A stretch of DNA of 64,000 nucleotides from Fluviicoccus sp. (GCF_030646115.1 NZ_JAUSMX010000027.1:165651-229650); one strand, 5' to 3'; counted from the stretch's first letter, positions 1-64,000 are shown. A program made the numbers and translations. The notes: generated from the letters alone by a model not told the origin.

Positions 1-14
1 TTTTCAGGAGTTCC

Positions 15-749
15 TTGGGGTTGCTGACCCTGATCACGGCGTTTCACGGGGCTGCCGCGCTGGCGGTGGAAGTGAAGACCAAGCCGGAGGTGAAGCCCGA
101 AGCCTTTCAGGCCCTGTCGTCCGCGCCGGACGGTGACTGGCGGCCGGTCAAGACCGATGCCCGGCGCGGCATCCGCACCTGGGCCAAGATGGAGGACGAC
201 AAGCCCTGGCGTTCGTTCCGGCTGGAGGCGACCCTCAACACCACCATGCCGGCACTGGAAAGCGTATTTTCCAACTTCGACCAATACCCGGCATGGTACT
301 GGCAAGCCATGGAGGTGCGGTTGCTGAAGGCGGTCTCCGCCACGGAATTCTACCTGTACATGGTGCAGAACGAGCCGGTGAACCTGCCGGACCGCGATGT
401 GGTGTTGCATGTCCAGATTGAACCGGTCACACAGAAGCACCCGTTTGCCAGCATCCGCATGAAGGCGGTGTCCGACTACCTGCCCGCCAAACCGCCGCTG
501 GTGCGGATGAAGGACGAGGAATTGATGATCACGCTGCAGCCGCAGGCCGACGGGGTGTTGCTGAAGGCGGAGGGCTTCACGCATCCGGGTGGTGTCATGC
601 CGTTGTGGGCCTCCAATTATGCCCAGCGCACCGCGCCCTTTGCTATGGCGGTGGCGCTGGAGCGCATGACGCTGCGTCAGGCGGCGTCCGGGGCGGGTAC
701 GGCTGCGACTTCAGGGCCGAAGCCATTCCGGCTGTCGCTGGCGCAATAG
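15..749 (+). CDS. START/SRPBCC lipid-binding domain protein, exported
   Basis: 244-aa ORF with signal-like N-terminus; START-like segments (YPAWYW, YLYMVQNEPVNLPDRDVVL, HPGGVMPLWASN); CAGGAG upstream of the TTG start. Confidence 0.75.
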   Translation: MGLLTLITAFHGAAALAVEVKTKPEVKPEAFQALSSAPDGDWRPVKTDARRGIRTWAKMEDDKPWRSFRLEATLNTTMPALESVFSNFDQYPAWYWQAMEVRLLKAVSATEFYLYMVQNEPVNLPDRDVVLHVQIEPVTQKHPFASIRMKAVSDYLPAKPPLVRMKDEELMITLQPQADGVLLKAEGFTHPGGVMPLWASNYAQRTAPFAMAVALERMTLRQAASGAGTAATSGPKPFRLSLAQ

Positions 750-790
750 ACCGGTGATATGCGCTGCCGGGTTCTCCCGGCGGCGCTGCA

Positions 791-2044
791 TCAGTCTTGC
801 AGGGCTTCTTCGCGCGGTGCCTGGCGAAAGACCCGGAACTGGCGGCGGCCGTTTTCCTTGGCCTGGTACAGCGCCTCGTCAGCCTGCCGTATGGCATCCT
901 TCAGGGGCTGTCCCGGCACCGGCAACAGCGTGGTGATGCCAATGCTGACCGTGACGTGCGGAGCCGCCGAAGACGAGGCATGCGGAATGCCGCAGGCATC
1001 CACCGCCTGCAGGATGCGCTCCGCCACTTCTGCCGCCCCGGCCTCATCGGTATCCGGCATCAGCACCACGAATTCCTCACCGCCATAGCGAGCCGCCAGG
1101 TCGGCAGGCCGCAGCATGGTGTCACGGATGGCGTGCGCCACGGTCTTCAGGCACTGGTCGCCGCTCTCGTGGCCATAGGTGTCGTTGTAGCGCTTGAAGA
1201 AATCCACATCCAGCAGCAGCAAGGACAGCGCCCGTTGCTCACGCAGCGCAATTTCCCATTCCCGTTCGGAGGCGATGTCGAAGCTGCGGCGGTTGGGTAT
1301 GCCGGTCAGTGCGTCATGGTGGGCAATGCGGTCCAGCTGCCGGTTCAGGTCCGCCAGTTCCTTCGACTGGTGGCTGACCATCAGTTCCTGAAGGAAGCCG
1401 AAGCGTTCCTGCCGTTCGGCAATGCCTGCCAGTGCAATGACCACAATGCCATACAACACGTAATAGTAGCCGAAGGCCAGCAGGTCAATCGGCAGGTGCA
1501 TCAGCGCCCCCAGCGCCAGCCCACCCAGCCCGCTGAGGGCGTAGATCAGCGCCAGCACCTTGGTGGTGAAACGCAGGCCCAGCGCCACCAGCAACATGCT
1601 GATCATCTGGTTGAAGATGGCGTAGAGGTAATAGTCGGAGTCACTGGCGAGGAAGATGTGCAGATGGATGAGCGTGATCTGGAAGGTCGCGACCGGGAAC
1701 ATCACCCGGTGGAAGTGCTCACGCACGCCGGGGATGCGGTGGCCGTAAATAATGAAGAGGATGGAGACGCCCAGCGGGATTTCCACGAGCTTCAGCAGCA
1801 GGAAGTTGTCGGCGGCAAACAGCTCCCGGAACCAGGTCCAGGCCACGGCGGCAATCACCGCGAACATCAGCAGCAGCAGCCATTGCCCGGAGCGGATGTA
1901 GTACAGGCTGGCTTCCACCCGTTTGTTCAGGAACCCGGCCTTGATGGCGGGAGGAAAGATGCAAAACAACGGCCGTTCAGCCAGTGTCTGCCGGATAAAT
2001 TGCTGGTCTGAGGCCCGGTTGGCGCGGATGGCCGATGTGCTCAT
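791..2044 (-). CDS. Membrane-anchored diguanylate cyclase (GGDEF)
   Basis: Multiple TM helices, then HHDALTGIPNRR, DVDFFKRYNDTYGH and RPADLAARYGGEEF (RxxD I-site present). Confidence 0.92.
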   Translation of the reverse strand: MSTSAIRANRASDQQFIRQTLAERPLFCIFPPAIKAGFLNKRVEASLYYIRSGQWLLLLMFAVIAAVAWTWFRELFAADNFLLLKLVEIPLGVSILFIIYGHRIPGVREHFHRVMFPVATFQITLIHLHIFLASDSDYYLYAIFNQMISMLLVALGLRFTTKVLALIYALSGLGGLALGALMHLPIDLLAFGYYYVLYGIVVIALAGIAERQERFGFLQELMVSHQSKELADLNRQLDRIAHHDALTGIPNRRSFDIASEREWEIALREQRALSLLLLDVDFFKRYNDTYGHESGDQCLKTVAHAIRDTMLRPADLAARYGGEEFVVLMPDTDEAGAAEVAERILQAVDACGIPHASSSAAPHVTVSIGITTLLPVPGQPLKDAIRQADEALYQAKENGRRQFRVFRQAPREEALQD

Positions 2045-2134
2045 GGGAAGTCAGGGTCTGTTCGTTGTGATTATTGTCCGGCAAGCATAGCAAGCGCCGC
2101 TATACTGCCGCCAGCCCTACTCGGAACGCCTGCC

Positions 2135-3292
2135 ATGCCTCATCTCTTCAACTTCAGCTACCACAACCCCACGCAGATCCACTTCGGTCCGGACAGCTTT
2201 GCACTGCTGGCCACGCTGATTCCGGTGGAGGCGCGGGTGCTGCTGCTGTATGGCGGCGGTTCCATCAAGGCTAACGGGGTTTATGCCCAGGTCACGCAGG
2301 CGCTGGCGGCGCATGCGGTGGTCGAATTCGGCGGGGTGGAAGCCAATCCGACGCTGGAAACGCTGAACCGGGCGGTGGCGGTGGTGCGGGCGGAAAAACT
2401 GGATTTCATTCTGGGGGTGGGCGGCGGTTCGGTCAGCGATGGGGCGAAATTCGTGGCGGCGGCGGCGCTTTACGAGGGCGACGGCTGGGACATTGTCTGC
2501 GGTCGTTATGCGGTGACGGAAGCCCTGCCGGTGGGCGTGGTACTGACGCTGCCCGCCACCGGCTCCGAGTCCAATGCCGCTGCCGTGGTCACCCGTGCCG
2601 CCACCCGCGAGAAGCGGGTGTTCTATGCCCAACCGGCGCGGCCGCGTTTCGCCATCCTCAACCCCGGCGTCATGGTCAGCCTGCCCGACCGCCAGCTGGC
2701 CAACGGGCTGGTGGACGCCTTCGTGCATGTCTGTGAGCAGTACCTGACCGTACCGCTGGGGGCGCTGGTGCAGGACGGCTACGCCGAGGCGGTGCTGCGG
2801 GCGCTGAAGACGCTGGCGGACACCTTTGACCGCCGCCGCGAGCCGGATTGGGGGCAGAACCTGATGTGGGCGGCGAATCAGGCGCTGTGCGGCATCATCG
2901 GCGTGGGGGTGCCGCATGACTGGGCCACACACCGGATTGCCGTGCAGCTGACGGCGCTTTATGGGATCGACCACGGGCGCACGCTGTCGATTTTGCAGCC
3001 ATGGTTGCTGCGGGAAAGCATCGGTGGCAAGCGTGCCAAGCTGGAGCAGATGGGGCGGAATGTGTTCGGGCTGGAGAATGCCTCGGCTGAAGCGACGATT
3101 GCGGCGATTGAGGCCTTGTATCGCCGCGTCAACATGCCGGTACACCTGCACGAGGCCGGGATCACCGATGCGGATGCCGCTGATCGGGTGCTGGCGGCGG
3201 CGCAGACGCAGGGTTTTGGTCGATTTGGCGGTGTGGCGCCGCTGAGCGAGGGGCAGGTGGAGAGAATTATCCGGGCGGCGTGCGGGGGGTGA
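2135..3292 (+). CDS. Iron-containing alcohol dehydrogenase, YqhD-like
   Basis: NPTQIHFG, YGGGSIK, GGGSVSDGAKF, TLPATGSESN, DAFVH, DWATH...GIDHG. Confidence 0.9.
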   Translation: MPHLFNFSYHNPTQIHFGPDSFALLATLIPVEARVLLLYGGGSIKANGVYAQVTQALAAHAVVEFGGVEANPTLETLNRAVAVVRAEKLDFILGVGGGSVSDGAKFVAAAALYEGDGWDIVCGRYAVTEALPVGVVLTLPATGSESNAAAVVTRAATREKRVFYAQPARPRFAILNPGVMVSLPDRQLANGLVDAFVHVCEQYLTVPLGALVQDGYAEAVLRALKTLADTFDRRREPDWGQNLMWAANQALCGIIGVGVPHDWATHRIAVQLTALYGIDHGRTLSILQPWLLRESIGGKRAKLEQMGRNVFGLENASAEATIAAIEALYRRVNMPVHLHEAGITDADAADRVLAAAQTQGFGRFGGVAPLSEGQVERIIRAACGG

Positions 3293-3512
3293 CGGGGTTC
3301 CTTATAGAATTGTTATGCGCCAACACAGGAACACACTTATCCAGTGCTGATATGAGCGCAATGCCAACCGACTCCGCGCCACTTGAACGGCTGATGGCCA
3401 CCTTAAACTCGTTTCCTCTACCTTCACAAGCAGCACCCCTTCGCTTGATAGTTGGGGAGAACGTTATTACACCGTCTACTTCACTGGCACCACACAATTC
3501 TCTGGCACTCAT
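3267..3512 (-). pseudogene. Probable C-terminal remnant of a CdiI/DUF1436-like immunity protein
   Basis: Reads MSARELCGASEVDGVITFSPTIKRRGAACEGRGNEFKVAISRSSGAESVGIALISALDKC, resembling the C-terminal ..S.EEIGAALR.A..RC pattern of CdiI (DUF1436); AT-richer than flanks; too short to be complete. Confidence 0.4.
3301..3318 (-). other. attC-like left half (R'' end)
   Basis: Minus strand GCATAACAATTCTATAAG resembles the RYYYAAC-AATTC start of attC sites; no right arm follows. Confidence 0.35.
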
Positions 3513-3543
3513 GGTCTGTGCCCCAATGTAGCCAAAGTGATGA

Positions 3544-3933
3544 CTAGAACCGATTTCGCTCAAGCCAGTTGACAAAATCCGGAGCATCCTCAGAGAACTG
3601 GTTGGTCTCGTGGTCCCACATAAAGATTGCTGTCGATTCTCCCACTGACCAGCAATATAGGTCACCGCAACCATTACTAGCGAAGGCGACATAGGCCCGG
3701 CTGTTAACGTAACTTTGATTTTCTAACAGTTCATGTGGAGAAAGGATTTCTGCACTGAACCTTAGATCGTTTAAACCGCCCAACCTGACAAACTCACGAT
3801 ACCAACCCTTGAGCTCGGTTTGCAGAGCAGCCTCTACCAGCGTGATCTCCCTTTCGGAGGGAATCGGTTCATCAAGCCGATACTTCTCGTTTTGGGCCAG
3901 AATGCTTTCAATTTGATCCATAGCTTTAGTCAT
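3544..3933 (-). CDS. SMI1/KNR4 (SUKH) family immunity-like protein
   Basis: EITLVEAALQTELKGWYREFV...FASNGCGDLYCW...IFMWDHE; low GC. Confidence 0.85.
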   Translation of the reverse strand: MTKAMDQIESILAQNEKYRLDEPIPSEREITLVEAALQTELKGWYREFVRLGGLNDLRFSAEILSPHELLENQSYVNSRAYVAFASNGCGDLYCWSVGESTAIFMWDHETNQFSEDAPDFVNWLERNRF

Positions 3934-3950
3934 AACGTAGAGTTCAGGCG
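3931..3950 (-). other. attC-like right half (L'/R' end)
   Basis: Minus strand CGCCTGAACTCTACGTTATG; the GTT core overlaps the ATG of the SMI1 gene, as is typical of gene cassettes. Confidence 0.45.
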
Positions 3951-4021
3951 TGTGCAGACGCCCTTGATTGTAGTAGTCGACCTGTCCCGCGTCGCCGAGA
4001 CCTGGTCAGGCCGACTTTACT

Positions 4022-4363
4022 TCACTGCCCTATGAAACGCGAAACCGAAGAAGGCAAGCCGCCTTGGCTATTAATGGACTCTTCAATTGCGACCAGCCAA
4101 GGATCATTTGGTTGCCGGGCCAACGATTGGAGTTGGTGAACTAGAGCTAGAGCGTGCTGCCACGAAATTGAAGTGGAAGTACCTTGAAGCCGATCGACAA
4201 TCTGGGGTGGCGAATAGCCCAGCCTTTCATTGCTACCCGGCTGACGAATCAGTTCCAGATAAAGCCAGTATTGAGCCCCATCTGCGCAGTGAAAGCTTGC
4301 CGCCAAAGATCCTCCATCTCGGATCATCTCTGCTGCAAGGAAGTTATCTATGGGAGGCAACAT
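4022..4363 (-). CDS. Hypothetical protein (cassette-like)
   Basis: 113-aa ORF, lower GC, co-oriented with SMI1; no motif recognised. Confidence 0.65.
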   Translation of the reverse strand: MLPPIDNFLAAEMIRDGGSLAASFHCADGAQYWLYLELIRQPGSNERLGYSPPQIVDRLQGTSTSISWQHALALVHQLQSLARQPNDPWLVAIEESINSQGGLPSSVSRFIGQ

Positions 4364-4367
4364 AAGA

Positions 4368-4403
4368 GGCCAACTTTGAATTCAACCCGCAATCGCGCGG
4401 CTT
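4368..4403 (-). other. Degenerate attC-like right half
   Basis: Minus strand AAGCCGCGCGATTGCGGGTTGAATTCAAAGTTGGCC, with a short hairpin, ending 4 nt before the ATG at 4363. Confidence 0.35.
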
Positions 4404-4676
4404 ACTTTTTCCGGAGTGTGTGTACTGCCAACCCTGGCATCACTAAAGTGCTGATTTAATTGAAAATCAACCTACCACGGAAAGAAAACCCCGGCAACTT
4501 GATCCCTGACTTCACCCCAACCCCACTTGTTACAAGCCATTGCGCAACACCCACCACCCCGAAACGACAGCCATCCCCGGCCCGCCGCGTTGCAAGCCGT
4601 GGTAACGTTCAGTACAGTGCCTCAAAGAACCCGAACCCCTATCCCCCGCCCTGATATCCCTGCCGCCGGAGTCCTG

Positions 4677-6950
4677 ATGCACAAACTGCTGCTCCCCCTG
4701 ATCCTGCTGCTCACCGCCACCGGCGGCATCGCGGCCCTGAGCGGAGCCGGGGAGGCGGCCGACTGGCTGTGGCTGTTGGCCACCGCGCCAGTACTGCTGT
4801 GGCTGCTGCTGGAAAGCGTGCGCAAGTTGCGCCGCGGCGAGTGGGGCGTCGATCTGGTGGCGGGACTGGCGATGGCCGGTTCGCTGTTGCTGGGGCAGAT
4901 GCTCACCGCCGCCGTCATCGCGCTGATGTTCGCCAGCGGCCAAGCGCTGGAAAGCTATGCCGCCAACCGCGCCCGCCGCGAACTGACCGCGCTGCTGGCG
5001 CGCACCCCCGCCACGGTGGAACGGCAGACGGCGGGGGCATGGCAGACCGTGCCGGTGGCCGAGGTCAAGGCCGGTGACCGGCTGCTGGTGAAAACCGGCG
5101 CGGTGCTGCCGGTGGACGGGCTGGTGGCGGCGGGCGGTCCCATCTCCCTGGACGAATCTTCCCTGACCGGCGAATCGCTGCCGGTCAGCCATCCCGACGG
5201 CGAGGCGGTGGCCAGCGGCACGCTGAACGTGGGGCAGGCTTTCGAACTGACCGCGCTGCGGCCCGCCGCCGACAGCACCTACGCCGCCATCGTGCGGCTG
5301 GTGCAGGAAGCGCAGACCGGCAAGGCCCCCTTCACGCGCATGGCCGACCGTTACGCCTTCTGGCTGGTGCCGCTGACCCTGGTCGTGGCGGGGCTGGCCT
5401 GGCTGCTGTCCGGCGACCCGCTGCGGGCGCTGGCGGTGCTGGTGGTGGCGACGCCGTGCCCGCTGATCCTGGCCGCGCCGGTAGCGATTGTCTCCGGCAT
5501 CTCGGCCGCGGCGCGGCGCGGCATCCTGATCAAGAACGGCGCGGCGCTGGAGGCGCTGGCCGACGGCAAGCGCCTGCTGCTGGACAAGACCGGCACCCTC
5601 ACCACCGGGCTGGCGCGGCTGGTGGATATTGAAACCGACAGCGGCTGGACGGCGGAGGAGGTGCTGACGCTGTGCGCTTCGCTGGAACAGGTGTCGCTGC
5701 ATCCGGTGTCGGCGGCGCTGGTGCAGGTGGCGCGGGCGCGCGGGCTGGCGCTGTCGACGCCGACCGGGCTGGCGGATGCGCCCGGTCACGGCCTGTCCGG
5801 GACGGTGGACGGGCATCAAGTGGCGGCGGGTCAACCGGACTGGGTGAGGTCGGTGGCCGATGCGCCGGACTGGGCGCAGGCAGCGCTGGAGCGGGCGCTG
5901 AATGAAGGCGGCATGGCGGTGTTCGTGGCGGTGGATGGCCGGGTGGCCGGGGTGCTGCGCATGCAGGATGAAATCCGCCCCGACACGCCGCGCGCCATCC
6001 GCGCCCTGCGCGCCGCCGGTATCGAGCGCTTGTCGATGGCCACCGGCGACCGCCAGGACATTGCCGACAGCATTGGCGCGGTGCTGGGACTGGATGCGGT
6101 GTATGCCGGGCTGACGCCGGAAGGCAAGGTGGAGGCGGTGCGCCGCGAACGCGAGGGCGGGGTGACGCTGATGACCGGCGACGGTATCAACGACGCTCCG
6201 GCGCTGGCGCTGGCCGATGTCGGTATCGCCATGGGCGCGCGCGGGGCCGGGGCCAGTTCCGAGGCGGCGGACGTGGTGCTGATGGTGGACCGCCTCGACC
6301 GGCTGGCGGAAGGGCTGGCGCTGGCCCGCCGCACCCGCGCCATTGCCCGGCAGAGCGTGTTGGCGGGCATGGCGATGTCCGGCGTCGCCATGGTCGTGGC
6401 GGCGGCGGGATACCTGACGCCGCTGGCCGGGGCGGTGTTGCAGGAGCTGATCGACGTCGCCGTCATCCTCAATGCGCTGCGCGCCCTGAGGCCAATTTCA
6501 CGTCCGGTTCCGGCGCTGTCGGTGGCCGAACAGGCGCGGCTGGCGGCGGCGCACCGCGACCTGCAACCCCTGCTCGACCGCCTGCGCACGCAGGCGGAAA
6601 GCCTGACGCCGGGCCGCGCGCCCAATCTGACCGGGCTGACCGACCTGACGCGGGTGCTGGCCGAGGAACTGGTGCCGCACGAGCAGGGCGATGAACGCCA
6701 CCTGCACCCGGCGCTGGCGCAGCGCATGCCGGGGCAGGACCCGCTGGCGCTGTTCAGCCGCACCCACCGTGAAATCCTGCACCTGTGCGAGTTGATCCGC
6801 CGCGATGTCGATGCCCTGTCCGCCGACACCGCGCCCGACGAACGCAGCCGCCAGCGGCTGGTGCGGCAGCTGTTCGCGCTGGAGGCGATCCTGCGGTTGC
6901 ACTTCGACCAGGAAAACGAGCTGTACGCCGGGCTGGCCGGGGAGGGCTGA
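4677..6950 (+). CDS. P1B-5-type heavy-metal ATPase with C-terminal hemerythrin domain
   Basis: TGES, TPCP, DKTGT, HP, GDGIND, QELID; C-terminal H/HE..E/H/HFDQE hemerythrin pattern; start chosen at MHKLL. Confidence 0.92.
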   Translation: MHKLLLPLILLLTATGGIAALSGAGEAADWLWLLATAPVLLWLLLESVRKLRRGEWGVDLVAGLAMAGSLLLGQMLTAAVIALMFASGQALESYAANRARRELTALLARTPATVERQTAGAWQTVPVAEVKAGDRLLVKTGAVLPVDGLVAAGGPISLDESSLTGESLPVSHPDGEAVASGTLNVGQAFELTALRPAADSTYAAIVRLVQEAQTGKAPFTRMADRYAFWLVPLTLVVAGLAWLLSGDPLRALAVLVVATPCPLILAAPVAIVSGISAAARRGILIKNGAALEALADGKRLLLDKTGTLTTGLARLVDIETDSGWTAEEVLTLCASLEQVSLHPVSAALVQVARARGLALSTPTGLADAPGHGLSGTVDGHQVAAGQPDWVRSVADAPDWAQAALERALNEGGMAVFVAVDGRVAGVLRMQDEIRPDTPRAIRALRAAGIERLSMATGDRQDIADSIGAVLGLDAVYAGLTPEGKVEAVRREREGGVTLMTGDGINDAPALALADVGIAMGARGAGASSEAADVVLMVDRLDRLAEGLALARRTRAIARQSVLAGMAMSGVAMVVAAAGYLTPLAGAVLQELIDVAVILNALRALRPISRPVPALSVAEQARLAAAHRDLQPLLDRLRTQAESLTPGRAPNLTGLTDLTRVLAEELVPHEQGDERHLHPALAQRMPGQDPLALFSRTHREILHLCELIRRDVDALSADTAPDERSRQRLVRQLFALEAILRLHFDQENELYAGLAGEG

Positions 6951-7073
6951 CCGTTTGTCCCCTTCCGGGGCGGTGTGCTTGCCGATAGACTGAATCCGAG
7001 ATACTTGAGCGGCGGTGTTCCTGCCCCGTTCCTCATTCCCCCTGATGCCTTGACGGTTAACGATGACCCGACC

Positions 7074-8264
7074 ATGAAAAAAACCGCTGTTGCCATCCTG
7101 CTGCTCATCCTGACCATCGGCGGCGTTCTGTTCTGGCGGCAACTGCCCGCCACGGTGCCGACCGAGCGCCTCAGCCCGCAGCCGTTCCGGCAGAGCATTG
7201 TCGCCACCGGCCGCGTGCAGACCGAGGCGACGCTGCCGGTTCGCGCCGAAACCGACGGCCTGCTGCGCAGTCTGGCGGTGGAAGGCCGGGCGGTGCAGGC
7301 GGGTGAGGTGCTGGCGGAATTGCAGGACCCCGACGGTGAAATCCAGCACGCGCAGGCCGACGCCGCCGTGCACGTGGCCGAACTCAACCTGCAACGTTTG
7401 TCGCAGCAGGAACGGCCGCAGGCGCTGTTGCGGCGCGATCAGGCGAAGGTGCTGCGGCAGCAGGCCCAGCGCCAGTTTGACTACCTGAATGAACTCAAGG
7501 CGACTCAGGATGTCTCGGCGGATGCGCTGGCCGCCGCCCGTGAAACTCTGGCCCTGCGCGACAACGACCTGAAGCAGGCCGAACTGACGCTGGCGGCGGT
7601 GCAGGAAGGCGGCATCGACACCCGCAGCCGCGCGGCGGCGTTGGCGCAGGCGCGCGAGCAGGCCCGCACCGCGCAATTGCGGCAGAGCCGCGCCCGTGTC
7701 ACCAGCCCGGTGGCCGGGGTGGTGCAGCAACGGCTGGTGGAGCCGGGCGAGCGCGTGCGCGCCGGGGACAGCCTGCTGGAAATTTCCGCCGCCCAGGGCC
7801 GCGAGGTGGTGGCCGACCTCGACGAACGCTGGCTGCCGCAACTGGCGGTCGGCCAGGCCGCGACGCTGGTGGCTGATGCCTGGCCCGACCGGCCGTTCCC
7901 GGCGCAGATCACCCGCATTTCTCCCGGCATCGACAGCGTACGCGGCACCGTGCGCCTGCGGCTGGGCGCGAAGCAGTGGCCCGACTTCCTGCGTGAAGGC
8001 CTGACACTGTCGGTGCAGGTGGCCGGGCAGGACGAGGCAGCGGTGCCGACCGTGTCGGCGACCGCAGTGCAGCCACTGGCCGGTCAGAGCGGGGTGTGGC
8101 TGGTGCAGGACGGCAAGGCGGTGTTCCGGCCGGTGCGCACCGGCCGCAAGGCGGACGGACGGGTGGAGGTGCTGTCGGGCCTGACGCCGCAAGACGTTAT
8201 CGTCAGCAACCCCGTCGGTCTTACGGCAGGCAAGTCGTTGCGCGCGTCGGGAAAGACACCATGA
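7074..8264 (+). CDS. Efflux periplasmic adaptor (membrane fusion protein)
   Basis: N-terminal TM, coiled-coil hairpin, SPVAGVV...VEPGERV, VEVLSGL. Confidence 0.88.
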   Translation: MKKTAVAILLLILTIGGVLFWRQLPATVPTERLSPQPFRQSIVATGRVQTEATLPVRAETDGLLRSLAVEGRAVQAGEVLAELQDPDGEIQHAQADAAVHVAELNLQRLSQQERPQALLRRDQAKVLRQQAQRQFDYLNELKATQDVSADALAAARETLALRDNDLKQAELTLAAVQEGGIDTRSRAAALAQAREQARTAQLRQSRARVTSPVAGVVQQRLVEPGERVRAGDSLLEISAAQGREVVADLDERWLPQLAVGQAATLVADAWPDRPFPAQITRISPGIDSVRGTVRLRLGAKQWPDFLREGLTLSVQVAGQDEAAVPTVSATAVQPLAGQSGVWLVQDGKAVFRPVRTGRKADGRVEVLSGLTPQDVIVSNPVGLTAGKSLRASGKTP

Positions 8265-9475
8265 ATTTCGAATGGCAGCTGGCCCTGCGCCTGCTGCGCG
8301 AAGGCCGGGCGCAAACCGCACTGATCGCCGCCGGCATCGGGCTGGGCGTGGCGGTGGTGGTTTTCCTGACGGCGCTGATCAACGGCCTGCAGGCCAATAT
8401 CATCGCCCGTACGCTGGGCTCGCAGGCGCACATCACGCTGACCGCGCCTGACCGTGTCGTCATTCCCGCGCACCTGCCCGGCCCCTTTGAATTCCAGACG
8501 GTGCAGCCGCGCCCGCAGCGGGTTGCGCCCATCCTCAACAGCGCCTTGCTGCTGCGGCAACTGGCCGCCGAGCCGGAGATCACCGCCGTGTCACCGCTGG
8601 TGTCCGGAGCGGCGTTTGCCCTGCGCGGGGTCGCCGACAAGTCGGTGGCGGTGATCGGCATCGACCCGGAGGCCTATACCCGCATCATTCCGCTGCACAC
8701 CCAGCTGGTGTCCGGCGAACTGCGGCTGGGCAGCGAGGAGGCAGTGATCGGCCGCCGCCTGGCCGATGAACTGGGCATCGGCACCGGTGACCGGCTGACG
8801 CTGCAAAGCGCGGGCGGCCGCAGCCTCAACGTCACCGTGCGCGGCATCTTCGAACTGGGGGTGAAGGACCCGGACCGGCGCTGGGTGTTCCTGTCGCTGC
8901 GCTCGGCGCAGAACCTGCTCAACCTGACCGGCGAAATCACCGGCATCGACCTGACCGTGCGCGAGCTGTTTGCCGCCGACACCGTGGCCGCCCGCCTGCA
9001 ACAGCAGCACGACATCACCGCCGAAAGCTGGATGACCAGCAACCAGCAGCTGATGACCGGCCTGCGCTCGCAAAGCGCATCCAGCAGCGTCATCCGTTTC
9101 TTCGTGCTGGTGTCAGTGGCCTTCGGCATTGCCAGCGTGCTGGCGGTGGCGGTGGTGCAGAAGCAGCGCGACATCGGCATCCTGCGCGCCATGGGCATGC
9201 CGCGGCGGGCGGTGTTGCGGGTGTTCCTGATCCAGGGCGGCGTGCTGGGGCTGCTGGGGGCGCTGGCGGGCAGCGTCGCCGGGGCGGGGCTGGCGCGGCT
9301 GTTTGCCGGGCTGGTGCGCAACACGCAGGGTGACCCGCTGTTCCCCATTGCGCTGACGCCCGAACTGTTCCTGTCCGCCATTGCCGTGGCGGTGTTCACC
9401 GGCCTGCTCGCCGCCGCCTTGCCCGCCTCGCGCGCCGCCGCCCTTGACCCGGTCAAGGCCATCCGCAACAGCTAG
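8261..9475 (+). CDS. ABC exporter permease (FtsX/MacB-PCD family)
   Basis: GIGLGVAVVV, periplasmic loop, QKQRDIGILRAMG, LPASRAAALDPVKAIR; ATG overlaps upstream stop. Confidence 0.9.
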   Translation: MNFEWQLALRLLREGRAQTALIAAGIGLGVAVVVFLTALINGLQANIIARTLGSQAHITLTAPDRVVIPAHLPGPFEFQTVQPRPQRVAPILNSALLLRQLAAEPEITAVSPLVSGAAFALRGVADKSVAVIGIDPEAYTRIIPLHTQLVSGELRLGSEEAVIGRRLADELGIGTGDRLTLQSAGGRSLNVTVRGIFELGVKDPDRRWVFLSLRSAQNLLNLTGEITGIDLTVRELFAADTVAARLQQQHDITAESWMTSNQQLMTGLRSQSASSSVIRFFVLVSVAFGIASVLAVAVVQKQRDIGILRAMGMPRRAVLRVFLIQGGVLGLLGALAGSVAGAGLARLFAGLVRNTQGDPLFPIALTPELFLSAIAVAVFTGLLAAALPASRAAALDPVKAIRNS

Positions 9476-9485
9476 GAGCGCCGCC

Positions 9486-10196
9486 ATGACCCCCATCCTG
9501 CAACTGACCGATGTCTGCCACGCCTACGGCGAGGGCGAGAACCGGCAGCCGGTGCTGCACCACATCAGCTTCACGCTGGCCGCCGGGGAATTCGCGGCGC
9601 TGGTAGGGCAGTCCGGTTCCGGCAAGTCCACGTTGCTGAATCAGGTGGGGCTGCTGGAACACGCGCTCAGCGGCAGCATCCGCCTGAACGGGCAGGAAGT
9701 GACGACGCTGGACGACAATGCCCTGACCCGGCTACGCAACGAGCAGCTGGGCTTCATCTTCCAGTTCCATCATCTGCTGAATGCCTTCACCGCGCTGGAG
9801 AACGTGATGGTGCCGCTGAAGATTCGCGGCCGGCCGGAGAAAGCCTTGCGGGAACGGGCGCAGTCGCTGCTGGACCGGGCGGGGCTGTCCGGGCTGGAAA
9901 ACCGTTTTCCCAACCAGCTGTCCGGCGGGCAGCAGCAGCGGGTGGCGATTGTGCGGGCGTTGATGGCGGGCCCGGCGCTGGTGCTGGCGGATGAACCCAC
10001 CGGCAACCTGGACAGTGAAACCACGGGGCGGATTTTTGAATTGTTGCGGCAGATCAACCGCGAGGACGGCACCGCCTTCCTGATCGTGACGCATGACCAC
10101 GGTCTGGCCATGTCGTGTGACCGGCAGCTGACGCTGAAGGACGGACGGCTGGTGGGGGATTCGGCCGCCGTCCGACCGGATCAGGCGGCGCGCTGA
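9486..10196 (+). CDS. ABC transporter ATP-binding protein (LolD/MacB-like)
   Basis: GQSGSGKST, LSGGQQQR, ADEPTGNLD, VTHD. Confidence 0.95.
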   Translation: MTPILQLTDVCHAYGEGENRQPVLHHISFTLAAGEFAALVGQSGSGKSTLLNQVGLLEHALSGSIRLNGQEVTTLDDNALTRLRNEQLGFIFQFHHLLNAFTALENVMVPLKIRGRPEKALRERAQSLLDRAGLSGLENRFPNQLSGGQQQRVAIVRALMAGPALVLADEPTGNLDSETTGRIFELLRQINREDGTAFLIVTHDHGLAMSCDRQLTLKDGRLVGDSAAVRPDQAAR

Positions 10197-11368
10197 AGGG
10201 CTGGCTGATCGCCGCCGGTCACCAGTCGCAGCCACAGCAGCCCGGCCAGGGCGCTCAATACCGACGCCGCCATGATCGCAATCTTCGACGCCACCACCAG
10301 CGCCGGATCGTTGAACGCCAGCAGCGTGACGAACATCGACATCGTAAAGCCGATGCCGCCCAAGAGACCCGCGCCCAGCACATGTTTCCAGGTCATTCCG
10401 TCCGGCAGGCGGCTGAGGCCCAGCGTCACCGCCAGCAGGCTGAACAGGAAAATGCCCAGCGGCTTGCCCGCCATCAACCCCAGCATGATACCCAGGCTGT
10501 TATGACTGAACAGGCCCTCATACCAACCGGCCGGAATGACGATGCCGGTATTGGCCAGCGCAAACAGCGGCAGCACCCCGAACGCAACGATACCGGTGAG
10601 CCGGTGTTCCAGGATGTAGGACGGCGAGGCCTTGCCACCGTCACGGAACGGGACGAGGAAGGCGAGGATGACCCCGGTCAGCGTGGCGTGGATGCCGCTG
10701 TGCAGCATGCAATACCACGCGGCAAGGCCCGGCAGCAGGTATAGCCAAAGCTGACTGACACCCAGCCGGTTGAAGACGCCCAGCAGTGCAAAAATCCCGA
10801 TGGCCGCCCCCAGCCAGCCCCAGGCCAGCCCATGGCTGTAGAAAATCGCGATCACGACGATGGCCCCGAGATCATCAATAATGGCCAGCGCCGTCAGGAA
10901 TATTTTCAGGGCTATCGGCACCCGCTTGCCCAGCAGCATCAGCACACCCAACGCAAAGGCAATGTCGGTGGCGGTGGGAATGCCCGCGCCGCGCACCGTG
11001 GCCTCCCCGGCGTTGAACAGCCAGTGGATCAGCGCTGGAAAGGCCATGCCGCCCAGCGCCGCGAACACCGGCAGCAGCGCGGCCCGCAGGTCCGACAACT
11101 CGCCCTGATAGATTTCGCGCTCGATTTCCAGCCCCACCAGCAGGAAGAACAGCGTCATCAAGCCGTCATTGATCAGGTGCTCAACGGTATGATTGCCATG
11201 CACGGGGATATGCCAGAAATGAACCCAGGCTTGGCCGACGCCGGAATTGGCCAGCAGCAGCGACAGCAGGGTGCAGCCGATGAGGATAAAGCCGGATTTG
11301 CTTTCGCTGCGCATGAAGCGCCGCAGCAGGTCGGTGAGCTGCCAGGTTGGCAGTTTGACGGACGCCAT
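10181..11368 (-). CDS. nhaA: Na+/H+ antiporter NhaA
   Basis: INDGLMTLFF, GLEIERE, ATDIAFALG, AIIDDLGAI, GIGFTMSMF. Confidence 0.95.
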   Translation of the reverse strand: MASVKLPTWQLTDLLRRFMRSESKSGFILIGCTLLSLLLANSGVGQAWVHFWHIPVHGNHTVEHLINDGLMTLFFLLVGLEIEREIYQGELSDLRAALLPVFAALGGMAFPALIHWLFNAGEATVRGAGIPTATDIAFALGVLMLLGKRVPIALKIFLTALAIIDDLGAIVVIAIFYSHGLAWGWLGAAIGIFALLGVFNRLGVSQLWLYLLPGLAAWYCMLHSGIHATLTGVILAFLVPFRDGGKASPSYILEHRLTGIVAFGVLPLFALANTGIVIPAGWYEGLFSHNSLGIMLGLMAGKPLGIFLFSLLAVTLGLSRLPDGMTWKHVLGAGLLGGIGFTMSMFVTLLAFNDPALVVASKIAIMAASVLSALAGLLWLRLVTGGDQPALQRAA

Positions 11369-11564
11369 GGTTTCTCCGGGGAATGCATGGGCCGGGCAGT
11401 CTATGGAGGAAAAAATGTTGCCCGGATCAGGCGGAGTATACCGATTTGGGTGAAAGGCCAGGTAGTCAGCGAGTCCACCGGCAAGATCTACAACGAAAGG
11501 GACGGATTCAATGGTGTCGGCAGGCCGTGAAGTCCCGCTGCGCGGGCATTCACGGCCACCGGTC

Positions 11565-12770
11565 TTACTTCTTCATCTTGATAGTTTCAGACTCGCCCTT
11601 GGCGGTGGCCACCACCCGGCGGTTCTTGGCGCGGCCTTCCTCGGTCTTGTTGTCGGCCACCGGCTGGGTGGAGCCGTAACCGACAGCCTTCAGGCGCGCA
11701 CCGTCCACGCCCAGCTTCACCAGCGCCTCACGCACGGCTTCGGCGCGTTGCTGCGACAGGGTCTGGTTCTTGGCAGCCTGGCCGCGACTGTCGGTGTGCC
11801 CTTCAATGGCGACATTGGCATCGGGATACTTTTTCATGAAGTCGGCCACCTTGGCCAGTTCAGCGCCCGCATCCCCCAGAATCACCGACTTGCCGGTGGC
11901 AAACAGCACATTCAGGTTGATGCTTTCGCTGTTCTTCAGCACCACGTAGCAGCCCTTGTCGTCCACCACGGCGCCGGCCTTGCTGTCCGGGCATTTGTCC
12001 TTGTAGTCAGCCACGCCGTCATGGTCGGAATCCAGCGGGCAACCCTTGGCATCCACGGCCGCACCGGCCGGGGTGTTGGCGCAGGTGTCCCGGTCGTTGT
12101 TGACGCCGTCGCGGTCATCATCCAGCACCACTGGTGCTACGGGAGCGGCCGGTGCAACTGCCACCTGCTGTGGTGCAGGCTCGGCCATGGTCACGGGGGC
12201 GCTGTCTTCGTTCTTGGCGGCAAAACTGCCGAAACCGATTTCCACACCGGCCTGCGCAATCCAGTTGTTCCAGCTCTTGCCCGGCTCATGCTGATAGCGG
12301 GCCTCGGTGCGCAGGCTCAGGCGGTCGGCCACTTTCCACAGCAGGCCGCCGCCCACTTCGCCGAAACCGTTGCTGAAGGAGCCGGGACCGTTGTCCGCCT
12401 TGTAGATATTGCGGCCGACACCGGCCAGTACGAACGGTGACAGCGTGCTGTCGGCGTTGAAGCGGTACAGTGCATCCAGCGACTGCGGTGTGGCAGTGGC
12501 GCGGACATTGCCGAAGGGGGTTTCTTCATTGGTCTTGACGCGGGCCACCAAGGCCTCAATGCCGAAGGCCGGGTTGAAGCGGTAGCCGAGGCCCAGCGAG
12601 TACTGGCCATCATCCTGCATGCCCTTGGCGGGGGTGGTCAGGTCGGGCCGGGTGTCGCCATCAAAGACATGGTAACCGGCCATGGGGCTGACGGTAATGA
12701 CACCGGCAACGGCTGAGCCGGCAACAGCGATCAGGCTGACTCCCAGGGCAAGGGCGTGAATACGGGACAT
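11565..12770 (-). CDS. OmpA/OprF-family outer membrane protein
   Basis: Signal peptide, beta-barrel, TSP3-like DxDxDGV...DxC repeats, IEGHTD...NQTLSQQRA...NRRV. Confidence 0.93.
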   Translation of the reverse strand: MSRIHALALGVSLIAVAGSAVAGVITVSPMAGYHVFDGDTRPDLTTPAKGMQDDGQYSLGLGYRFNPAFGIEALVARVKTNEETPFGNVRATATPQSLDALYRFNADSTLSPFVLAGVGRNIYKADNGPGSFSNGFGEVGGGLLWKVADRLSLRTEARYQHEPGKSWNNWIAQAGVEIGFGSFAAKNEDSAPVTMAEPAPQQVAVAPAAPVAPVVLDDDRDGVNNDRDTCANTPAGAAVDAKGCPLDSDHDGVADYKDKCPDSKAGAVVDDKGCYVVLKNSESINLNVLFATGKSVILGDAGAELAKVADFMKKYPDANVAIEGHTDSRGQAAKNQTLSQQRAEAVREALVKLGVDGARLKAVGYGSTQPVADNKTEEGRAKNRRVVATAKGESETIKMKK

Positions 12771-13032
12771 GAAGACCTCCAGGGTTGAATCGCCCGCTTT
12801 CAGGCGGGGCGGGGGTTATGGCACGGCGGCGCATGCTAAGGTCAGACCCTGGAGCGGGCAATCGGTTTTTTGTAATGATTTTGACAAAAATATTAATATA
12901 ATCAGTGGCCTATTGATATGTTGGCTGTGGGATTAACGCCATGCAAACGAACGCCGGACCCGTCCGGGATTGCCCGGCCGCCGCCGGTGCTTTATAACTT
13001 GGGGCGATATCCCTCTCCGCCAAAACTACTCC

Positions 13033-15717
13033 ATGTCCCGCAAGCAACTCGCCCTCGGCGCCGCCCTTTCCGCCCTCCTTGCCGCCGGAGGTGCCGGTTA
13101 CTGGTTCAGCCTTCACGGCGCCAAGGCCCCGGCAACCGTCACTGCGGCGCCGGGCAACCTGTCCGCCGCCGCGCAGCTGCTCGGCAAGCTGGAAGCCATC
13201 CTCGCCGACTACCGCAATATCATCGTGCTGCTGGCCCATGAGAAAGACCTGAAGGAGGACGAGCGCAAGCAGGCAGTCACCGTCGGTCAGGCGCTGTTCC
13301 ACGACAAGCTGGCGCGCGAGGCGGAGCTGGCGCAGGTGCTGGAGAAACTGGTCGGCAGCGGCGGCAAGGAACGTTTCACCACGCTGGGCGAGATGCTGGA
13401 CTATGTGGAATCCGCCGACGGCCTCTATGACGCCGACCGCCTCGCTTTCCGAGAAGTGCTGGCCGGCCTGCAGCAACAGGTGGCGCGTGACGGCAGCCTG
13501 CCCGCCATCCGCCTTCACCGTCGCATCGGTGACGACCTGGAGGCACTGACCGAGATCGAACGCCAGTACGACCAGGAAATCAGCCAGATCTTCAGCCGCT
13601 TCGAAACCCGCGCCATCGTACTGAAACGCGAGAAATGGGAGGACTACACCGCGCATCTCGACAGCCTCTACAACCGCGAGCAGATCCTCAAGGAATTCGG
13701 CGTCATCACCCCGTATCCCGCCGACACCGCCCCGGCGGCGGACAACGATCCCGACAAGGAGATCTTCGGCTACCAGCTGCCGCCGAAGACCGTGGCCCTG
13801 ACCTTTGACGACGGCCCGCACGGCCGGTACACCGACGAGATCGTCGCCATCCTCAAGCAGTACAACGTGCCCGGCGCGTTCTTCGAGGTGGGGCGCAACC
13901 TCGGCACGGTGGACGGCAAGGGTCAGGTCAAGCTCGGTAAGTACGCCGCCATCAGCCGCCAGTTGCTGAAGGACGGTTACGCCGTCGGCAACCACAGCTA
14001 TACCCACGCGCAACTGTCGAAGGCAACCGGCGATGCGCTGAAGGCGGAAATCGAGAACACCGACAAGCTGCTGCAGGCGGTGGACAAGAACCGCAGCCCC
14101 ATCTTCCGTTTCCCCTATGGCGCGCGCAATGCCGAGGGCATGCAGCTGCTGGCGCAGTCGCACCTGCGCTCCATCATGTGGAACATCGACTCCATGGACT
14201 GGGCCGACCCGGTGCCGAATTCCGTGGCCGACCGCGTGCTGCGCGGTGTCGACAAGGAAGGACGCGGCATCATCCTGTTCCATGACATCCACGAGCGGGC
14301 GGTGAAGGCGCTGCCCGCCATCCTCGACCGGCTGGTGGCCGAGGGTTACCGGTTTGCCGGCTGGGACGGCCACGATTTCAGCGTGCAGGGCGAAGCCACC
14401 CCATCCGCCCGCCAGACCGTCACCACCGGCTATGCCGCTTCCTGGGCCATCGTCATCGGCATCAACGACTATGCCAAGTGGCCGAAGCTGCAATACGCCG
14501 TCAACGACGCGCAGTCGATCCGGCAAACGCTGACCGGCCGCTACGGCTTCGCCCCCGACCACGTCATTTCCCTCAGCAACGGCGAGGCCACCCGCAACAA
14601 CATCCTCGCCGCCTTCCATGACCGGCTGGGGCATGACAACCTGCAGAAAAATGACCGAGTGTTCGTGTTTTTTGCCGGTCACGGGGCCACGCGCAAGCTC
14701 AGTTCCGGGCGTGATGTCGGCTACATCATCCCGGTGGACGCCGACCCGGCCGAAACTGCTACCGACGCCATCCCCATGACCGAAATCCAGAACATTGCCG
14801 AAAGCCTCAACGCCAAGCATGTCTTCTTCATGATGGACGCCTGCTACAGCGGCTTGGGGCTGGCGCGCGGTGCGGGCGGCGGTTATCTGCAGGAAAACGC
14901 CAAACGGCTGGGGCGGCAGATGCTGACGGCGGGCGGCGCGGACCAGATGGTGGCCGACGGCGGCCCCAACGGCCATTCCATCTTCACCTGGACGGTGTTG
15001 CAGGGGCTGGACGGCAAGGGTGACTTGAACGGCGACGGCTTCATCACCGCCACCGAACTGGCGGCCTATGTCGCCCCGGCGGTGTCGGGCGTGTCGGCGC
15101 AGACCCCGGCCTTCGGCAGCCTGCCCGGTTCGGAAGGCGGGGAATTCGTGTTTGAGGCCCCGGCCGCCAGCGAATTCCTCAGTGGCGACAGCCTCCAGCT
15201 GGGCACTGACGCCATAGCCATGAACCGCAAGCTCGATGCAGCCGCACCCGCCGTCACCCCGACATCCCCAGGCAAGGCGCTGACTGTGGCGCCGGTGAAG
15301 GTGGTGGACCTGCAGGGCAAGGAACAGACACTGAAGGCGACGCCGCTGGTGAACCTGTCGGCGCGGCAACTGGCGCAGCGCGCCAACGATCGCGGCCTGC
15401 AGCTGTACCGGGAAAAGAACTATGCGGCGGCGGAAGCGCAGTTCACCGAGGCGCTGAAGTTGCGGCCGGATTTTGCGCTGGCGGCAAACAACCTGGGTTT
15501 TGTGTTCTACAAGCAGCAGAAGTATGCGGAAGCGGCGCGCTGGTTCGAGAATGCGCTGAAGGCAGACCCGTCGCGGGCGGTGGCGTACCTGAATCTGGGT
15601 GATGCGTGGAACGGGGCGGGGGAGAAGGAAAAGGCGGTGAAGGCGTGGAAGACGTATCTGGCGCTGGCGCCGACGGGGGCCGGGGCGGGGTATGTGAAGA
15701 AGCAGTTGGGAGAGTAA
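13033..15717 (+). CDS. Membrane-anchored polysaccharide deacetylase - caspase (C14) - TPR fusion
   Basis: N-terminal TM; NodB motifs TFDDGP, NHSYTH, FRFPYG, IILFHD; caspase dyad FAGHG / MDACYSG; C-terminal TPRs. Confidence 0.9.
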   Translation: MSRKQLALGAALSALLAAGGAGYWFSLHGAKAPATVTAAPGNLSAAAQLLGKLEAILADYRNIIVLLAHEKDLKEDERKQAVTVGQALFHDKLAREAELAQVLEKLVGSGGKERFTTLGEMLDYVESADGLYDADRLAFREVLAGLQQQVARDGSLPAIRLHRRIGDDLEALTEIERQYDQEISQIFSRFETRAIVLKREKWEDYTAHLDSLYNREQILKEFGVITPYPADTAPAADNDPDKEIFGYQLPPKTVALTFDDGPHGRYTDEIVAILKQYNVPGAFFEVGRNLGTVDGKGQVKLGKYAAISRQLLKDGYAVGNHSYTHAQLSKATGDALKAEIENTDKLLQAVDKNRSPIFRFPYGARNAEGMQLLAQSHLRSIMWNIDSMDWADPVPNSVADRVLRGVDKEGRGIILFHDIHERAVKALPAILDRLVAEGYRFAGWDGHDFSVQGEATPSARQTVTTGYAASWAIVIGINDYAKWPKLQYAVNDAQSIRQTLTGRYGFAPDHVISLSNGEATRNNILAAFHDRLGHDNLQKNDRVFVFFAGHGATRKLSSGRDVGYIIPVDADPAETATDAIPMTEIQNIAESLNAKHVFFMMDACYSGLGLARGAGGGYLQENAKRLGRQMLTAGGADQMVADGGPNGHSIFTWTVLQGLDGKGDLNGDGFITATELAAYVAPAVSGVSAQTPAFGSLPGSEGGEFVFEAPAASEFLSGDSLQLGTDAIAMNRKLDAAAPAVTPTSPGKALTVAPVKVVDLQGKEQTLKATPLVNLSARQLAQRANDRGLQLYREKNYAAAEAQFTEALKLRPDFALAANNLGFVFYKQQKYAEAARWFENALKADPSRAVAYLNLGDAWNGAGEKEKAVKAWKTYLALAPTGAGAGYVKKQLGE

Positions 15718-15728
15718 GCGGGGCGGGG

Positions 15729-15750
15729 GATCACCGTCGCGGCGGTGATC
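15729..15750. terminator. Hairpin between convergent genes
   Basis: GATCACCG-TCGCGG-CGGTGATC, perfect 8-bp stem; no clear U-tract. Confidence 0.5.
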
Positions 15751-15764
15751 GCGGGAAAGGCGGG

Positions 15765-15863
15765 TTATTTGCCCTGCTTTTCCTTTTTCTCGTCGCGTTT
15801 TTCCTGAGGGGTTTTCAGGGGCTTTTTCTTCGTTTCCTTTTTGCGTTCCATTCCCTTGCTCAT
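15765..15863 (-). CDS. Small Lys-rich protein (32 aa), not in ORF track
   Basis: Read manually: MSKGMERKKETKKKPLKTPQEKRDEKKEKQGK*; GAGAAC upstream of ATG; explains the pyrimidine-rich tract on the plus strand. Confidence 0.7.
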   Translation of the reverse strand: MSKGMERKKETKKKPLKTPQEKRDEKKEKQGK

Positions 15864-15993
15864 GGCGTTCTCGGGTTTTGGTGGGTGTAAGGTCACTATA
15901 CGCCTTGGCGGGGCTGGGCGGGGGGATTTCGTTTTTGGAGCGACGGGATTCTGATGGGCTGTGGCAGGTGGAAATCATGGGAGATATTCATAT

Positions 15994-16611
15994 ATGCAGT
16001 CTATACGTGTCACAACCGTTTCAAAGATAGCGTACATCCTACTTCTAGGACTGCTGATATCCGCTTCGGCGCTGGCCTATGAGCCGCAGGCGGGCGATAT
16101 CGTCTTTCACACCTCCCGGTCCAGCCAGAGCCAGGCCGTCCAGGCGGCCACCCGTTCGCCTTACAGCCACATGGGCATCATTCTGCTCCGGCATGGCAAG
16201 CCCTATGTCTTCGAGGCCGTGCAGCCAGTCAAATACACGCCGCTGGAAGCCTGGCTCAATCGGGGTCAGGACAAGCATTACGTGGTCAAGCGGCTTCAGT
16301 CCCCCCTGTCCACGGCGGCGATTTCCCGCCTGCAACAGGAGGCCGCGAACTACGAAGGCAAGCCTTATGACCTCACGTTCGAGTGGTCGGACCACCGGAT
16401 CTACTGTTCCGAACTGGTCTGGAAAATGTTCCAGTCAGTGAATATCGAGTTGGCGCCCCTGTCAAAACTGGGGTCCTTCAATCTGGACAGCCCGGTTGTC
16501 AAAGCCAAGCTCAAGGAGCGCTATGGCGCCCGCATACCCCTGAATGAGCCGGTGATCAGCCCGGCCGCCATCTTCGAATCATCGTTGCTGAAAACCGTGG
16601 CGGAGCGTTAG
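15994..16611 (+). CDS. YiiX-like permuted papain (NlpC/P60) enzyme
   Basis: GDIVFH, YSHMGI, YDLTFEW, YCSELVWK (His before Cys); signal-like N-terminus. Confidence 0.88.
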   Translation: MQSIRVTTVSKIAYILLLGLLISASALAYEPQAGDIVFHTSRSSQSQAVQAATRSPYSHMGIILLRHGKPYVFEAVQPVKYTPLEAWLNRGQDKHYVVKRLQSPLSTAAISRLQQEAANYEGKPYDLTFEWSDHRIYCSELVWKMFQSVNIELAPLSKLGSFNLDSPVVKAKLKERYGARIPLNEPVISPAAIFESSLLKTVAER

Positions 16612-16801
16612 ACAGTTTCAAAAGACTGCGATGGCGGTATGCCTCCCTGCCGCACCCATGTGACGCCCGGTTGTGTACGCTGCGCTCCGGGAACTCTATA
16701 CTGAGTCATGGGTGCCGGTCTTTCATGCCCGGCAATGGACGATCTCATGACCGGGGAAGGATGGTGAAAGACTGTTGGCGCAATTGTACAAGGCGTGACC
16801 C

Positions 16802-19198
16802 ATGAACAGCGGTCATGCAGCCCGGTTCTTGCTGTGGGCGCTCTGCCTGCTGGGTTTCTGGCTGGGCGCTGTGGCCCGGGCCGACGAGCTTGCCCTGCGG
16901 CAAGGCCAGTCCACCTACGAGCCCTACCCTCAAATTCGCTATTTCTGCAGCAAGCCGGAAACCGCACCCACGCTGGACCAACTGCCGGCCGACCCCGCCC
17001 GCCCGCCGTGGAAACCGGTGGGGAACACCGCCCCGACCTTCTTTACCGACGACATCTGCTGGTTCCACCTGACGGTGCGCAACCAGGATCATCCGGTGCG
17101 GGACTGGATGCTGGAAATCCCCTTCCCGTTCCTGAATGACATCCAGGTTCATATCCGCGATGAGCAGGGCCGCCGGGTGGCTGACTATGTTTACGGCCAC
17201 ATGCGGCCGGTCAGCCAGCGGGTCATTGCCGACCGCTACCCGGTGTTTCCCCTGACCCTGCCGCCCGGCAGCCATCAGGAGGTGTATTTGCGGGTGAAGA
17301 GTGATCACCTGCAATTACCGCTGACCGTGGTTGAACACAGCGTCCTTGACGCCCGGAACCGGGTTGTCACCCTGTTGCAGGGGATTTTCTTCGGCGGCAT
17401 GGCGGTGATGTTTTTCTACAACCTCATGCTCTGGGCCTTTGTCCGCGACCGGGTCTACCTCTACTACGTGTTCATGGTCTTCGTGGTAACCCTGTTCCAG
17501 TTCGACCTGCAGGGCCTGGCCAAGCTGTACCTGTGGCCGGAAACCACGCAGTTCGCCTCCTATGCCACCCGCCTGGAACTGCCGCTGATCCTGATTGCCG
17601 ACAGCCTGTTCTTCCTCAGCTTTCTGGAATTGCGGCGGCGGTCGCCGGGCTGGGCGCGCTGGATGCGCATGCTGGTGGCGATGGGAGTGGTGCAACTGCT
17701 GGCAGTGCCGCTGCTGCCCAATATCGTCACCACCACTGTGGCCTTGGGGTTCCTGCTGCTGCTGACCATCTCGGGCATGCTGGTGGGGCTGAGCCGCATG
17801 GCGGCGGGCGACCCCGAGGCGCGCATCTTCAGTGTGGCCTGGGGTTGCCTGATCTTCGGCGGCGCGCTGATGCTGTTCAACAAGATCGGCGTGCTGCCCC
17901 GTAATACGTTCACCGAGAACCTGTTCCAGCTGGGCAGCTTCCTGGAAGCCATCCTGATGTCCATGGCCCTGGCCAGCCGCATCAACCGTCTGGAAACGGC
18001 GCGGCTGGTGGCCGAGCAGGGGCATGCGCTGGCCCAGCAGAAAGCGCTGTTGGCCGACCAGCAAAACCAGGCCAAGGGCGAGTTTCTGGCCAAGATGAGC
18101 CATGAAATCCGCACCCCCATGAACGGGGTGCTGGGCTTTGCCCAGCTGATGCAGGAAACACCGCTGACGCCCGCGCAACGGAATTATATGGAGATGCTGC
18201 TGAGTTCCGGGGAAATCCTGCTCACCGTCATCAACGACATTCTGGATTACTCCAAGATCGAATCCGGCAAGTTGACGCTGGAAAGCATTCCCTACCACCT
18301 GCCGAATGTACTGGCGGAATGCGTGGCCATTTCCGGCCTCAGCGCCAGCCAGAAGTCGGTGGAGCTGGTGATTGACCTAGACCCCGACGTGCCGGTCTGG
18401 GTGCAGGGCGATCCCGTCCGCCTGCGCCAGATTCTGCTGAACCTGCTGAACAATGCCATCAAGTTCACCCCGCAGGGGACCATCCACTTGCGCGCCCGGG
18501 TGTTGTCGGCCGCCGGCGACCCGGTCGCGCAGTTGTCGCTGGAGGTGGAGGATTGCGGCATCGGCATGAGTCCCGAGCAGGTGGCCACCTTGTTCCAGAC
18601 CTTCCGCCAGGCCGAGTCCTCCACCACCCGGCGCTATGGCGGCACCGGGCTGGGGCTGGCCATCTGCAAGCAACTGGTAGGCCTCATGGACGGCGAGATC
18701 GGGGTGGACAGCGTGCCGGGCCAGGGCTCCAATTTCTGGGTCAGGCTGTCACTGCCGCGCGCGCAGGCACCAACGCCCCGCAGCGAGGGCTGGGCGCGGG
18801 CGGAAATGGGGGCCATGCGGGTGCTGGTGGCCGAGGACAACCCGGTCAACCTGATGGTGATTTCCGGCATGCTGGGGCGTCTGGGCATTCAGCCGCTGGT
18901 GGCGGCGGACGGCCGTGAGGCGGTGGATCTGGTGCGCCGGCACGCCGGTGCGCTGGATCTGGTGCTGATGGATTGCGAAATGCCGGGACTGGACGGGTTT
19001 GAAGCCACACGGCAAATCCGAGCGCTGGAGCAGGCCAACCGCTGGCCGCGCCTGCCGGTGATTGCCCTGACCGCGCATGTGCAGAGTGACGAATCGCTGG
19101 CGGCGGGCATGGATGACCACCTCAGCAAGCCGTTGGTGCTGAAGGCGTTGGCGGAAAAACTGGCGAAGTGGAAGCCGCCCCAACGTTCAACCGAATAA
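16802..19198 (+). CDS. 7TM-DISM hybrid sensor histidine kinase/response regulator
   Basis: 7TMR-DISMED2-like periplasmic domain, 7 [35 protein letters not shown] domain MDCEMP. Confidence 0.93.
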
Positions 19199-19219
19199 CG
19201 CCCTCCTTACCCTGCCCCC

Positions 19220-19318
19220 GTAGGGGCGCATCGCATGCGCCCTCGCGAACGAACAGAATGCCGGTTTACGGAATGAACTGCGTGTTCTGCGAAGAGGGCG
19301 CAAGCGTTGCGCCCCAAC
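19220..19318. repeat. REPIN 1 (inverted REP doublet)
   Basis: GTAGGGGCGCATCGCATGCGCCCT, 51-nt spacer, AGGGCGCAAGCGTTGCGCCCCAAC. Confidence 0.9.
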
Positions 19319-19361
19319 GCTCAGCCAAATGAAGCCCTTCTATTCCGTGTCCCTGACCCCC

Positions 19362-19459
19362 GTTGGGGCGCATCGCATGCGCCCTGGTGGACAAACAGGA
19401 TATCAGTTTCGGAATGTGCGGCGTGTTCTGCGGAGAGGGCGCAAGCGTTGCGCCCCAAC
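19362..19459. repeat. REPIN 2
   Basis: GTTGGGGCGCATCGCATGCGCCCT, 50-nt spacer, AGGGCGCAAGCGTTGCGCCCCAAC. Confidence 0.9.
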
Positions 19460-19463
19460 GCCA

Positions 19464-19970
19464 TTATGTGGCGATCGTCAGGCTATTGAAGCAATCATGC
19501 TGCCAACGTGCCGGATTTTCCCGAATATATTCTGCAATCCGCCTGTATTCATCCTCATTGCGGATAACGCGGTCGTGATAATTCCGCTGCCAGATGCAGT
19601 CCAGATCGTGGATGCCGGAAACCCGTCGGATTGCGGCTGTCACGGTGCCTTTGTAGCCTCTGATGATATCCGTGATCGAAGATGGCGGAACCCCGGCCGG
19701 TGCTTCAATCAAATGGATGATGGCATGCACGTGATTGGGCATGACAATGAGGTCTGCTAACGTCACGTCCGGACGCAGGGGTGTGGTGCTATGCCAGGCT
19801 GTGTGAGCAATGGTTCCCCAGGAATTCAGAATCATCCGGTTGTCCCTGATATCTCCAAATAGCATTTCACGCTGACGAGTAACCAAAGTGATGAAATACG
19901 CCCCGCGATGCCGGTAATCATGACCGGGCCAACGGGTGCTGTTGCGGCGAAGGCGTTTTGGTTGATTCAT
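19464..19970 (-). mobile_element. REP-associated tyrosine transposase (RAYT/TnpA-REP, Y1 HUH family)
   Basis: YFITLVT, MPNHVHAI (HUH), WQRNYHDRVIR (catalytic Tyr region); GGAGG RBS; flanked by REPINs on both sides. Confidence 0.92.
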
Positions 19971-20017
19971 GCTGGTTCCTCCCTGAACCAAATAACGCCA
20001 TTGTAACTCCAGACCCC

Positions 20018-20117
20018 GTTGGGGCGCATCGCATGCGCCCTCTAGACCGAACAGGAAGCCGGTTTACGTAGTCAACAGCGTGTTCTTGCGAAGAGGGCGC
20101 AAGCGTTGCGCCCCAAC
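20018..20117. repeat. REPIN 3
   Basis: GTTGGGGCGCATCGCATGCGCCCT, 52-nt spacer, AGGGCGCAAGCGTTGCGCCCCAAC. Confidence 0.9.
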
Positions 20118-20138
20118 GCATCTACCTGGCAACCACCC

Positions 20139-20741
20139 TCAAGGCTTCGCCTTCTCCTTGGCCTTCTCTTTCGCCGCCACCGCTTCCACCTGAATCCGCA
20201 ACGTCACGTCCATCTTGAAGCCCCAGTCCTTGCCCGCGCTGATGCCGAAGTCATCGCGGTTGAGGGTGGCGATGGCGTCTGCGCCGCAGAAGTCACGCTT
20301 CAGCATGGGGTGCGGCATGCACTTGACGGAATTCAGGGTCAGGGTCAGCGGTTTGGTGACGCCGTGCAGCGTCAATTCACCGTCCACCCGCGACGGCACG
20401 CCGTTGGTGTAACCGGCAAAGGTGCCCTTGTAGTAGGCCTTGGGGAATTTCTTGGCATCAAACAGTTCCGGGCTGCGCGCCTTGGCGTTCATGGCGTCCA
20501 GGCCATAGTCGATGCTGTTGATGTCGATGGTGATGTCGACGCTGCCGCTGCCGCCTTCCTTGTCGATCACCAGCTTGCCGCTGGTCTTGTTGAACTTGCC
20601 GCGCCATACAGACATGCCGCCGAAATGGTCGGCTTCGAAGCTGGGGAAGGTGTGGGTGGGCTCGATGTCGTAGGTGACCGGGGCGGCGTTGGCGGTGGCG
20701 CACAGGCCGAGCAGGGTGAGGGGGAGCAGGTGTTTTTTCAT
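20139..20741 (-). CDS. YceI family protein
   Basis: Signal peptide; YDIEPTHTFPSF, WRGKF, GELTLHGVTKP, LNRDDFG. Confidence 0.92.
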   Translation of the reverse strand: MKKHLLPLTLLGLCATANAAPVTYDIEPTHTFPSFEADHFGGMSVWRGKFNKTSGKLVIDKEGGSGSVDITIDINSIDYGLDAMNAKARSPELFDAKKFPKAYYKGTFAGYTNGVPSRVDGELTLHGVTKPLTLTLNSVKCMPHPMLKRDFCGADAIATLNRDDFGISAGKDWGFKMDVTLRIQVEAVAAKEKAKEKAKP

Positions 20742-20824
20742 GGGGTGGTCCTTGTCGGAGGTGGTTGTTGTTATGGGGGTGAACCGGTCCGATAGTACAC
20801 CGGGGAAGGGACGCGCTGAAGCCC

Positions 20825-20983
20825 GACTACCGGTTCCGTGCCGTGGCTCCGCGCCGGGAGGTGGCGACGGCGATGGCGAACATGGTAGAAACGCTGGATT
20901 ATTCTAACTTCAAGAGTCAGGTGGCGACGGTGCGGGGTGCGGGACGTGCGCATCTGCACCACGATGTCTGGCCTGTGCTGTAG
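20825..20983 (+). pseudogene. Start-less C-terminal remnant of a conserved hypothetical protein
   Basis: Frame reads DYRFRAVAPRREVATAMANMVETLDYSNFKSQV...HHDVWPVL*, protein-like and similar to a DY(R)YRA...IDYxNFK family I recall; in-frame TGA at 20780. Confidence 0.4.
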
Positions 20984-21005
20984 GGACTTCAGAGGGATTA
21001 ACGCC

Positions 21006-21617
21006 ATGTACCATCCACGGAAAAATGACCAGGGCAAGCCGGTCACGTTGAACAAGCCGTCCACGCCCAGTGATCTGGCCACATGGCAGGACCCGGGGGC
21101 GGTTGCCTGTGTGATTCCGGACGGGGCCATGCCGGAGTCGGTCAACGGGACTCCGATCCTGTCCTGGCAGGCTCCGGCGACCACGACGGAGTGGGAGGCC
21201 TTGGCCGCCGCCATGCCGTTGGCGGAGCCGGAATTCGTGGCTCCCGGTGGTTTGCAGCGGGCGGCTGGTGTGGTGGTGCGGGAGCCGGACGGACGGGTGT
21301 GGGTGGTGGCACCCAGTAACGCGTTTGGCGGGTATGAGGCGACGTTTCCCAAGGGGCGGCTGGATGGGCGTTCGGCGAAGGCGGCGGCGCTGGTGGAGGT
21401 GTTTGAGGAGTGCGGGTTGCGGGTGCGCCTGACCGGGCATTTGCTGGATGTGGTGCGGTCAACGACATATACGCGGTACTACACGGGGGAGCGGTTGGGC
21501 GGGAATCCGGCGGATATGGGGTGGGAGAGTCAGGCGGTGTTGCTGGTGCCGATGGCGGCGTTGGCCAAGGTTGCTCATCATGTGAATGATGTGCCGATCA
21601 TTCGGGCGCTCGATTGA
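21006..21617 (+). CDS. NUDIX hydrolase
   Basis: FPKGRLDGRSAKAAALVEVFEECG variant Nudix box. Confidence 0.82.
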   Translation: MYHPRKNDQGKPVTLNKPSTPSDLATWQDPGAVACVIPDGAMPESVNGTPILSWQAPATTTEWEALAAAMPLAEPEFVAPGGLQRAAGVVVREPDGRVWVVAPSNAFGGYEATFPKGRLDGRSAKAAALVEVFEECGLRVRLTGHLLDVVRSTTYTRYYTGERLGGNPADMGWESQAVLLVPMAALAKVAHHVNDVPIIRALD

Positions 21618-21670
21618 TCGAATAATCAAGTCTGCCCGTTTCCCCTGACCCTGTTTCCTCCCACCCGGAT

Positions 21671-22117
21671 TCAGACGGTCTGCTTGAACCCACCCCTCTG
21701 AAATGACTCATAAAATTCCTGATCTTCCCAATCATCATCCAAAGCCGCCAGAATGGTTGAGGACGATGTGGTTATCAGGTTTGAGGTCCAAAGGTCTACA
21801 GGTGTGCCCTTGAGCGATTCGGCGATATTGTAGAATTCGTTCCAGCGTGTGGCGTGGATCAGATACCAGATGTAATCCTCAGGTACATAGTCCTTCGGCC
21901 TCGAGCCACCAGGCAGGCTAGTTCCGAAATGTTCCTTTAACGTGATTTCAATCAGTCCTAAAATCCATGACTTTAATGGCGGATGCTCCAGAATAAATTC
22001 GGTCGCCTTGATAAACAAAAATTCAGCATGATTGAGGCCCCACTGCTGGGTATGAAGCAGGTCAAACTGGTAGTCGAGCAAAACCCCAACGTATTTTTTG
22101 GCAGCTTCGATTTCCAT
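21671..22117 (-). CDS. Hypothetical protein (low GC, possible immunity protein)
   Basis: 148-aa AT-rich ORF co-oriented with the SMI1-like gene, 5 nt downstream of it. Confidence 0.7.
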   Translation of the reverse strand: MEIEAAKKYVGVLLDYQFDLLHTQQWGLNHAEFLFIKATEFILEHPPLKSWILGLIEITLKEHFGTSLPGGSRPKDYVPEDYIWYLIHATRWNEFYNIAESLKGTPVDLWTSNLITTSSSTILAALDDDWEDQEFYESFQRGGFKQTV

Positions 22118-22122
22118 GGCTT

Positions 22123-22437
22123 TTAAATTGCTCCTCGCAGCATGAGTTCAAATGCCTCCCATGACGAAGCCAGCTCCATTGCCACTTTTGGCTCCATTCC
22201 AATAAAGGGGAGACACACCACCGCACCATCAAGCGCAATCGCAAACATCTCGCCACCCCCGCTTGTTCCGAAGCCAAAGTAGCCGGGTGCCAGTACCGGA
22301 ACTTCATACTCCTGATTGAACTGCAGTAGCTCATCCTGTTCCCAGAACTCACAGATAAATGGACTCACATCCAGTTCGCAAACCAAGGGCTTGCCATCGG
22401 CGAAATACGTCGCAAGTACTGAGGGAATATCATTCAT
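22123..22437 (-). CDS. Compact SMI1/KNR4-like protein
   Basis: EFWEQDELLQFNQEYEV...YFGFGTSGGGEMFAI...VVCLPFIGME...LASSWEAF. Confidence 0.78.
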   Translation of the reverse strand: MNDIPSVLATYFADGKPLVCELDVSPFICEFWEQDELLQFNQEYEVPVLAPGYFGFGTSGGGEMFAIALDGAVVCLPFIGMEPKVAMELASSWEAFELMLRGAI

Positions 22438-22710
22438 TTCGGTTGGGCATCCGTGCAGTTAGGGCTACCCCAGTATCTTCGCGAACCGAAAGCAACTCAA
22501 GCCTTGGCACGGCGGCAAACGACACCTATCCCCCCGCATGCTATAAATCATTCCTCGGCAACCGGACCCAATCAACTTCCGATCGCCCCAAATAAACATT
22601 ACAATGTAGTAACGCAAATTAATCCCGGTTTCCCTCCGCCGCCAAGTCGCCCCGGAAACCGCAAAAAACAACACCATCCCCCACACCCAAAGGGGAACCC
22701 CGGAGTCCGC

Positions 22711-25700
22711 ATGTCTCTCCCCGCCATCCCCCCGCGCCCCGCCCGCAACAACCCCCTCACCACCCGCGCCGCCTGGGAAACCGCCCGACAGGCCTGCCAA
22801 ACCGACCCCGGCCACTACCACGGCGCCATCGCCCGCCGTCAACTGCACTGGTACATCGAACAAGAAGGTCAGGAAGCCTGCTGGCTCACCGTCAACCCCG
22901 ACACCCACCACTGGCAGGGCTACCACGCCCGCACCGGCGAACCCGTCCACCCCCAACTGCCGCCCGACTTCACCCCCTGGCACACCGCCCTCGACACCAC
23001 CGACGCCCCGTTCTACCGCTGGTTCAGCGGCGGCCTCACCAACGCCTGCTTCAACGAAGTCGACCGCCACGTCCTCGCCGGACACGGCCACGAAGCCGCC
23101 CTCTGGTTTGAAGGCGACCGCTGGGACCAATCGCTGGACAACGGACGCGGCGGCCCCGTCGTCTCCTACCCGGTCAGCCGCCGCCAGCTGCTGCTGGAAA
23201 CCGCCAAATGCGCCCTGGCCCTGCGCCGCCTCGGCCTCCAGGCCGGAGACCGGATCGCCATCAACATGCCCAACATCCCGGAACAGATCTACTGGACCGA
23301 AGCCTGCAAACGCATCGGCGTCGTCTACACCCCGGTGTTCGGCGGCTTCAGCGACAAGACCCTCTCCGACCGCATCCACAATGCCGGCGCGCGCATCGTC
23401 ATCACCGCCGACGGCGGCTACCGCAACGCCCAGATCGTCGCCTACAAGGAAGCCTATACCGACCCCGCGCTGGACAACTACGTGCCCGCCGAAGTCGCGC
23501 TGGCCGCTGTCGCCGCCGCGCTGCAACCGCTGGCGCTGACCCCCGCCCAGCGCGACGCCATCCTCGACGGCGCGCAACAGGCGGTGGCGGCGGAAATCAC
23601 GCTGGAACGCTCGGACGTGATGCGCGGCGTCGGCCAAGCGCTGGAAGCCTTGCCCGGACTGACGTCGGTGGAGGCCAGCCGCATCCGCACCGCCATCGCC
23701 TCGGCGCTGGTCAACACCCCGGCGCGGGTGGATACCGTCATCGTCGCCCGCCATGCCGCCCAGCCCGATCTGGTGTGGCGGCCGGAGCGCGACCGCTGGA
23801 GCGACGAGCTGACCGGCGAGGCGCTGCAAACCCTGCTCGCTGCCGCGCGGGCGCAGGGCTTCGACGTCGCGGACGAAGCCGCGCTGCTGTGGCTGGACGA
23901 CCGGCAGCTGGTCGCCGCCATCTGGGCCTCCGTCCCCCCGGAACCGCTGGACAGCGAATTCCCGCTGTTCTTCATTTACACCTCCGGCTCCACCGGCAAG
24001 CCCAAGGGCGTGGTGCATGTGCACGGCGGCTACGTCAGCGGCGTCGCCCACACCTTCCGCATCGCCTTCGACGCGCAGCCGGGCGATGTCATCTACGTGG
24101 TGGCCGATCCGGGCTGGATCACCGGCCAGAGCTACATGATCTCCGGCGCGCTCGCCAGCCGCGTCACCACCGTCGTCGCCGAGGGCGCGCCTGTGTTCCC
24201 CGGTTCCGGCCGTTTCGCCAGCATCATCGAGCGGCTGAAGGTCACCATCTTCAAGGCCGGGGTCACCTTCCTCAAAACCGTGATGACCGACCCGCAGAAC
24301 GTGCAGGACGTGCGCGCCTATGCGCTGGACTCGCTGCGCGTCGCCACCTTCTGCGCCGAACCGACCTCGCCGGTGGTGCAGCAGTTCGGCATGGAGCTGG
24401 TGACGCCCTGGTACATCAACTCCTACTGGGCCACCGAGCACGGCGGCATCGTCTGGACGCACCTCTACGGCAACCCCGATTTCCCGCTGCGCGCCGATGC
24501 CCATACCTATCCGCTGCCCTGGGTGATGGGCGATGTCTGGGTGGCCGACAGCGAGCCGGACGGGAAGGGCAGTGTCGTTGCACGGTCGGCGGAGGACGGG
24601 GAGAAGGGCGAAATCGTGATTGCCGCGCCGTACCCCTACCTGTGCCGCACCATCTGGGGCGACGAAGCCAATTTCAGGGTGGAAGGGCGGGTGGTGGCGC
24701 GCGACTGGCGCGGCGATTTCGGGCGCTATGAAAAGACCTACTGGCAGCGCTGGCAGGGCACACTGGCCTACACCCAGGGCGACTTCGCCATCCGTCATGC
24801 CGACGGCGGTTTCTCGCTGCACGGCCGCTCGGACGATGTCATCAACGTCTCCGGCCACCGCCTGGGCACCGAGGAAATCGAGGGCGCGATCCTGCGCGAC
24901 AAGCAGGTGCGGCCGGATTCGCCGGTGGGCAATGTCATCGTCGTCGGTGCGCCCCATCCGCACAAGGGGCTGACGCCGCTGGCCTTCATCAAGCCGGTGC
25001 CGGGGGCGAAGCTGTCGGCGGAAGACCGTCGCCGCCTGATCGAGATGGTGCGGCAGGAGAAGGGGCAGGTCGCCATTCCCGAAGACTTCATCGAGGTGTC
25101 GCAGTTCCCGGAGACGCGCAGCGGCAAGTACATGCGGCGCATGGTGCGGGCGCTGGTGGAAGGGCAAGACGTCGGCGATACCTCGACCTTGCGCAACCCC
25201 GAATCCATTGCCGAACTGCGCCGCGCTATCGACGACTGGCAGGCGCGCCAGCGCGTCGCCGCCGAGCAGACGCTGTTCGAGGATTTCCGCTATTTCCGCG
25301 TTCACTACCATGCGCTGCCGGTGCAGCCGGATGGCGCGGTGGCGCGGCTGGCGCTGGTCACCATCAGCAATCCGCCTGTCAACGCTCTCAACGAGCGGGC
25401 GCTGGATGAACTGAACATCGTGCTCGACCATGTGGAGCGTCGTGACGACGTCAAGGCGGTGATCTTCACCGGTTCCGGCACCGCCGCCTTTGTCGCCGGG
25501 GCGGACATCCGCCAGTTGCTGGAAGACGTGCATACGCTGGACGAAGCGCTGCCGCTGCCGAACAACGCCCATCTCGCCTTCCGCAAGATCGAGGCGATGG
25601 CGAAGCCGGTGATCGCCGCCATCAACGGCGTGGCGTTGGGCGGCGGCATGGAATTCGCGCTGGCCTGTCATGTGCGGGTGGCCGACCGCGCGGCGGTGTT

Positions 25701-28155
25701 CGGCCAGCCGGAAGTGCGGCTGAACCTGCTGCCCGGTTACGGCGGCACGCAACGGCTGCCGCGCCTGCTGGAGCTGGCCGGGCACGCCGCGCCGCTGGTG
25801 CGGGCGCTGGAAATCATCCTCGGCGGCCGCACCCACGAAGCGGACGCCATGCAGGCGGACGGCCTGCTGCACGGCTTGGCGCAGGACGCCGAGGACGTGG
25901 TGCAGGTGGCGGTGCGGATGGCGATGGCCTATGTCGCCGATCCGGCCGGTGACAATCCGGTGGCGCAGGCCTTTGCCCGTCGCGTAGCGGCCCGCCCGCA
26001 CTGGCAGCAGGCGGGGCAGGCCTCGTTTGCAGAGGCGCTGGTCGATGCCGAAGTCCGCCGCCTGCTGGCCCAGGCCGACGCCGTCGGTCGCGGGGCCACC
26101 GCCGCCCGCATCCTCGACGCCCTGCGCACCGGCTGGGAACAGGGCATCGCCGCCGGGCTGGCGCGTGAGGCGCACCTCTTTGCCGAAGCCGTGATCGACC
26201 CCTTGGGCGGCAAGGCCGGTATCCGCGCCTTCCTCGACAAGCAAAGCGCGCCACTGCCCACCCGCCGCGACACCGCGCCATCGCCGGAACAACAGGACGA
26301 ACTGCTGCGCAACGGTCAACTGCTGCCGGTCGGTTCCCCGTTCTGGCCCGGCCTCACGCCCTTGCCGCTGTGGCAATACGCCCACGCCGTGGTGCGCGAC
26401 CCTGCCACCGGCGCGCCCGCGCACGGCCTGCCGCGCCACAGCGAACGCCAGATCCTCGCGCCGGTGCCGCAGCCCGGCCCCAACGAGGCGCTAGTCTACG
26501 TGCTGGCCTCGGAAGTCAACTTCAACGACATCTGGGCGCTCACCGGCATCCCGGTCTCGCCCTTCGACAACCACGATCTGGACTATCAGGTCACCGGCTC
26601 CGGTGGCGTGGCGCTGGTCGCCGCGCTGGGCAGCGAGCTGCGGCGCGAGGCCCGGCTCAAGCTCGGCGATCTGGTGACGATCTATTCCGGCGAAAGCGAA
26701 CTGCTGTCGCCGCTGGCCGCGCGCGATCCGATGTACGCCGGATTCGCCATCCAGGGTTACGAAACCGACACCGGCAGCCACCAGCAGTTCCTGCGCGTGC
26801 AAGGCCCGCAACTGCACCCGCTGCCGCCCGACCTGACGCTGGAAGCCGCCGGTTCCTACGTGCTCAACCTCGGCACCATCGTCCGCGCGTTGTTCACCAC
26901 GCTGCGCATCCAGCCCGGCCGCACGCTGTTCGTGGAAGGCGCGGCCACCGGCACCGGCTTCGAGGCGATGAAGACCGCCGCCCGCCATGGCCTCACCACC
27001 ATCGGCCTCGTCTCCAGCCCGGAACGCGCCGACTTCATCGCCACGCAGGGCGCGGCCGGAGCCGTCAACCGCAAGGACCCGCGCTGGGCGCAGGCCTACA
27101 CGCCGGTACCGTCCACCCCGGAGGCCATCGCCGCCTGGGAGCAGGCCGGGGAACCCATCCTCGCCGAATTCCGCCGCCAGAGCGGCGGCCGCCTCGCCGA
27201 TTACGCCGTCTCGCACGCCGGGCAGGAATCCTTCCCGCGCAGCTTCCAGCTGCTGGCCGAGCACGGCACGCTCGCCTTCTACGGCGCCACCAGCGGCTAC
27301 GCCTTCAGCTTCGCGGGCAAGCCCGGCGCGTCTACCCCGGAAGAGATGCTGCGCCGCGCCGGCTTGCAGGCGGGGGAGGCGGTGCTGCTGTATTACGGCG
27401 TCGGTTCAAGCGAACTGTTGGACCCGGTGGGTCTGGAAGCCATTGAAGCCGTGCGCGCCGCCGGGGGACGGCTGGTGGTCGCCACCGCCCGTGACGCACA
27501 GCGTGAGTTCGTGCAGTCGCTGGGCTTTGGCGATGCGGTGAAGGGCGTGGTGTCGCTGGAAGAAATCCAGCGCAAGGAAGGGGCCGATTTCGAATGGCCG
27601 GAGTCCTTGCCCGCCATGCCGGACGCCAAGACCGACACCGCCGCCTTCAAGGAAGCCGTGCGCCGTTTCCAGGAACGCACCATGAAACCCTTCGGCACCG
27701 CCATCGGTCGCTGGCTGCGCTCCACCGACAACCCGCGCGGTTACCCCGATCTGGTGATCGAACGCGCCGGGCATGACGCGCTGGCGGCTTCGACCTCGCT
27801 GGTGAAACCGTTCACCGGTCGGGTGGTCTATTGCGAGGAACTGAAAGGGCGGCGCTACACCTTCTACGCACCTCAGGTGTGGACGCGCCAGCGCCGCATC
27901 CTGATGCCCACCGCCACCATCGCCGGGACGCACCTGTGCAATGCCTTTGAAGTGACGAAGATGAATGACCTGATTGCCGCCGGGCGGCTGGATGTCAGTC
28001 CGCCGTTGCTGGTGGACTGGGAGCAGCTGCCGCAGGCGCACCAAGCGATGTGGGACAACAGCCATGCCGGGGCGAATTATGTGGTGAACCATGCGCTGCC
28101 GAGGGCGGGGTTACGGTCGAGGGATGAGTTGTTTCAGGCGTGGGCGGGGGAGTAG
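22711..28155 (+). CDS. pcs: Trifunctional propionyl-CoA synthase-like enzyme (CoA ligase - enoyl-CoA dehydratase - enoyl-CoA reductase)
   Basis: About 1814 aa; ACS motifs YTSGSTGKPKG, YWATEHGG, GRSDDVINVSGHRLG, TRSGK; crotonase FVAGADI, ALGGGMEFALAC, GQPEVRLNLLPGYGGTQRL; MDR SEVNFNDIW, EGAATGTG; GGAG RBS. Confidence 0.9.
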   Translation: MSLPAIPPRPARNNPLTTRAAWETARQACQTDPGHYHGAIARRQLHWYIEQEGQEACWLTVNPDTHHWQGYHARTGEPVHPQLPPDFTPWHTALDTTDAPFYRWFSGGLTNACFNEVDRHVLAGHGHEAALWFEGDRWDQSLDNGRGGPVVSYPVSRRQLLLETAKCALALRRLGLQAGDRIAINMPNIPEQIYWTEACKRIGVVYTPVFGGFSDKTLSDRIHNAGARIVITADGGYRNAQIVAYKEAYTDPALDNYVPAEVALAAVAAALQPLALTPAQRDAILDGAQQAVAAEITLERSDVMRGVGQALEALPGLTSVEASRIRTAIASALVNTPARVDTVIVARHAAQPDLVWRPERDRWSDELTGEALQTLLAAARAQGFDVADEAALLWLDDRQLVAAIWASVPPEPLDSEFPLFFIYTSGSTGKPKGVVHVHGGYVSGVAHTFRIAFDAQPGDVIYVVADPGWITGQSYMISGALASRVTTVVAEGAPVFPGSGRFASIIERLKVTIFKAGVTFLKTVMTDPQNVQDVRAYALDSLRVATFCAEPTSPVVQQFGMELVTPWYINSYWATEHGGIVWTHLYGNPDFPLRADAHTYPLPWVMGDVWVADSEPDGKGSVVARSAEDGEKGEIVIAAPYPYLCRTIWGDEANFRVEGRVVARDWRGDFGRYEKTYWQRWQGTLAYTQGDFAIRHADGGFSLHGRSDDVINVSGHRLGTEEIEGAILRDKQVRPDSPVGNVIVVGAPHPHKGLTPLAFIKPVPGAKLSAEDRRRLIEMVRQEKGQVAIPEDFIEVSQFPETRSGKYMRRMVRALVEGQDVGDTSTLRNPESIAELRRAIDDWQARQRVAAEQTLFEDFRYFRVHYHALPVQPDGAVARLALVTISNPPVNALNERALDELNIVLDHVERRDDVKAVIFTGSGTAAFVAGADIRQLLEDVHTLDEALPLPNNAHLAFRKIEAMAKPVIAAINGVALGGGMEFALACHVRVADRAAVFGQPEVRLNLLPGYGGTQRLPRLLELAGHAAPLVRALEIILGGRTHEADAMQADGLLHGLAQDAEDVVQVAVRMAMAYVADPAGDNPVAQAFARRVAARPHWQQAGQASFAEALVDAEVRRLLAQADAVGRGATAARILDALRTGWEQGIAAGLAREAHLFAEAVIDPLGGKAGIRAFLDKQSAPLPTRRDTAPSPEQQDELLRNGQLLPVGSPFWPGLTPLPLWQYAHAVVRDPATGAPAHGLPRHSERQILAPVPQPGPNEALVYVLASEVNFNDIWALTGIPVSPFDNHDLDYQVTGSGGVALVAALGSELRREARLKLGDLVTIYSGESELLSPLAARDPMYAGFAIQGYETDTGSHQQFLRVQGPQLHPLPPDLTLEAAGSYVLNLGTIVRALFTTLRIQPGRTLFVEGAATGTGFEAMKTAARHGLTTIGLVSSPERADFIATQGAAGAVNRKDPRWAQAYTPVPSTPEAIAAWEQAGEPILAEFRRQSGGRLADYAVSHAGQESFPRSFQLLAEHGTLAFYGATSGYAFSFAGKPGASTPEEMLRRAGLQAGEAVLLYYGVGSSELLDPVGLEAIEAVRAAGGRLVVATARDAQREFVQSLGFGDAVKGVVSLEEIQRKEGADFEWPESLPAMPDAKTDTAAFKEAVRRFQERTMKPFGTAIGRWLRSTDNPRGYPDLVIERAGHDALAASTSLVKPFTGRVVYCEELKGRRYTFYAPQVWTRQRRILMPTATIAGTHLCNAFEVTKMNDLIAAGRLDVSPPLLVDWEQLPQAHQAMWDNSHAGANYVVNHALPRAGLRSRDELFQAWAGE

Positions 28156-28173
28156 GGGGATTCAACGGGTCAC

Positions 28174-28210
28174 GTAGGGGCGCACTGCGTGCGCCCTTTT
28201 CGCAGAACAC
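28174..28210 (+). repeat. Orphan REPIN half (B arm)
   Basis: GTAGGGGCGCACTGCGTGCGCCCTTTTCGCAGAACAC, including the conserved spacer segment CGCAGAACAC. Confidence 0.85.
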
Positions 28211-28221
28211 ACACGTCGCTC

Positions 28222-28620
28222 TCAGAAATCCAGGAAGTTCATCAGCAGAATATACAGAATCCCCATCCATACAACCACCAGGCCGCCATAGCTGGTTAGC
28301 ACCCAGAGAGCGTAAGCCTTCGAAAATGATGGCCTTGGCCTGAAAATGATGCCCAGCAAGTACCCGTAGCCAAAATAGTTAATGAGTACACAGAGGCAGG
28401 CAACAATCAGTCTTGAACTATGTCCACTAAACTCAAAACTTGCCAAAGCCAAAGGGGAACTAAACATGAGAGCCATCATCACGCCAACTTTCCAATGTTC
28501 CCCAAGCAAAGCGCTGAACCCGTAGAGCATGATATTGATCAGGACAAACAGGCTGCCTAATGCCAGACCGGCCTGATGCCGGGTGCAGGGGTGCGGGACG
28601 TCGGTGGAAGGCGGTTTCAT
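28222..28620 (-). CDS. Hypothetical membrane protein (low GC)
   Basis: 132 aa with about four hydrophobic segments. Confidence 0.65.
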   Translation of the reverse strand: MKPPSTDVPHPCTRHQAGLALGSLFVLINIMLYGFSALLGEHWKVGVMMALMFSSPLALASFEFSGHSSRLIVACLCVLINYFGYGYLLGIIFRPRPSFSKAYALWVLTSYGGLVVVWMGILYILLMNFLDF

Positions 28621-28818
28621 GAGGGTAATCCGGTCAATCAGGAGACAGCGTCAGTTTGGAGTTTTGTCGGGAAGCCTGGGTGAAGCGGTGATGTGTGAGT
28701 TGTGAATTGGCGGTGAAGAATGGGAAAACCGTGACGGGAGCAGGATTTGTTGACGAACACTGATCACACCCGTCGATGTGTGACAACATCCATGCCGGGG
28801 CGGACTATGGGGTGAAAC

Positions 28819-29154
28819 CTAAGCCCCCAACAACCGTCGCATCAGCAACGACTGCATATCCCGTCGCCCGTCCGCCATCAGCAGCACATAAACCCGCTGC
28901 CCGGACACCCGGTAAATCACCCGCCACGGCTTGAAGTACACCTGACGGTACTCCCGGATACCCAGCGCCGCCAGTTCCGGCGGCCAGGTGCCGCGTTCCG
29001 GAAAAGCCGCAATGCTGTCTGTCACCGCCAACAACTGATCCAGAACCTGATCCGCCTTTTCAGGGCTGTCGTAAGCCGCCAGATAGTCATAAATCGCCTC
29101 CAGATCCTGTTCGGCGCCCTTGGTCAGCAGTACCTGAAAGGGGGTTTCAGGCAT
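28819..29154 (-). CDS. RelE/ParE family toxin
   Basis: VLLTKGAEQDLEAIYDY...YRQVYFKPWRVIYRV...ADGRRDM. Confidence 0.9.
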   Translation of the reverse strand: MPETPFQVLLTKGAEQDLEAIYDYLAAYDSPEKADQVLDQLLAVTDSIAAFPERGTWPPELAALGIREYRQVYFKPWRVIYRVSGQRVYVLLMADGRRDMQSLLMRRLLGA

Positions 29155-29429
29155 CAGTCACGCACCCGCTTGGCGCGCAGCCGCGTGGCCACATCTGCAA
29201 CCGGCGTCACTTCACCCATCTCGATCTCCCGGCTGCCCAAGGCCAGGATTTTCAGCAGCGCCAGCGTTTCCTGGGTCTCTTCATAACTGGCGATATCCTG
29301 CATCACCGCCCGGGCTTCCCCGTTCTGGGTGATGATCAGCGGACGGCGCTGTTCGGAGAGGTCACGCAGCACCTCGGCGGCATTGGCCTTGAGGTAGCTG
29401 ACCGGTTTGATATCGCTGGCGTGGGACAT
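29154..29429 (-). CDS. Phd/YefM family antitoxin
   Basis: IKPVSYLKANAAEVL...PLIITQNGEARAVMQD; overlaps the toxin start. Confidence 0.92.
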   Translation of the reverse strand: MSHASDIKPVSYLKANAAEVLRDLSEQRRPLIITQNGEARAVMQDIASYEETQETLALLKILALGSREIEMGEVTPVADVATRLRAKRVRD

Positions 29430-29442
29430 GGCGGTTGCGTCA

Positions 29443-29469
29443 GGACTGAATAAAGACTGAATATAGTCC
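29443..29469. promoter_or_regulatory. Probable TA autorepression operator
   Basis: GGACTGAATAAAGACTGAATATAGTCC: direct repeat GACTGAATA plus terminal GGACT/AGTCC inversion, just upstream of the antitoxin. Confidence 0.5.
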
Positions 29470-29574
29470 GAACTCAGGGCCGGAGCAATCTTGATCCCGA
29501 TACATCTACCGCTTCAACGCCAGCATCCGCTGCTGCCGTTTTGCTGTGTATGCAGCGTACCGTTTAACGGTCTC

Positions 29575-29669
29575 GTAGGGGCGCACGGTGGGCTCCCTTT
29601 GGCAGAACACTCCGGTCTTCATGAATGATAGCCTGTTCGTCTGCGAGGGCGCATGCGATGCGCCCCAAC
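29575..29669. repeat. REPIN 4 (inverted relative to REPINs 1-3)
   Basis: GTAGGGGCGCACGGTGGGCTCCCT (degenerate arm) ... AGGGCGCATGCGATGCGCCCCAAC. Confidence 0.88.
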
Positions 29670-29683
29670 AGTCAGTACCGGCA

Positions 29684-30907
29684 TCAACAGCCGCAGCTCA
29701 CCTTTTCATCATAAAACTCGTAGTGGCCCCGCAACTGCTCGCGACCCATCACCCAGCGCATGGAACGCCGCGTGCAGGTGCAGGAACCGCTGCTGACGTT
29801 CCCCTGTGAAGCATTGTTGCGCGCCTGTTCGGCCTCGCGTTTCCGCGCCGCGACCGCCTCTTTCGCGGCGGCTTCCTGGGCGGCAATGGCTTTAGTCGTC
29901 TCTTCCAGGAATTGGGCGTTCTTTCGGCCATAACTGGCGGCGGCCTGCAGGCTCGCGCCCTTGCTGATCAGGTATTCCCCCACCAGCCGGTAGTTTGCGC
30001 CCAGCGCGGTGTTGTCACTGTTGGTCAGGAAGTACAACGCCGGGCCGACATGCTCAGCCTCGTGGTTGACATCCGCCCCGGCCTCCACCAGCACCATCAC
30101 CGCATTCAGTAAATTCTCCTCGCCGCGCTTGAGGACCTCCGGAGAGCCGCCAGCCCGGTTTTCCTTGACCAGCTGCTGCAGCGGCGCGGTGCCGTATTTC
30201 TCCAGAGCGTTGGGATTGGCGCCTTTCAGGATCAGGTACTGGATCAATTCGGCATTGCCCCGGTTGGCGGCTTGATGCAGCGCCGTTGTGCCGTAGTCGT
30301 TGGCGCCGTTCACCTTCGCACCCTTCTCCACCAGCAAGCGCACCATCTCCAGGTTGTTGTTGCCTGCCGCGGCGCGCAACTCCCGGCTGTCATTGCCGTC
30401 CACCCTGGCACCATGCGCCAGCAGCAGTTTCAAGGCTTCCAGGTTGTTTTCCTCGGCGGCATAGCCAGTGGGGTCAACATAGACATAACTGGTCGTTCGC
30501 GGGTCCTGAGTCTGTGCGTTGGCGCTCGCGCCGTGCTCCAGCAGCCAGACCATCAGGTCCATGTCCTTGCGCATCAGGGCCAGGATCACCGGCGTTCCCC
30601 GGCCGCCGCCGCTGCGGTCGGGATTTGCTCCGTGGGTTACCAGGTACTCGACGACCTCGCGGTGATCGTTTTCGATGGCCAGCTTGATGGCATTGGTGCC
30701 ATTCCAGTCGTCATTGATGTCAACGCCGCTTTCTATCAGCTTCTGGACTTTCTTCAGCTTGCCTTTTTCAGCGGCGGCGATAATGTCGGGTTTGGGCGGG
30801 ACCTTGGCGGCGGCCGGGGCACTGAGGCCCAGGCTGAGAATGAACAGCATCAACAATGACGTAAAGGCGGTCCTGACGGGGGTGAGGCAAGGTGCGTCCA
30901 TGAGCAT
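29684..30907 (-). CDS. Exported ankyrin-repeat protein
   Basis: Signal peptide; repeated GA.VN...TALH.AA units; Cys-containing C-terminal tail. Confidence 0.88.
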   Translation of the reverse strand: MLMDAPCLTPVRTAFTSLLMLFILSLGLSAPAAAKVPPKPDIIAAAEKGKLKKVQKLIESGVDINDDWNGTNAIKLAIENDHREVVEYLVTHGANPDRSGGGRGTPVILALMRKDMDLMVWLLEHGASANAQTQDPRTTSYVYVDPTGYAAEENNLEALKLLLAHGARVDGNDSRELRAAAGNNNLEMVRLLVEKGAKVNGANDYGTTALHQAANRGNAELIQYLILKGANPNALEKYGTAPLQQLVKENRAGGSPEVLKRGEENLLNAVMVLVEAGADVNHEAEHVGPALYFLTNSDNTALGANYRLVGEYLISKGASLQAAASYGRKNAQFLEETTKAIAAQEAAAKEAVAARKREAEQARNNASQGNVSSGSCTCTRRSMRWVMGREQLRGHYEFYDEKVSCGC

Positions 30908-31032
30908 GCTCCAGGGGGAGGTTGGCAGGTTTTATTCGGTGATGTCGGGGGTATTCTCCATCGCGGGAAGCGGGGCAGGCAATAGGGGAGATCGGGGCAA
31001 AGCCGGAGCGGATTTTTCCGGGAAACAGATAT

Positions 31033-31068
31033 TGTTCGTCCGCAAGGGCGCATGCGATGCGCCCCAAC
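31033..31068 (-). repeat. Orphan REPIN half (A arm)
   Basis: TGTTCGTCCGCAAGGGCGCATGCGATGCGCCCCAAC, near-identical to 29634-29669. Confidence 0.85.
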
Positions 31069-31078
31069 GACTGGATAT

Positions 31079-31360
31079 TCAGCATTTCAGCGAGTCCATC
31101 CACCGCTTCCGCTCCGCCGTATAAAACCACCACGGCCGCGCCTCTTCTCCATCCATAAACCGGGTAATGGATATGAACGTATCCAGCATGCACGGATCGG
31201 CATGCACCCCGTCAATCTCCGCCAGCCGGTCATACAGCGCCAGCGGGCAGCAGCCCGCCAACTGCCCCGGCTCGGTAATGCCCAGGCGTTGAAGATCGCC
31301 TGCCACGGCCTTACCCACATTGGGCAGGTCGGTCAGTTTGCGCACCTGTTCGCGGATCAC
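31079..31360 (-). CDS. Small HhH protein (Cdd1/pathogenicity-locus-like)
   Basis: LTDLPNVGKAVAGDLQRLGI...LYDRL...DPCMLDTF...PWWFYT. Confidence 0.8.
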   Translation of the reverse strand: MIREQVRKLTDLPNVGKAVAGDLQRLGITEPGQLAGCCPLALYDRLAEIDGVHADPCMLDTFISITRFMDGEEARPWWFYTAERKRWMDSLKC

Positions 31361-32298
31361 TTTCGCAGGGTTGATGGTATCGCCTCCCGGTAAAGCCTCG
31401 CCCGGTCCAGTTCCGCCTGCACCGCCGCCTCCACCGACGCCAGCGCCCGCCGGAACCGGACCTGTTCATCTTCGCTGCGATCATCCTCCCCCAGCAAATC
31501 CTGGATGGCCAGCGGTTCACCAATCTGCATGCGGATGGTCCACGGCACCCAGGGCAGGAACACCAGCGGCGACGACAACCAAAGCCACGTCAGCAGCAGG
31601 CGTTGACCCAGCGGCCGCTTGCCTGGCCAGAACAGGATGATGCCAGCGCCCGCCACCCCCAGCACCGTCAGCGCCCAGCGCTTCAGCCCGATCAGGCCGG
31701 GCAGCACCAGCAGCTTCGACAGCGACTTGGAGCGCCACAGGATGGGCGCGGTGTAGTGCGACCCGTAAATTCCCAGCGGCACAATGGGAATGCCCGCCTC
31801 GGCGGCAATGCGCAGGAAACCGGTACGACCGCCGAAGTCCACCCGGTTGGCCTGCCAGACCGGCCGCAACACCTCGTGATCGCCACCGGGAAAGACCAGG
31901 ATCGGCACACCGGCCGCCAGCGCCTGCCGCGCGGCCTCGTAGGTGGAAGGGATGGCGCCGCCCGCCCGCAGCAATTGGGTAAACGGGAAGACATGGAAAG
32001 TCAGCGGCAGGGTGAACCCCGCCAGCGGACGGTTGACGCCGAATTCCTGAAGCCACAGCGTAAAGAAACTGCTGAGTTCGGCAGCCGCCACGCCGCCGGA
32101 ATGGTTGGCGACCAGCAGGTAGGGGCCGTCGGTCGGCAGGTTTTCCAGCCCGCGCAGGCTGGGGCGGTGCAGCAGGCGCAGCAGGGGGCCGCCAACGCGG
32201 TTGGCGAGGGTGACCAGCGCCGGGGCAAAGCGGCCGGGGGAGTCCACCGTGATGCCGGCGGCCAAGTCGTTGAAGCTAAGCTTGTGGAAAAAGGGCAT
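31357..32298 (-). CDS. Lysophospholipid acyltransferase family protein
   Basis: LVANHSGG, VFPGGDHE, RTGFLRIA, IVPLG. Confidence 0.88.
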   Translation of the reverse strand: MPFFHKLSFNDLAAGITVDSPGRFAPALVTLANRVGGPLLRLLHRPSLRGLENLPTDGPYLLVANHSGGVAAAELSSFFTLWLQEFGVNRPLAGFTLPLTFHVFPFTQLLRAGGAIPSTYEAARQALAAGVPILVFPGGDHEVLRPVWQANRVDFGGRTGFLRIAAEAGIPIVPLGIYGSHYTAPILWRSKSLSKLLVLPGLIGLKRWALTVLGVAGAGIILFWPGKRPLGQRLLLTWLWLSSPLVFLPWVPWTIRMQIGEPLAIQDLLGEDDRSEDEQVRFRRALASVEAAVQAELDRARLYREAIPSTLRK

Positions 32299-32452
32299 GG
32301 TATGGCTTCACGGCATGAGTGACAGCGTTGCTTTGAGTATATGCGTTATGGGCAGAGTCCGCCCTGACATCCCGGCAAACACCATGACATCTGTCACTTG
32401 CTCCGCAACCGCCGCTGCGCCAGCATGTCGCTTCATACTCAGGGGGCAAACC

Positions 32453-33706
32453 ATGAACCAGACCCGTCAACTCGGCCTTGCCGGGATAGCGCTGCTCACC
32501 GCCGGCATGGCTTTTGCCGCCACACCCGCCGCTCCCGCTGCAGCTCGGCCCAAGGCGGCGTCCATGCCCGTCATCAACGCCCCCGAGAGCGGCTCCAGCC
32601 TGCTGGCCCGCACCAAGGCCCTGCTGGACAAGCCTTCCACCTGGGACCGCATTCCCGCCAAGGTGACCCTGTGCCTGTTCGCCCCCGGCGGCACCAACAG
32701 CCGCGCCTATGAATACGCCATGGGCAGCCTGTCCCAATTGCCCAAGTACACCAACATGGCCAAGGAAGTCGGCATCGACCTCAATGTCGCCTTCACCTCG
32801 CCCACCAGCCTGCGCATCGACATCGCTTCCGCCAAGCTGAAGCGCAAGGCCACCACCGACGTCAAGATCAACCTCTTCACCGACGAGCGCATCGCCTCCG
32901 AGGAATTCAAGGTCAAGCAATGCGACGGCGTGGCCATCAGCAGCCTGCGCGGCCGCCAGTACAACCCCTTTATCGGCAGCCTGGATGCCATTGGCGCCAT
33001 CTTGTCCTACCAGCAACTGACCGAGGCCATCACCTTGCTGTCCCGGCCGGAAATGGCCTCTTACATGGTCAACCAGGATGTCGAGATCGTCGGTATTGTG
33101 CCGCTGGGAGCAGCCTATGTCATGGTCAACGACCGCCGCATCAACACCCTTGCCAAGGCGGCGGGCCGCAAGGTGGCGGTGCTGGATTTCGACAAATCCC
33201 AGGCCTCCATGGTGCAGAAGATCGGTGCGCAGCCGGTGTCGGTGGACCTGACCAGCGTCGGCGGCAAGTTCAACAACGGTCAGGTGGATATTCTGGCCAT
33301 GCCCGCGCTGGCTTTCGAACCTTTGGAGCTGTACCGGGGCATGACCGACGACAAGGGCAACGCGCGCGGGGCCATCTTCAAGTTTCCGCTGCTGCAGGTG
33401 ACCGGGATGATGATGATGCACCGGGGCAAATTCCCTGACGGCATCGGCCAGCTGATGCGTGAATTCATCGCCATGCAGCTGGCGCCGGCCTACCAGTTCA
33501 TCCTGGAAACCGAGAGCGCCATTCCGGTGAAGTACTGGATGGACATTCCGGAGTCCGACAAGCCCGGTTATATCAACATGCTGCGCAGCGCCCGGCTGGC
33601 GGTGACCAAGGACGGCTTTTACGACCCGCGGATGATGAAGCTGCTGAAGAATGTCCGTTGCAAGCTGGAGCCGTCCAATTATGAGTGCAGCCTGAATGAT
33701 GAGTGA
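32453..33706 (+). CDS. Putative solute-binding protein (AdeT/DUF6091-like)
   Basis: Signal peptide; TDERIASEEFKVKQCDG, LGAAYVMVNDR, KFNNGQVDI, ALAFEPLELYRG, CKLEPSNYECS. Confidence 0.8.
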   Translation: MNQTRQLGLAGIALLTAGMAFAATPAAPAAARPKAASMPVINAPESGSSLLARTKALLDKPSTWDRIPAKVTLCLFAPGGTNSRAYEYAMGSLSQLPKYTNMAKEVGIDLNVAFTSPTSLRIDIASAKLKRKATTDVKINLFTDERIASEEFKVKQCDGVAISSLRGRQYNPFIGSLDAIGAILSYQQLTEAITLLSRPEMASYMVNQDVEIVGIVPLGAAYVMVNDRRINTLAKAAGRKVAVLDFDKSQASMVQKIGAQPVSVDLTSVGGKFNNGQVDILAMPALAFEPLELYRGMTDDKGNARGAIFKFPLLQVTGMMMMHRGKFPDGIGQLMREFIAMQLAPAYQFILETESAIPVKYWMDIPESDKPGYINMLRSARLAVTKDGFYDPRMMKLLKNVRCKLEPSNYECSLNDE

Positions 33707-33709
33707 GGA

Positions 33710-35938
33710 CTAAATCCCCTTCAGCACCGCCATCGCCCCCGGCACATCCAGCCACGACGAGGCATAGGACCGGAACAGCAGCGCCTCCGGCAGCGCCCAG
33801 TCCCATTTCTCCTGCTGCAGGTTTTTCGCTTCCACCAGCAGCGATTGCACATCCGGTACCGGCTGGTGCCGCAGCGAGCGCAGCAGGCCGGGCAGTTCTT
33901 CCGGCGTGGCGCCGCGCACGGCAATGGCCACGCCTTCCGCGGTGGCCTTCAGCCCGCGCCGGTTCAATATCAGCGCCAGCGTGTTGTTGACGGCGTCGCC
34001 GCGCCAGGTCAGCCATAGCAGTTCTTCGCCCCCCGTCAGCCACGGCGTGGCGTGCAGCCCGGCTTCGCGGTAATAGGCGCGGGCTTCGGCCAGCAGCGCC
34101 TGCGCGATGTCGTCGAGAAAAATCACCGGTTCGTCACCCGCCAGCAGCGCCTGCATTTCCTGCCGCACGCGGTCATGCAGCCGGATGCCGCCGCTGTCGA
34201 AGGCGGGCGGGGCGCCGCCCTTGTCCGGGAGCACGCTGATCTTGCGCGCCTGTTCGTCCACATCAAGCACCCGCCAGCCGCGCCCGGCGAAAATCAGTCC
34301 CTGGTCCGGCAGCAACGGCCGGCTCAGCGGCAGCGTGCCCAGCACCTTGCCCTGGCATTCCACCCGGTATTCCTCCTCGGCCTCGAAGGAGGCATAGAAG
34401 GTGTAGTGGTTGATCAGTTTCTCGCCGCGTTCGCCGGGCAGCAGCAACCCGGCGCTGTCCTGCACCAGCAGGTCCAGTTCGCCCAGATACCGCAACAGCG
34501 CCAGGAAGTCATCGCGGCGCACGGCGTCAAAGGGACCGTTCTCCACCAGTGTCTGCCACAGCCGGGCGGCGCTGATGCCACCTTTTTCCGCCACCACGGA
34601 CAAGATCTGCTGCACCAGTGTCGAGGCGTGCAGGCCGTGCGCCTGCGCCGGTTCGCACCAGCCGGCCAGCAGCAGCCGGATCATGGCGATGGATTGCAGC
34701 AGGCTTTCGTGGATGCGGTCGGAGAAGGCGGAATGGGCGGTGATTTCCGGTTCAATGTTGAAGGCGCGCAGGATGGCGGCTTCGCCGGGCCGCCGTCCGG
34801 AGCGGCCCAGCCGCTGCCGCAGCGAAGCCACCGACGACGGCGGCCCGATCTGCGCCACGCTTTTCACCGCGCCCAGGTCAATGCCCAGTTCCAGCGTGGT
34901 GGTGCAGATGGCGGTGGCGGGGCGCGAGCGGTCCTTCAGCGCGCGCTCGGTGTGTTCGCGCAGCTCCCGCGACAGGCTGCCGTGGTGCGGCCAGAATACA
35001 TTGGCCACACCCTCGGCGTCGCAGCAGCGGCGCAGGTGGTCGGCATAGGCTTCCACCTGGCGGCGGCTGTTGGGAAAGACCAGGTTGTTGCTGTGGCGCA
35101 GCGCCTTGTACAGGTGTGCGGCAATGGCCAGTTCGCAGACGGAGGGCGGGTCCACGGCCTCCGGATCGGCAGTTTTCCGCACCGGGGCCACCACCGGTTC
35201 CACATAGCCCTTGAGCAGGATCTTCAGTTCCTGGCGGGCAGCGGTGGAGACAATCACCTGCACCGCCTCCGCGTCCTGCGGCCGCAGGAACAGCGCCGCC
35301 TGCCGCATGTCGCCCAGCGTCGCCGACAGGCCGACGCGCGGAATGCGCCGTCCGGCGGCGCGTTCCGCGCGGTGCAGCAGCGACTGCAACTGCTTGCCGC
35401 GCTCGCTGCCGATAAAGGCGTGCAGTTCATCCACCACCAGATAGCGCAGGCCCGCCAGCAACCCCGGTACGGCGCTGCCGCGATTGACGAACAACGCCTC
35501 CAGCGATTCCGGGGTCATCAGCACAATGCCCTGGCCATGCTTCAGGAAGTGCTGCTTGGCGGAGACCTTGCTGTCACCATGCCAGGCGATCACCGGCAGT
35601 TCCAGCGCCTCGCACAGGCGGTCCAGACGCTCCCACTGGTCGTTGATCAGCGCCTTCAGCGGGCTGATGTAGATCACGCAGCCCGGCGACGGTTGCGCCA
35701 GCAGGTGGCTGAGGATGGGGAAGAAGGCGGCTTCGGTCTTGCCGGTGGCGGTGGCGGCGGCAATGATCACATCGCGGTCGGCGGGCAGCAGCGCCGGAAT
35801 CGCATGCTCCTGGATGTCACGCAGCTGCGTCCAGCCTTCGGCCCAGATCCAGCGGCGGATGCGTTCGTCCAGTTGCCCGAAGGCGGTGGACTCAGAGCTT
35901 GAAGCTGGCAAATTCGGCGTCCTCGTCGGCAGCGGCAT
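33710..35938 (-). CDS. sngC: Lhr-like DEAD/DEAH helicase, Shango SngC-like
   Basis: AATATGKTEA, DELH, SAT, HHGS, QRLGRSGRR; third gene of the TerB/ATPase operon; exact start uncertain (35938-35895). Confidence 0.85.
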   Translation of the reverse strand: MPLPTRTPNLPASSSESTAFGQLDERIRRWIWAEGWTQLRDIQEHAIPALLPADRDVIIAAATATGKTEAAFFPILSHLLAQPSPGCVIYISPLKALINDQWERLDRLCEALELPVIAWHGDSKVSAKQHFLKHGQGIVLMTPESLEALFVNRGSAVPGLLAGLRYLVVDELHAFIGSERGKQLQSLLHRAERAAGRRIPRVGLSATLGDMRQAALFLRPQDAEAVQVIVSTAARQELKILLKGYVEPVVAPVRKTADPEAVDPPSVCELAIAAHLYKALRHSNNLVFPNSRRQVEAYADHLRRCCDAEGVANVFWPHHGSLSRELREHTERALKDRSRPATAICTTTLELGIDLGAVKSVAQIGPPSSVASLRQRLGRSGRRPGEAAILRAFNIEPEITAHSAFSDRIHESLLQSIAMIRLLLAGWCEPAQAHGLHASTLVQQILSVVAEKGGISAARLWQTLVENGPFDAVRRDDFLALLRYLGELDLLVQDSAGLLLPGERGEKLINHYTFYASFEAEEEYRVECQGKVLGTLPLSRPLLPDQGLIFAGRGWRVLDVDEQARKISVLPDKGGAPPAFDSGGIRLHDRVRQEMQALLAGDEPVIFLDDIAQALLAEARAYYREAGLHATPWLTGGEELLWLTWRGDAVNNTLALILNRRGLKATAEGVAIAVRGATPEELPGLLRSLRHQPVPDVQSLLVEAKNLQQEKWDWALPEALLFRSYASSWLDVPGAMAVLKGI

Positions 35939-37187
35939 CCAGCGCACCGCCGGTGTCCGCCTGCACCTCCACCGCACCGATCAGGTCCTGCCAGCGCGCC
36001 TCCGGGTTCTGGTCCAGCACCGCCAGCAGGTTGATGAAGGCGGTGATGGTGGTGCGCGGGGTGCGGAAGTAGGCGTCGCCCAGCCGTCCGGCGCAGTGGT
36101 TCATGAAGGCGGGAATGGCTTCGTCCGGCAGCAGGTACTTCGCCGGGTCGCCGCCCGCATAGACATGGCGCAGCTTCTGCAGCAGCACGAAGAAGTCTTC
36201 CGGCGTCAGCCCCGACAGCCGCAGCACCGGCCCGGAGAAGTCTACCAGCCCGGCCTGGCTGAAGGTGTTTTCGGTGAGGCGCGATTGCAGGGCGGTGTAG
36301 CTGTACAGGCCGCGCCGGGTGTCGAGCAGGAATTCCGGGGTGCCGCCGAGGATGAAGCCCAGCCCTTCCGCCGAGCCCTGCAGCGAGTCGTTGAGCATGC
36401 GCAGGATCTGCTCGTAGTTGGCGTTGCGCGCCTGGGTGTTGGCCAGCTTGTAGAGGTTGACCATTTCATCCAGGCAGATCAGCAGGCCGCTGTATCCGGC
36501 CAGCCGTACAAAGCGCGCCAGCAGCTTCAACTGGTCGTACACTGCCGCGTCGTCGATGCAGCTGCGCACGCCCAGCGCCTGGCGGGCGTCGGTCTTGGTG
36601 GTGAACTCGCCGCGCAGCCAGCGGATGGCGTCGGCCTTGAGCTGCTCGTTGCCGTCCTCGAAACCCTTGCAATAGGCGGCAATCACTTCCGCGAAGTCAT
36701 AGCCGTTGACCATTTCGGTCAACTGCGCCAGCCGTTCGTGGATGATGCTTTCGCTGCTGCGGCCACTGGCCTTGGCTTCGGTCTTGGCCTGCGCCACGAA
36801 TTTTTCCACCACGCCCGCCAGCGCGCCGCCATCAGGCTTGGTGCGGGTGGACATGTTCTTCACCAGCTCGGCATACAGCGAGCGCGCCTGCCCGCCGGAG
36901 GCATGCAGACGCCGGTCGGGGTTGAGGTCGGCGTGCAGCGTCACCAGCTTCTTTTCCATGCCGATGGCGCGCACCAGGTTCAGGAAAAAAGTCTTGCCCG
37001 CGCCATATTCGCCCACCACCACCCGGAACGCCGAGCCGCCGTCGGCAATGCGGTCGATGTCGCGGATCAGGGCCTCCAACTCCTTCACCCGGCCCACCTG
37101 GATCAAGTGCTGGCCGCTGCGCGGCACCACCCCGGCGCGAAGGGACTGGATCAGGGCGTCACGGTCTTTGCTGCGGATCAAGCTCAT
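35892..37187 (-). CDS. sngB: DUF2791/BrxD-like P-loop ATPase, Shango SngB-like
   Basis: SLRAGVVPRSG, GEYGAGKT, LICLDEMVNLY, SYTALQSRL, RTPRTTI. Confidence 0.88.
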   Translation of the reverse strand: MSLIRSKDRDALIQSLRAGVVPRSGQHLIQVGRVKELEALIRDIDRIADGGSAFRVVVGEYGAGKTFFLNLVRAIGMEKKLVTLHADLNPDRRLHASGGQARSLYAELVKNMSTRTKPDGGALAGVVEKFVAQAKTEAKASGRSSESIIHERLAQLTEMVNGYDFAEVIAAYCKGFEDGNEQLKADAIRWLRGEFTTKTDARQALGVRSCIDDAAVYDQLKLLARFVRLAGYSGLLICLDEMVNLYKLANTQARNANYEQILRMLNDSLQGSAEGLGFILGGTPEFLLDTRRGLYSYTALQSRLTENTFSQAGLVDFSGPVLRLSGLTPEDFFVLLQKLRHVYAGGDPAKYLLPDEAIPAFMNHCAGRLGDAYFRTPRTTITAFINLLAVLDQNPEARWQDLIGAVEVQADTGGALDAAADEDAEFASFKL

Positions 37188-39496
37188 TCGGGCGGGTTCT
37201 CCAGGATGTCGGGATTAATTTCCAGCGGGTCGTCGCCTTCAGTCAGCGGACCGTCGGCATGGTCGAAGGCAGCCTCGTTCAGGTGCTCCAGCGCGCCGTC
37301 GGTCATCAGCCCCAGCGCAGCGGCCAGCGCCTGTACCTCGGCGCGCGCCCAGGACGGGCGAGTCAGCAGGCGGCGCAGCAGGGTGGAGTGGTCTTCGTCG
37401 AGGCCCCACAAGGTGTCGGCCTCGTCCGGCGCGGTCGCGGTGACTGCGGCCGGAGATTCAGGGCCGGGCGTCGCGGCCGCTTCCGGTTCGTCTTCCACGA
37501 ACACATCCGCCAGCAGCGCCGAGACCTGCGCCGTTTCCAATTGCAGGCGGGCAATGCGCTCAGGGTCCAGCGTCAGCACCGCACCGGGGGCGGTGGCGGG
37601 CCGGTGGCTGCCGGTCGGGGCCGGGGCGTGCAGGTCGCTGTAGAGCAGCGCCCTGTCCACCCCCAGATGCTGGTAGCACTTTTCCAGCAGTTTCACGGTG
37701 GCTGCGGAAGGCATGTCCGCCTGGCACGCCGCCTGCGCCAGCAGTTGCGCCACCGGACGGCGGGCGGCGGCGGGCAAGGCTTCCAGCCGAGGCTTGAGAT
37801 TGGTCAGCGTCGCGGGGCGTTCGCACTGCGCGCGGAAGCGGGCCTGCAGGCGGCAACGGTGGTCGGGATGCAGGTGCACCCAGGCGTCAATGCGGCGGTC
37901 CAGCCAGCGCTGCGTGGCGGCCGGATCGCTTTCAGCCGTGATCGTGACGCGCGCAGCAGCATCTATCGTCGTCATGGCAGCGAGGAAGGCCGGGGTTTCC
38001 CGCGCTTCACGGGCTTCCGCCGATTCACGGAACAGGCAGACAGTGTCATCCGGGTTGGTGAGCCTGCCACCGTGCAGCGGGTCCGGTTCCATGCCGATAT
38101 GGGCGTGGTGCAGGGCCTCGGCCAGCCCTCGTAATTGCGTCGGCGACAGCTTGTCCTCCCCATGCAGGCGGCTGACCAGCGCGGCCAGCGGCAAGGCCAG
38201 CACGCCGTCGCCCAGATCCTCCGCCAGCGCCGCCAGCGTATCCGTCAGCGTATCCGGCCATATCTCGGGCGGCAGCAGCAACAGGTTTTCCAGCGCCATC
38301 GCCTTGTCGGGGTTGCGGCTGACGGCGCGGCTGTAGGACTGCAATTCCGCCACGCAGCCGTTCACCAACTGCTGCAGGGATTTGACCGGCGCGGTAACGC
38401 GGCCCATGTCCGGCAGGTCCAGCTGGCAACGCACACCGCTGATGGTCTGCGACAAAGGCTGATAGTAAAAATTGATACGGCTCTTGTTGACCGGCAGAGG
38501 AATGCCTTTGGGAAAGTGCAGCACAAACAGCAGCCGGAACAGCTTGCGGAAGGCGTCGGGGCAGTTCCAGACCGGTTTGTAGCGGGAAATGCGGCTGTCC
38601 GCCAGCGCCCAGGCCAACGCCCAGTCCGGGGTCAGCGGTTTTTTGTCTTTCGCCAGTTGCCCCAACGGTATGCGGATGCCCGGCGACAGGCCGCGCGCCG
38701 CATAGTCCAGGTCCGGGGCGCTCAGGTATTGCCGTTCCCGCAGCTGCACGGCTTCCAGTACGGTGATCAGCTCCCGCGCCTTTTCCCGGAAAAAGTCGTG
38801 GCTGCTGTAGACGTCCAGCAAGCGCCACAGCTCGGCGAGGATGACCGGAAAATCCGTCCGGACTTTTTCATGCAGCGCGCGGCGCTCCAGACCCATGCAG
38901 AACAGCAGCAGCAGGCGCTGGTCGACGTCCGGGTCGCTGCGCCCGCCCGCCAGCCATTCCAGATAGCGGCGGCGGTTGCCGGGGGTCAGGGTGGCGTAGG
39001 CGTCGGGGTCATAGTGGTAGAAGCCCCAGTCCTGATAAATCGACGGCAGGCGGCCGTCCGGCGTGGCCGCCACAGCCAGTTCCGGATTGATCAGCGAGGG
39101 CTCGTCATGCCAGCTGCCGTTTTTCAGCTTGTGGCCGACATAGAACAGGCCGCCGCGCAGGGGCAGCCCCGCCACGATGACAGTTTCATCCGGCTCAATC
39201 CAGCGGCCGTTGAGTACAGCCTTCGACTTGGCCGTTTTTGCGGGGCGGGTGGCTGGCTCCGGTGGAGGAATGAGCAGGGATGCCTGAACCGGGGCGGAGG
39301 AGCTTTCCCGGCTTGATGCGTTATCCACGGACTGCCGCCGCATGTAATCCATGAATTCGGGGATGGAGTAGCCCTTGATTTCCAGCCCGGTCTCCCGGAG
39401 CAGGAAGCTGACCAACCGCTCGTCGTCGTCCGTGCCGGACAGCAGCGTCTGCAGCAGGTCGGCGGCGTGTTTCGGGGCGGAAGGGTCGCGGCTCAA
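37184..39496 (-). CDS. sngA: TerB_N/TerB-like/TerB_C protein, Shango SngA-like
   Basis: WIEPDETVIVAG...GGLFYVG...EPSLINP, YLEWLAGGR...GLERR, C-terminal GLM.DGALEHLNEAAFD...EGDDPLEINPD; overlaps the ATPase by 4 nt. Confidence 0.85.
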   Translation of the reverse strand: MSRDPSAPKHAADLLQTLLSGTDDDERLVSFLLRETGLEIKGYSIPEFMDYMRRQSVDNASSRESSSAPVQASLLIPPPEPATRPAKTAKSKAVLNGRWIEPDETVIVAGLPLRGGLFYVGHKLKNGSWHDEPSLINPELAVAATPDGRLPSIYQDWGFYHYDPDAYATLTPGNRRRYLEWLAGGRSDPDVDQRLLLLFCMGLERRALHEKVRTDFPVILAELWRLLDVYSSHDFFREKARELITVLEAVQLRERQYLSAPDLDYAARGLSPGIRIPLGQLAKDKKPLTPDWALAWALADSRISRYKPVWNCPDAFRKLFRLLFVLHFPKGIPLPVNKSRINFYYQPLSQTISGVRCQLDLPDMGRVTAPVKSLQQLVNGCVAELQSYSRAVSRNPDKAMALENLLLLPPEIWPDTLTDTLAALAEDLGDGVLALPLAALVSRLHGEDKLSPTQLRGLAEALHHAHIGMEPDPLHGGRLTNPDDTVCLFRESAEAREARETPAFLAAMTTIDAAARVTITAESDPAATQRWLDRRIDAWVHLHPDHRCRLQARFRAQCERPATLTNLKPRLEALPAAARRPVAQLLAQAACQADMPSAATVKLLEKCYQHLGVDRALLYSDLHAPAPTGSHRPATAPGAVLTLDPERIARLQLETAQVSALLADVFVEDEPEAAATPGPESPAAVTATAPDEADTLWGLDEDHSTLLRRLLTRPSWARAEVQALAAALGLMTDGALEHLNEAAFDHADGPLTEGDDPLEINPDILENPPE

Positions 39497-39588
39497 GGTT
39501 CAGTGTCTCGGTAACGGGGAGGGCGGCGGAATTATACGCGATAGCCTGCCCTTGCCGGGAAGTTCCGGTGCGGGAAAGCGACCGGACG

Positions 39589-40221
39589 TCAGCCCTGCGC
39601 CACCCCCAGCAAGGCTGTTTCCGCTGCCGCCACCAGCGCTGTTGTCTCCTCTTCTCCGCCGTCTCCGCGTGACAACTGTACCGTCAGCCCCTCAATCAGC
39701 GCAATCATCAGCCGCGCCCGTCGCGCCAGTTCCGTCTCGCCCAGCCCCGGGGCCACGCCCTGCACCAGCCGCATGAACTGCTTGCGCTCACGCTGGCGCA
39801 CCTGGTCAAGCACTTGCGCCGCCGCCGGGTGGCGGTTGGCCAGCGACCAGATTTCCATGAACACCCCCCCGACTTCCGGCCGCCGCGCCTCGGCCAGGAA
39901 CAGCGCCATCGCCGCCCGCAGCCGCGCTTCCGGCCCGGCGTCCGCCAGCGAGCCGCTCAGCTCCGCCACAGCGGCCTGATACAGGTCCATCTGCACCATC
40001 AACACCGCTTCCACCAGCGTGTCCTTGTCGCGGTAATAATGCTGCACGGTGCTCAGGCTGACCCCCGTTTCCGCCGCCACGCCGCGCATGGAGAGCCCGG
40101 CATAACCCTCGCGGGCAAACAGCCGCCGCCCGGCGTCGAGGATTTCCTGAGCGCGGCCCATGCCTTTGCCGGTGGTGCCGGAGTCTTTCTTCTTCAATGA
40201 TTCAATCACGGTGTCGCGCAT
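39589..40221 (-). CDS. TetR family transcriptional regulator
   Basis: ILDAGRRLFAREGYAGLSMRGVAAETGVSLSTVQHYY. Confidence 0.92.
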   Translation of the reverse strand: MRDTVIESLKKKDSGTTGKGMGRAQEILDAGRRLFAREGYAGLSMRGVAAETGVSLSTVQHYYRDKDTLVEAVLMVQMDLYQAAVAELSGSLADAGPEARLRAAMALFLAEARRPEVGGVFMEIWSLANRHPAAAQVLDQVRQRERKQFMRLVQGVAPGLGETELARRARLMIALIEGLTVQLSRGDGGEEETTALVAAAETALLGVAQG

Positions 40222-40276
40222 GCGGAAACGGCCGGTCACAGGAAATTCGGGTGTCTATTCTCCAACCGGTTGACGA

Positions 40277-40325
40277 ATCGGTCAACTGACCGATAGTATC
40301 CGCGCCAATTAGGTCAACTGACATA
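40277..40325. promoter_or_regulatory. Tandem TetR-type operators
   Basis: Inverted repeat ATCGGTCA-AC-TGACCGAT (40277-40294) and imperfect copy TAGGTCAACTGACATA (40310-40325) in the divergent intergenic region. Confidence 0.7.
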
Positions 40326-40353
40326 GACCCCTCGCCAAGTCCCGGAGAACACC

Positions 40354-41499
40354 ATGAACACCGCCAAAAAACGCTGGATGGATTCTGACCTCGAACTTTA
40401 TCGCGACAATGTCCGCCGTTTCGTGCAGACCGAAATTGCCGCCCACGGCGAGAAGTGGGCCAAGCAGCAGCATGTGGACCGGGAGGTATGGCGCAAGGCC
40501 GGGGAGCTGGGCCTGCTGCTGGCCGACGTTCCGGACGATTTCGGCGGCAGCGGCGGCAACTACGCACACATGGCGGTGCTGTTCGAGGAACTGGCCTACG
40601 CCGGTGACCGCGCCTTCGGCGCGCATGTACACGCCATTGCCGCGCACTACATCCTCAACCTCGGCACCGAGGAACAGAAGGCCAAATACCTGCCGTTGCT
40701 GGCCAGCGGCGAGATGATCGGCGCCATTGCTATGTCCGAGCCCAATGCCGGTTCCGACCTGCAGGGCACCCGCACCCGCGCCGTGCGTGACGGCGACGAA
40801 TACGTGATCAACGGTTCCAAGATATTCATCTCCAACGGCTATCTGGCCGACCTGATCGTGGTCGTCACCAAGACTGATCCGGACGCCGGTGCCAAGGGCG
40901 TGTCGCTGATGCTGCTGGAAACGAAGAACGCCCCCGGCTTCAAGGTTGGCCGCATTCTGGAGAAGCTGGGCCAGAAAGGTCAGGACACCTGCGAGCTGTT
41001 CTTTGACGATGTGCGTGTGCCGGTGGCCAACCTGCTGGGCGGCGTGGAAGGCAAGGGTTTCTACCACCTGATGAGCGAACTGCCCTACGAGCGGCTGATG
41101 CTGGGCATCGGCGCTATGGCGATCATTGAGCGCGCGCTGGATTTGACGGTGACCTACACCAAGGAGCGCAAGGCTTTCGGCAAGCCGCTGTTCGAGATGC
41201 AGAACACCCGTTTCGTGCTGGCCAACCTGCAGTCGCAGGCGGTGATGGCGCGGGCCTTTGTGGACGACTGCATCCAGCGCATGATTGACGGTGAGCTGGA
41301 TACGGTGACGGCGTCGATGGTGAAGCTGAACCTGAGCGAGCTGGAGTGCAAGGTGATGGATGACTGCCTGCAGTTCTTCGGCGGTTATGGCTATATGCTG
41401 GAATATCCGATTACGCAGATGTATGCGGATGCGCGGGTGCAGCGGATTTATGGCGGCACGAGCGAGATTATGAAGGAGATTATTGCGAGGTCGATGTAA
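40354..41499 (+). CDS. Acyl-CoA dehydrogenase
   Basis: AIAMSEPNAGSDL, INGSKIFISNG, ERLMLG, QFFGGYGYM, IYGGTSEIMK. Confidence 0.95.
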   Translation: MNTAKKRWMDSDLELYRDNVRRFVQTEIAAHGEKWAKQQHVDREVWRKAGELGLLLADVPDDFGGSGGNYAHMAVLFEELAYAGDRAFGAHVHAIAAHYILNLGTEEQKAKYLPLLASGEMIGAIAMSEPNAGSDLQGTRTRAVRDGDEYVINGSKIFISNGYLADLIVVVTKTDPDAGAKGVSLMLLETKNAPGFKVGRILEKLGQKGQDTCELFFDDVRVPVANLLGGVEGKGFYHLMSELPYERLMLGIGAMAIIERALDLTVTYTKERKAFGKPLFEMQNTRFVLANLQSQAVMARAFVDDCIQRMIDGELDTVTASMVKLNLSELECKVMDDCLQFFGGYGYMLEYPITQMYADARVQRIYGGTSEIMKEIIARSM

Positions 41500-41614
41500 G
41501 CATTAGCGGGACTTGGGCCCTCCTGCCTGGCAGGGGGGCTGCCTGCAGGGCCGGGGGGTAACGGCGGTGCGTTGAACGCTGCTACAATGCACCAAATGCG
41601 TTGGAGAGCCGTCC

Positions 41615-41857
41615 ATGTATGCCCACCGTCAAATTTATGATAGCCCGCAAGATACGATTCCCGTGCCTGAGTCGATGCGTCATCAGCGTATGGAAGTCAT
41701 TTTCATTCGGCTGGATGACCCCGCCCCGGCACCCGCCGCTATGGGCTTGGGAACGCAAATGGCCGGTTTTTTCAAGGGCATCCCTCCGGCTGCGAGTCCG
41801 GATGAAGAGTTGAGCCTGCCTGCCAAAGAATACCCGTCGGCAGTGACGTTTGAATGA
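41615..41857 (+). CDS. Probable antitoxin of the VapC gene
   Basis: 80 aa with acidic C-terminus; TGA overlaps the ATG of the PIN gene. Confidence 0.65.
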   Translation: MYAHRQIYDSPQDTIPVPESMRHQRMEVIFIRLDDPAPAPAAMGLGTQMAGFFKGIPPAASPDEELSLPAKEYPSAVTFE

Positions 41858-42270
41858 TTGTCCTCGACACCAATATCATTTCGGCATTGATGCAGCCGCA
41901 GCCGAACGACAAAGTCATTGCCTGGCTGGATATCCAGCAACCCCGTGATTTGTACCTTCCCAGCATTGTCATTGCGGAAATCCGGTATGGACTGCAGCGT
42001 ATGCCTGTTGGGGTGCGGCAGGTCGCTTTATCACAGCAATTCCTGTTACTGGTGCATTCACTGTTTGCAGACCGGATCTTGCCTTTTGGGCAACACGAAG
42101 CTGACGCGTATGCGGTTTTGCGCGCCGCCCGCGAATCCATGGGGCGCCCGATGAGTATGGGGGATGCGCAAATTGCCGCCATTGCTCACGTACATCACTA
42201 CGCTGTTGCCACGCGCAACATCAAGAATTTTGAAGGGTGCGGTATCGGGTTGATCAATCCGTTTGAGTAG
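41854..42270 (+). CDS. vapC: VapC/PIN-domain toxin
   Basis: MIVLDTNIISALM, AEIRYG, DAQIAAIA, ATRNIKNF. Confidence 0.92.
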   Translation: MIVLDTNIISALMQPQPNDKVIAWLDIQQPRDLYLPSIVIAEIRYGLQRMPVGVRQVALSQQFLLLVHSLFADRILPFGQHEADAYAVLRAARESMGRPMSMGDAQIAAIAHVHHYAVATRNIKNFEGCGIGLINPFE

Positions 42271-42282
42271 TTGGGTCAGGCC

Positions 42283-42304
42283 GTAGGGTGCGTCAAGACG
42301 CACC
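42283..42304 (+). repeat. Second-class REP
   Basis: GTAG followed by hairpin GGTGCG-TCAAGA-CGCACC. Confidence 0.65.
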
Positions 42305-42353
42305 ATATTCCACCTCCGCACCAGCAACCGAATATTCTGTGAATGGAGAGCGT

Positions 42354-43685
42354 ATGTATCAGGTCCCACCGGAAGGGAACGCCTGGCTGGTCATCATTGT
42401 GACATGTCTGGTCGCGCCTCTATCCCATGCCGGCATTGACTGTTCCCGGCAACTGACCGCGATTGAATCCCAAATCTGTGAAGAGCCTTTGCTGAGTCAA
42501 GACCGGCAATTGAACCAGCAGTATGCGGCAATCCTGAAACTGCCTGACGTGGACAAGGCCCGTGTCCGGGCCGGTCAAAAGCGGTGGCTGTCCACGGTGC
42601 GTGATGCCTGCAGCGATTACACGTGCCTGAGCGAAGCCTACAGCAAACGTCTTCTGGAGCTTTGGGAATTGCGCATGACGCTGACGGAAATTGAGGATAA
42701 ACCCTTGTCTTCCGCTGTCGCGCGCCGGGACTGTCAGGCCATTGCTGCGCTGGCGGACCGTCGGGCGCTGGCTCCTTACCTGATTCCCGGATATGACCGG
42801 CAGGACACCGGCATCAAATTGGCTGAATGGGAAGTTACGGCTTCTGAAGCCGGGAAATACGAAGATCGGATGCTTTCGGATGCCTACCGCATATACCGAC
42901 TGCGCACGGGCAAGCAAAACAGGCTACAGAGATTCGGTGAGTTTGCGAGTGGAGGAACGTGCTCCTGGCGCCATATTTTCAGCATCGACCGGCTGATCTC
43001 CGGCAAACCGGTGCCCATTCTGGATGAGCTGAATGAACAAGAAGGGAGCCTTTCCTACGATACGGATACGCCCATCTTTTTTCATCAAAGAAACTACATC
43101 CTGAATTCCTCCACAGTGAATTTTGAACGCTCTCTCGTGGGCATCAGTTGGGTGCGTCCGGACGGCGGTATGACGCCCGTCTGCCATGTGTCAAATGCTC
43201 GCGAGCCGCGCATCATGGAAAGCCGGTTGCCGGAACTGTGTGAAGGCATCCTGAGCGGCGTCATCAAGCCCCTTGAAGGTCAGTTGCAGCTGCTGCCGAG
43301 CAAGGAAGACCAGCCAGATGTCATAGCCAGGTTTTTTCATGACCCGCCTAATGCAGAGGATTTTCGCTTGATCAGGATCGATCTGGAGGGTGATGGCAAG
43401 GAAGATCAGCTTGGCGTTTTCGAGGAGTCCAGAATGGCAGGGTGGGGCTTTACCTTCCAATGGCTCTATGCCCTGGACCGACCCGGCGAGCCGGGTAAAC
43501 AGAAATCCTTGAATGCCCTGCTTGACCGCTCCGAAGCAAATACGATTTACAGCTACCGCGGGCAGGCTTATTTCCAGGGCACTGACTTGGTGTATGACTG
43601 GAAGATCTTCCGGATACGCGATGGACAAGTCGAGCCTGTTTGCCGGTTCCAGAATCCCAATACGGTTGAACTGGTGCATCCCTGA
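42354..43685 (+). CDS. Exported LprI/DUF1311-domain protein with unknown C-terminal region
   Basis: GIDCSRQLTAIESQIC...LNQQY...QKRWL..RDAC.DYTCLSEAY..RL. Confidence 0.78.
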   Translation: MYQVPPEGNAWLVIIVTCLVAPLSHAGIDCSRQLTAIESQICEEPLLSQDRQLNQQYAAILKLPDVDKARVRAGQKRWLSTVRDACSDYTCLSEAYSKRLLELWELRMTLTEIEDKPLSSAVARRDCQAIAALADRRALAPYLIPGYDRQDTGIKLAEWEVTASEAGKYEDRMLSDAYRIYRLRTGKQNRLQRFGEFASGGTCSWRHIFSIDRLISGKPVPILDELNEQEGSLSYDTDTPIFFHQRNYILNSSTVNFERSLVGISWVRPDGGMTPVCHVSNAREPRIMESRLPELCEGILSGVIKPLEGQLQLLPSKEDQPDVIARFFHDPPNAEDFRLIRIDLEGDGKEDQLGVFEESRMAGWGFTFQWLYALDRPGEPGKQKSLNALLDRSEANTIYSYRGQAYFQGTDLVYDWKIFRIRDGQVEPVCRFQNPNTVELVHP

Positions 43686-43819
43686 GCGAGTGGCTCCTGA
43701 CAAGTTTTATCAGCACGATGCTTTGCGGGCGTGTCTGGCGGGGGCAACCCCCCGATGCCTTCGCATCGCCCCCTGTTGCACAGGAGGGAAGAATTTATCA
43801 GGGGGATAATCAAAACCCC

Positions 43820-44500
43820 TCAATCCGTCGGTGTCCCCGCATCCAGCGTCAACGTAAACCACCCCCCGGCAATATGCTTGTGGGTCCACACCCCCAGCAA
43901 CACCACCCGGCCGTTGTCATCGCTCAGCAGCTTGAAATAATCCTTCCACGGCTGGTGGTCATAGTTCATCGTCGCCGTGGTTTCACCCCGCCAGCGGATG
44001 TCCGTCATGCCCACATTGCCCCACAACGGCACCGGCGAAAAAAACCGGTCCTTCCAGCTGAACAGCAGTGGATCACCCTTGTCAGCCGTGCGGTAGCGCT
44101 TGCCCCAGGCCAGCCCCAGCTTGGTCAGCGGCCGCACAATCGCCCATTCCGCCAGATCCAGCACCGAACGGTTGGTGCGCACAATGCGGCCTTTCCAGGT
44201 GTGGCCGATCAGGTCGTCGCGGGCGCTGACGGCGGGCAGGGCGTCATAAAGCCGCACCAGGTCCTGCTCGTGAAAGGCGATGTCGGCCCCGCCCAGCAAT
44301 TCCTGTTTCAGCGCGTCCACGGACTTGCCAGTGCCGCTGACATCCTGCGTGTCAAAGCCGTGTCCGTTCCACACCGACTTGTCCGGTTGCAGATAGCACA
44401 GGCCACCGATGGCGTAGTTCAGCGGAAACATGGCCAACTGGACCAGGTCATAGGCCACGGGCGGGAAGTAAAGCACGACACGGTTGTTGGCGATTCGCAT
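43820..44500 (-). CDS. GXWXG/DUF4334 domain protein
   Basis: LIGHTWKG, WGKRY, TATMNYDHQPWKDYFKLL, VLLGVW. Confidence 0.75.
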   Translation of the reverse strand: MRIANNRVVLYFPPVAYDLVQLAMFPLNYAIGGLCYLQPDKSVWNGHGFDTQDVSGTGKSVDALKQELLGGADIAFHEQDLVRLYDALPAVSARDDLIGHTWKGRIVRTNRSVLDLAEWAIVRPLTKLGLAWGKRYRTADKGDPLLFSWKDRFFSPVPLWGNVGMTDIRWRGETTATMNYDHQPWKDYFKLLSDDNGRVVLLGVWTHKHIAGGWFTLTLDAGTPTD

Positions 44501-44557
44501 GGACAATGCTCCGGTGAGACACGTGGGAAACCATATTAGCAAACGTTCGATAATTAG

Positions 44558-44573
44558 GAATGAACGTTCATTC
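44558..44573. promoter_or_regulatory. Perfect palindrome, probable TetR-type operator
   Basis: GAATGAACGTTCATTC, upstream of the DUF4334 gene. Confidence 0.55.
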
Positions 44574-44639
44574 ATTTATGGTAGAAGTGTGTTCACCGGC
44601 TGTCAATACCTCCCTGTCGGGACTTTGGCGCTTGGCCGC

Positions 44640-46337
44640 TTAAAATTCACTCTGTGACTGAACGGACCACTGGAAGCTCTTCACCCGCCCGCGATCGGTC
44701 AGTGGCATGGCAAAGTCCAGGTGCATGACATGGGTCGGCCGCGCCTTGGAGGAATTCACCCGCAGGCCGAAGCCCACATCGGCCAGCACCTTGTCACTCT
44801 GCACCGTGGCGCCGGTGGTGTCCCAGGCCTTGCCTGCATCCACAAACGCCGCCGAACCCAGCCGGAACAGATGCCAGACATGCTTGTTGTAGAAGTGCCG
44901 GCGCTCCACGTTCAGCAGGACGCGGCGGTCGCCGCTCTGCCATCCGGACGGGTAGCCGCGCAGCAGGGTGTCGCCGCCGGCCTTGAGTACCTTGTCGCCC
45001 GCCAGATTGTTGCCGGCGTCAACGCCCAGATGGGCATGCCAGCGATTATTGTCGTTGATGAAGAAGTCGTAGTTTGTCGAAAATCCATACACGGAATTGA
45101 TGAAGGAGCGCTGTTGTTCGTCCCAAAAGAGGTCGGCCTGCGCCGAGGTGCGCAGCAGGTGGTGCGTGCCATAGCCGATGGTGTTGTCATAGTTCATCAG
45201 CGTCCGCAGGGCGTCGCGGTTCGAGCGCATCCAGCCGTTGGTGGCCCCGACGCGCACCCGCCATTCCTCGCCGATGTTGACGTCTTCGTTGCGGAACAGC
45301 TGCGTCAGGTTGGAGGTGGTGACATAGGCGTTCTCGCGCCGCTCGTATTCAATCCAGGGGTAGGAAATCTGGTTGTCCGGCGGTATCGGCGCGGTGAATG
45401 CCGGGTCCTGGTTGCCATAGGCCTCATGGTCGTAGGTGACGCCAAGACGCCAGCGCCGCACGGCGCCGTCGCGCGGCGGCCGGGCAAAGCCGACATGGGC
45501 CTGCACGTATTTTCGCCGGTCATCATAACGGTTGGTGATGACGCCGCCGGGGTTCTCGGTTTCGGCGCGCAGATCATCCGCGCCGTCGATGCCCGCCGCC
45601 CAGCGAGTGTCGAAGGCATAGAACGGTCGCTCCAGCTTGAAGTCCATGCGGCGGCCGTCATCGTTCTTGGCATAGCCCAGACCCAGTTCGGTGTGGCCGT
45701 CCATCAGGTGCTTGCTGTTGAAGGACAGCACGATCCCGCTGCGGTCGGCATTCTTGTCCCAGGACAGGTTGATGCTGTGGCCATAGCCCAGGATGTTGTC
45801 GTCGGTGATGCCGATGGAGGTGCTGTTCTGGCCGCCGGCGCGCTTGAAGGAGGCGGTGGGCTGCAGTGTCCAGATGTCGCGCCCCACCACCCGCAGGCTG
45901 ATGGTGTCGCCGCAGACACGTTCAGGAACAATCATGGCGTCGTACAGGTAGCCCGCACCGCGCAGGATGCGTTCGCTTTCGTGCAGGCGGTCGACATCGA
46001 GCGGCTCACCCTCCTTGATCAGCAGTTGCTTGCGCAGAACTTCCGGGCGGGTGGGCACGTGCAGGCGGTTGGCGCTGCGGTACAGCAGGTTGTTTTCGTG
46101 TTTGTCGGCTTCGTTGAAGATGGGCAGCGTCTGCACTGAGATGTGATCAATGGTGCGGCCTTGCCACGGGCCGAAGTCGATCGATTTCCGGGTTTTCACG
46201 AATTCAAACAGACGTGGGTCTTCCGGGGTGAACAGCGGTGCACAACCGTCCTCAGCCCCGGCGGCCAGGCCGGACGAGCCGCTGACGAGGGTCGCGAGGA
46301 CGGCTCGTTGCAGGGTGGTTGCCAGGGCGTGGCGCAT
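44640..46337 (-). CDS. Omp85/BamA-TamA-like outer membrane protein
   Basis: Signal peptide, POTRA-like region (LHESERILR), LRGYPSG, GSAAFVDAG, DVGFGLR, terminal Phe. Confidence 0.8.
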   Translation of the reverse strand: MRHALATTLQRAVLATLVSGSSGLAAGAEDGCAPLFTPEDPRLFEFVKTRKSIDFGPWQGRTIDHISVQTLPIFNEADKHENNLLYRSANRLHVPTRPEVLRKQLLIKEGEPLDVDRLHESERILRGAGYLYDAMIVPERVCGDTISLRVVGRDIWTLQPTASFKRAGGQNSTSIGITDDNILGYGHSINLSWDKNADRSGIVLSFNSKHLMDGHTELGLGYAKNDDGRRMDFKLERPFYAFDTRWAAGIDGADDLRAETENPGGVITNRYDDRRKYVQAHVGFARPPRDGAVRRWRLGVTYDHEAYGNQDPAFTAPIPPDNQISYPWIEYERRENAYVTTSNLTQLFRNEDVNIGEEWRVRVGATNGWMRSNRDALRTLMNYDNTIGYGTHHLLRTSAQADLFWDEQQRSFINSVYGFSTNYDFFINDNNRWHAHLGVDAGNNLAGDKVLKAGGDTLLRGYPSGWQSGDRRVLLNVERRHFYNKHVWHLFRLGSAAFVDAGKAWDTTGATVQSDKVLADVGFGLRVNSSKARPTHVMHLDFAMPLTDRGRVKSFQWSVQSQSEF

Positions 46338-46488
46338 GGCGGGGAAAATTACCGGAATCCAAGGATTGCACCATCGTAACAGGGTTGACTTAAGGGAATC
46401 TTATGGGTTGGTGTGGCGAACGTAACTGGCGGGAAGCGGTCATCAGGGCGGGAAAAAGGGCGCAGACGTGTGCCGTGGCCTGATTCGC

Positions 46489-46797
46489 TCAGTATTCGTT
46501 ACCCGGCGCTTTATTGAGATGCATTTTGTCTTCCAGCATTTTGGACATGCCGGTGGCCTGGGGCGCAGGCGAAGGCGTATCCGTGCGCAAATAGCGGTCC
46601 CAGAAGCCATAGGCCAGGGCGCCCCACAGCAGGAACATGATGACGAGCTGGAACATCGTCTTCGGCTCCTTGTCATTGATGGCCTGCCGTGTGCTGGTTT
46701 GCGTGCTCTTGATGTTGAACGAGTCGCAGGCGGGACACTTTCCCCCCGGAAATTTCTGGCTGGATTTGTTGCCGCAGTCGTTGCAGATGTAGGCCAT
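46489..46797 (-). CDS. Small zinc-ribbon membrane protein
   Basis: YICNDCG...KCPACDS followed by one TM helix. Confidence 0.72.
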   Translation of the reverse strand: MAYICNDCGNKSSQKFPGGKCPACDSFNIKSTQTSTRQAINDKEPKTMFQLVIMFLLWGALAYGFWDRYLRTDTPSPAPQATGMSKMLEDKMHLNKAPGNEY

Positions 46798-47054
46798 GGC
46801 GGTGCTTGCAGGCGGTGGATGTCTAACCGGAAACATACATGGCTTCCCGGCTGAAAGCCAATGGAAGGCTAGCGGTTTGGCGGTTGCAGTAGGCTGAAGA
46901 TCATTTTCCTGTGGCACAAGTCCGGACGCCCGGCAAACACATCCAGACGCCCAGTCAAGTCACCGCCCTGTGAATTCCCTAAGTTAGGCGATAGCAGACC
47001 CGGATACCCGGGCCGTCCCTGTCCCCGACACAAGAACAAACCGGGAGTTCCACC

Positions 47055-48575
47055 ATGATCTACGCCAACCCCAACCACGAAGGCTCCGTCATCCACTTCA
47101 AGGGCCGCTACGACAACTACATCGACGGCGGCTGGGTGCCACCGGTCAAGGGCCAATACCTCGACAACATCAGCCCGGTCAACGGCGAGGTGTTCTGCCA
47201 GGTGCCGCGCTCCACCGCCGAAGACATCGAACTGGCGCTGGACGCCGCCCACCGCGCTTTCACGCTGTGGGGCAAGACCTCCGCCACCCAGCGCAGCAAC
47301 ATCCTGCTGCGCATTGCCGACCGCATCGAACAGAACCTGGAAATGCTGGCCGTGGCCGAAACCTGGGACAACGGCAAGGCCGTGCGCGAAACGCTGGCCG
47401 CCGACATTCCGCTGGCTGCGGATCACTTCCGCTACTTCGCCGGCTGCATCCGCGCCCAGGAAGGCAGCATGGCCGAAATCGACGAGCACACCGTCGCCTA
47501 CCATATCCACGAACCGCTGGGCGTGGTCGGCCAGATCATCCCGTGGAACTTCCCGTTGCTGATGGCGGCCTGGAAACTGGCCCCGGCGCTGGCGGCGGGC
47601 AACTGCGTGGTGCTGAAGCCCGCCGAGCAGACCCCGGCCTCGATCCTGGTGCTGATGGAGCTGATCAACGACCTGCTGCCGCCGGGCGTGGTCAACGTCG
47701 TCAACGGTCTGGGCGAGGAAGCCGGACAGGCGCTGGCCACCAGCAAGCGCATCGCCAAGATCGCCTTCACCGGTTCCACCCCCATCGGCCAGCACATTTT
47801 GCGCTGCGCCGCCGACACCCTGATTCCCAGCACTGTCGAACTGGGCGGCAAGTCGCCCAACATCTATTTTGCCGACGTGATGCAGCACGAGGACGACTAC
47901 CTCAGCAAATGCGTGGAAGGCATGACACTGGCCTTCTTCAACCAGGGCGAAGTCTGCACCTGCCCGTCGCGGGCGCTGATCCAGGAAAGCATCTACGACG
48001 ACTTCATCGGGCTGGTGGTGGAACGGTCTTCCCGCATCATCCGCGGCAACCCGCTGGACACGACAACGCAGGTGGGCGCGCAGGCCTCCGCCGAACAGTT
48101 CGACCGCATCATGAGCTACATCGCCGTCGGCAAGGCGGAAGGGGCGAAGGTGCTGCTGGGCGGTGACGTGGCGCGGTTGGGCGCGGAATTCGACCAGGGT
48201 TTCTACGTGCAGCCGACCCTGCTGCTGGGCACCAACAACATGCGCGTCTTCCAGGAGGAAATCTTCGGCCCGGTGGTGGGCGTCACCACCTTCAAGGACG
48301 AGGCCGAGGCGCTGGCTATCGCCAACGACACCGAGTTCGGTCTGGGTGCAGGCCTGTGGACCCGCGACATGAACCGCGCCTACCGCATGGGCCGAGCCAT
48401 CCAGGCCGGGCGGGTGTGGACCAACTGCTACCACGCCTATCCCGCGCATGCGGCCTTCGGCGGCTACAAGAAATCCGGTATCGGCCGCGAAACGCACAAG
48501 CGGGCGCTGGAGCATTACCAGCAGACGAAGAATCTGCTGGTGAGTTACAGCACCAGTCCGTTGGGGTTCTTTTAA
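47055..48575 (+). CDS. NAD-dependent aldehyde dehydrogenase (ExaC/AldB type)
   Basis: [49 protein letters not shown]. Confidence 0.95.
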
Positions 48576-48581
48576 GTATTA

Positions 48582-48764
48582 CTCCCTCGCCCCTTGTGGG
48601 AGAGGGCCGGGGGTGAAGGCGGGGTTTCAAGCAGCGCTGCTGCTTGCCGCCTGAACGCCCGAAGGGCCGGAGAGGGGTGCGGAAAGCCGACAAGACACAC
48701 CGTCGGTTCAAGCCCAACCGCCGTACCCCTCTCCCTAACCCTCTCCCACAAGGGGAGAGGGGAC
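48582..48764. repeat. Inverted pair of CCCCTTGTGGGAGAGGG-type palindromic repeats
   Basis: Left arm CTCCCTCGCCCCTTGTGGGAGAGGGCCGGGGGTGAAGG matches the reverse complement of right arm CCCCTCTCCCTAACCCTCTCCCACAAGGGGAGAGGGGAC. Confidence 0.75.
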
Positions 48765-48860
48765 TAAAACCACCACTTATCCCCCCGCGCTAGCCAACCG
48801 CCCGCCACCATGCCTACACTCTCCGGAAACCACAACAACACCCCTCGCTCCGAGGTTGTC

Positions 48861-49784
48861 ATGCTGGATTCCGGACTAGCGTCACGCGCCGCCTTCAACC
48901 GCCGTCGGCAAACCCCGGCGCAGCTGGTGGAAAACCGCACCATTTACGAGCGCCACGGCGCCGAACTTTCCATTTACGACACATTTACTCCCGCCGAAAA
49001 AGTGCGCCTCGATGCCGAGGAAGTGCTGTATTGCGGCATGATCACCGGCAAGAAGGTGCTGCACGGCCAGCAGCAGTTCCGATCCGATTTCCTGCCGCAC
49101 GAGTCCTTTGTGATGGGGGCGGGCGAGACGGTGGACATTGATTTCCCGGAAGCCAGTCTGGATGCGCCGACCAGTTGCCTGACGCTGGGCATCAGCCGTG
49201 AACGCCTGCGTCAGGTCTGTGACCAGTTGAACCGCGACGAGCCGCTGCCACCGTCGCTGGGCGAGCGCGATGCGCATCGGGAGCAGATGTTCCACATCTG
49301 GCATACCGAGGCGACGCAGCGGCTGCTGGTGCGCATCGTCGACAGTTTTCTCGGCCAGGATGATGAGCGTGACCTGGTGCTGGATCTGGGCGTCACCGAG
49401 CTGCTGTCGCGCATGCTGCGGCAGCAGGGGCGGCAGTTCCTGCTGGCCTGCGCCTCCAGCGATCCCACCCGCCATGCGCTCACCGCTGTGCTGCGCTACA
49501 TTGATGACCATCTGGATCAGCCGCTGGAGGTGGATCAGCTATGCCGCCTCGCCTGCATGTCGCGCAGCAAGTTCTACGAGCAGTTCCGTGCGGCGGTGGG
49601 GTGCGGGGCGATGGAATATATCCAGCAGCGGCGGCTGGAGCGGGCGCGGGAATGGCTGGCGGCGGGGCGCGGGGTGACCGAGGTTTGCTATGCGGTCGGT
49701 TACGTGAATCCCAGTCACTTCACGCGACGGTTCCATCAGCAGTACGGGATGTCGCCGAGGGAGTACGGGCAGGGACGGCGATAG
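48861..49784 (+). CDS. AraC family regulator (likely linked to the aldehyde dehydrogenase)
   Basis: LVENRTIY..ELSIYDTF N-domain; LACMSRSKFYEQF, VCYAVGYVNPSHFTRRF. Confidence 0.9.
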   Translation: MLDSGLASRAAFNRRRQTPAQLVENRTIYERHGAELSIYDTFTPAEKVRLDAEEVLYCGMITGKKVLHGQQQFRSDFLPHESFVMGAGETVDIDFPEASLDAPTSCLTLGISRERLRQVCDQLNRDEPLPPSLGERDAHREQMFHIWHTEATQRLLVRIVDSFLGQDDERDLVLDLGVTELLSRMLRQQGRQFLLACASSDPTRHALTAVLRYIDDHLDQPLEVDQLCRLACMSRSKFYEQFRAAVGCGAMEYIQQRRLERAREWLAAGRGVTEVCYAVGYVNPSHFTRRFHQQYGMSPREYGQGRR

Positions 49785-49878
49785 GCCGTCTGGGTTTCCC
49801 CCCGGACCTGTGCGGAAAGCTTGCGCCGCGCGGATAATTTCAGTATCAACAGCCCATATCCCACGTGAAGGATCGCCC

Positions 49879-51189
49879 ATGAAACATCTCCCCGTTCTCC
49901 TGAGCCTGCCGCTGCTATTCACGGCGTTGCCCGCCCTGTCCGATAGCGCCGAAAGCTTCGGCCGCGCCCAGACCGACAAGAACAGCTACGAAGCCCAGCG
50001 CGAGTGGCGGCAGCGCAACAGCAATTCCGTGCAGTTGCAGCAGGTCATCTTGCCGCAGCCCGACGGCCGCCCGCGCAGCAGCGACGAAGTTCAGGCCGAG
50101 CATGAACAGAAGCTGAAGGCCATGCTCGGCAAGTGGGATGACGGCCGCACCGCCCAACAGATGTCGGATGATCGTGACCGCGCTGATGCCGATGCCGTCA
50201 ACCAGTGGGTGCGCGACGAGTATCCCAAGTTCATCCGCAAGGCGCGCAAGCTGGTGCTGAAGGGCGAAGATAAATGGCAGTCTTTCCTGGCGGAGCTGGA
50301 CCGGAACGAGCGGAATTATCTGGAGTCAGGGAGTGTCGTCGTTCGGGATTCGCCGATGGCTGACTTTGGCTACGAGCTGTATGCCGGCGATGGCAAGCAT
50401 CCCGGCGAGACGGAAAAGGCCCTGCTGGTATGGAAGCGGGGTTCGGGTATTGATGATATGTGGTCGGCGTACGCCCTGGGCATGTACGAGGAAGGCAAGG
50501 GAACGCCCGAAGGTCTGGCGCAAGCCCTGCAATATTATCAGGAGTGTTATACCCGCAAGACCACGATGTTTTCCGCGCGCAATGCCTGCCGCCTGAAAGT
50601 GATCCGCGCCCACGCCTTCGGTCTGGGCACGCCGGTCAATCCGGGCCACGCCGCCGAGCTGTTGAAACGCATGCGTCAGGACGAAGAAGGGCTGTTCAAT
50701 CCCCGCAGGAGCCTTCGGAGCAAACCCTGGGCGGATGCCATCATGCTGGGCGCCCTGATGAACCGGTTGGGCATCGGCATGCCCAGAAACGAGGACTATG
50801 CCCGAAACCTGCTACGCACGGCGGTGCTGCCGGAAAGCCCCGACTCCTGGAGGCTGCTGACTGCGCTGCTGCGCGCCGGCGGTGATATCGAGGACAAGGC
50901 CGTCTCGTGGAACCTGCTGAAACAGGCCTATGTGGCCGGGCATACCGACGTGGGCGGCGAGATGGCGCTGAAACTGCTGGCAGGTGAAGGGGTCCCGGCA
51001 GATGTGGATGGTGCGTATGCGCTGGCGATGAGCCAGGCCGGGCTGGATCCGGCCGTGACCGCCCGTCTGGCGCGCGGCCTGATGGCGGCGGCCCCGGCCA
51101 AGGCCGTGGCGTTGCTGGATCGCCATGCGCTGCCGGAAGATGGTGAGTTGCAGGCCATGCTGACCGAGGCCAGGGCAGCGGCTCGCTGA
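49879..51189 (+). CDS. Exported Sel1-like repeat protein
   Basis: Signal peptide; ALGMYEEGKGTP..LAQALQYY, FGLGTPVN, GIGMPRNEDYA, GEGVPAD. Confidence 0.7.
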   Translation: MKHLPVLLSLPLLFTALPALSDSAESFGRAQTDKNSYEAQREWRQRNSNSVQLQQVILPQPDGRPRSSDEVQAEHEQKLKAMLGKWDDGRTAQQMSDDRDRADADAVNQWVRDEYPKFIRKARKLVLKGEDKWQSFLAELDRNERNYLESGSVVVRDSPMADFGYELYAGDGKHPGETEKALLVWKRGSGIDDMWSAYALGMYEEGKGTPEGLAQALQYYQECYTRKTTMFSARNACRLKVIRAHAFGLGTPVNPGHAAELLKRMRQDEEGLFNPRRSLRSKPWADAIMLGALMNRLGIGMPRNEDYARNLLRTAVLPESPDSWRLLTALLRAGGDIEDKAVSWNLLKQAYVAGHTDVGGEMALKLLAGEGVPADVDGAYALAMSQAGLDPAVTARLARGLMAAAPAKAVALLDRHALPEDGELQAMLTEARAAAR

Positions 51190-51268
51190 GCAGTGGTGCC
51201 TTGCGCAACGGTCATGATGCCCGGCCGTCCGCGTCTTGCTTGGCCGGGCATCATTTCAGGAGAAAGTC

Positions 51269-51940
51269 ATGACCGCCTATTACGGCTTCATCCCCACCGA
51301 TGTCGTCCGCGCGGAAATCCTCGACCTGCTGGCCAAGCTGGCGAAGTCGTCTTCCACACCGCTCTACCCGCAGTCCAACCGCTTGGCCGGGGTCCTGACA
51401 GACGATGTCATCGACAACCTGCTGTTGTTGTTGGTCAAGGCCCTGCAGCAAGCCGGGGGCGAGGGGCATGGCCTGATGCTGTTCCTGGGCGGTTTCATCA
51501 AGACCACCATGCACGGCCTGCTGAAGGTGATGCTGGGCAGTCCCGGCAATGCCGAGGTGGACCGCCGCACCGACTTCATCCGCGCCGTGTTCCTGAGCCT
51601 GCCGCAACAGCCGCCGCGCATCGGTTTTGCGATGCCGGAAGACCTTTACCGGCGCTTCATGAACGCCTTTGACGAAATTGACGCCGGACGCGGCAAGGCA
51701 CAGACGGCCGTCTTGGTGCAGGCGTTCGCGGAATTCACCGACCAGGCGCTGATCCATTTCTACGACGGCTTTGTGGACCGGCTGAATCTGGGTTTCCTGC
51801 TGAAGAAGGGGGCTTCGGTGGCGCGGGGGCAGATGAAGGCGCAAAGCACGGCCACCTTCGGCAAGATGATTCCGGCCCTGAGCCAGGCGGAGCTGAAGGC
51901 GCTGAGCGACTACCTGCGGCAGCGGATGGTCAACAGTTAG
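51269..51940 (+). CDS. Hypothetical all-helical protein
   Basis: CAGGAG RBS; two-fold internal similarity; host-like codon usage. Confidence 0.75.
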   Translation: MTAYYGFIPTDVVRAEILDLLAKLAKSSSTPLYPQSNRLAGVLTDDVIDNLLLLLVKALQQAGGEGHGLMLFLGGFIKTTMHGLLKVMLGSPGNAEVDRRTDFIRAVFLSLPQQPPRIGFAMPEDLYRRFMNAFDEIDAGRGKAQTAVLVQAFAEFTDQALIHFYDGFVDRLNLGFLLKKGASVARGQMKAQSTATFGKMIPALSQAELKALSDYLRQRMVNS

Positions 51941-52049
51941 TGATTCGGCAATCGGGGCCCTTGATCGGAAAACGGCCTGAAAGTTGCTAGGAATATCTGT
52001 TGGCGGTCTTTCCGGCCGCCGGCGATTCCTTCTTCAGGGTACCGACCAC

Positions 52050-54341
52050 ATGGCGCATTCCCCCTCGTTAATGGCGAAACTTCCCGCCAGGGCAACGGAT
52101 GCCACCCTCACCCCGGCCTTGGCGATGCAGCTGCCGCAGGCCCAGAACCCTGACGCCGCCGAGCAGGCGGCCGGTTTTGGCCGCTGGTGGCTGGATGTGC
52201 GAAGCGGTCAGTTCCTGTTGTCCTCAGGTGCGGCGCAACTGCTGGAAGTGATGGCGGGATGGTATGAGCATCTGGACAGCGCCCTGACCCATGTTGTGGC
52301 TGACGACAGGGCCAAAGTGCTGTCTGCGCTCCACGGTGAGGCAGCCGGGCCTGATGATTGTGAATTCCGCATCATCCACGCGCTGGACGGCCTGCGCTGG
52401 CTGCGGCTGACACCCTTGCCGCCCATCCCTTTACAACCCACCCTCAAAACCGGCGTGCTGGTGGATGTGACCACGGCCCGTCTGGCGCAAATGCGTGAGC
52501 ACTTCAGCCTGGAGTCCAGCCGTTTCCTGGTGGGGGCGAATTCGCTGGGCAAGGCCATCACCAAGGTGATCCAGCTGGTGTGCGAGAACCTGGGCTGGGA
52601 ATGGGGGGCGTACTGGGCGCTGGAGCAGCACCCGATGGGCGCGCACAAGCTGGTCTGCAAGTACTTCTGGCACTCCCCGGAATACGATCTCACCGCGTTT
52701 ACCCGCGCCAGCAGCATCCTGCGCATGGGGCCGGGAGAAGGGCTGATCGGCAATGTCTGGCGCACCGCCCGGCCCACCTGGGTGGAGGACATGGCGAATG
52801 ACCGCCATTTCCTGCGGCGTGACGGCGCCCGTAGTTGCGGACTGATATCGGGTTATGCCTTCCCGGTGTCGTACATGACCGCCGACGGTCGCCGCCACAG
52901 CCCCGGCGTCATGGAGTTCTTCAGCCAGTGCTCGCGGCAGCGGGAAGCGCAGCTGCCCGCGCTGGCCTCGGTGATTGGCGCGCTGGTGGCGCAGGCCGTG
53001 CAGCGTCTGGAGCAGCAGGAAAGCATCCGCAAGCTGTCCCAAGTGGATGACCTGACCGGACTGGCCAACCGCAACCATTTTAACCAGCGGCTGGATGCGG
53101 CCTGCCTGGACGCCACCGCCACCGGCGTGCCCTTCGGCGTGCTTTTCATTGACCTGGACCGCTTCAAGCCCATCAACGATGCCTTTGGCCATGACGCCGG
53201 TAACGCGGTGCTGCGCGAATTTGCGCAGCGTCTGCAAAAGCTGGCCCCGGAGGGCTGTACGGTGGGGCGGCTGGGCGGTGATGAGTTTGCCATGGTCTCC
53301 GGGCCTGCCGAGTCGGTGTCGCTGTTGCGGGTGCTGGCGGAACGGGTTCTGCTGGCGGCCTGCACCCCGTTCTGGTTTGGCGGGCAGGAGCTGACGGTGT
53401 CCGCCAGCGTTGGCATCAGCCTGTTTCCCGACAACGGCTGGACCGGGGCGGAGCTGATGCGCAGCGCCGACGCCGCCATGTACCGCAGCAAGCAGAACGG
53501 CCGCAACGCCCTGAATTTTGTCTCCGACCGCGCCTCCGCCGACCTGGCCGAACAGCAGTCTTCGCTGGCGCAACAATTGACCATGGAAGCCGAGCTGCAC
53601 CATGCCCTGATCAAGCAGGAATTCTTCCTGGAGTATCAGCCGGTGTTCGATTTCGGCCGCTCCGGGCAGCGCATGGTGGCGGTGGAGGCGCTGATCCGCT
53701 GGCGGCGCGCCAACGGTGAGCTGGTGTCGCCGGAGGTGTTCATTCCCATTGCCGAGCACAGCCGCCTGATTCTGCAGATTGGCCGCTGGGTGATGGAGCA
53801 GGCCTGCCGCGACCTGGCCCTGCTGCACCGGGCCGGGTTTGCCGACCTGCAGGTGAACATCAACATGGCAGCGCCGGAATTCGTCAACGGACGGCTGCCG
53901 TCGGAACTGATGGTGTTGACCGAGGCCTGCGGCATTGCCCCGCATCAGGTGTGCCTGGAGATGACCGAGGGCATGGTGATGAAGCAGCCCGACAAGCTGA
54001 TTCCAGTGATGGGCCTGTTGCGGCAGCTGGGTTTCAAGATCAGCCTCGATTCCTTCGGCATGGGCCATTCGTCATTGTCGCGGCTGAAGGAGCTGCCGGT
54101 GTCGTACCTGAAGATTGACCGCTCGTTCATTCGCGGCATTCCCCAGGACCGGGGGGACAAGGCGATTGTGCGGACGCTGCTGGACCTGGGCCGCCATATG
54201 GGGGTGCCGGTGATTGCGGAAGGCGTGGAGACGGATGCGCAGTTCGGGTTCTTGCGGCAGTTCGGCTGCACGCTGATTCAGGGTTTTGTGCTGAGCAGGC
54301 CGAAGGGGGTGGCGGAGCTGGCAGATGAGTGTTCCCGCTAA
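52050..54341 (+). CDS. PAS/GAF-GGDEF-EAL protein
   Basis: DDLTGLANR, DLDRFKPIND, LGGDEF, VEALIRW, LEMTE, SLDSFGMG, LKIDRSF, AEGVET. Confidence 0.93.
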   Translation: MAHSPSLMAKLPARATDATLTPALAMQLPQAQNPDAAEQAAGFGRWWLDVRSGQFLLSSGAAQLLEVMAGWYEHLDSALTHVVADDRAKVLSALHGEAAGPDDCEFRIIHALDGLRWLRLTPLPPIPLQPTLKTGVLVDVTTARLAQMREHFSLESSRFLVGANSLGKAITKVIQLVCENLGWEWGAYWALEQHPMGAHKLVCKYFWHSPEYDLTAFTRASSILRMGPGEGLIGNVWRTARPTWVEDMANDRHFLRRDGARSCGLISGYAFPVSYMTADGRRHSPGVMEFFSQCSRQREAQLPALASVIGALVAQAVQRLEQQESIRKLSQVDDLTGLANRNHFNQRLDAACLDATATGVPFGVLFIDLDRFKPINDAFGHDAGNAVLREFAQRLQKLAPEGCTVGRLGGDEFAMVSGPAESVSLLRVLAERVLLAACTPFWFGGQELTVSASVGISLFPDNGWTGAELMRSADAAMYRSKQNGRNALNFVSDRASADLAEQQSSLAQQLTMEAELHHALIKQEFFLEYQPVFDFGRSGQRMVAVEALIRWRRANGELVSPEVFIPIAEHSRLILQIGRWVMEQACRDLALLHRAGFADLQVNINMAAPEFVNGRLPSELMVLTEACGIAPHQVCLEMTEGMVMKQPDKLIPVMGLLRQLGFKISLDSFGMGHSSLSRLKELPVSYLKIDRSFIRGIPQDRGDKAIVRTLLDLGRHMGVPVIAEGVETDAQFGFLRQFGCTLIQGFVLSRPKGVAELADECSR

Positions 54342-54381
54342 CGGGCTTGCGCTATAGTACCCGGCAACCCCACTTTTCAGG

Positions 54382-55374
54382 ATGGAGCCTCCCATGACCG
54401 ATCATCGCGCCGCCGCACTGCTGCTGGGCGTTTCCCTGGCGTTGCATGCGCCGTCATCCCCGGCGGCTGAAGAGGCGGCGGAATCCAGCGGCGACAAGGG
54501 ACTGCCGATGATGGTGCTGGGCTTGGTGGCCAAGCCCTTCATCGACGGCATGATCGGCAAGTTCTACAACTGGTTCGGCCAGAAAACCGGCGTGCCGATG
54601 ACCGGCCCGCTGCCCGGTGACTGCGGCGACGCCTGCATCAGCGGCTTGCAGCCCGGTCAAGCCAACGCCGGTTTTGCCCCCTCCGCTTCCACGCCGAACA
54701 CCGGCGCCTCCGATCGCGGATACAACAGCGCCAATACCGCCAGCCGCCAGGCCGCCTTTGGCATGGCGGTGGGCGCGTGGGTAAAGCCGCCGCGCATGCC
54801 CGCCGCCGAGGCCGACCTGGAACTGCCGCAGTTGTGGAAAAAGTCGTCGAGCGGGCAGGGCACCGAGTACACCCAGGTCAAGCTGTCGATCCTGCTGACC
54901 GACGGCGGGCTGGTGGCAGTAGGGGTGCAGGATGAAGGCCGCCCGGTGCAACTGCGCGATACCTTCATTGTCGGCAAGGGCCATGACGGCAACGGCCCCA
55001 CCGTGGCGCTGTTCCCGATTCCCGGTGAGAAGCGCGTCGAGGTGATCCGCATCAAGCCGACGCTGCCGCGCGAGACGTTGCAGGTCTATGTGCTGCCCTG
55101 CCAGGTCAGCAACGACACCCGTGGCGCGGATGTCGGCGAGGGCAGCGAGGAATGGCAGGACTTGCAGACGCAGCTGCCTTCCGCCCCGCCGCAGTTCCGC
55201 CTCAGCCGGGTGAGCGCTTGCCCCAACACCGGCGATGTCAGCTGGCCCGAGATCTACGCGACGGCCAAGCCGCTGGCGGCCTCCGCCCATGACAAGCGCC
55301 TGTACGGCACGATTGGCGTGGTGGAAGCGGGGCAGTGGTACCGCCTCGACATTCCCTACGCCACCGGACTGTAA
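54382..55374 (+). CDS. Exported hypothetical protein
   Basis: Signal-like N-terminus; stop 2 nt before the caspase ATG. Confidence 0.75.
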   Translation: MEPPMTDHRAAALLLGVSLALHAPSSPAAEEAAESSGDKGLPMMVLGLVAKPFIDGMIGKFYNWFGQKTGVPMTGPLPGDCGDACISGLQPGQANAGFAPSASTPNTGASDRGYNSANTASRQAAFGMAVGAWVKPPRMPAAEADLELPQLWKKSSSGQGTEYTQVKLSILLTDGGLVAVGVQDEGRPVQLRDTFIVGKGHDGNGPTVALFPIPGEKRVEVIRIKPTLPRETLQVYVLPCQVSNDTRGADVGEGSEEWQDLQTQLPSAPPQFRLSRVSACPNTGDVSWPEIYATAKPLAASAHDKRLYGTIGVVEAGQWYRLDIPYATGL

Positions 55375-55376
55375 GC

Positions 55377-56996
55377 ATGCAGCGCCTATTTCATCGCCGG
55401 GCGGCGCTGTGCGCACTGGCCCTGCTGGTTTCCGGCTGGCAAGCCCCCGCCCAGGCCGCCGCGCGCGCGCTGGTGGTGGGCATCAAGGATTACGCCTACT
55501 GGAGCCGCTTGCAGAACTCGCGCAATGACGCCGAGGACATGGCGCAGACCTTGCGTGACCTGGGTTTCGAGACGACGCTGCTGGTGCGCGACGGGCAGGG
55601 CGAAGTGGACAGTGAGCGTCTGCGCGCCGCCGTGGCGCAATTCAGCCGGGATCTTCGCCCCGATGACCGGGTGGTTTTCTTCTACTCCGGCCATGGCGCG
55701 GCGGTGCCCGACGGCGCGGGCAGCACGGAAGGTTACCTGATTCCCGCCAATGCCCCGGCCCCCGGACGCAGCAACAAGCAGGCCATCCGTGACAGCGCGG
55801 TTGCCCTCAAGGGTATCGCCGAGAGCCTCGGCAACCGCATTGACCCCGACACCGGCTCCATCCTGTTCCTGATTGACGCCTGCCGCAACGAGGTGGTCAA
55901 CAAGGGCGCCGACGTGGTGGAGGAGTCCACCCCCAGCCAGCCGCTGACCAAGCAAGTCGAGGTGATCTACGCCACCTCCAACGGCAGCACCTCGCTGGAC
56001 AAGCTGCCCGGCGACAACGCCCCGCGCAACAACGGTGTGTTCACCCGTGTCGCCATCGAAGAGCTGCGCCGCCACAAGGATAATCCGGGCTACTCCTCAG
56101 ATGCCTTTTTCCCGGCGGTGAAGAGCCGGGCGCTGCAACTGGCCAAGGCGGCAGGTAAAAGCCAGGTGCCTGCGTGGATGAACGACACCGGCAAGGAGTC
56201 CTTTGTCTTCGTGCCCTGTCCTGCCGGGCAGGCCTGCAATGTGCTGGTGGATAACCGGGTGACGGTCAACGCCCCGCCGTCGGCGGACCAGCTGTTCTGG
56301 GAATCGGTCAAGGACTCCACCGACGCCGGAGACTACGCGGCCTACCTCAAGCAGTACCCGCAGGGCGCGTTTGCGGCGCTGGCCGAGGCGCGCCGCGACA
56401 AGTACCAGCCCTCATCCGGCCACTCAGTGCTGGACTCGCTGCGCCTGCCGGAAAAGCCGTCGGTGCAGGACTTGCAGCAGGAGCGCGAACGCAACCCCGG
56501 CGGCACCAGTATTTATGACGCCCTCAGCCTGAAGACCGACAAGCCGGGCAGCCGGGTGGAAGCCTTGCGCCTGCCGGAAGGCGACGGCTGCAGCAAGTTG
56601 GTGCTGGACCTGAATCGTGGCCGCCTGAACGGCCTGCCGCCCACCCTCAGCCAGTCGCAGGTCAAGCAGGCGCTGCCATGTTTCACCGGCGACACCCCTG
56701 ACGGCGAGGTCTACAACTACGGCGGCGGCGTGTTCTTTCTTGACCACGACTTCTTCATGTACACCGGCAAGGATTTCATCGAGGTGCGCGCAGACTTCAA
56801 GGGCAGCATCACCCCGGCGCTGCTGGGCAAGAGCGACGACGAAGTGACGGCGATCTACGGCCAGCCGTCTGCCGTGGAGTCAGGGCGGCTGTATTTCACC
56901 ACGGCCTACGGCTGCCTGCGTTTCACCTTCGGCAGCCAGGGCGTGCGCGAAATCCGCGTGCATGCGGCCTCGTGCGAGGCGGCGGGGAATATCTAG
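55377..56996 (+). CDS. Exported caspase-family (C14) protein with unknown C-terminal domain
   Basis: Signal peptide; ALVVGIKDY, LQNSRNDA, FFYSGHG, LIDACRN; DQLFWESV...YLKQYPQGAFA linker. Confidence 0.87.
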   Translation: MQRLFHRRAALCALALLVSGWQAPAQAAARALVVGIKDYAYWSRLQNSRNDAEDMAQTLRDLGFETTLLVRDGQGEVDSERLRAAVAQFSRDLRPDDRVVFFYSGHGAAVPDGAGSTEGYLIPANAPAPGRSNKQAIRDSAVALKGIAESLGNRIDPDTGSILFLIDACRNEVVNKGADVVEESTPSQPLTKQVEVIYATSNGSTSLDKLPGDNAPRNNGVFTRVAIEELRRHKDNPGYSSDAFFPAVKSRALQLAKAAGKSQVPAWMNDTGKESFVFVPCPAGQACNVLVDNRVTVNAPPSADQLFWESVKDSTDAGDYAAYLKQYPQGAFAALAEARRDKYQPSSGHSVLDSLRLPEKPSVQDLQQERERNPGGTSIYDALSLKTDKPGSRVEALRLPEGDGCSKLVLDLNRGRLNGLPPTLSQSQVKQALPCFTGDTPDGEVYNYGGGVFFLDHDFFMYTGKDFIEVRADFKGSITPALLGKSDDEVTAIYGQPSAVESGRLYFTTAYGCLRFTFGSQGVREIRVHAASCEAAGNI

Positions 56997-57055
56997 GGAG
57001 TAGGGTGACGGGGTCAGGGCGGCGTCGGCTGCCCCCTGATCCCGGTTGGCAAACC

Positions 57056-58063
57056 TTACAAGCCCAGCAGTTTTTCCAGCTTCGCCAGCAACTTCGCCCC
57101 CATGCCTTTCACCTTCAGTAAATCGGTCAGCGCCGCGTAGGGGCGCCCGGCCACAATCGCCGCGGCCAGCTTCGCCCCCACACCCTTCACGGTTGCCAAG
57201 GCCTCAAGACTGGCGGTATTGATCGAAACCCTGGCTTTCTTGACGGGAACATCGGCCTCAGCCTGTTCCGGCGCGGTCGTCGAGACGTTGACCGCCGCCA
57301 CCTCGGCCTCTGCCTTGACCGGCAAGGCCGTTTCGGATTCAGCCGTTGCGGCCACAGGCATCACGACCGGCAGTGTCTGGTAATCCCGCGTCAGCAGGCC
57401 GCCGCCGGTCCATTCCCGCAGCATCGCCGTCAGTTCCCATTCGCCTTCCAGCTCAAGCGCCAGCGGCAGCGTCACCACCTGTTCTGCCAGGGCGGCCTGA
57501 CCGGCCAGCTGCCCCAGATCATGGTGCCCCAGCAGCACGCCGGTAAACGCGCCGCCCTGATAAGGCTGCGGCAGGGCCCACAAGGCCACGCTCAGGCTGC
57601 CGCTGAGCGAGCCGTCCGGACGCGGGTTGAAGACACCCGGCACCGTCAGCCGGATTTCGCCGTCGAGAAGCTCCGCACTGACCGTACCGGTCAGTTGCGG
57701 CAGGTCAAACACGGTCGGGCTGGGAAACAGGATCTGGTCATGTTCAATCAGGCCGGGACCGCCCATTTCGACCACAAGCAGGCTTAGCACATAGGAAAAA
57801 CCTCCGGCCGGGAGCGAGAGCGGTGCGTATCCCTGCACCGTCATCAGGCCGCTTCCGTCGGGGGAGGACGCCAAAACGGGCAGCTCGGCCAGCTTGATGG
57901 TGATGGCTGCGTCATCTTCGCGCTTGGCCCACAGTTGCAGGGCCAGCGGGGAGCAGGCGCCGGAGGTTGGCAGGGACAGCTCGGCCTGCAGGTAAACCTG
58001 ATCGTCCTGGAGGGCATAGGACTGTTGGCCTGCAAAGCATACCGCGAACGGAGTGATGGTCAT
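57056..58063 (-). CDS. Protein with duplicated beta-rich domains and C-terminal ComEA-like HhH
   Basis: LALQLWA / LSVALWA duplicated motif; VSINTAS...VKGVG...VKGMG. Confidence 0.75.
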   Translation of the reverse strand: MTITPFAVCFAGQQSYALQDDQVYLQAELSLPTSGACSPLALQLWAKREDDAAITIKLAELPVLASSPDGSGLMTVQGYAPLSLPAGGFSYVLSLLVVEMGGPGLIEHDQILFPSPTVFDLPQLTGTVSAELLDGEIRLTVPGVFNPRPDGSLSGSLSVALWALPQPYQGGAFTGVLLGHHDLGQLAGQAALAEQVVTLPLALELEGEWELTAMLREWTGGGLLTRDYQTLPVVMPVAATAESETALPVKAEAEVAAVNVSTTAPEQAEADVPVKKARVSINTASLEALATVKGVGAKLAAAIVAGRPYAALTDLLKVKGMGAKLLAKLEKLLGL

Positions 58064-58411
58064 GTCGGGGATTCCAAAGTGGTGAAAACGGGGATTCAGC
58101 CCGCCGGATGACTTGTCCGGGGACCAATATTGTTGAAAGCGGCCTGAGCCTTGACGGGGTAAGCAGGGCTGGGTTGATGAGATGAAGCAAATGTTGTGCC
58201 GGGGTGGCCAGTGCTTTGAAAAGGGGAGGCCATTTGCTTAGGCGGCGGTTCTCTGCTGTAAGCGGTCTGCGTTTCCCTGCCGTTACACAAAAAACAAAAC
58301 GTATAGCTTTTGTCCACCACAAATGATGCGACATCGCTCTATTGTGTATAGGACAAACGGTGAATAAATTCTGTATTCACTGTCTTTTTCCCATAAGCAA
58401 TTGAGGTAGCC

Positions 58412-58972
58412 ATGTCCCTTGTCCGTCTGTGCTATGTAAGCCGCGCCACCTTCAAACCGTATACGGTGGACGGAATGGACCAACAAGTCGCAGGGATTCT
58501 GTCGCAGTCACGCACCAACAACCAGAAGCGTGATCTGGTGGGTGCGCTTTATTACGCCAACGGCGTGTTCTTTCAGTGCCTGGAAGGCGAGGAGTCGGCG
58601 GTCAGCCATTTGCTGGAGAGGCTGCGTCAGGACAGCCGTCATCAGGATTTGCAGGTGTTGAGCAAGACACCCATCAAGGTGAGGGAATTTCAGGATTGGG
58701 AAATGAAATTTGCGATGCTGGACCGGGAGATCCGCCAGTTCATGCGTGAGCAGCAATTGGGCAAGTTTGACCCTTACAAGTTCACGCCCGCGATGACCGA
58801 AGCGCTGGTGAAGGTGCTGCTGGCGGCGCAGGATGTGGACAGCGAGCGTCTGGAAAGCGTGGCCGGGCAGTTGCCGCCGCCGCAGGCGGTGAGTGTATTC
58901 CGGCAGCCGGTGTTTTTGCTGATGGCGGGTTTTCTGGCCGGAGCGTCAGTGGTGGGGATTTTCGGGGGTTGA
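58412..58972 (+). CDS. BLUF blue-light sensor protein
   Basis: LCYVS, ILSQSRTNN, GALYY..GVFFQCLEG, DSRH, WEM. Confidence 0.92.
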   Translation: MSLVRLCYVSRATFKPYTVDGMDQQVAGILSQSRTNNQKRDLVGALYYANGVFFQCLEGEESAVSHLLERLRQDSRHQDLQVLSKTPIKVREFQDWEMKFAMLDREIRQFMREQQLGKFDPYKFTPAMTEALVKVLLAAQDVDSERLESVAGQLPPPQAVSVFRQPVFLLMAGFLAGASVVGIFGG

Positions 58973-59045
58973 GCGCTGCGGCCTTCGATGGGGCGTCAGC
59001 GCGGTTGCCTGATCACCCCTCCCGGTTGCATGCTGACCGCCTTCC

Positions 59046-60530
59046 TTACTCCTGGTCGAAACGGCGCAGGGTTTTGGCCAGTTCCAGCCGGATTTCATCA
59101 TCCCCTTCCGCCAGCAGCTGAAGGGCGATGGCGGGGGGTAGCGCCGGATTCATGGCCAGCCATTTACCGCGATCAGTTTCGTTCTTATCCTCCATCAATT
59201 GCATCAGGGTGGCTGCCGGTGTCAGCGGATTCGCCGTCACAAAGTGCCTGACAGAGTCCGAAGGGTCATTTGCCAAGCGGGAAAGAATGTCCGGTGAAAT
59301 GTTCTCCCTGAGGAGGGCCAGGATTTCCCGCACATCGGGGTTGGCATCCCGGGCCAGTTGTTCAATCAGCGCCGGGGTCAGGAAGGGGTTTTGGGCCAGC
59401 CAGCACCGGATCAAAGGCTCCGGGTGTTCGGCCAATGCCTGTATGGTGTCTTCGGGCAAATCCGGCCGGTTGACCAGGCCGGATGCGATGAGGATCCGGC
59501 CTGCTTCATCGGCGTTTGCTGACAGCCGCAACAGCACCTTCAAGGGCACTCGGCCATTTTGCATCGCTTGCTTGCGCACATCCTCATCGTCATCGTGGCA
59601 AAGCGCTTCCAGAACGTGTACCGGTGTCCGGTCATGCCCGGCGACATGGTGACGGATGCCTTCGCAATGATCGCCGGCCAGCCGGGTCAGGGCCTCCTCC
59701 GGGGCGTGGGGATGCATGGCGATAGTGGCGCGTACTTCGTCATCGTCATCTTCCGCCAGCCTTTCCAGCAGGTCAGGCGGGGTATTCGGATTTTCAGCCA
59801 CCGCCTCGCGCACCTTGGCTTCCGCATCCCGCGCCAGTAGTCTCAACAGCCGCACCGGCGAGTACTGACAGGCCGCGACATCCCGCCGGACCCACATCAC
59901 GTCGTCTTCCGCCAGCTCGTCCAGACATTCCTCCGGGCAGGCGGCGTTCTCGGCGGCATGGCCGCGCACCCAGCCGTGTTCGTCTGCCGCCAGCGCCCGC
60001 AGCAGCGTGGCGGGCGCGGATTTGTTTTGCGCCAGTGACCAGCGCACACAGTCTTCGTCATCCCCGACCAGTTCAGCCATCATATTGGTTGGGCAGCGGG
60101 GGTTGAGCGCCACGGCAGACCTGACACTGGCCACGCTGTCGCCGGCCAGACGCCACAGCAGGGCGGAAGGTGCTTCGGGATGGCCGGCAACGGCCTGTCG
60201 AACCTCATGATCGGTGTCTTTGGCCAGCCAGCCCAACAGGTCTTCGGTGGCTTTGTGGTTGCCGGCCACCGCCCGGCGAACCTCGTGGTCAGGATGATTC
60301 GCCAGACATTCCAGTAGCTGGATGGAAGTCCCGGTGTGTTGCGCCACGCTCGCCACGATATCGTAATACTCATCCCGGGCCAGCAGCGCCAGCGCCTCCG
60401 CCGGGGCCAGCGGGTGTTGGGCGGTGATGGCGCGCACGGCGGGGTAGGGGTCCCGCGCCAGTTGAAGGAATACCGCCTTCAACAAAGCGGAGTCGTTGGA
60501 GCTTGCATCGTTGGAGGTGAACAGGTTCAT
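59046..60530 (-). CDS. LRV/HEAT-like repeat protein
   Basis: About 24-aa repeats L..LA.D....VR.AVA.NP.TP...L. Confidence 0.82.
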   Translation of the reverse strand: MNLFTSNDASSNDSALLKAVFLQLARDPYPAVRAITAQHPLAPAEALALLARDEYYDIVASVAQHTGTSIQLLECLANHPDHEVRRAVAGNHKATEDLLGWLAKDTDHEVRQAVAGHPEAPSALLWRLAGDSVASVRSAVALNPRCPTNMMAELVGDDEDCVRWSLAQNKSAPATLLRALAADEHGWVRGHAAENAACPEECLDELAEDDVMWVRRDVAACQYSPVRLLRLLARDAEAKVREAVAENPNTPPDLLERLAEDDDDEVRATIAMHPHAPEEALTRLAGDHCEGIRHHVAGHDRTPVHVLEALCHDDDEDVRKQAMQNGRVPLKVLLRLSANADEAGRILIASGLVNRPDLPEDTIQALAEHPEPLIRCWLAQNPFLTPALIEQLARDANPDVREILALLRENISPDILSRLANDPSDSVRHFVTANPLTPAATLMQLMEDKNETDRGKWLAMNPALPPAIALQLLAEGDDEIRLELAKTLRRFDQE

Positions 60531-60558
60531 TTGCAGGTCTCACCGTCATGCCTGTTGT

Positions 60559-61839
60559 TCATGGGGCCGGACGCAGATGTTGGGCCAGGTTCGCGCGCAC
60601 TACTTCGTTATCGTCTTCTGCCAGGATCATTTGGGCTTCCACCGGCGTTCCGGGATGGGCGGCAACCAGCCAGCGGGTCCGCGCATCGTCGTCCGAAGCC
60701 AGTACCTTCAAGGTATCCGGCAGGGTGTGGGGATGAGCGGCCACCGCCTGGCGGACTTCTTCTTCGGCATCCGCAGCCAGATGGGCCAGACTTTCTCCGG
60801 TGACATTAGGGTGCTTGGCGATGCAGGTCCGGGTGACCTCATTCTGGTCCGTCACCAGGATAGACAAGACCGCCGCTGTTGATGCCGGATTTTCCGCCAG
60901 CGCGTAGGCGATGCCGGAGTAGTCCTCCGCATGCCGTACAGCCAGCGTCAGCAGCAGCTCCGGCGGCGCAGCCGGGTTGGCGGCTACCCCGACGGGTGCT
61001 TCATCTTCGCTGCCGGCTTCCCGCACCCATTGCGCCAGCCATGTCTGAGGTATCGACGGATTCGCCATCGCGGCGGACCGGATGCGCCGGGGGTTGGATT
61101 TCCGGGTCAGGGCTATCAGCGCGACCAATGGTGTTGAAGGGTTTCCGGCCACGGCGATCCGGACTTCTTCTTCCGGATCAGCAGCGAGCAAGGAGAGGGC
61201 TTCGGCGGGCAATGCGGGGTTCGCCCCGACGGCTTTTCTCACATTTTCTTCAGGATCGCGGGCCAGCCGCATCAAAACAGCGGCAGGTGTCCGGAGATTT
61301 TTGGCAACATCGTCGCGAACCCACGACTCGTAGTTGGTCGCCAGTTGCTCCAGCACCGGCACGGGGGTGGCGGGTTGTTTGGCGACGTACCCCCGCAAGA
61401 GGGCATCACTGTGCCTGCTGAACTTTTCCAGCAGGGCGACGGGGCAGCGGGGGTGTTCCACCACGCCGATGGCCAGTTTTGGGTCTCGGGCAAAGTCGGC
61501 CAGCAGGTGATCCGGCATATGCGGATGGCGGACGGCCAGGCCCGCAATATAGCCATCCTCATCTTTCGTCAGGCGCAGGAGGGCGGTTAAGGGAGTTTCC
61601 GGAGCCTCGGCCAGAGCGGTCTTGTACATGGTGTGCATGTAACCCTCCAGCTCCTCGGAAGGTTCTTCTATGCACGCATACGGGTCAAATTCCGCCGCTT
61701 CTTCATCCCCGGCAAGACGTTTCCGGAGTGCTTCGGGAAGATGCGGGTTGAGGGCCAGCGCATGCCTGACGGCAGGGGCATCGTCCTCAAGCAGTTGTTC
61801 CAGCATACGAAGTCGGATTTTCTCGGTCTGTGACAACAA
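60559..61839 (-). CDS. LRV/HEAT-like repeat protein (tandem relative)
   Basis: Same 24-aa repeat; AAGGAG RBS before the TTG start. Confidence 0.82.
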   Translation of the reverse strand: MLSQTEKIRLRMLEQLLEDDAPAVRHALALNPHLPEALRKRLAGDEEAAEFDPYACIEEPSEELEGYMHTMYKTALAEAPETPLTALLRLTKDEDGYIAGLAVRHPHMPDHLLADFARDPKLAIGVVEHPRCPVALLEKFSRHSDALLRGYVAKQPATPVPVLEQLATNYESWVRDDVAKNLRTPAAVLMRLARDPEENVRKAVGANPALPAEALSLLAADPEEEVRIAVAGNPSTPLVALIALTRKSNPRRIRSAAMANPSIPQTWLAQWVREAGSEDEAPVGVAANPAAPPELLLTLAVRHAEDYSGIAYALAENPASTAAVLSILVTDQNEVTRTCIAKHPNVTGESLAHLAADAEEEVRQAVAAHPHTLPDTLKVLASDDDARTRWLVAAHPGTPVEAQMILAEDDNEVVRANLAQHLRPAP

Positions 61840-62095
61840 CGTGCGCCCTCCCTTTCCGTTGGTTTGCGGGGCCGGCTGTTCAGGAGCCCCGGTAATATGA
61901 GGGGATATTGCCTTAGGCTGATGCGAAATGAAAGGCTGGGGGTGGGGTGCAGGATGGCGGGTGTATTCATGGCGTTGTCCATACTGAATCCCGGCGTCAC
62001 CAGCCGTCGCTCTGACGATTCTTCGTGGTTCACAGGCGGTACTCGTGCCCTATAATGGCGGAAATTTCCCACCCGGATGATGGCGGACCGCCCCG

Positions 62096-63241
62096 ATGGA
62101 ATTCGAACTCGAATCGCCTGATTATTATGTTGCTCCCGCTGCCCCGGATGCCGTCGGAAGCATCGGAAAAATTCCCTTTCTGGAGTTTTTTGCCGGGAGT
62201 GGTCTTGTCGCGCAGGGCATGAAGGACAACTTCCGACCGGTGTGGGCGAATGACATCTGCGCCAAAAAAGCCATCGTCTACCACGCCAATCACGGCGTCG
62301 GTCATTTCAAGTTGGGTTCCATTACCGATGTCAAGGGACGACAGTTACCCGCCACTCCCATGGCCTGGGCCTCCTTTCCTTGTCAGGATCTCTCGCTGGC
62401 CGGTCTCACCGGCGGCATTCACGCCTCGCGTAGCGGGCTGGTTTGGGAGTGGTTGCGGGTGATGGATGAAATGCCGCAACGGCCGCCGGTGCTGGTGGCG
62501 GAAAATGTCGCCGGGCTGGTGTCCTCCGCCAACGGCGCCCACTACCGGGCTTTGCATGAGTCTTTGCGTGAGCGTGGTTATCAGGTGGGTGCGGTGTTGA
62601 TGGACGCCCGCCATTGGGCGCCGCAATCGCGCCCGCGTGTATTCGTGATTGCCGTGGATAAGCGCGTCGCCATTCCCGCCGAACTGACCGGCACCCAGCC
62701 GAACTGGTTGCATACCGGCGCTGTCCGCAAGGTATCTGAAGGGCTGAACGATTGGGTGTGGTGGAATGTGCCTGAACCCGTCGCCAGTCCGTTATCGCTG
62801 GATGATGTGATTGAGTGGGATGCTCCCTTCCATGCTCCGGACACTGAAGCCCGCACGCTGGCGCTGATTTCGCCCAAGCATCGTGAACGACTGGACGCCA
62901 TGGGAGACAATGTCCGCTTCGTAGCGCCGGGTTACAAGCGCACGCGCAACGGCAAGCAGGTGCTGGAGTTGCGTTTTGACGGGCTGTCCGGCTGCCTGCG
63001 CACGCCGGAAGGCGGCAGCAGCCGTCAGGTGATCGTGATCAAGCAGAATGGCGTTTTGCGCAGTCGATTGCTGACTGTGCGCGAGGCGGCCCGGCTGATG
63101 GGCGCCCCCGACACTTATCGAATTCCCGGCTCTTATAACGATGGCTACAAGGCCATGGGAGATGCGGTGGCGGCCCCTGTGGCCGGTTGGCTGGCGCAGC
63201 ATTTGCTGAAGCCGCTGGTGGAGGCGTCGAGCCGTGGATGA
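62096..63241 (+). CDS. DNA (cytosine-5)-methyltransferase
   Basis: FFAGSG (I), FPCQD (IV), ENV (VI), QSRPRVF (VIII), REAARLMG (IX), GDAV (X). Confidence 0.95.
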   Translation: MEFELESPDYYVAPAAPDAVGSIGKIPFLEFFAGSGLVAQGMKDNFRPVWANDICAKKAIVYHANHGVGHFKLGSITDVKGRQLPATPMAWASFPCQDLSLAGLTGGIHASRSGLVWEWLRVMDEMPQRPPVLVAENVAGLVSSANGAHYRALHESLRERGYQVGAVLMDARHWAPQSRPRVFVIAVDKRVAIPAELTGTQPNWLHTGAVRKVSEGLNDWVWWNVPEPVASPLSLDDVIEWDAPFHAPDTEARTLALISPKHRERLDAMGDNVRFVAPGYKRTRNGKQVLELRFDGLSGCLRTPEGGSSRQVIVIKQNGVLRSRLLTVREAARLMGAPDTYRIPGSYNDGYKAMGDAVAAPVAGWLAQHLLKPLVEASSRG

Positions 63242-64000
63242 CCTGCAATCCAGACTGCAAGCCTTCAGTCATCATAAGAAAATCCGGGGCAAGGGAGCCT
63301 TGGCGGTTGTCATCCATATCACCCGATTAGCCAAGGAAAAGGGCTTACCGCTGGAAGCAGTGCAACTGGTGACGGAAGGCTCCGGTCAGGTGCTGGGGCT
63401 GGGTAAAGGCGCAGTGCAGAAGGTGCTGAACGATTACGGCATCACCCTTGTACTGGCCGAAGAAGGCGGTCGCACCAGCCGTGGCAGCATGGGAGTAATG
63501 AAGGACTATGTTACCTGCCTGAACGCCTTGCATGCTGACGGGTTGGCCGATATGGCGGCGGTTGAAGGCTGGTGGATTGAACGGGTTAAAGAGCATTTTT
63601 CGGCCAAGCCTTTCCGTTTGAAGTTTGACCCTGCCAAGAGTATGCAGGCAATCATTCAGGATTTGCTGGCGCAGGCGAAGAAGCGGCAGCAGGAAGCCAC
63701 CGGAACGATGTATCAGGGAGCCATGTTGCAGCATCTGGTGGGGGCCAAGCTGGTGTTGGCGATGCCCGAACTGACGATTGAGCATCATGGTGCGTCGGTG
63801 GCCGATCAGGTGAGCGGTCGGTCCGGTGATTTCGTGATTGATAATACGATCATCCACATTACGACCTCGCCTGGTGAGGCGGTGGTGCGTAAATGCCTGG
63901 ACAACATTGAGGCTGGAGCGAAGCCGATTATTTTGACGCTGGCGAACAATGTGGCGGTTGCCAAAGGGCTTGCGGCGAATCTTGATCTGGAAAATCGCAT
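63234..64000 (+). CDS. DUF4928-like putative nuclease (3' end outside window; not in ORF track)
   Basis: GTG overlapping the methylase stop; open frame MDDLQSRL...GKGALAVV...GQVLGLGKGAVQKVL...LAEEGGRTSRGSM...GAMLQHLVGAKL...SGDFVIDNTIIHITTSP to the window end. Confidence 0.78.
   Translation, partial: MDDLQSRLQAFSHHKKIRGKGALAVVIHITRLAKEKGLPLEAVQLVTEGSGQVLGLGKGAVQKVLNDYGITLVLAEEGGRTSRGSMGVMKDYVTCLNALHADGLADMAAVEGWWIERVKEHFSAKPFRLKFDPAKSMQAIIQDLLAQAKKRQQEATGTMYQGAMLQHLVGAKLVLAMPELTIEHHGASVADQVSGRSGDFVIDNTIIHITTSPGEAVVRKCLDNIEAGAKPIILTLANNVAVAKGLAANLDLENR

Follow-up and report, generated by a model that had tools for sequence, protein, structure and literature searches.

A propionyl-CoA synthase gene acquired without its usual mcr partner by a Fluviicoccus-like member of the Moraxellaceae

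In the characterised propionyl-CoA synthase (Pcs), the three steps of the reaction take place within one protein chamber. In Rhodobacter sphaeroides, the reductive assimilation of 3-hydroxypropionate (3-HP) via propionyl-CoA is reportedly achieved by separate enzymes, among them the acrylyl-CoA reductase AcuI. Both AcuI and the toxicity of acrylate are documented in the literature (PMC4029986). The chemistry of the Pcs family is the conversion of 3-hydroxypropionate, with CoA, ATP and NADPH, to propionyl-CoA via enzyme-bound acrylyl-CoA (PMC10176493). In Chloroflexus, Pcs belongs to an autotrophic bicycle that is complete, and the pcs gene is unlinked to mcr, the gene of malonyl-CoA reductase (Mcr) (PMC3150298). 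Both Pcs and Mcr are already known outside Chloroflexota, and metagenome surveys often take Pcs as a marker of the 3-hydroxypropionate bicycle (PMC9802188), a use that is explicitly avoided elsewhere (bioRxiv 10.64898/2026.09.02.748891).

The window considered here, that is, the whole stretch of DNA that was analysed (64,000 nucleotides), contains on its plus strand an open frame without interruption from 22453 to 28155. The start of pcs is placed at the ATG in position 22711, 5 nt past a GGAG motif (22702-22705), and the same ATG was chosen by the JGI gene caller for the orthologue, 95.6% identical, on contig L081, which belongs to a sister strain from a different sample. The resulting protein of 1814 aa agrees exactly with the extent first proposed for the gene (22711-28155). 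The features of the locus are the following:

20777..29678, no strand: about 8.9 kb that are extra relative to the Fluviicoccus genome L082, with NUDIX, a 148-aa ORF, SUKH, pcs, a 132-aa ORF and ParE/Phd (L082 gene table, blastn)
22524..22710, plus strand: 187-bp leader common to sister strain L081, with the GGAG ribosome-binding site at 22702-22705 (blastn of L081 against the window)
22711..28155 including the stop codon, plus strand: pcs, trifunctional propionyl-CoA synthase, 1814 aa (ORF, Pfam/NCBIfam, PDB 6EQO, family-invariant residues)
22711..25260, plus strand: ligase (3-hydroxypropionyl-CoA synthetase) domain, about aa 1-850 (ACAS_N 87-115, AMP-binding 381-640, AMP-binding_C 738-806)
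Within the ligase, by motif search: TSGSTGKPKG 424-433, TEHGG 575-579, GRSDDVINVSGHRLGTEEIE 705-724 and SGKYMRR 804-810 (aa)
25345..26205, plus strand: dehydratase (crotonase-fold) domain, about aa 879-1165 (Pfam ECH_1 879-1074, ECH_2 890-1083)
Within the dehydratase, by motif search: two catalytic Glu motifs, GGGME 977-981 and GQPE 998-1001 (aa)
26362..28152, plus strand: acrylyl-CoA reductase domain (MDR, crotonyl-CoA carboxylase/reductase-like), about aa 1218-1814 (TIGR01751 1239-1533)
28178..28200, plus strand: REP-type hairpin GGGCGCA-ctgcg-TGCGCCC, then TTTT, starting 23 nt past the pcs stop (sequence reading)

Pfam domains succeed one another along the protein in the order ACAS_N, AMP-binding, AMP-binding_C, ECH_1/ECH_2 and ADH_zinc_N, and the NCBIfam segments are those of an acetate/propionate-CoA ligase, an enoyl-CoA hydratase and a crotonyl-CoA carboxylase/reductase. 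The reductase domain is also matched by Pfam ADH_N, ADH_zinc_N and ADH_zinc_N_2, and by the Ccr of PDB entry 4GI2 (1218-1509). Among all PDB chains, the top match is 6EQO (2462.6 bits), in a single collinear stretch of query 17-1812 against chain 24-1840, and the other PDB matches cover one domain each. Although 6EQO is titled 'acetyl-coenzyme A synthetase' in the PDB, it is the propionyl-CoA synthase of Erythrobacter sp. NAP1. The order ligase, hydratase and MDR reductase is hence found in one chain of about 1800 aa that is collinear over its full length with a characterised Pcs. The Pcs of Erythrobacter sp. NAP1 and that of Chloroflexus aurantiacus (Caur_0613) share these three domains and their order, and are of about the same length. 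The identity of the window Pcs is about 62-63% to Erythrobacter orthologues and 62% to the Oscillochloris orthologue, and it reaches 78-81% with the Pcs proteins of the Steroidobacterales/Acidibacter/Nevskiaceae branch. What differs from the Erythrobacter and Chloroflexus cases is the host, a heterotroph of the Moraxellaceae, and the lack of an adjacent mcr; in Erythrobacter-type bacteria, unlike here, pcs is paired with mcr. With R. sphaeroides, the likeness lies in the same net conversion of 3-HP (or acrylate) to propionyl-CoA, serving heterotrophic assimilation together with removal of toxic acrylyl-CoA. However, the proteins of R. sphaeroides are separate and unrelated or distantly related, whereas one fused polypeptide is predicted to perform all three steps here.

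The conservation of individual residues was followed in an alignment of the window Pcs with 80 species-level homologues. The protein keeps 489 of the 490 columns that are invariant in this set (the exception is E992D) and 161 of the 162 near-invariant ones (the exception is G1314A). All catalytic motifs are present, comprising the P-loop, hinge and A10 lysine of the ligase and both glutamates of the crotonase, and the reductase core is intact as judged by column conservation across the homologues, not by individually mapped residues. From its sequence, the gene is a real and intact full-length Pcs orthologue, and the original prediction of a ligase-dehydratase-reductase fusion that matches Pcs is upheld by domain order, collinearity with 6EQO and conserved residues. 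The exact protein is absent from an exact-sequence look-up, as is any 100%-identical Pcs from the homologue search; the AdeT protein encoded in the window is on record.

The main particularity of the locus is what follows pcs. One genome per GTDB species was scanned for relatives; at least 586 species contain a Pcs relative, and the best 80 loci were taken, of which 75 have enough sequence downstream of pcs to be informative. In 69 of these 75 GTDB representatives, pcs is closely followed by mcr in the same orientation, with a gap of at most 231 bp or an overlap in 66 of the 69 pairs. For instance, in L007, from the sister lineage, the TTG start of mcr overlaps the stop of pcs. The ORF after pcs in the relatives, with 1220-1290 aa, is a bifunctional Mcr, which gives 1207 and 1148 bits to the full-length 8HI4 and 8HJW and also matches 6K8S. 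The flanks of the pair vary between relatives, so that the pair behaves as a self-contained two-gene cassette. Unrelated genes come after pcs in each of the six informative loci that lack the partner, namely those of a Nevskiaceae member (L011), two Rhodocyclaceae/Burkholderiales MAGs (L015 and L018), Rubrivivax (L056), Aneurinibacillus danicus (L064) and the Chloroflexota member Oscillochloris (L074), in which pcs and mcr are unlinked.

In the window, the place past the pcs stop where relatives start mcr is occupied by the REP hairpin and by accessory ORFs on the minus strand, and the gene immediately downstream is not mcr. No Mcr was detected in the 64-kb window by tblastn with four Mcr proteins (best E 0.078), and none of the other genes of the 3-HP bicycle (mcl, mch, mct, meh, smtAB, propionyl-CoA carboxylase) appeared among the approximately 45 window ORFs scanned with Pfam and NCBIfam, in accordance with the initial observation that malonyl-CoA reductase and the rest of the cycle are missing from this stretch. 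Since in the relatives pcs almost invariably heads a pcs-mcr pair, the window copy represents a cassette whose second gene was lost or never received. Compared with the cassettes of Steroidobacterales, Gemmatimonadota, Sphingomonadales and Burkholderiales, it is a descendant with the second gene missing.

The most serious alternative is that mcr, or separate genes for a malonyl-CoA reductase and a 3-HP dehydrogenase, lies elsewhere in the genome, in which case the usual half-cycle from malonyl-CoA to propionyl-CoA would operate. This arrangement has precedents in Chloroflexota, since both Oscillochloris and Chloroflexus (PMC3150298) carry pcs and mcr unlinked though they belong to the same cycle. 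Against it stands the source metagenome X1 (SRR13727526, groundwater), the home sample of the window, which holds 99% of the sampled pcs words. Contigs of X1 were placed on pcs and mcr of L002 and L007 at 80% nucleotide likeness. On the pcs references, pieces of 300-880 nt were found at a depth of 30-37, which is that of the organism, but the two mcr references drew only pieces of about 50 nt at SDR motifs, with an 80% nucleotide floor that would miss a distant mcr or a non-homologous malonyl-CoA or malonate-semialdehyde reductase. At this same 80% floor, the mcr of L010 and L039, from other clades, again gave only scraps of about 50 nt, and altogether the four mcr references represent three clades, one of them that of the donor. 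The long pieces on pcs and the short scraps on mcr make a co-transferred mcr very unlikely. In addition, none of the named matches among the best 120 homologues of the Mcr of L007 is from Fluviicoccus or any other member of the Moraxellaceae, and the sister strain L081 also lacks mcr at this locus. An mcr elsewhere in the genome is accordingly regarded as improbable. The reading of a stand-alone Pcs, already made in the original prediction, holds for the locus itself, in the window and in L081, and the source metagenome supports it at the nucleotide level.

The origin of the gene is revealed by the disagreement between the protein and its surroundings. A tree of 82 Pcs proteins pairs the window Pcs with that of L081 and nests the two, with 100% local support, in a clade of 17 members from Steroidobacterales, Acidibacter and Nevskiaceae. 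The remaining members of this clade have the pcs-mcr pair in 15 of 15 cases, and the nearest of them to the window/L081 pair is L007. The flanks have a different affinity. The AdeT protein is 84-88% identical to that of Fluviicoccus sp., 66% to Agitococcus, 62-64% to Aquirhabdus and 54-57% to Acinetobacter, a gradient which indicates that the host is a Fluviicoccus-like member of the Moraxellaceae. The MAG of Fluviicoccus sp. GCA_036273075.1 (L082) has FtsX-ABC-NhaA, YceI, AdeT, the ankyrin protein, the acyltransferase and TetR in common with the window, at 83-91% nucleotide identity. According to its gene table and to blastn synteny, 63 bp separate YceI and the AdeT segment in L082 and pcs is absent; the region 20777-29678 is therefore an insertion relative to L082, situated between YceI and the AdeT/ankyrin block. 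The nesting of the protein among Steroidobacterales-type Pcs, the Moraxellaceae flanks and the empty site together show that pcs was acquired horizontally without mcr. Horizontal acquisition, initially raised as a possibility, is well supported by these data. No donor-derived flank was found by blastn of the 5′ leader and the 3′ flank against the 80 relatives, and no integrase or IS adjoins pcs. Composition does not set the gene apart, with a GC3 of 0.87 in pcs and of 0.82-0.88 in host genes, which suggests that pcs has either resided long in the host or come from a donor with a similar composition.

The patch around pcs is composed of accessory DNA. Upstream are a RAYT gene with REPINs, YceI, NUDIX, the 148-aa ORF and a SUKH immunity-like ORF; downstream are a 132-aa membrane ORF, ParE/Phd, the ankyrin protein, an acyltransferase, AdeT and a Shango-type triad of TerB, ATPase and helicase. 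The small ORFs that flank pcs have 47-51% GC against a background of 63% in the window. In the JGI contig L081, the order is RAYT-YceI-pcs-AdeT-helicase, and the small accessory genes on both sides of pcs are absent. The proposal of accessory flanks is confirmed by the RAYT/REPIN, NUDIX, SUKH, ParE/Phd, ankyrin and Shango genes and by the variation between strains with respect to L081 and L082. At the locus, pcs has no linked gene for a transporter, a regulator or the production of 3-HP. AdeT was considered as a functional partner and rejected: it adjoins YceI in L082, which has no pcs, so that it is native to the site and its adjacency to pcs is coincidental.

Such surroundings raise the question of whether pcs is a functionless passenger, a recently moved half-cassette that is useless without mcr and is decaying. 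In favour of this view are the strain-variable patch, with its AT-rich orphan ORFs, toxin-antitoxin genes and REPINs, the lack of a functionally linked neighbour beside pcs, and the frameshift in the related contig L081, where one extra G near window position 27606 changes the frame of the last 180 residues. However, the pcs genes of the window and L081 are separated by a dN/dS of 0.09 at a dS of 0.145 (0.12 in the ligase, 0.13 in the dehydratase and 0.04 in the reductase), and the segment downstream of the frameshift still has a dN/dS of 0.04, in agreement with the near-complete retention of invariant residues. pcs is under purifying selection. In addition, contigs from three further groundwater metagenomes (X2, X3 and X6) show no indels in the pcs coding region, so the L081 frameshift is either private to that contig or an error; it could reflect a gene that is dispensable in some strains, or an assembly error. 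At least four groundwater populations thus carry an intact pcs. The host-like GC3, suggestive of long residence, also argues against a recent and decaying arrival. In short contigs of sludge metatranscriptome libraries, pcs is covered about like its neighbours, which is weak evidence of transcription since DNA carry-over is possible. On balance, a decaying passenger is very improbable, and a pcs kept by selection is the preferred reading. Finally, a chimera produced by assembly or binning of the MAG, for which the origin of the window in a groundwater metagenome and the conflict between the Pcs phylogeny and the flanks might speak, is rejected as having next to no probability, since pcs is joined to its flanks in an independent Logan contig of 15,849 nt (SRR13727526; the 3′ 3.3 kb of pcs with ParE, ankyrin, AdeT, Shango and TetR), in the independent JGI contig of another sample and in contigs of X2, X3 and X6 that extend from pcs into the flanks.

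With regard to function, the ligase domain would activate 3-hydroxypropionate with ATP and CoA, the crotonase domain would dehydrate 3-hydroxypropionyl-CoA to acrylyl-CoA, and the Ccr-like domain would convert acrylyl-CoA to propionyl-CoA with NADPH. The donor was of the Steroidobacterales/Acidibacter type, in which pcs heads a pcs-mcr pair, and pcs landed without mcr between yceI and adeT, at a site that varies among strains, in a Fluviicoccus-like heterotroph of groundwater (Moraxellaceae). There, 3-HP might come from uptake or from other catabolism, and the propionyl-CoA formed would enter ordinary propionate metabolism, that is, the methylcitrate or the methylmalonyl-CoA route. Because without Mcr no 3-HP can be obtained from malonyl-CoA in this way, Pcs most likely assimilates imported or catabolic 3-HP. 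The most likely role is therefore a one-enzyme assimilation of 3-HP to propionyl-CoA, in which substrate, physiology and the fate of propionyl-CoA are deduced from the chemistry of the family; acrylate is possibly a further substrate. The role first proposed, assimilation or detoxification of 3-HP or acrylate, is likewise predicted from this chemistry. Taken as a whole, the account of a predicted functional Pcs that was transferred without mcr from a cassette-bearing donor and is used for 3-HP assimilation appears probable. A much bolder proposal, which we offer as a long shot, is that recurrent solo Pcs might be a scavenging strategy of heterotrophs, with 3-HP as a public metabolite cross-fed by cassette-bearing or other producers in groundwater and wastewater, or else that Pcs might be served here by a non-homologous and so far unrecognised route from malonyl-CoA to 3-HP.

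Other cases of solo pcs are found in the partner-less loci named above outside Chloroflexota and in megaplasmids of haloarchaea. Like the window, they encode a full-length Pcs without a downstream mcr, so the loss or absence of the mcr partner recurs, but they represent independent events on other branches of the tree. The haloarchaeal proteins, retrieved from a plasmid collection, are full-length, 54-55% identical to the window Pcs and without mcr. Their genes are adjoined by those for an acyl-CoA carboxylase beta subunit, methylmalonyl-CoA mutase, an iron alcohol dehydrogenase, an aldehyde dehydrogenase and IclR. A solo Pcs inside such a cluster of propionyl-CoA/methylmalonyl-CoA catabolism indicates that Pcs is used without Mcr in a catabolic setting; by contrast, the window Pcs has no functionally related neighbour.

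The solo pcs constitutes a natural experiment which indicates that the enzyme is of use by itself. Given that pcs moved alone into a heterotroph and is strongly selected there without mcr, a Pcs match by itself is uninformative on CO2 fixation. The case also bears on engineered pathways in which Pcs serves as a self-contained module from 3-HP to propionyl-CoA (PMC10266731, PMC11599936). The kind of enzyme is itself known, and the novelty is modest: the host family, the transfer of pcs alone from a cassette-bearing donor and its upkeep by selection. Aside from the points on the marker and the module, pcs is an ordinary accessory metabolic gene.

Regarding the ends of the transcription unit, the homology between the window and L081 spans from 187 bp upstream of the ATG through 55 bp beyond the stop. 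A simple scan found no σ70 consensus upstream of pcs. At the other end, the REP-type hairpin, whose repeat is present in many copies in L081, is, with the TTTT behind it, a likely terminator of pcs, which would make the gene monocistronic at its 3′ end. Farther away in the window, an aldehyde dehydrogenase (47055-48575) was discarded as a linked gene because it is of the ExaC type and not MmsA, and an acyl-CoA dehydrogenase (40354-41499) is of a generic kind.

A propionyl-CoA synthase (Pcs) relative is present in at least 586 GTDB species. Among the best 80 loci, taken as one genome per species, 75 are informative, that is, have enough downstream sequence, and in 69 of these pcs forms a tight two-gene cassette with mcr, the malonyl-CoA reductase gene. 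The hosts of this cassette belong to the Gemmatimonadota and to the Alpha-, Beta- and Gammaproteobacteria, and its flanks show no conservation between loci.

The solo pcs of the window, which lacks mcr, is also found in a sister strain (metagenome contig L081). Between the two, the pcs segment (window 22524-28210) is 95-96% identical at the nucleotide level, compared with 90.6-92.6% for the native flanking genes, a difference consistent with strong constraint, or with the strains having exchanged the pcs segment more recently. In the sister-strain contig, one extra G at position 7703 (window about 27606) shifts the frame of the last 180 pcs codons; since this G is absent from the populations of three further groundwater metagenomes (X2, X3, and X6), the frameshift is either erroneous or a mutation private to that contig. 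Residue 992 of the window Pcs (25684-25686), placed between both catalytic glutamates of the crotonase domain, is Asp, while Glu is invariant at this position in 80 homologues.

Two features of the surrounding region were compared with the congeneric Fluviicoccus MAG L082, which has no pcs at this site:

33710-39496, minus strand: Shango-like operon (TerB_N/TerB_C protein, BrxC/D-family ATPase, DEAD helicase)
29679-33704, compared with L082 4445-8090: region of the ankyrin-acyltransferase block and its position relative to AdeT

The three Shango-like genes overlap as a single operon and are absent at the corresponding position in both L082 and L083. Relative to AdeT, the ankyrin-acyltransferase block is upstream in the window and downstream in L082; the region has undergone rearrangement in addition to expansion.

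Full-length Pcs without mcr (54-55% identical) is also found on haloarchaeal megaplasmids (L086, H1, H2, H4, and H5), for example:

NZ_CP095398.1 (L086), 5064-20327: solo Pcs cluster, Natribaculum luteum plasmid

The haloarchaeal cluster includes acyl-CoA carboxylase beta, methylmalonyl-CoA mutase, Fe-alcohol dehydrogenase, an NAD(P)-binding protein, aldehyde dehydrogenase, and IclR, and resembles an island for C3 alcohol/3-HP catabolism; no paper describing such a cluster was found. Another solo Pcs, 60% identical and on a long branch, occurs in the Bacillota isolate Aneurinibacillus danicus (L064 2225-9879), followed by a uracil-DNA-glycosylase-family gene and a xanthine/uracil permease-family gene. 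Two betaproteobacterial MAGs, L015 and L018, carry nearly identical solo Pcs proteins, and the usual place of mcr is filled by two other genes:

L015 15565-16910 and L018 9625-10970: low-GC3 BglII-type endonuclease and MT-A70 methylase
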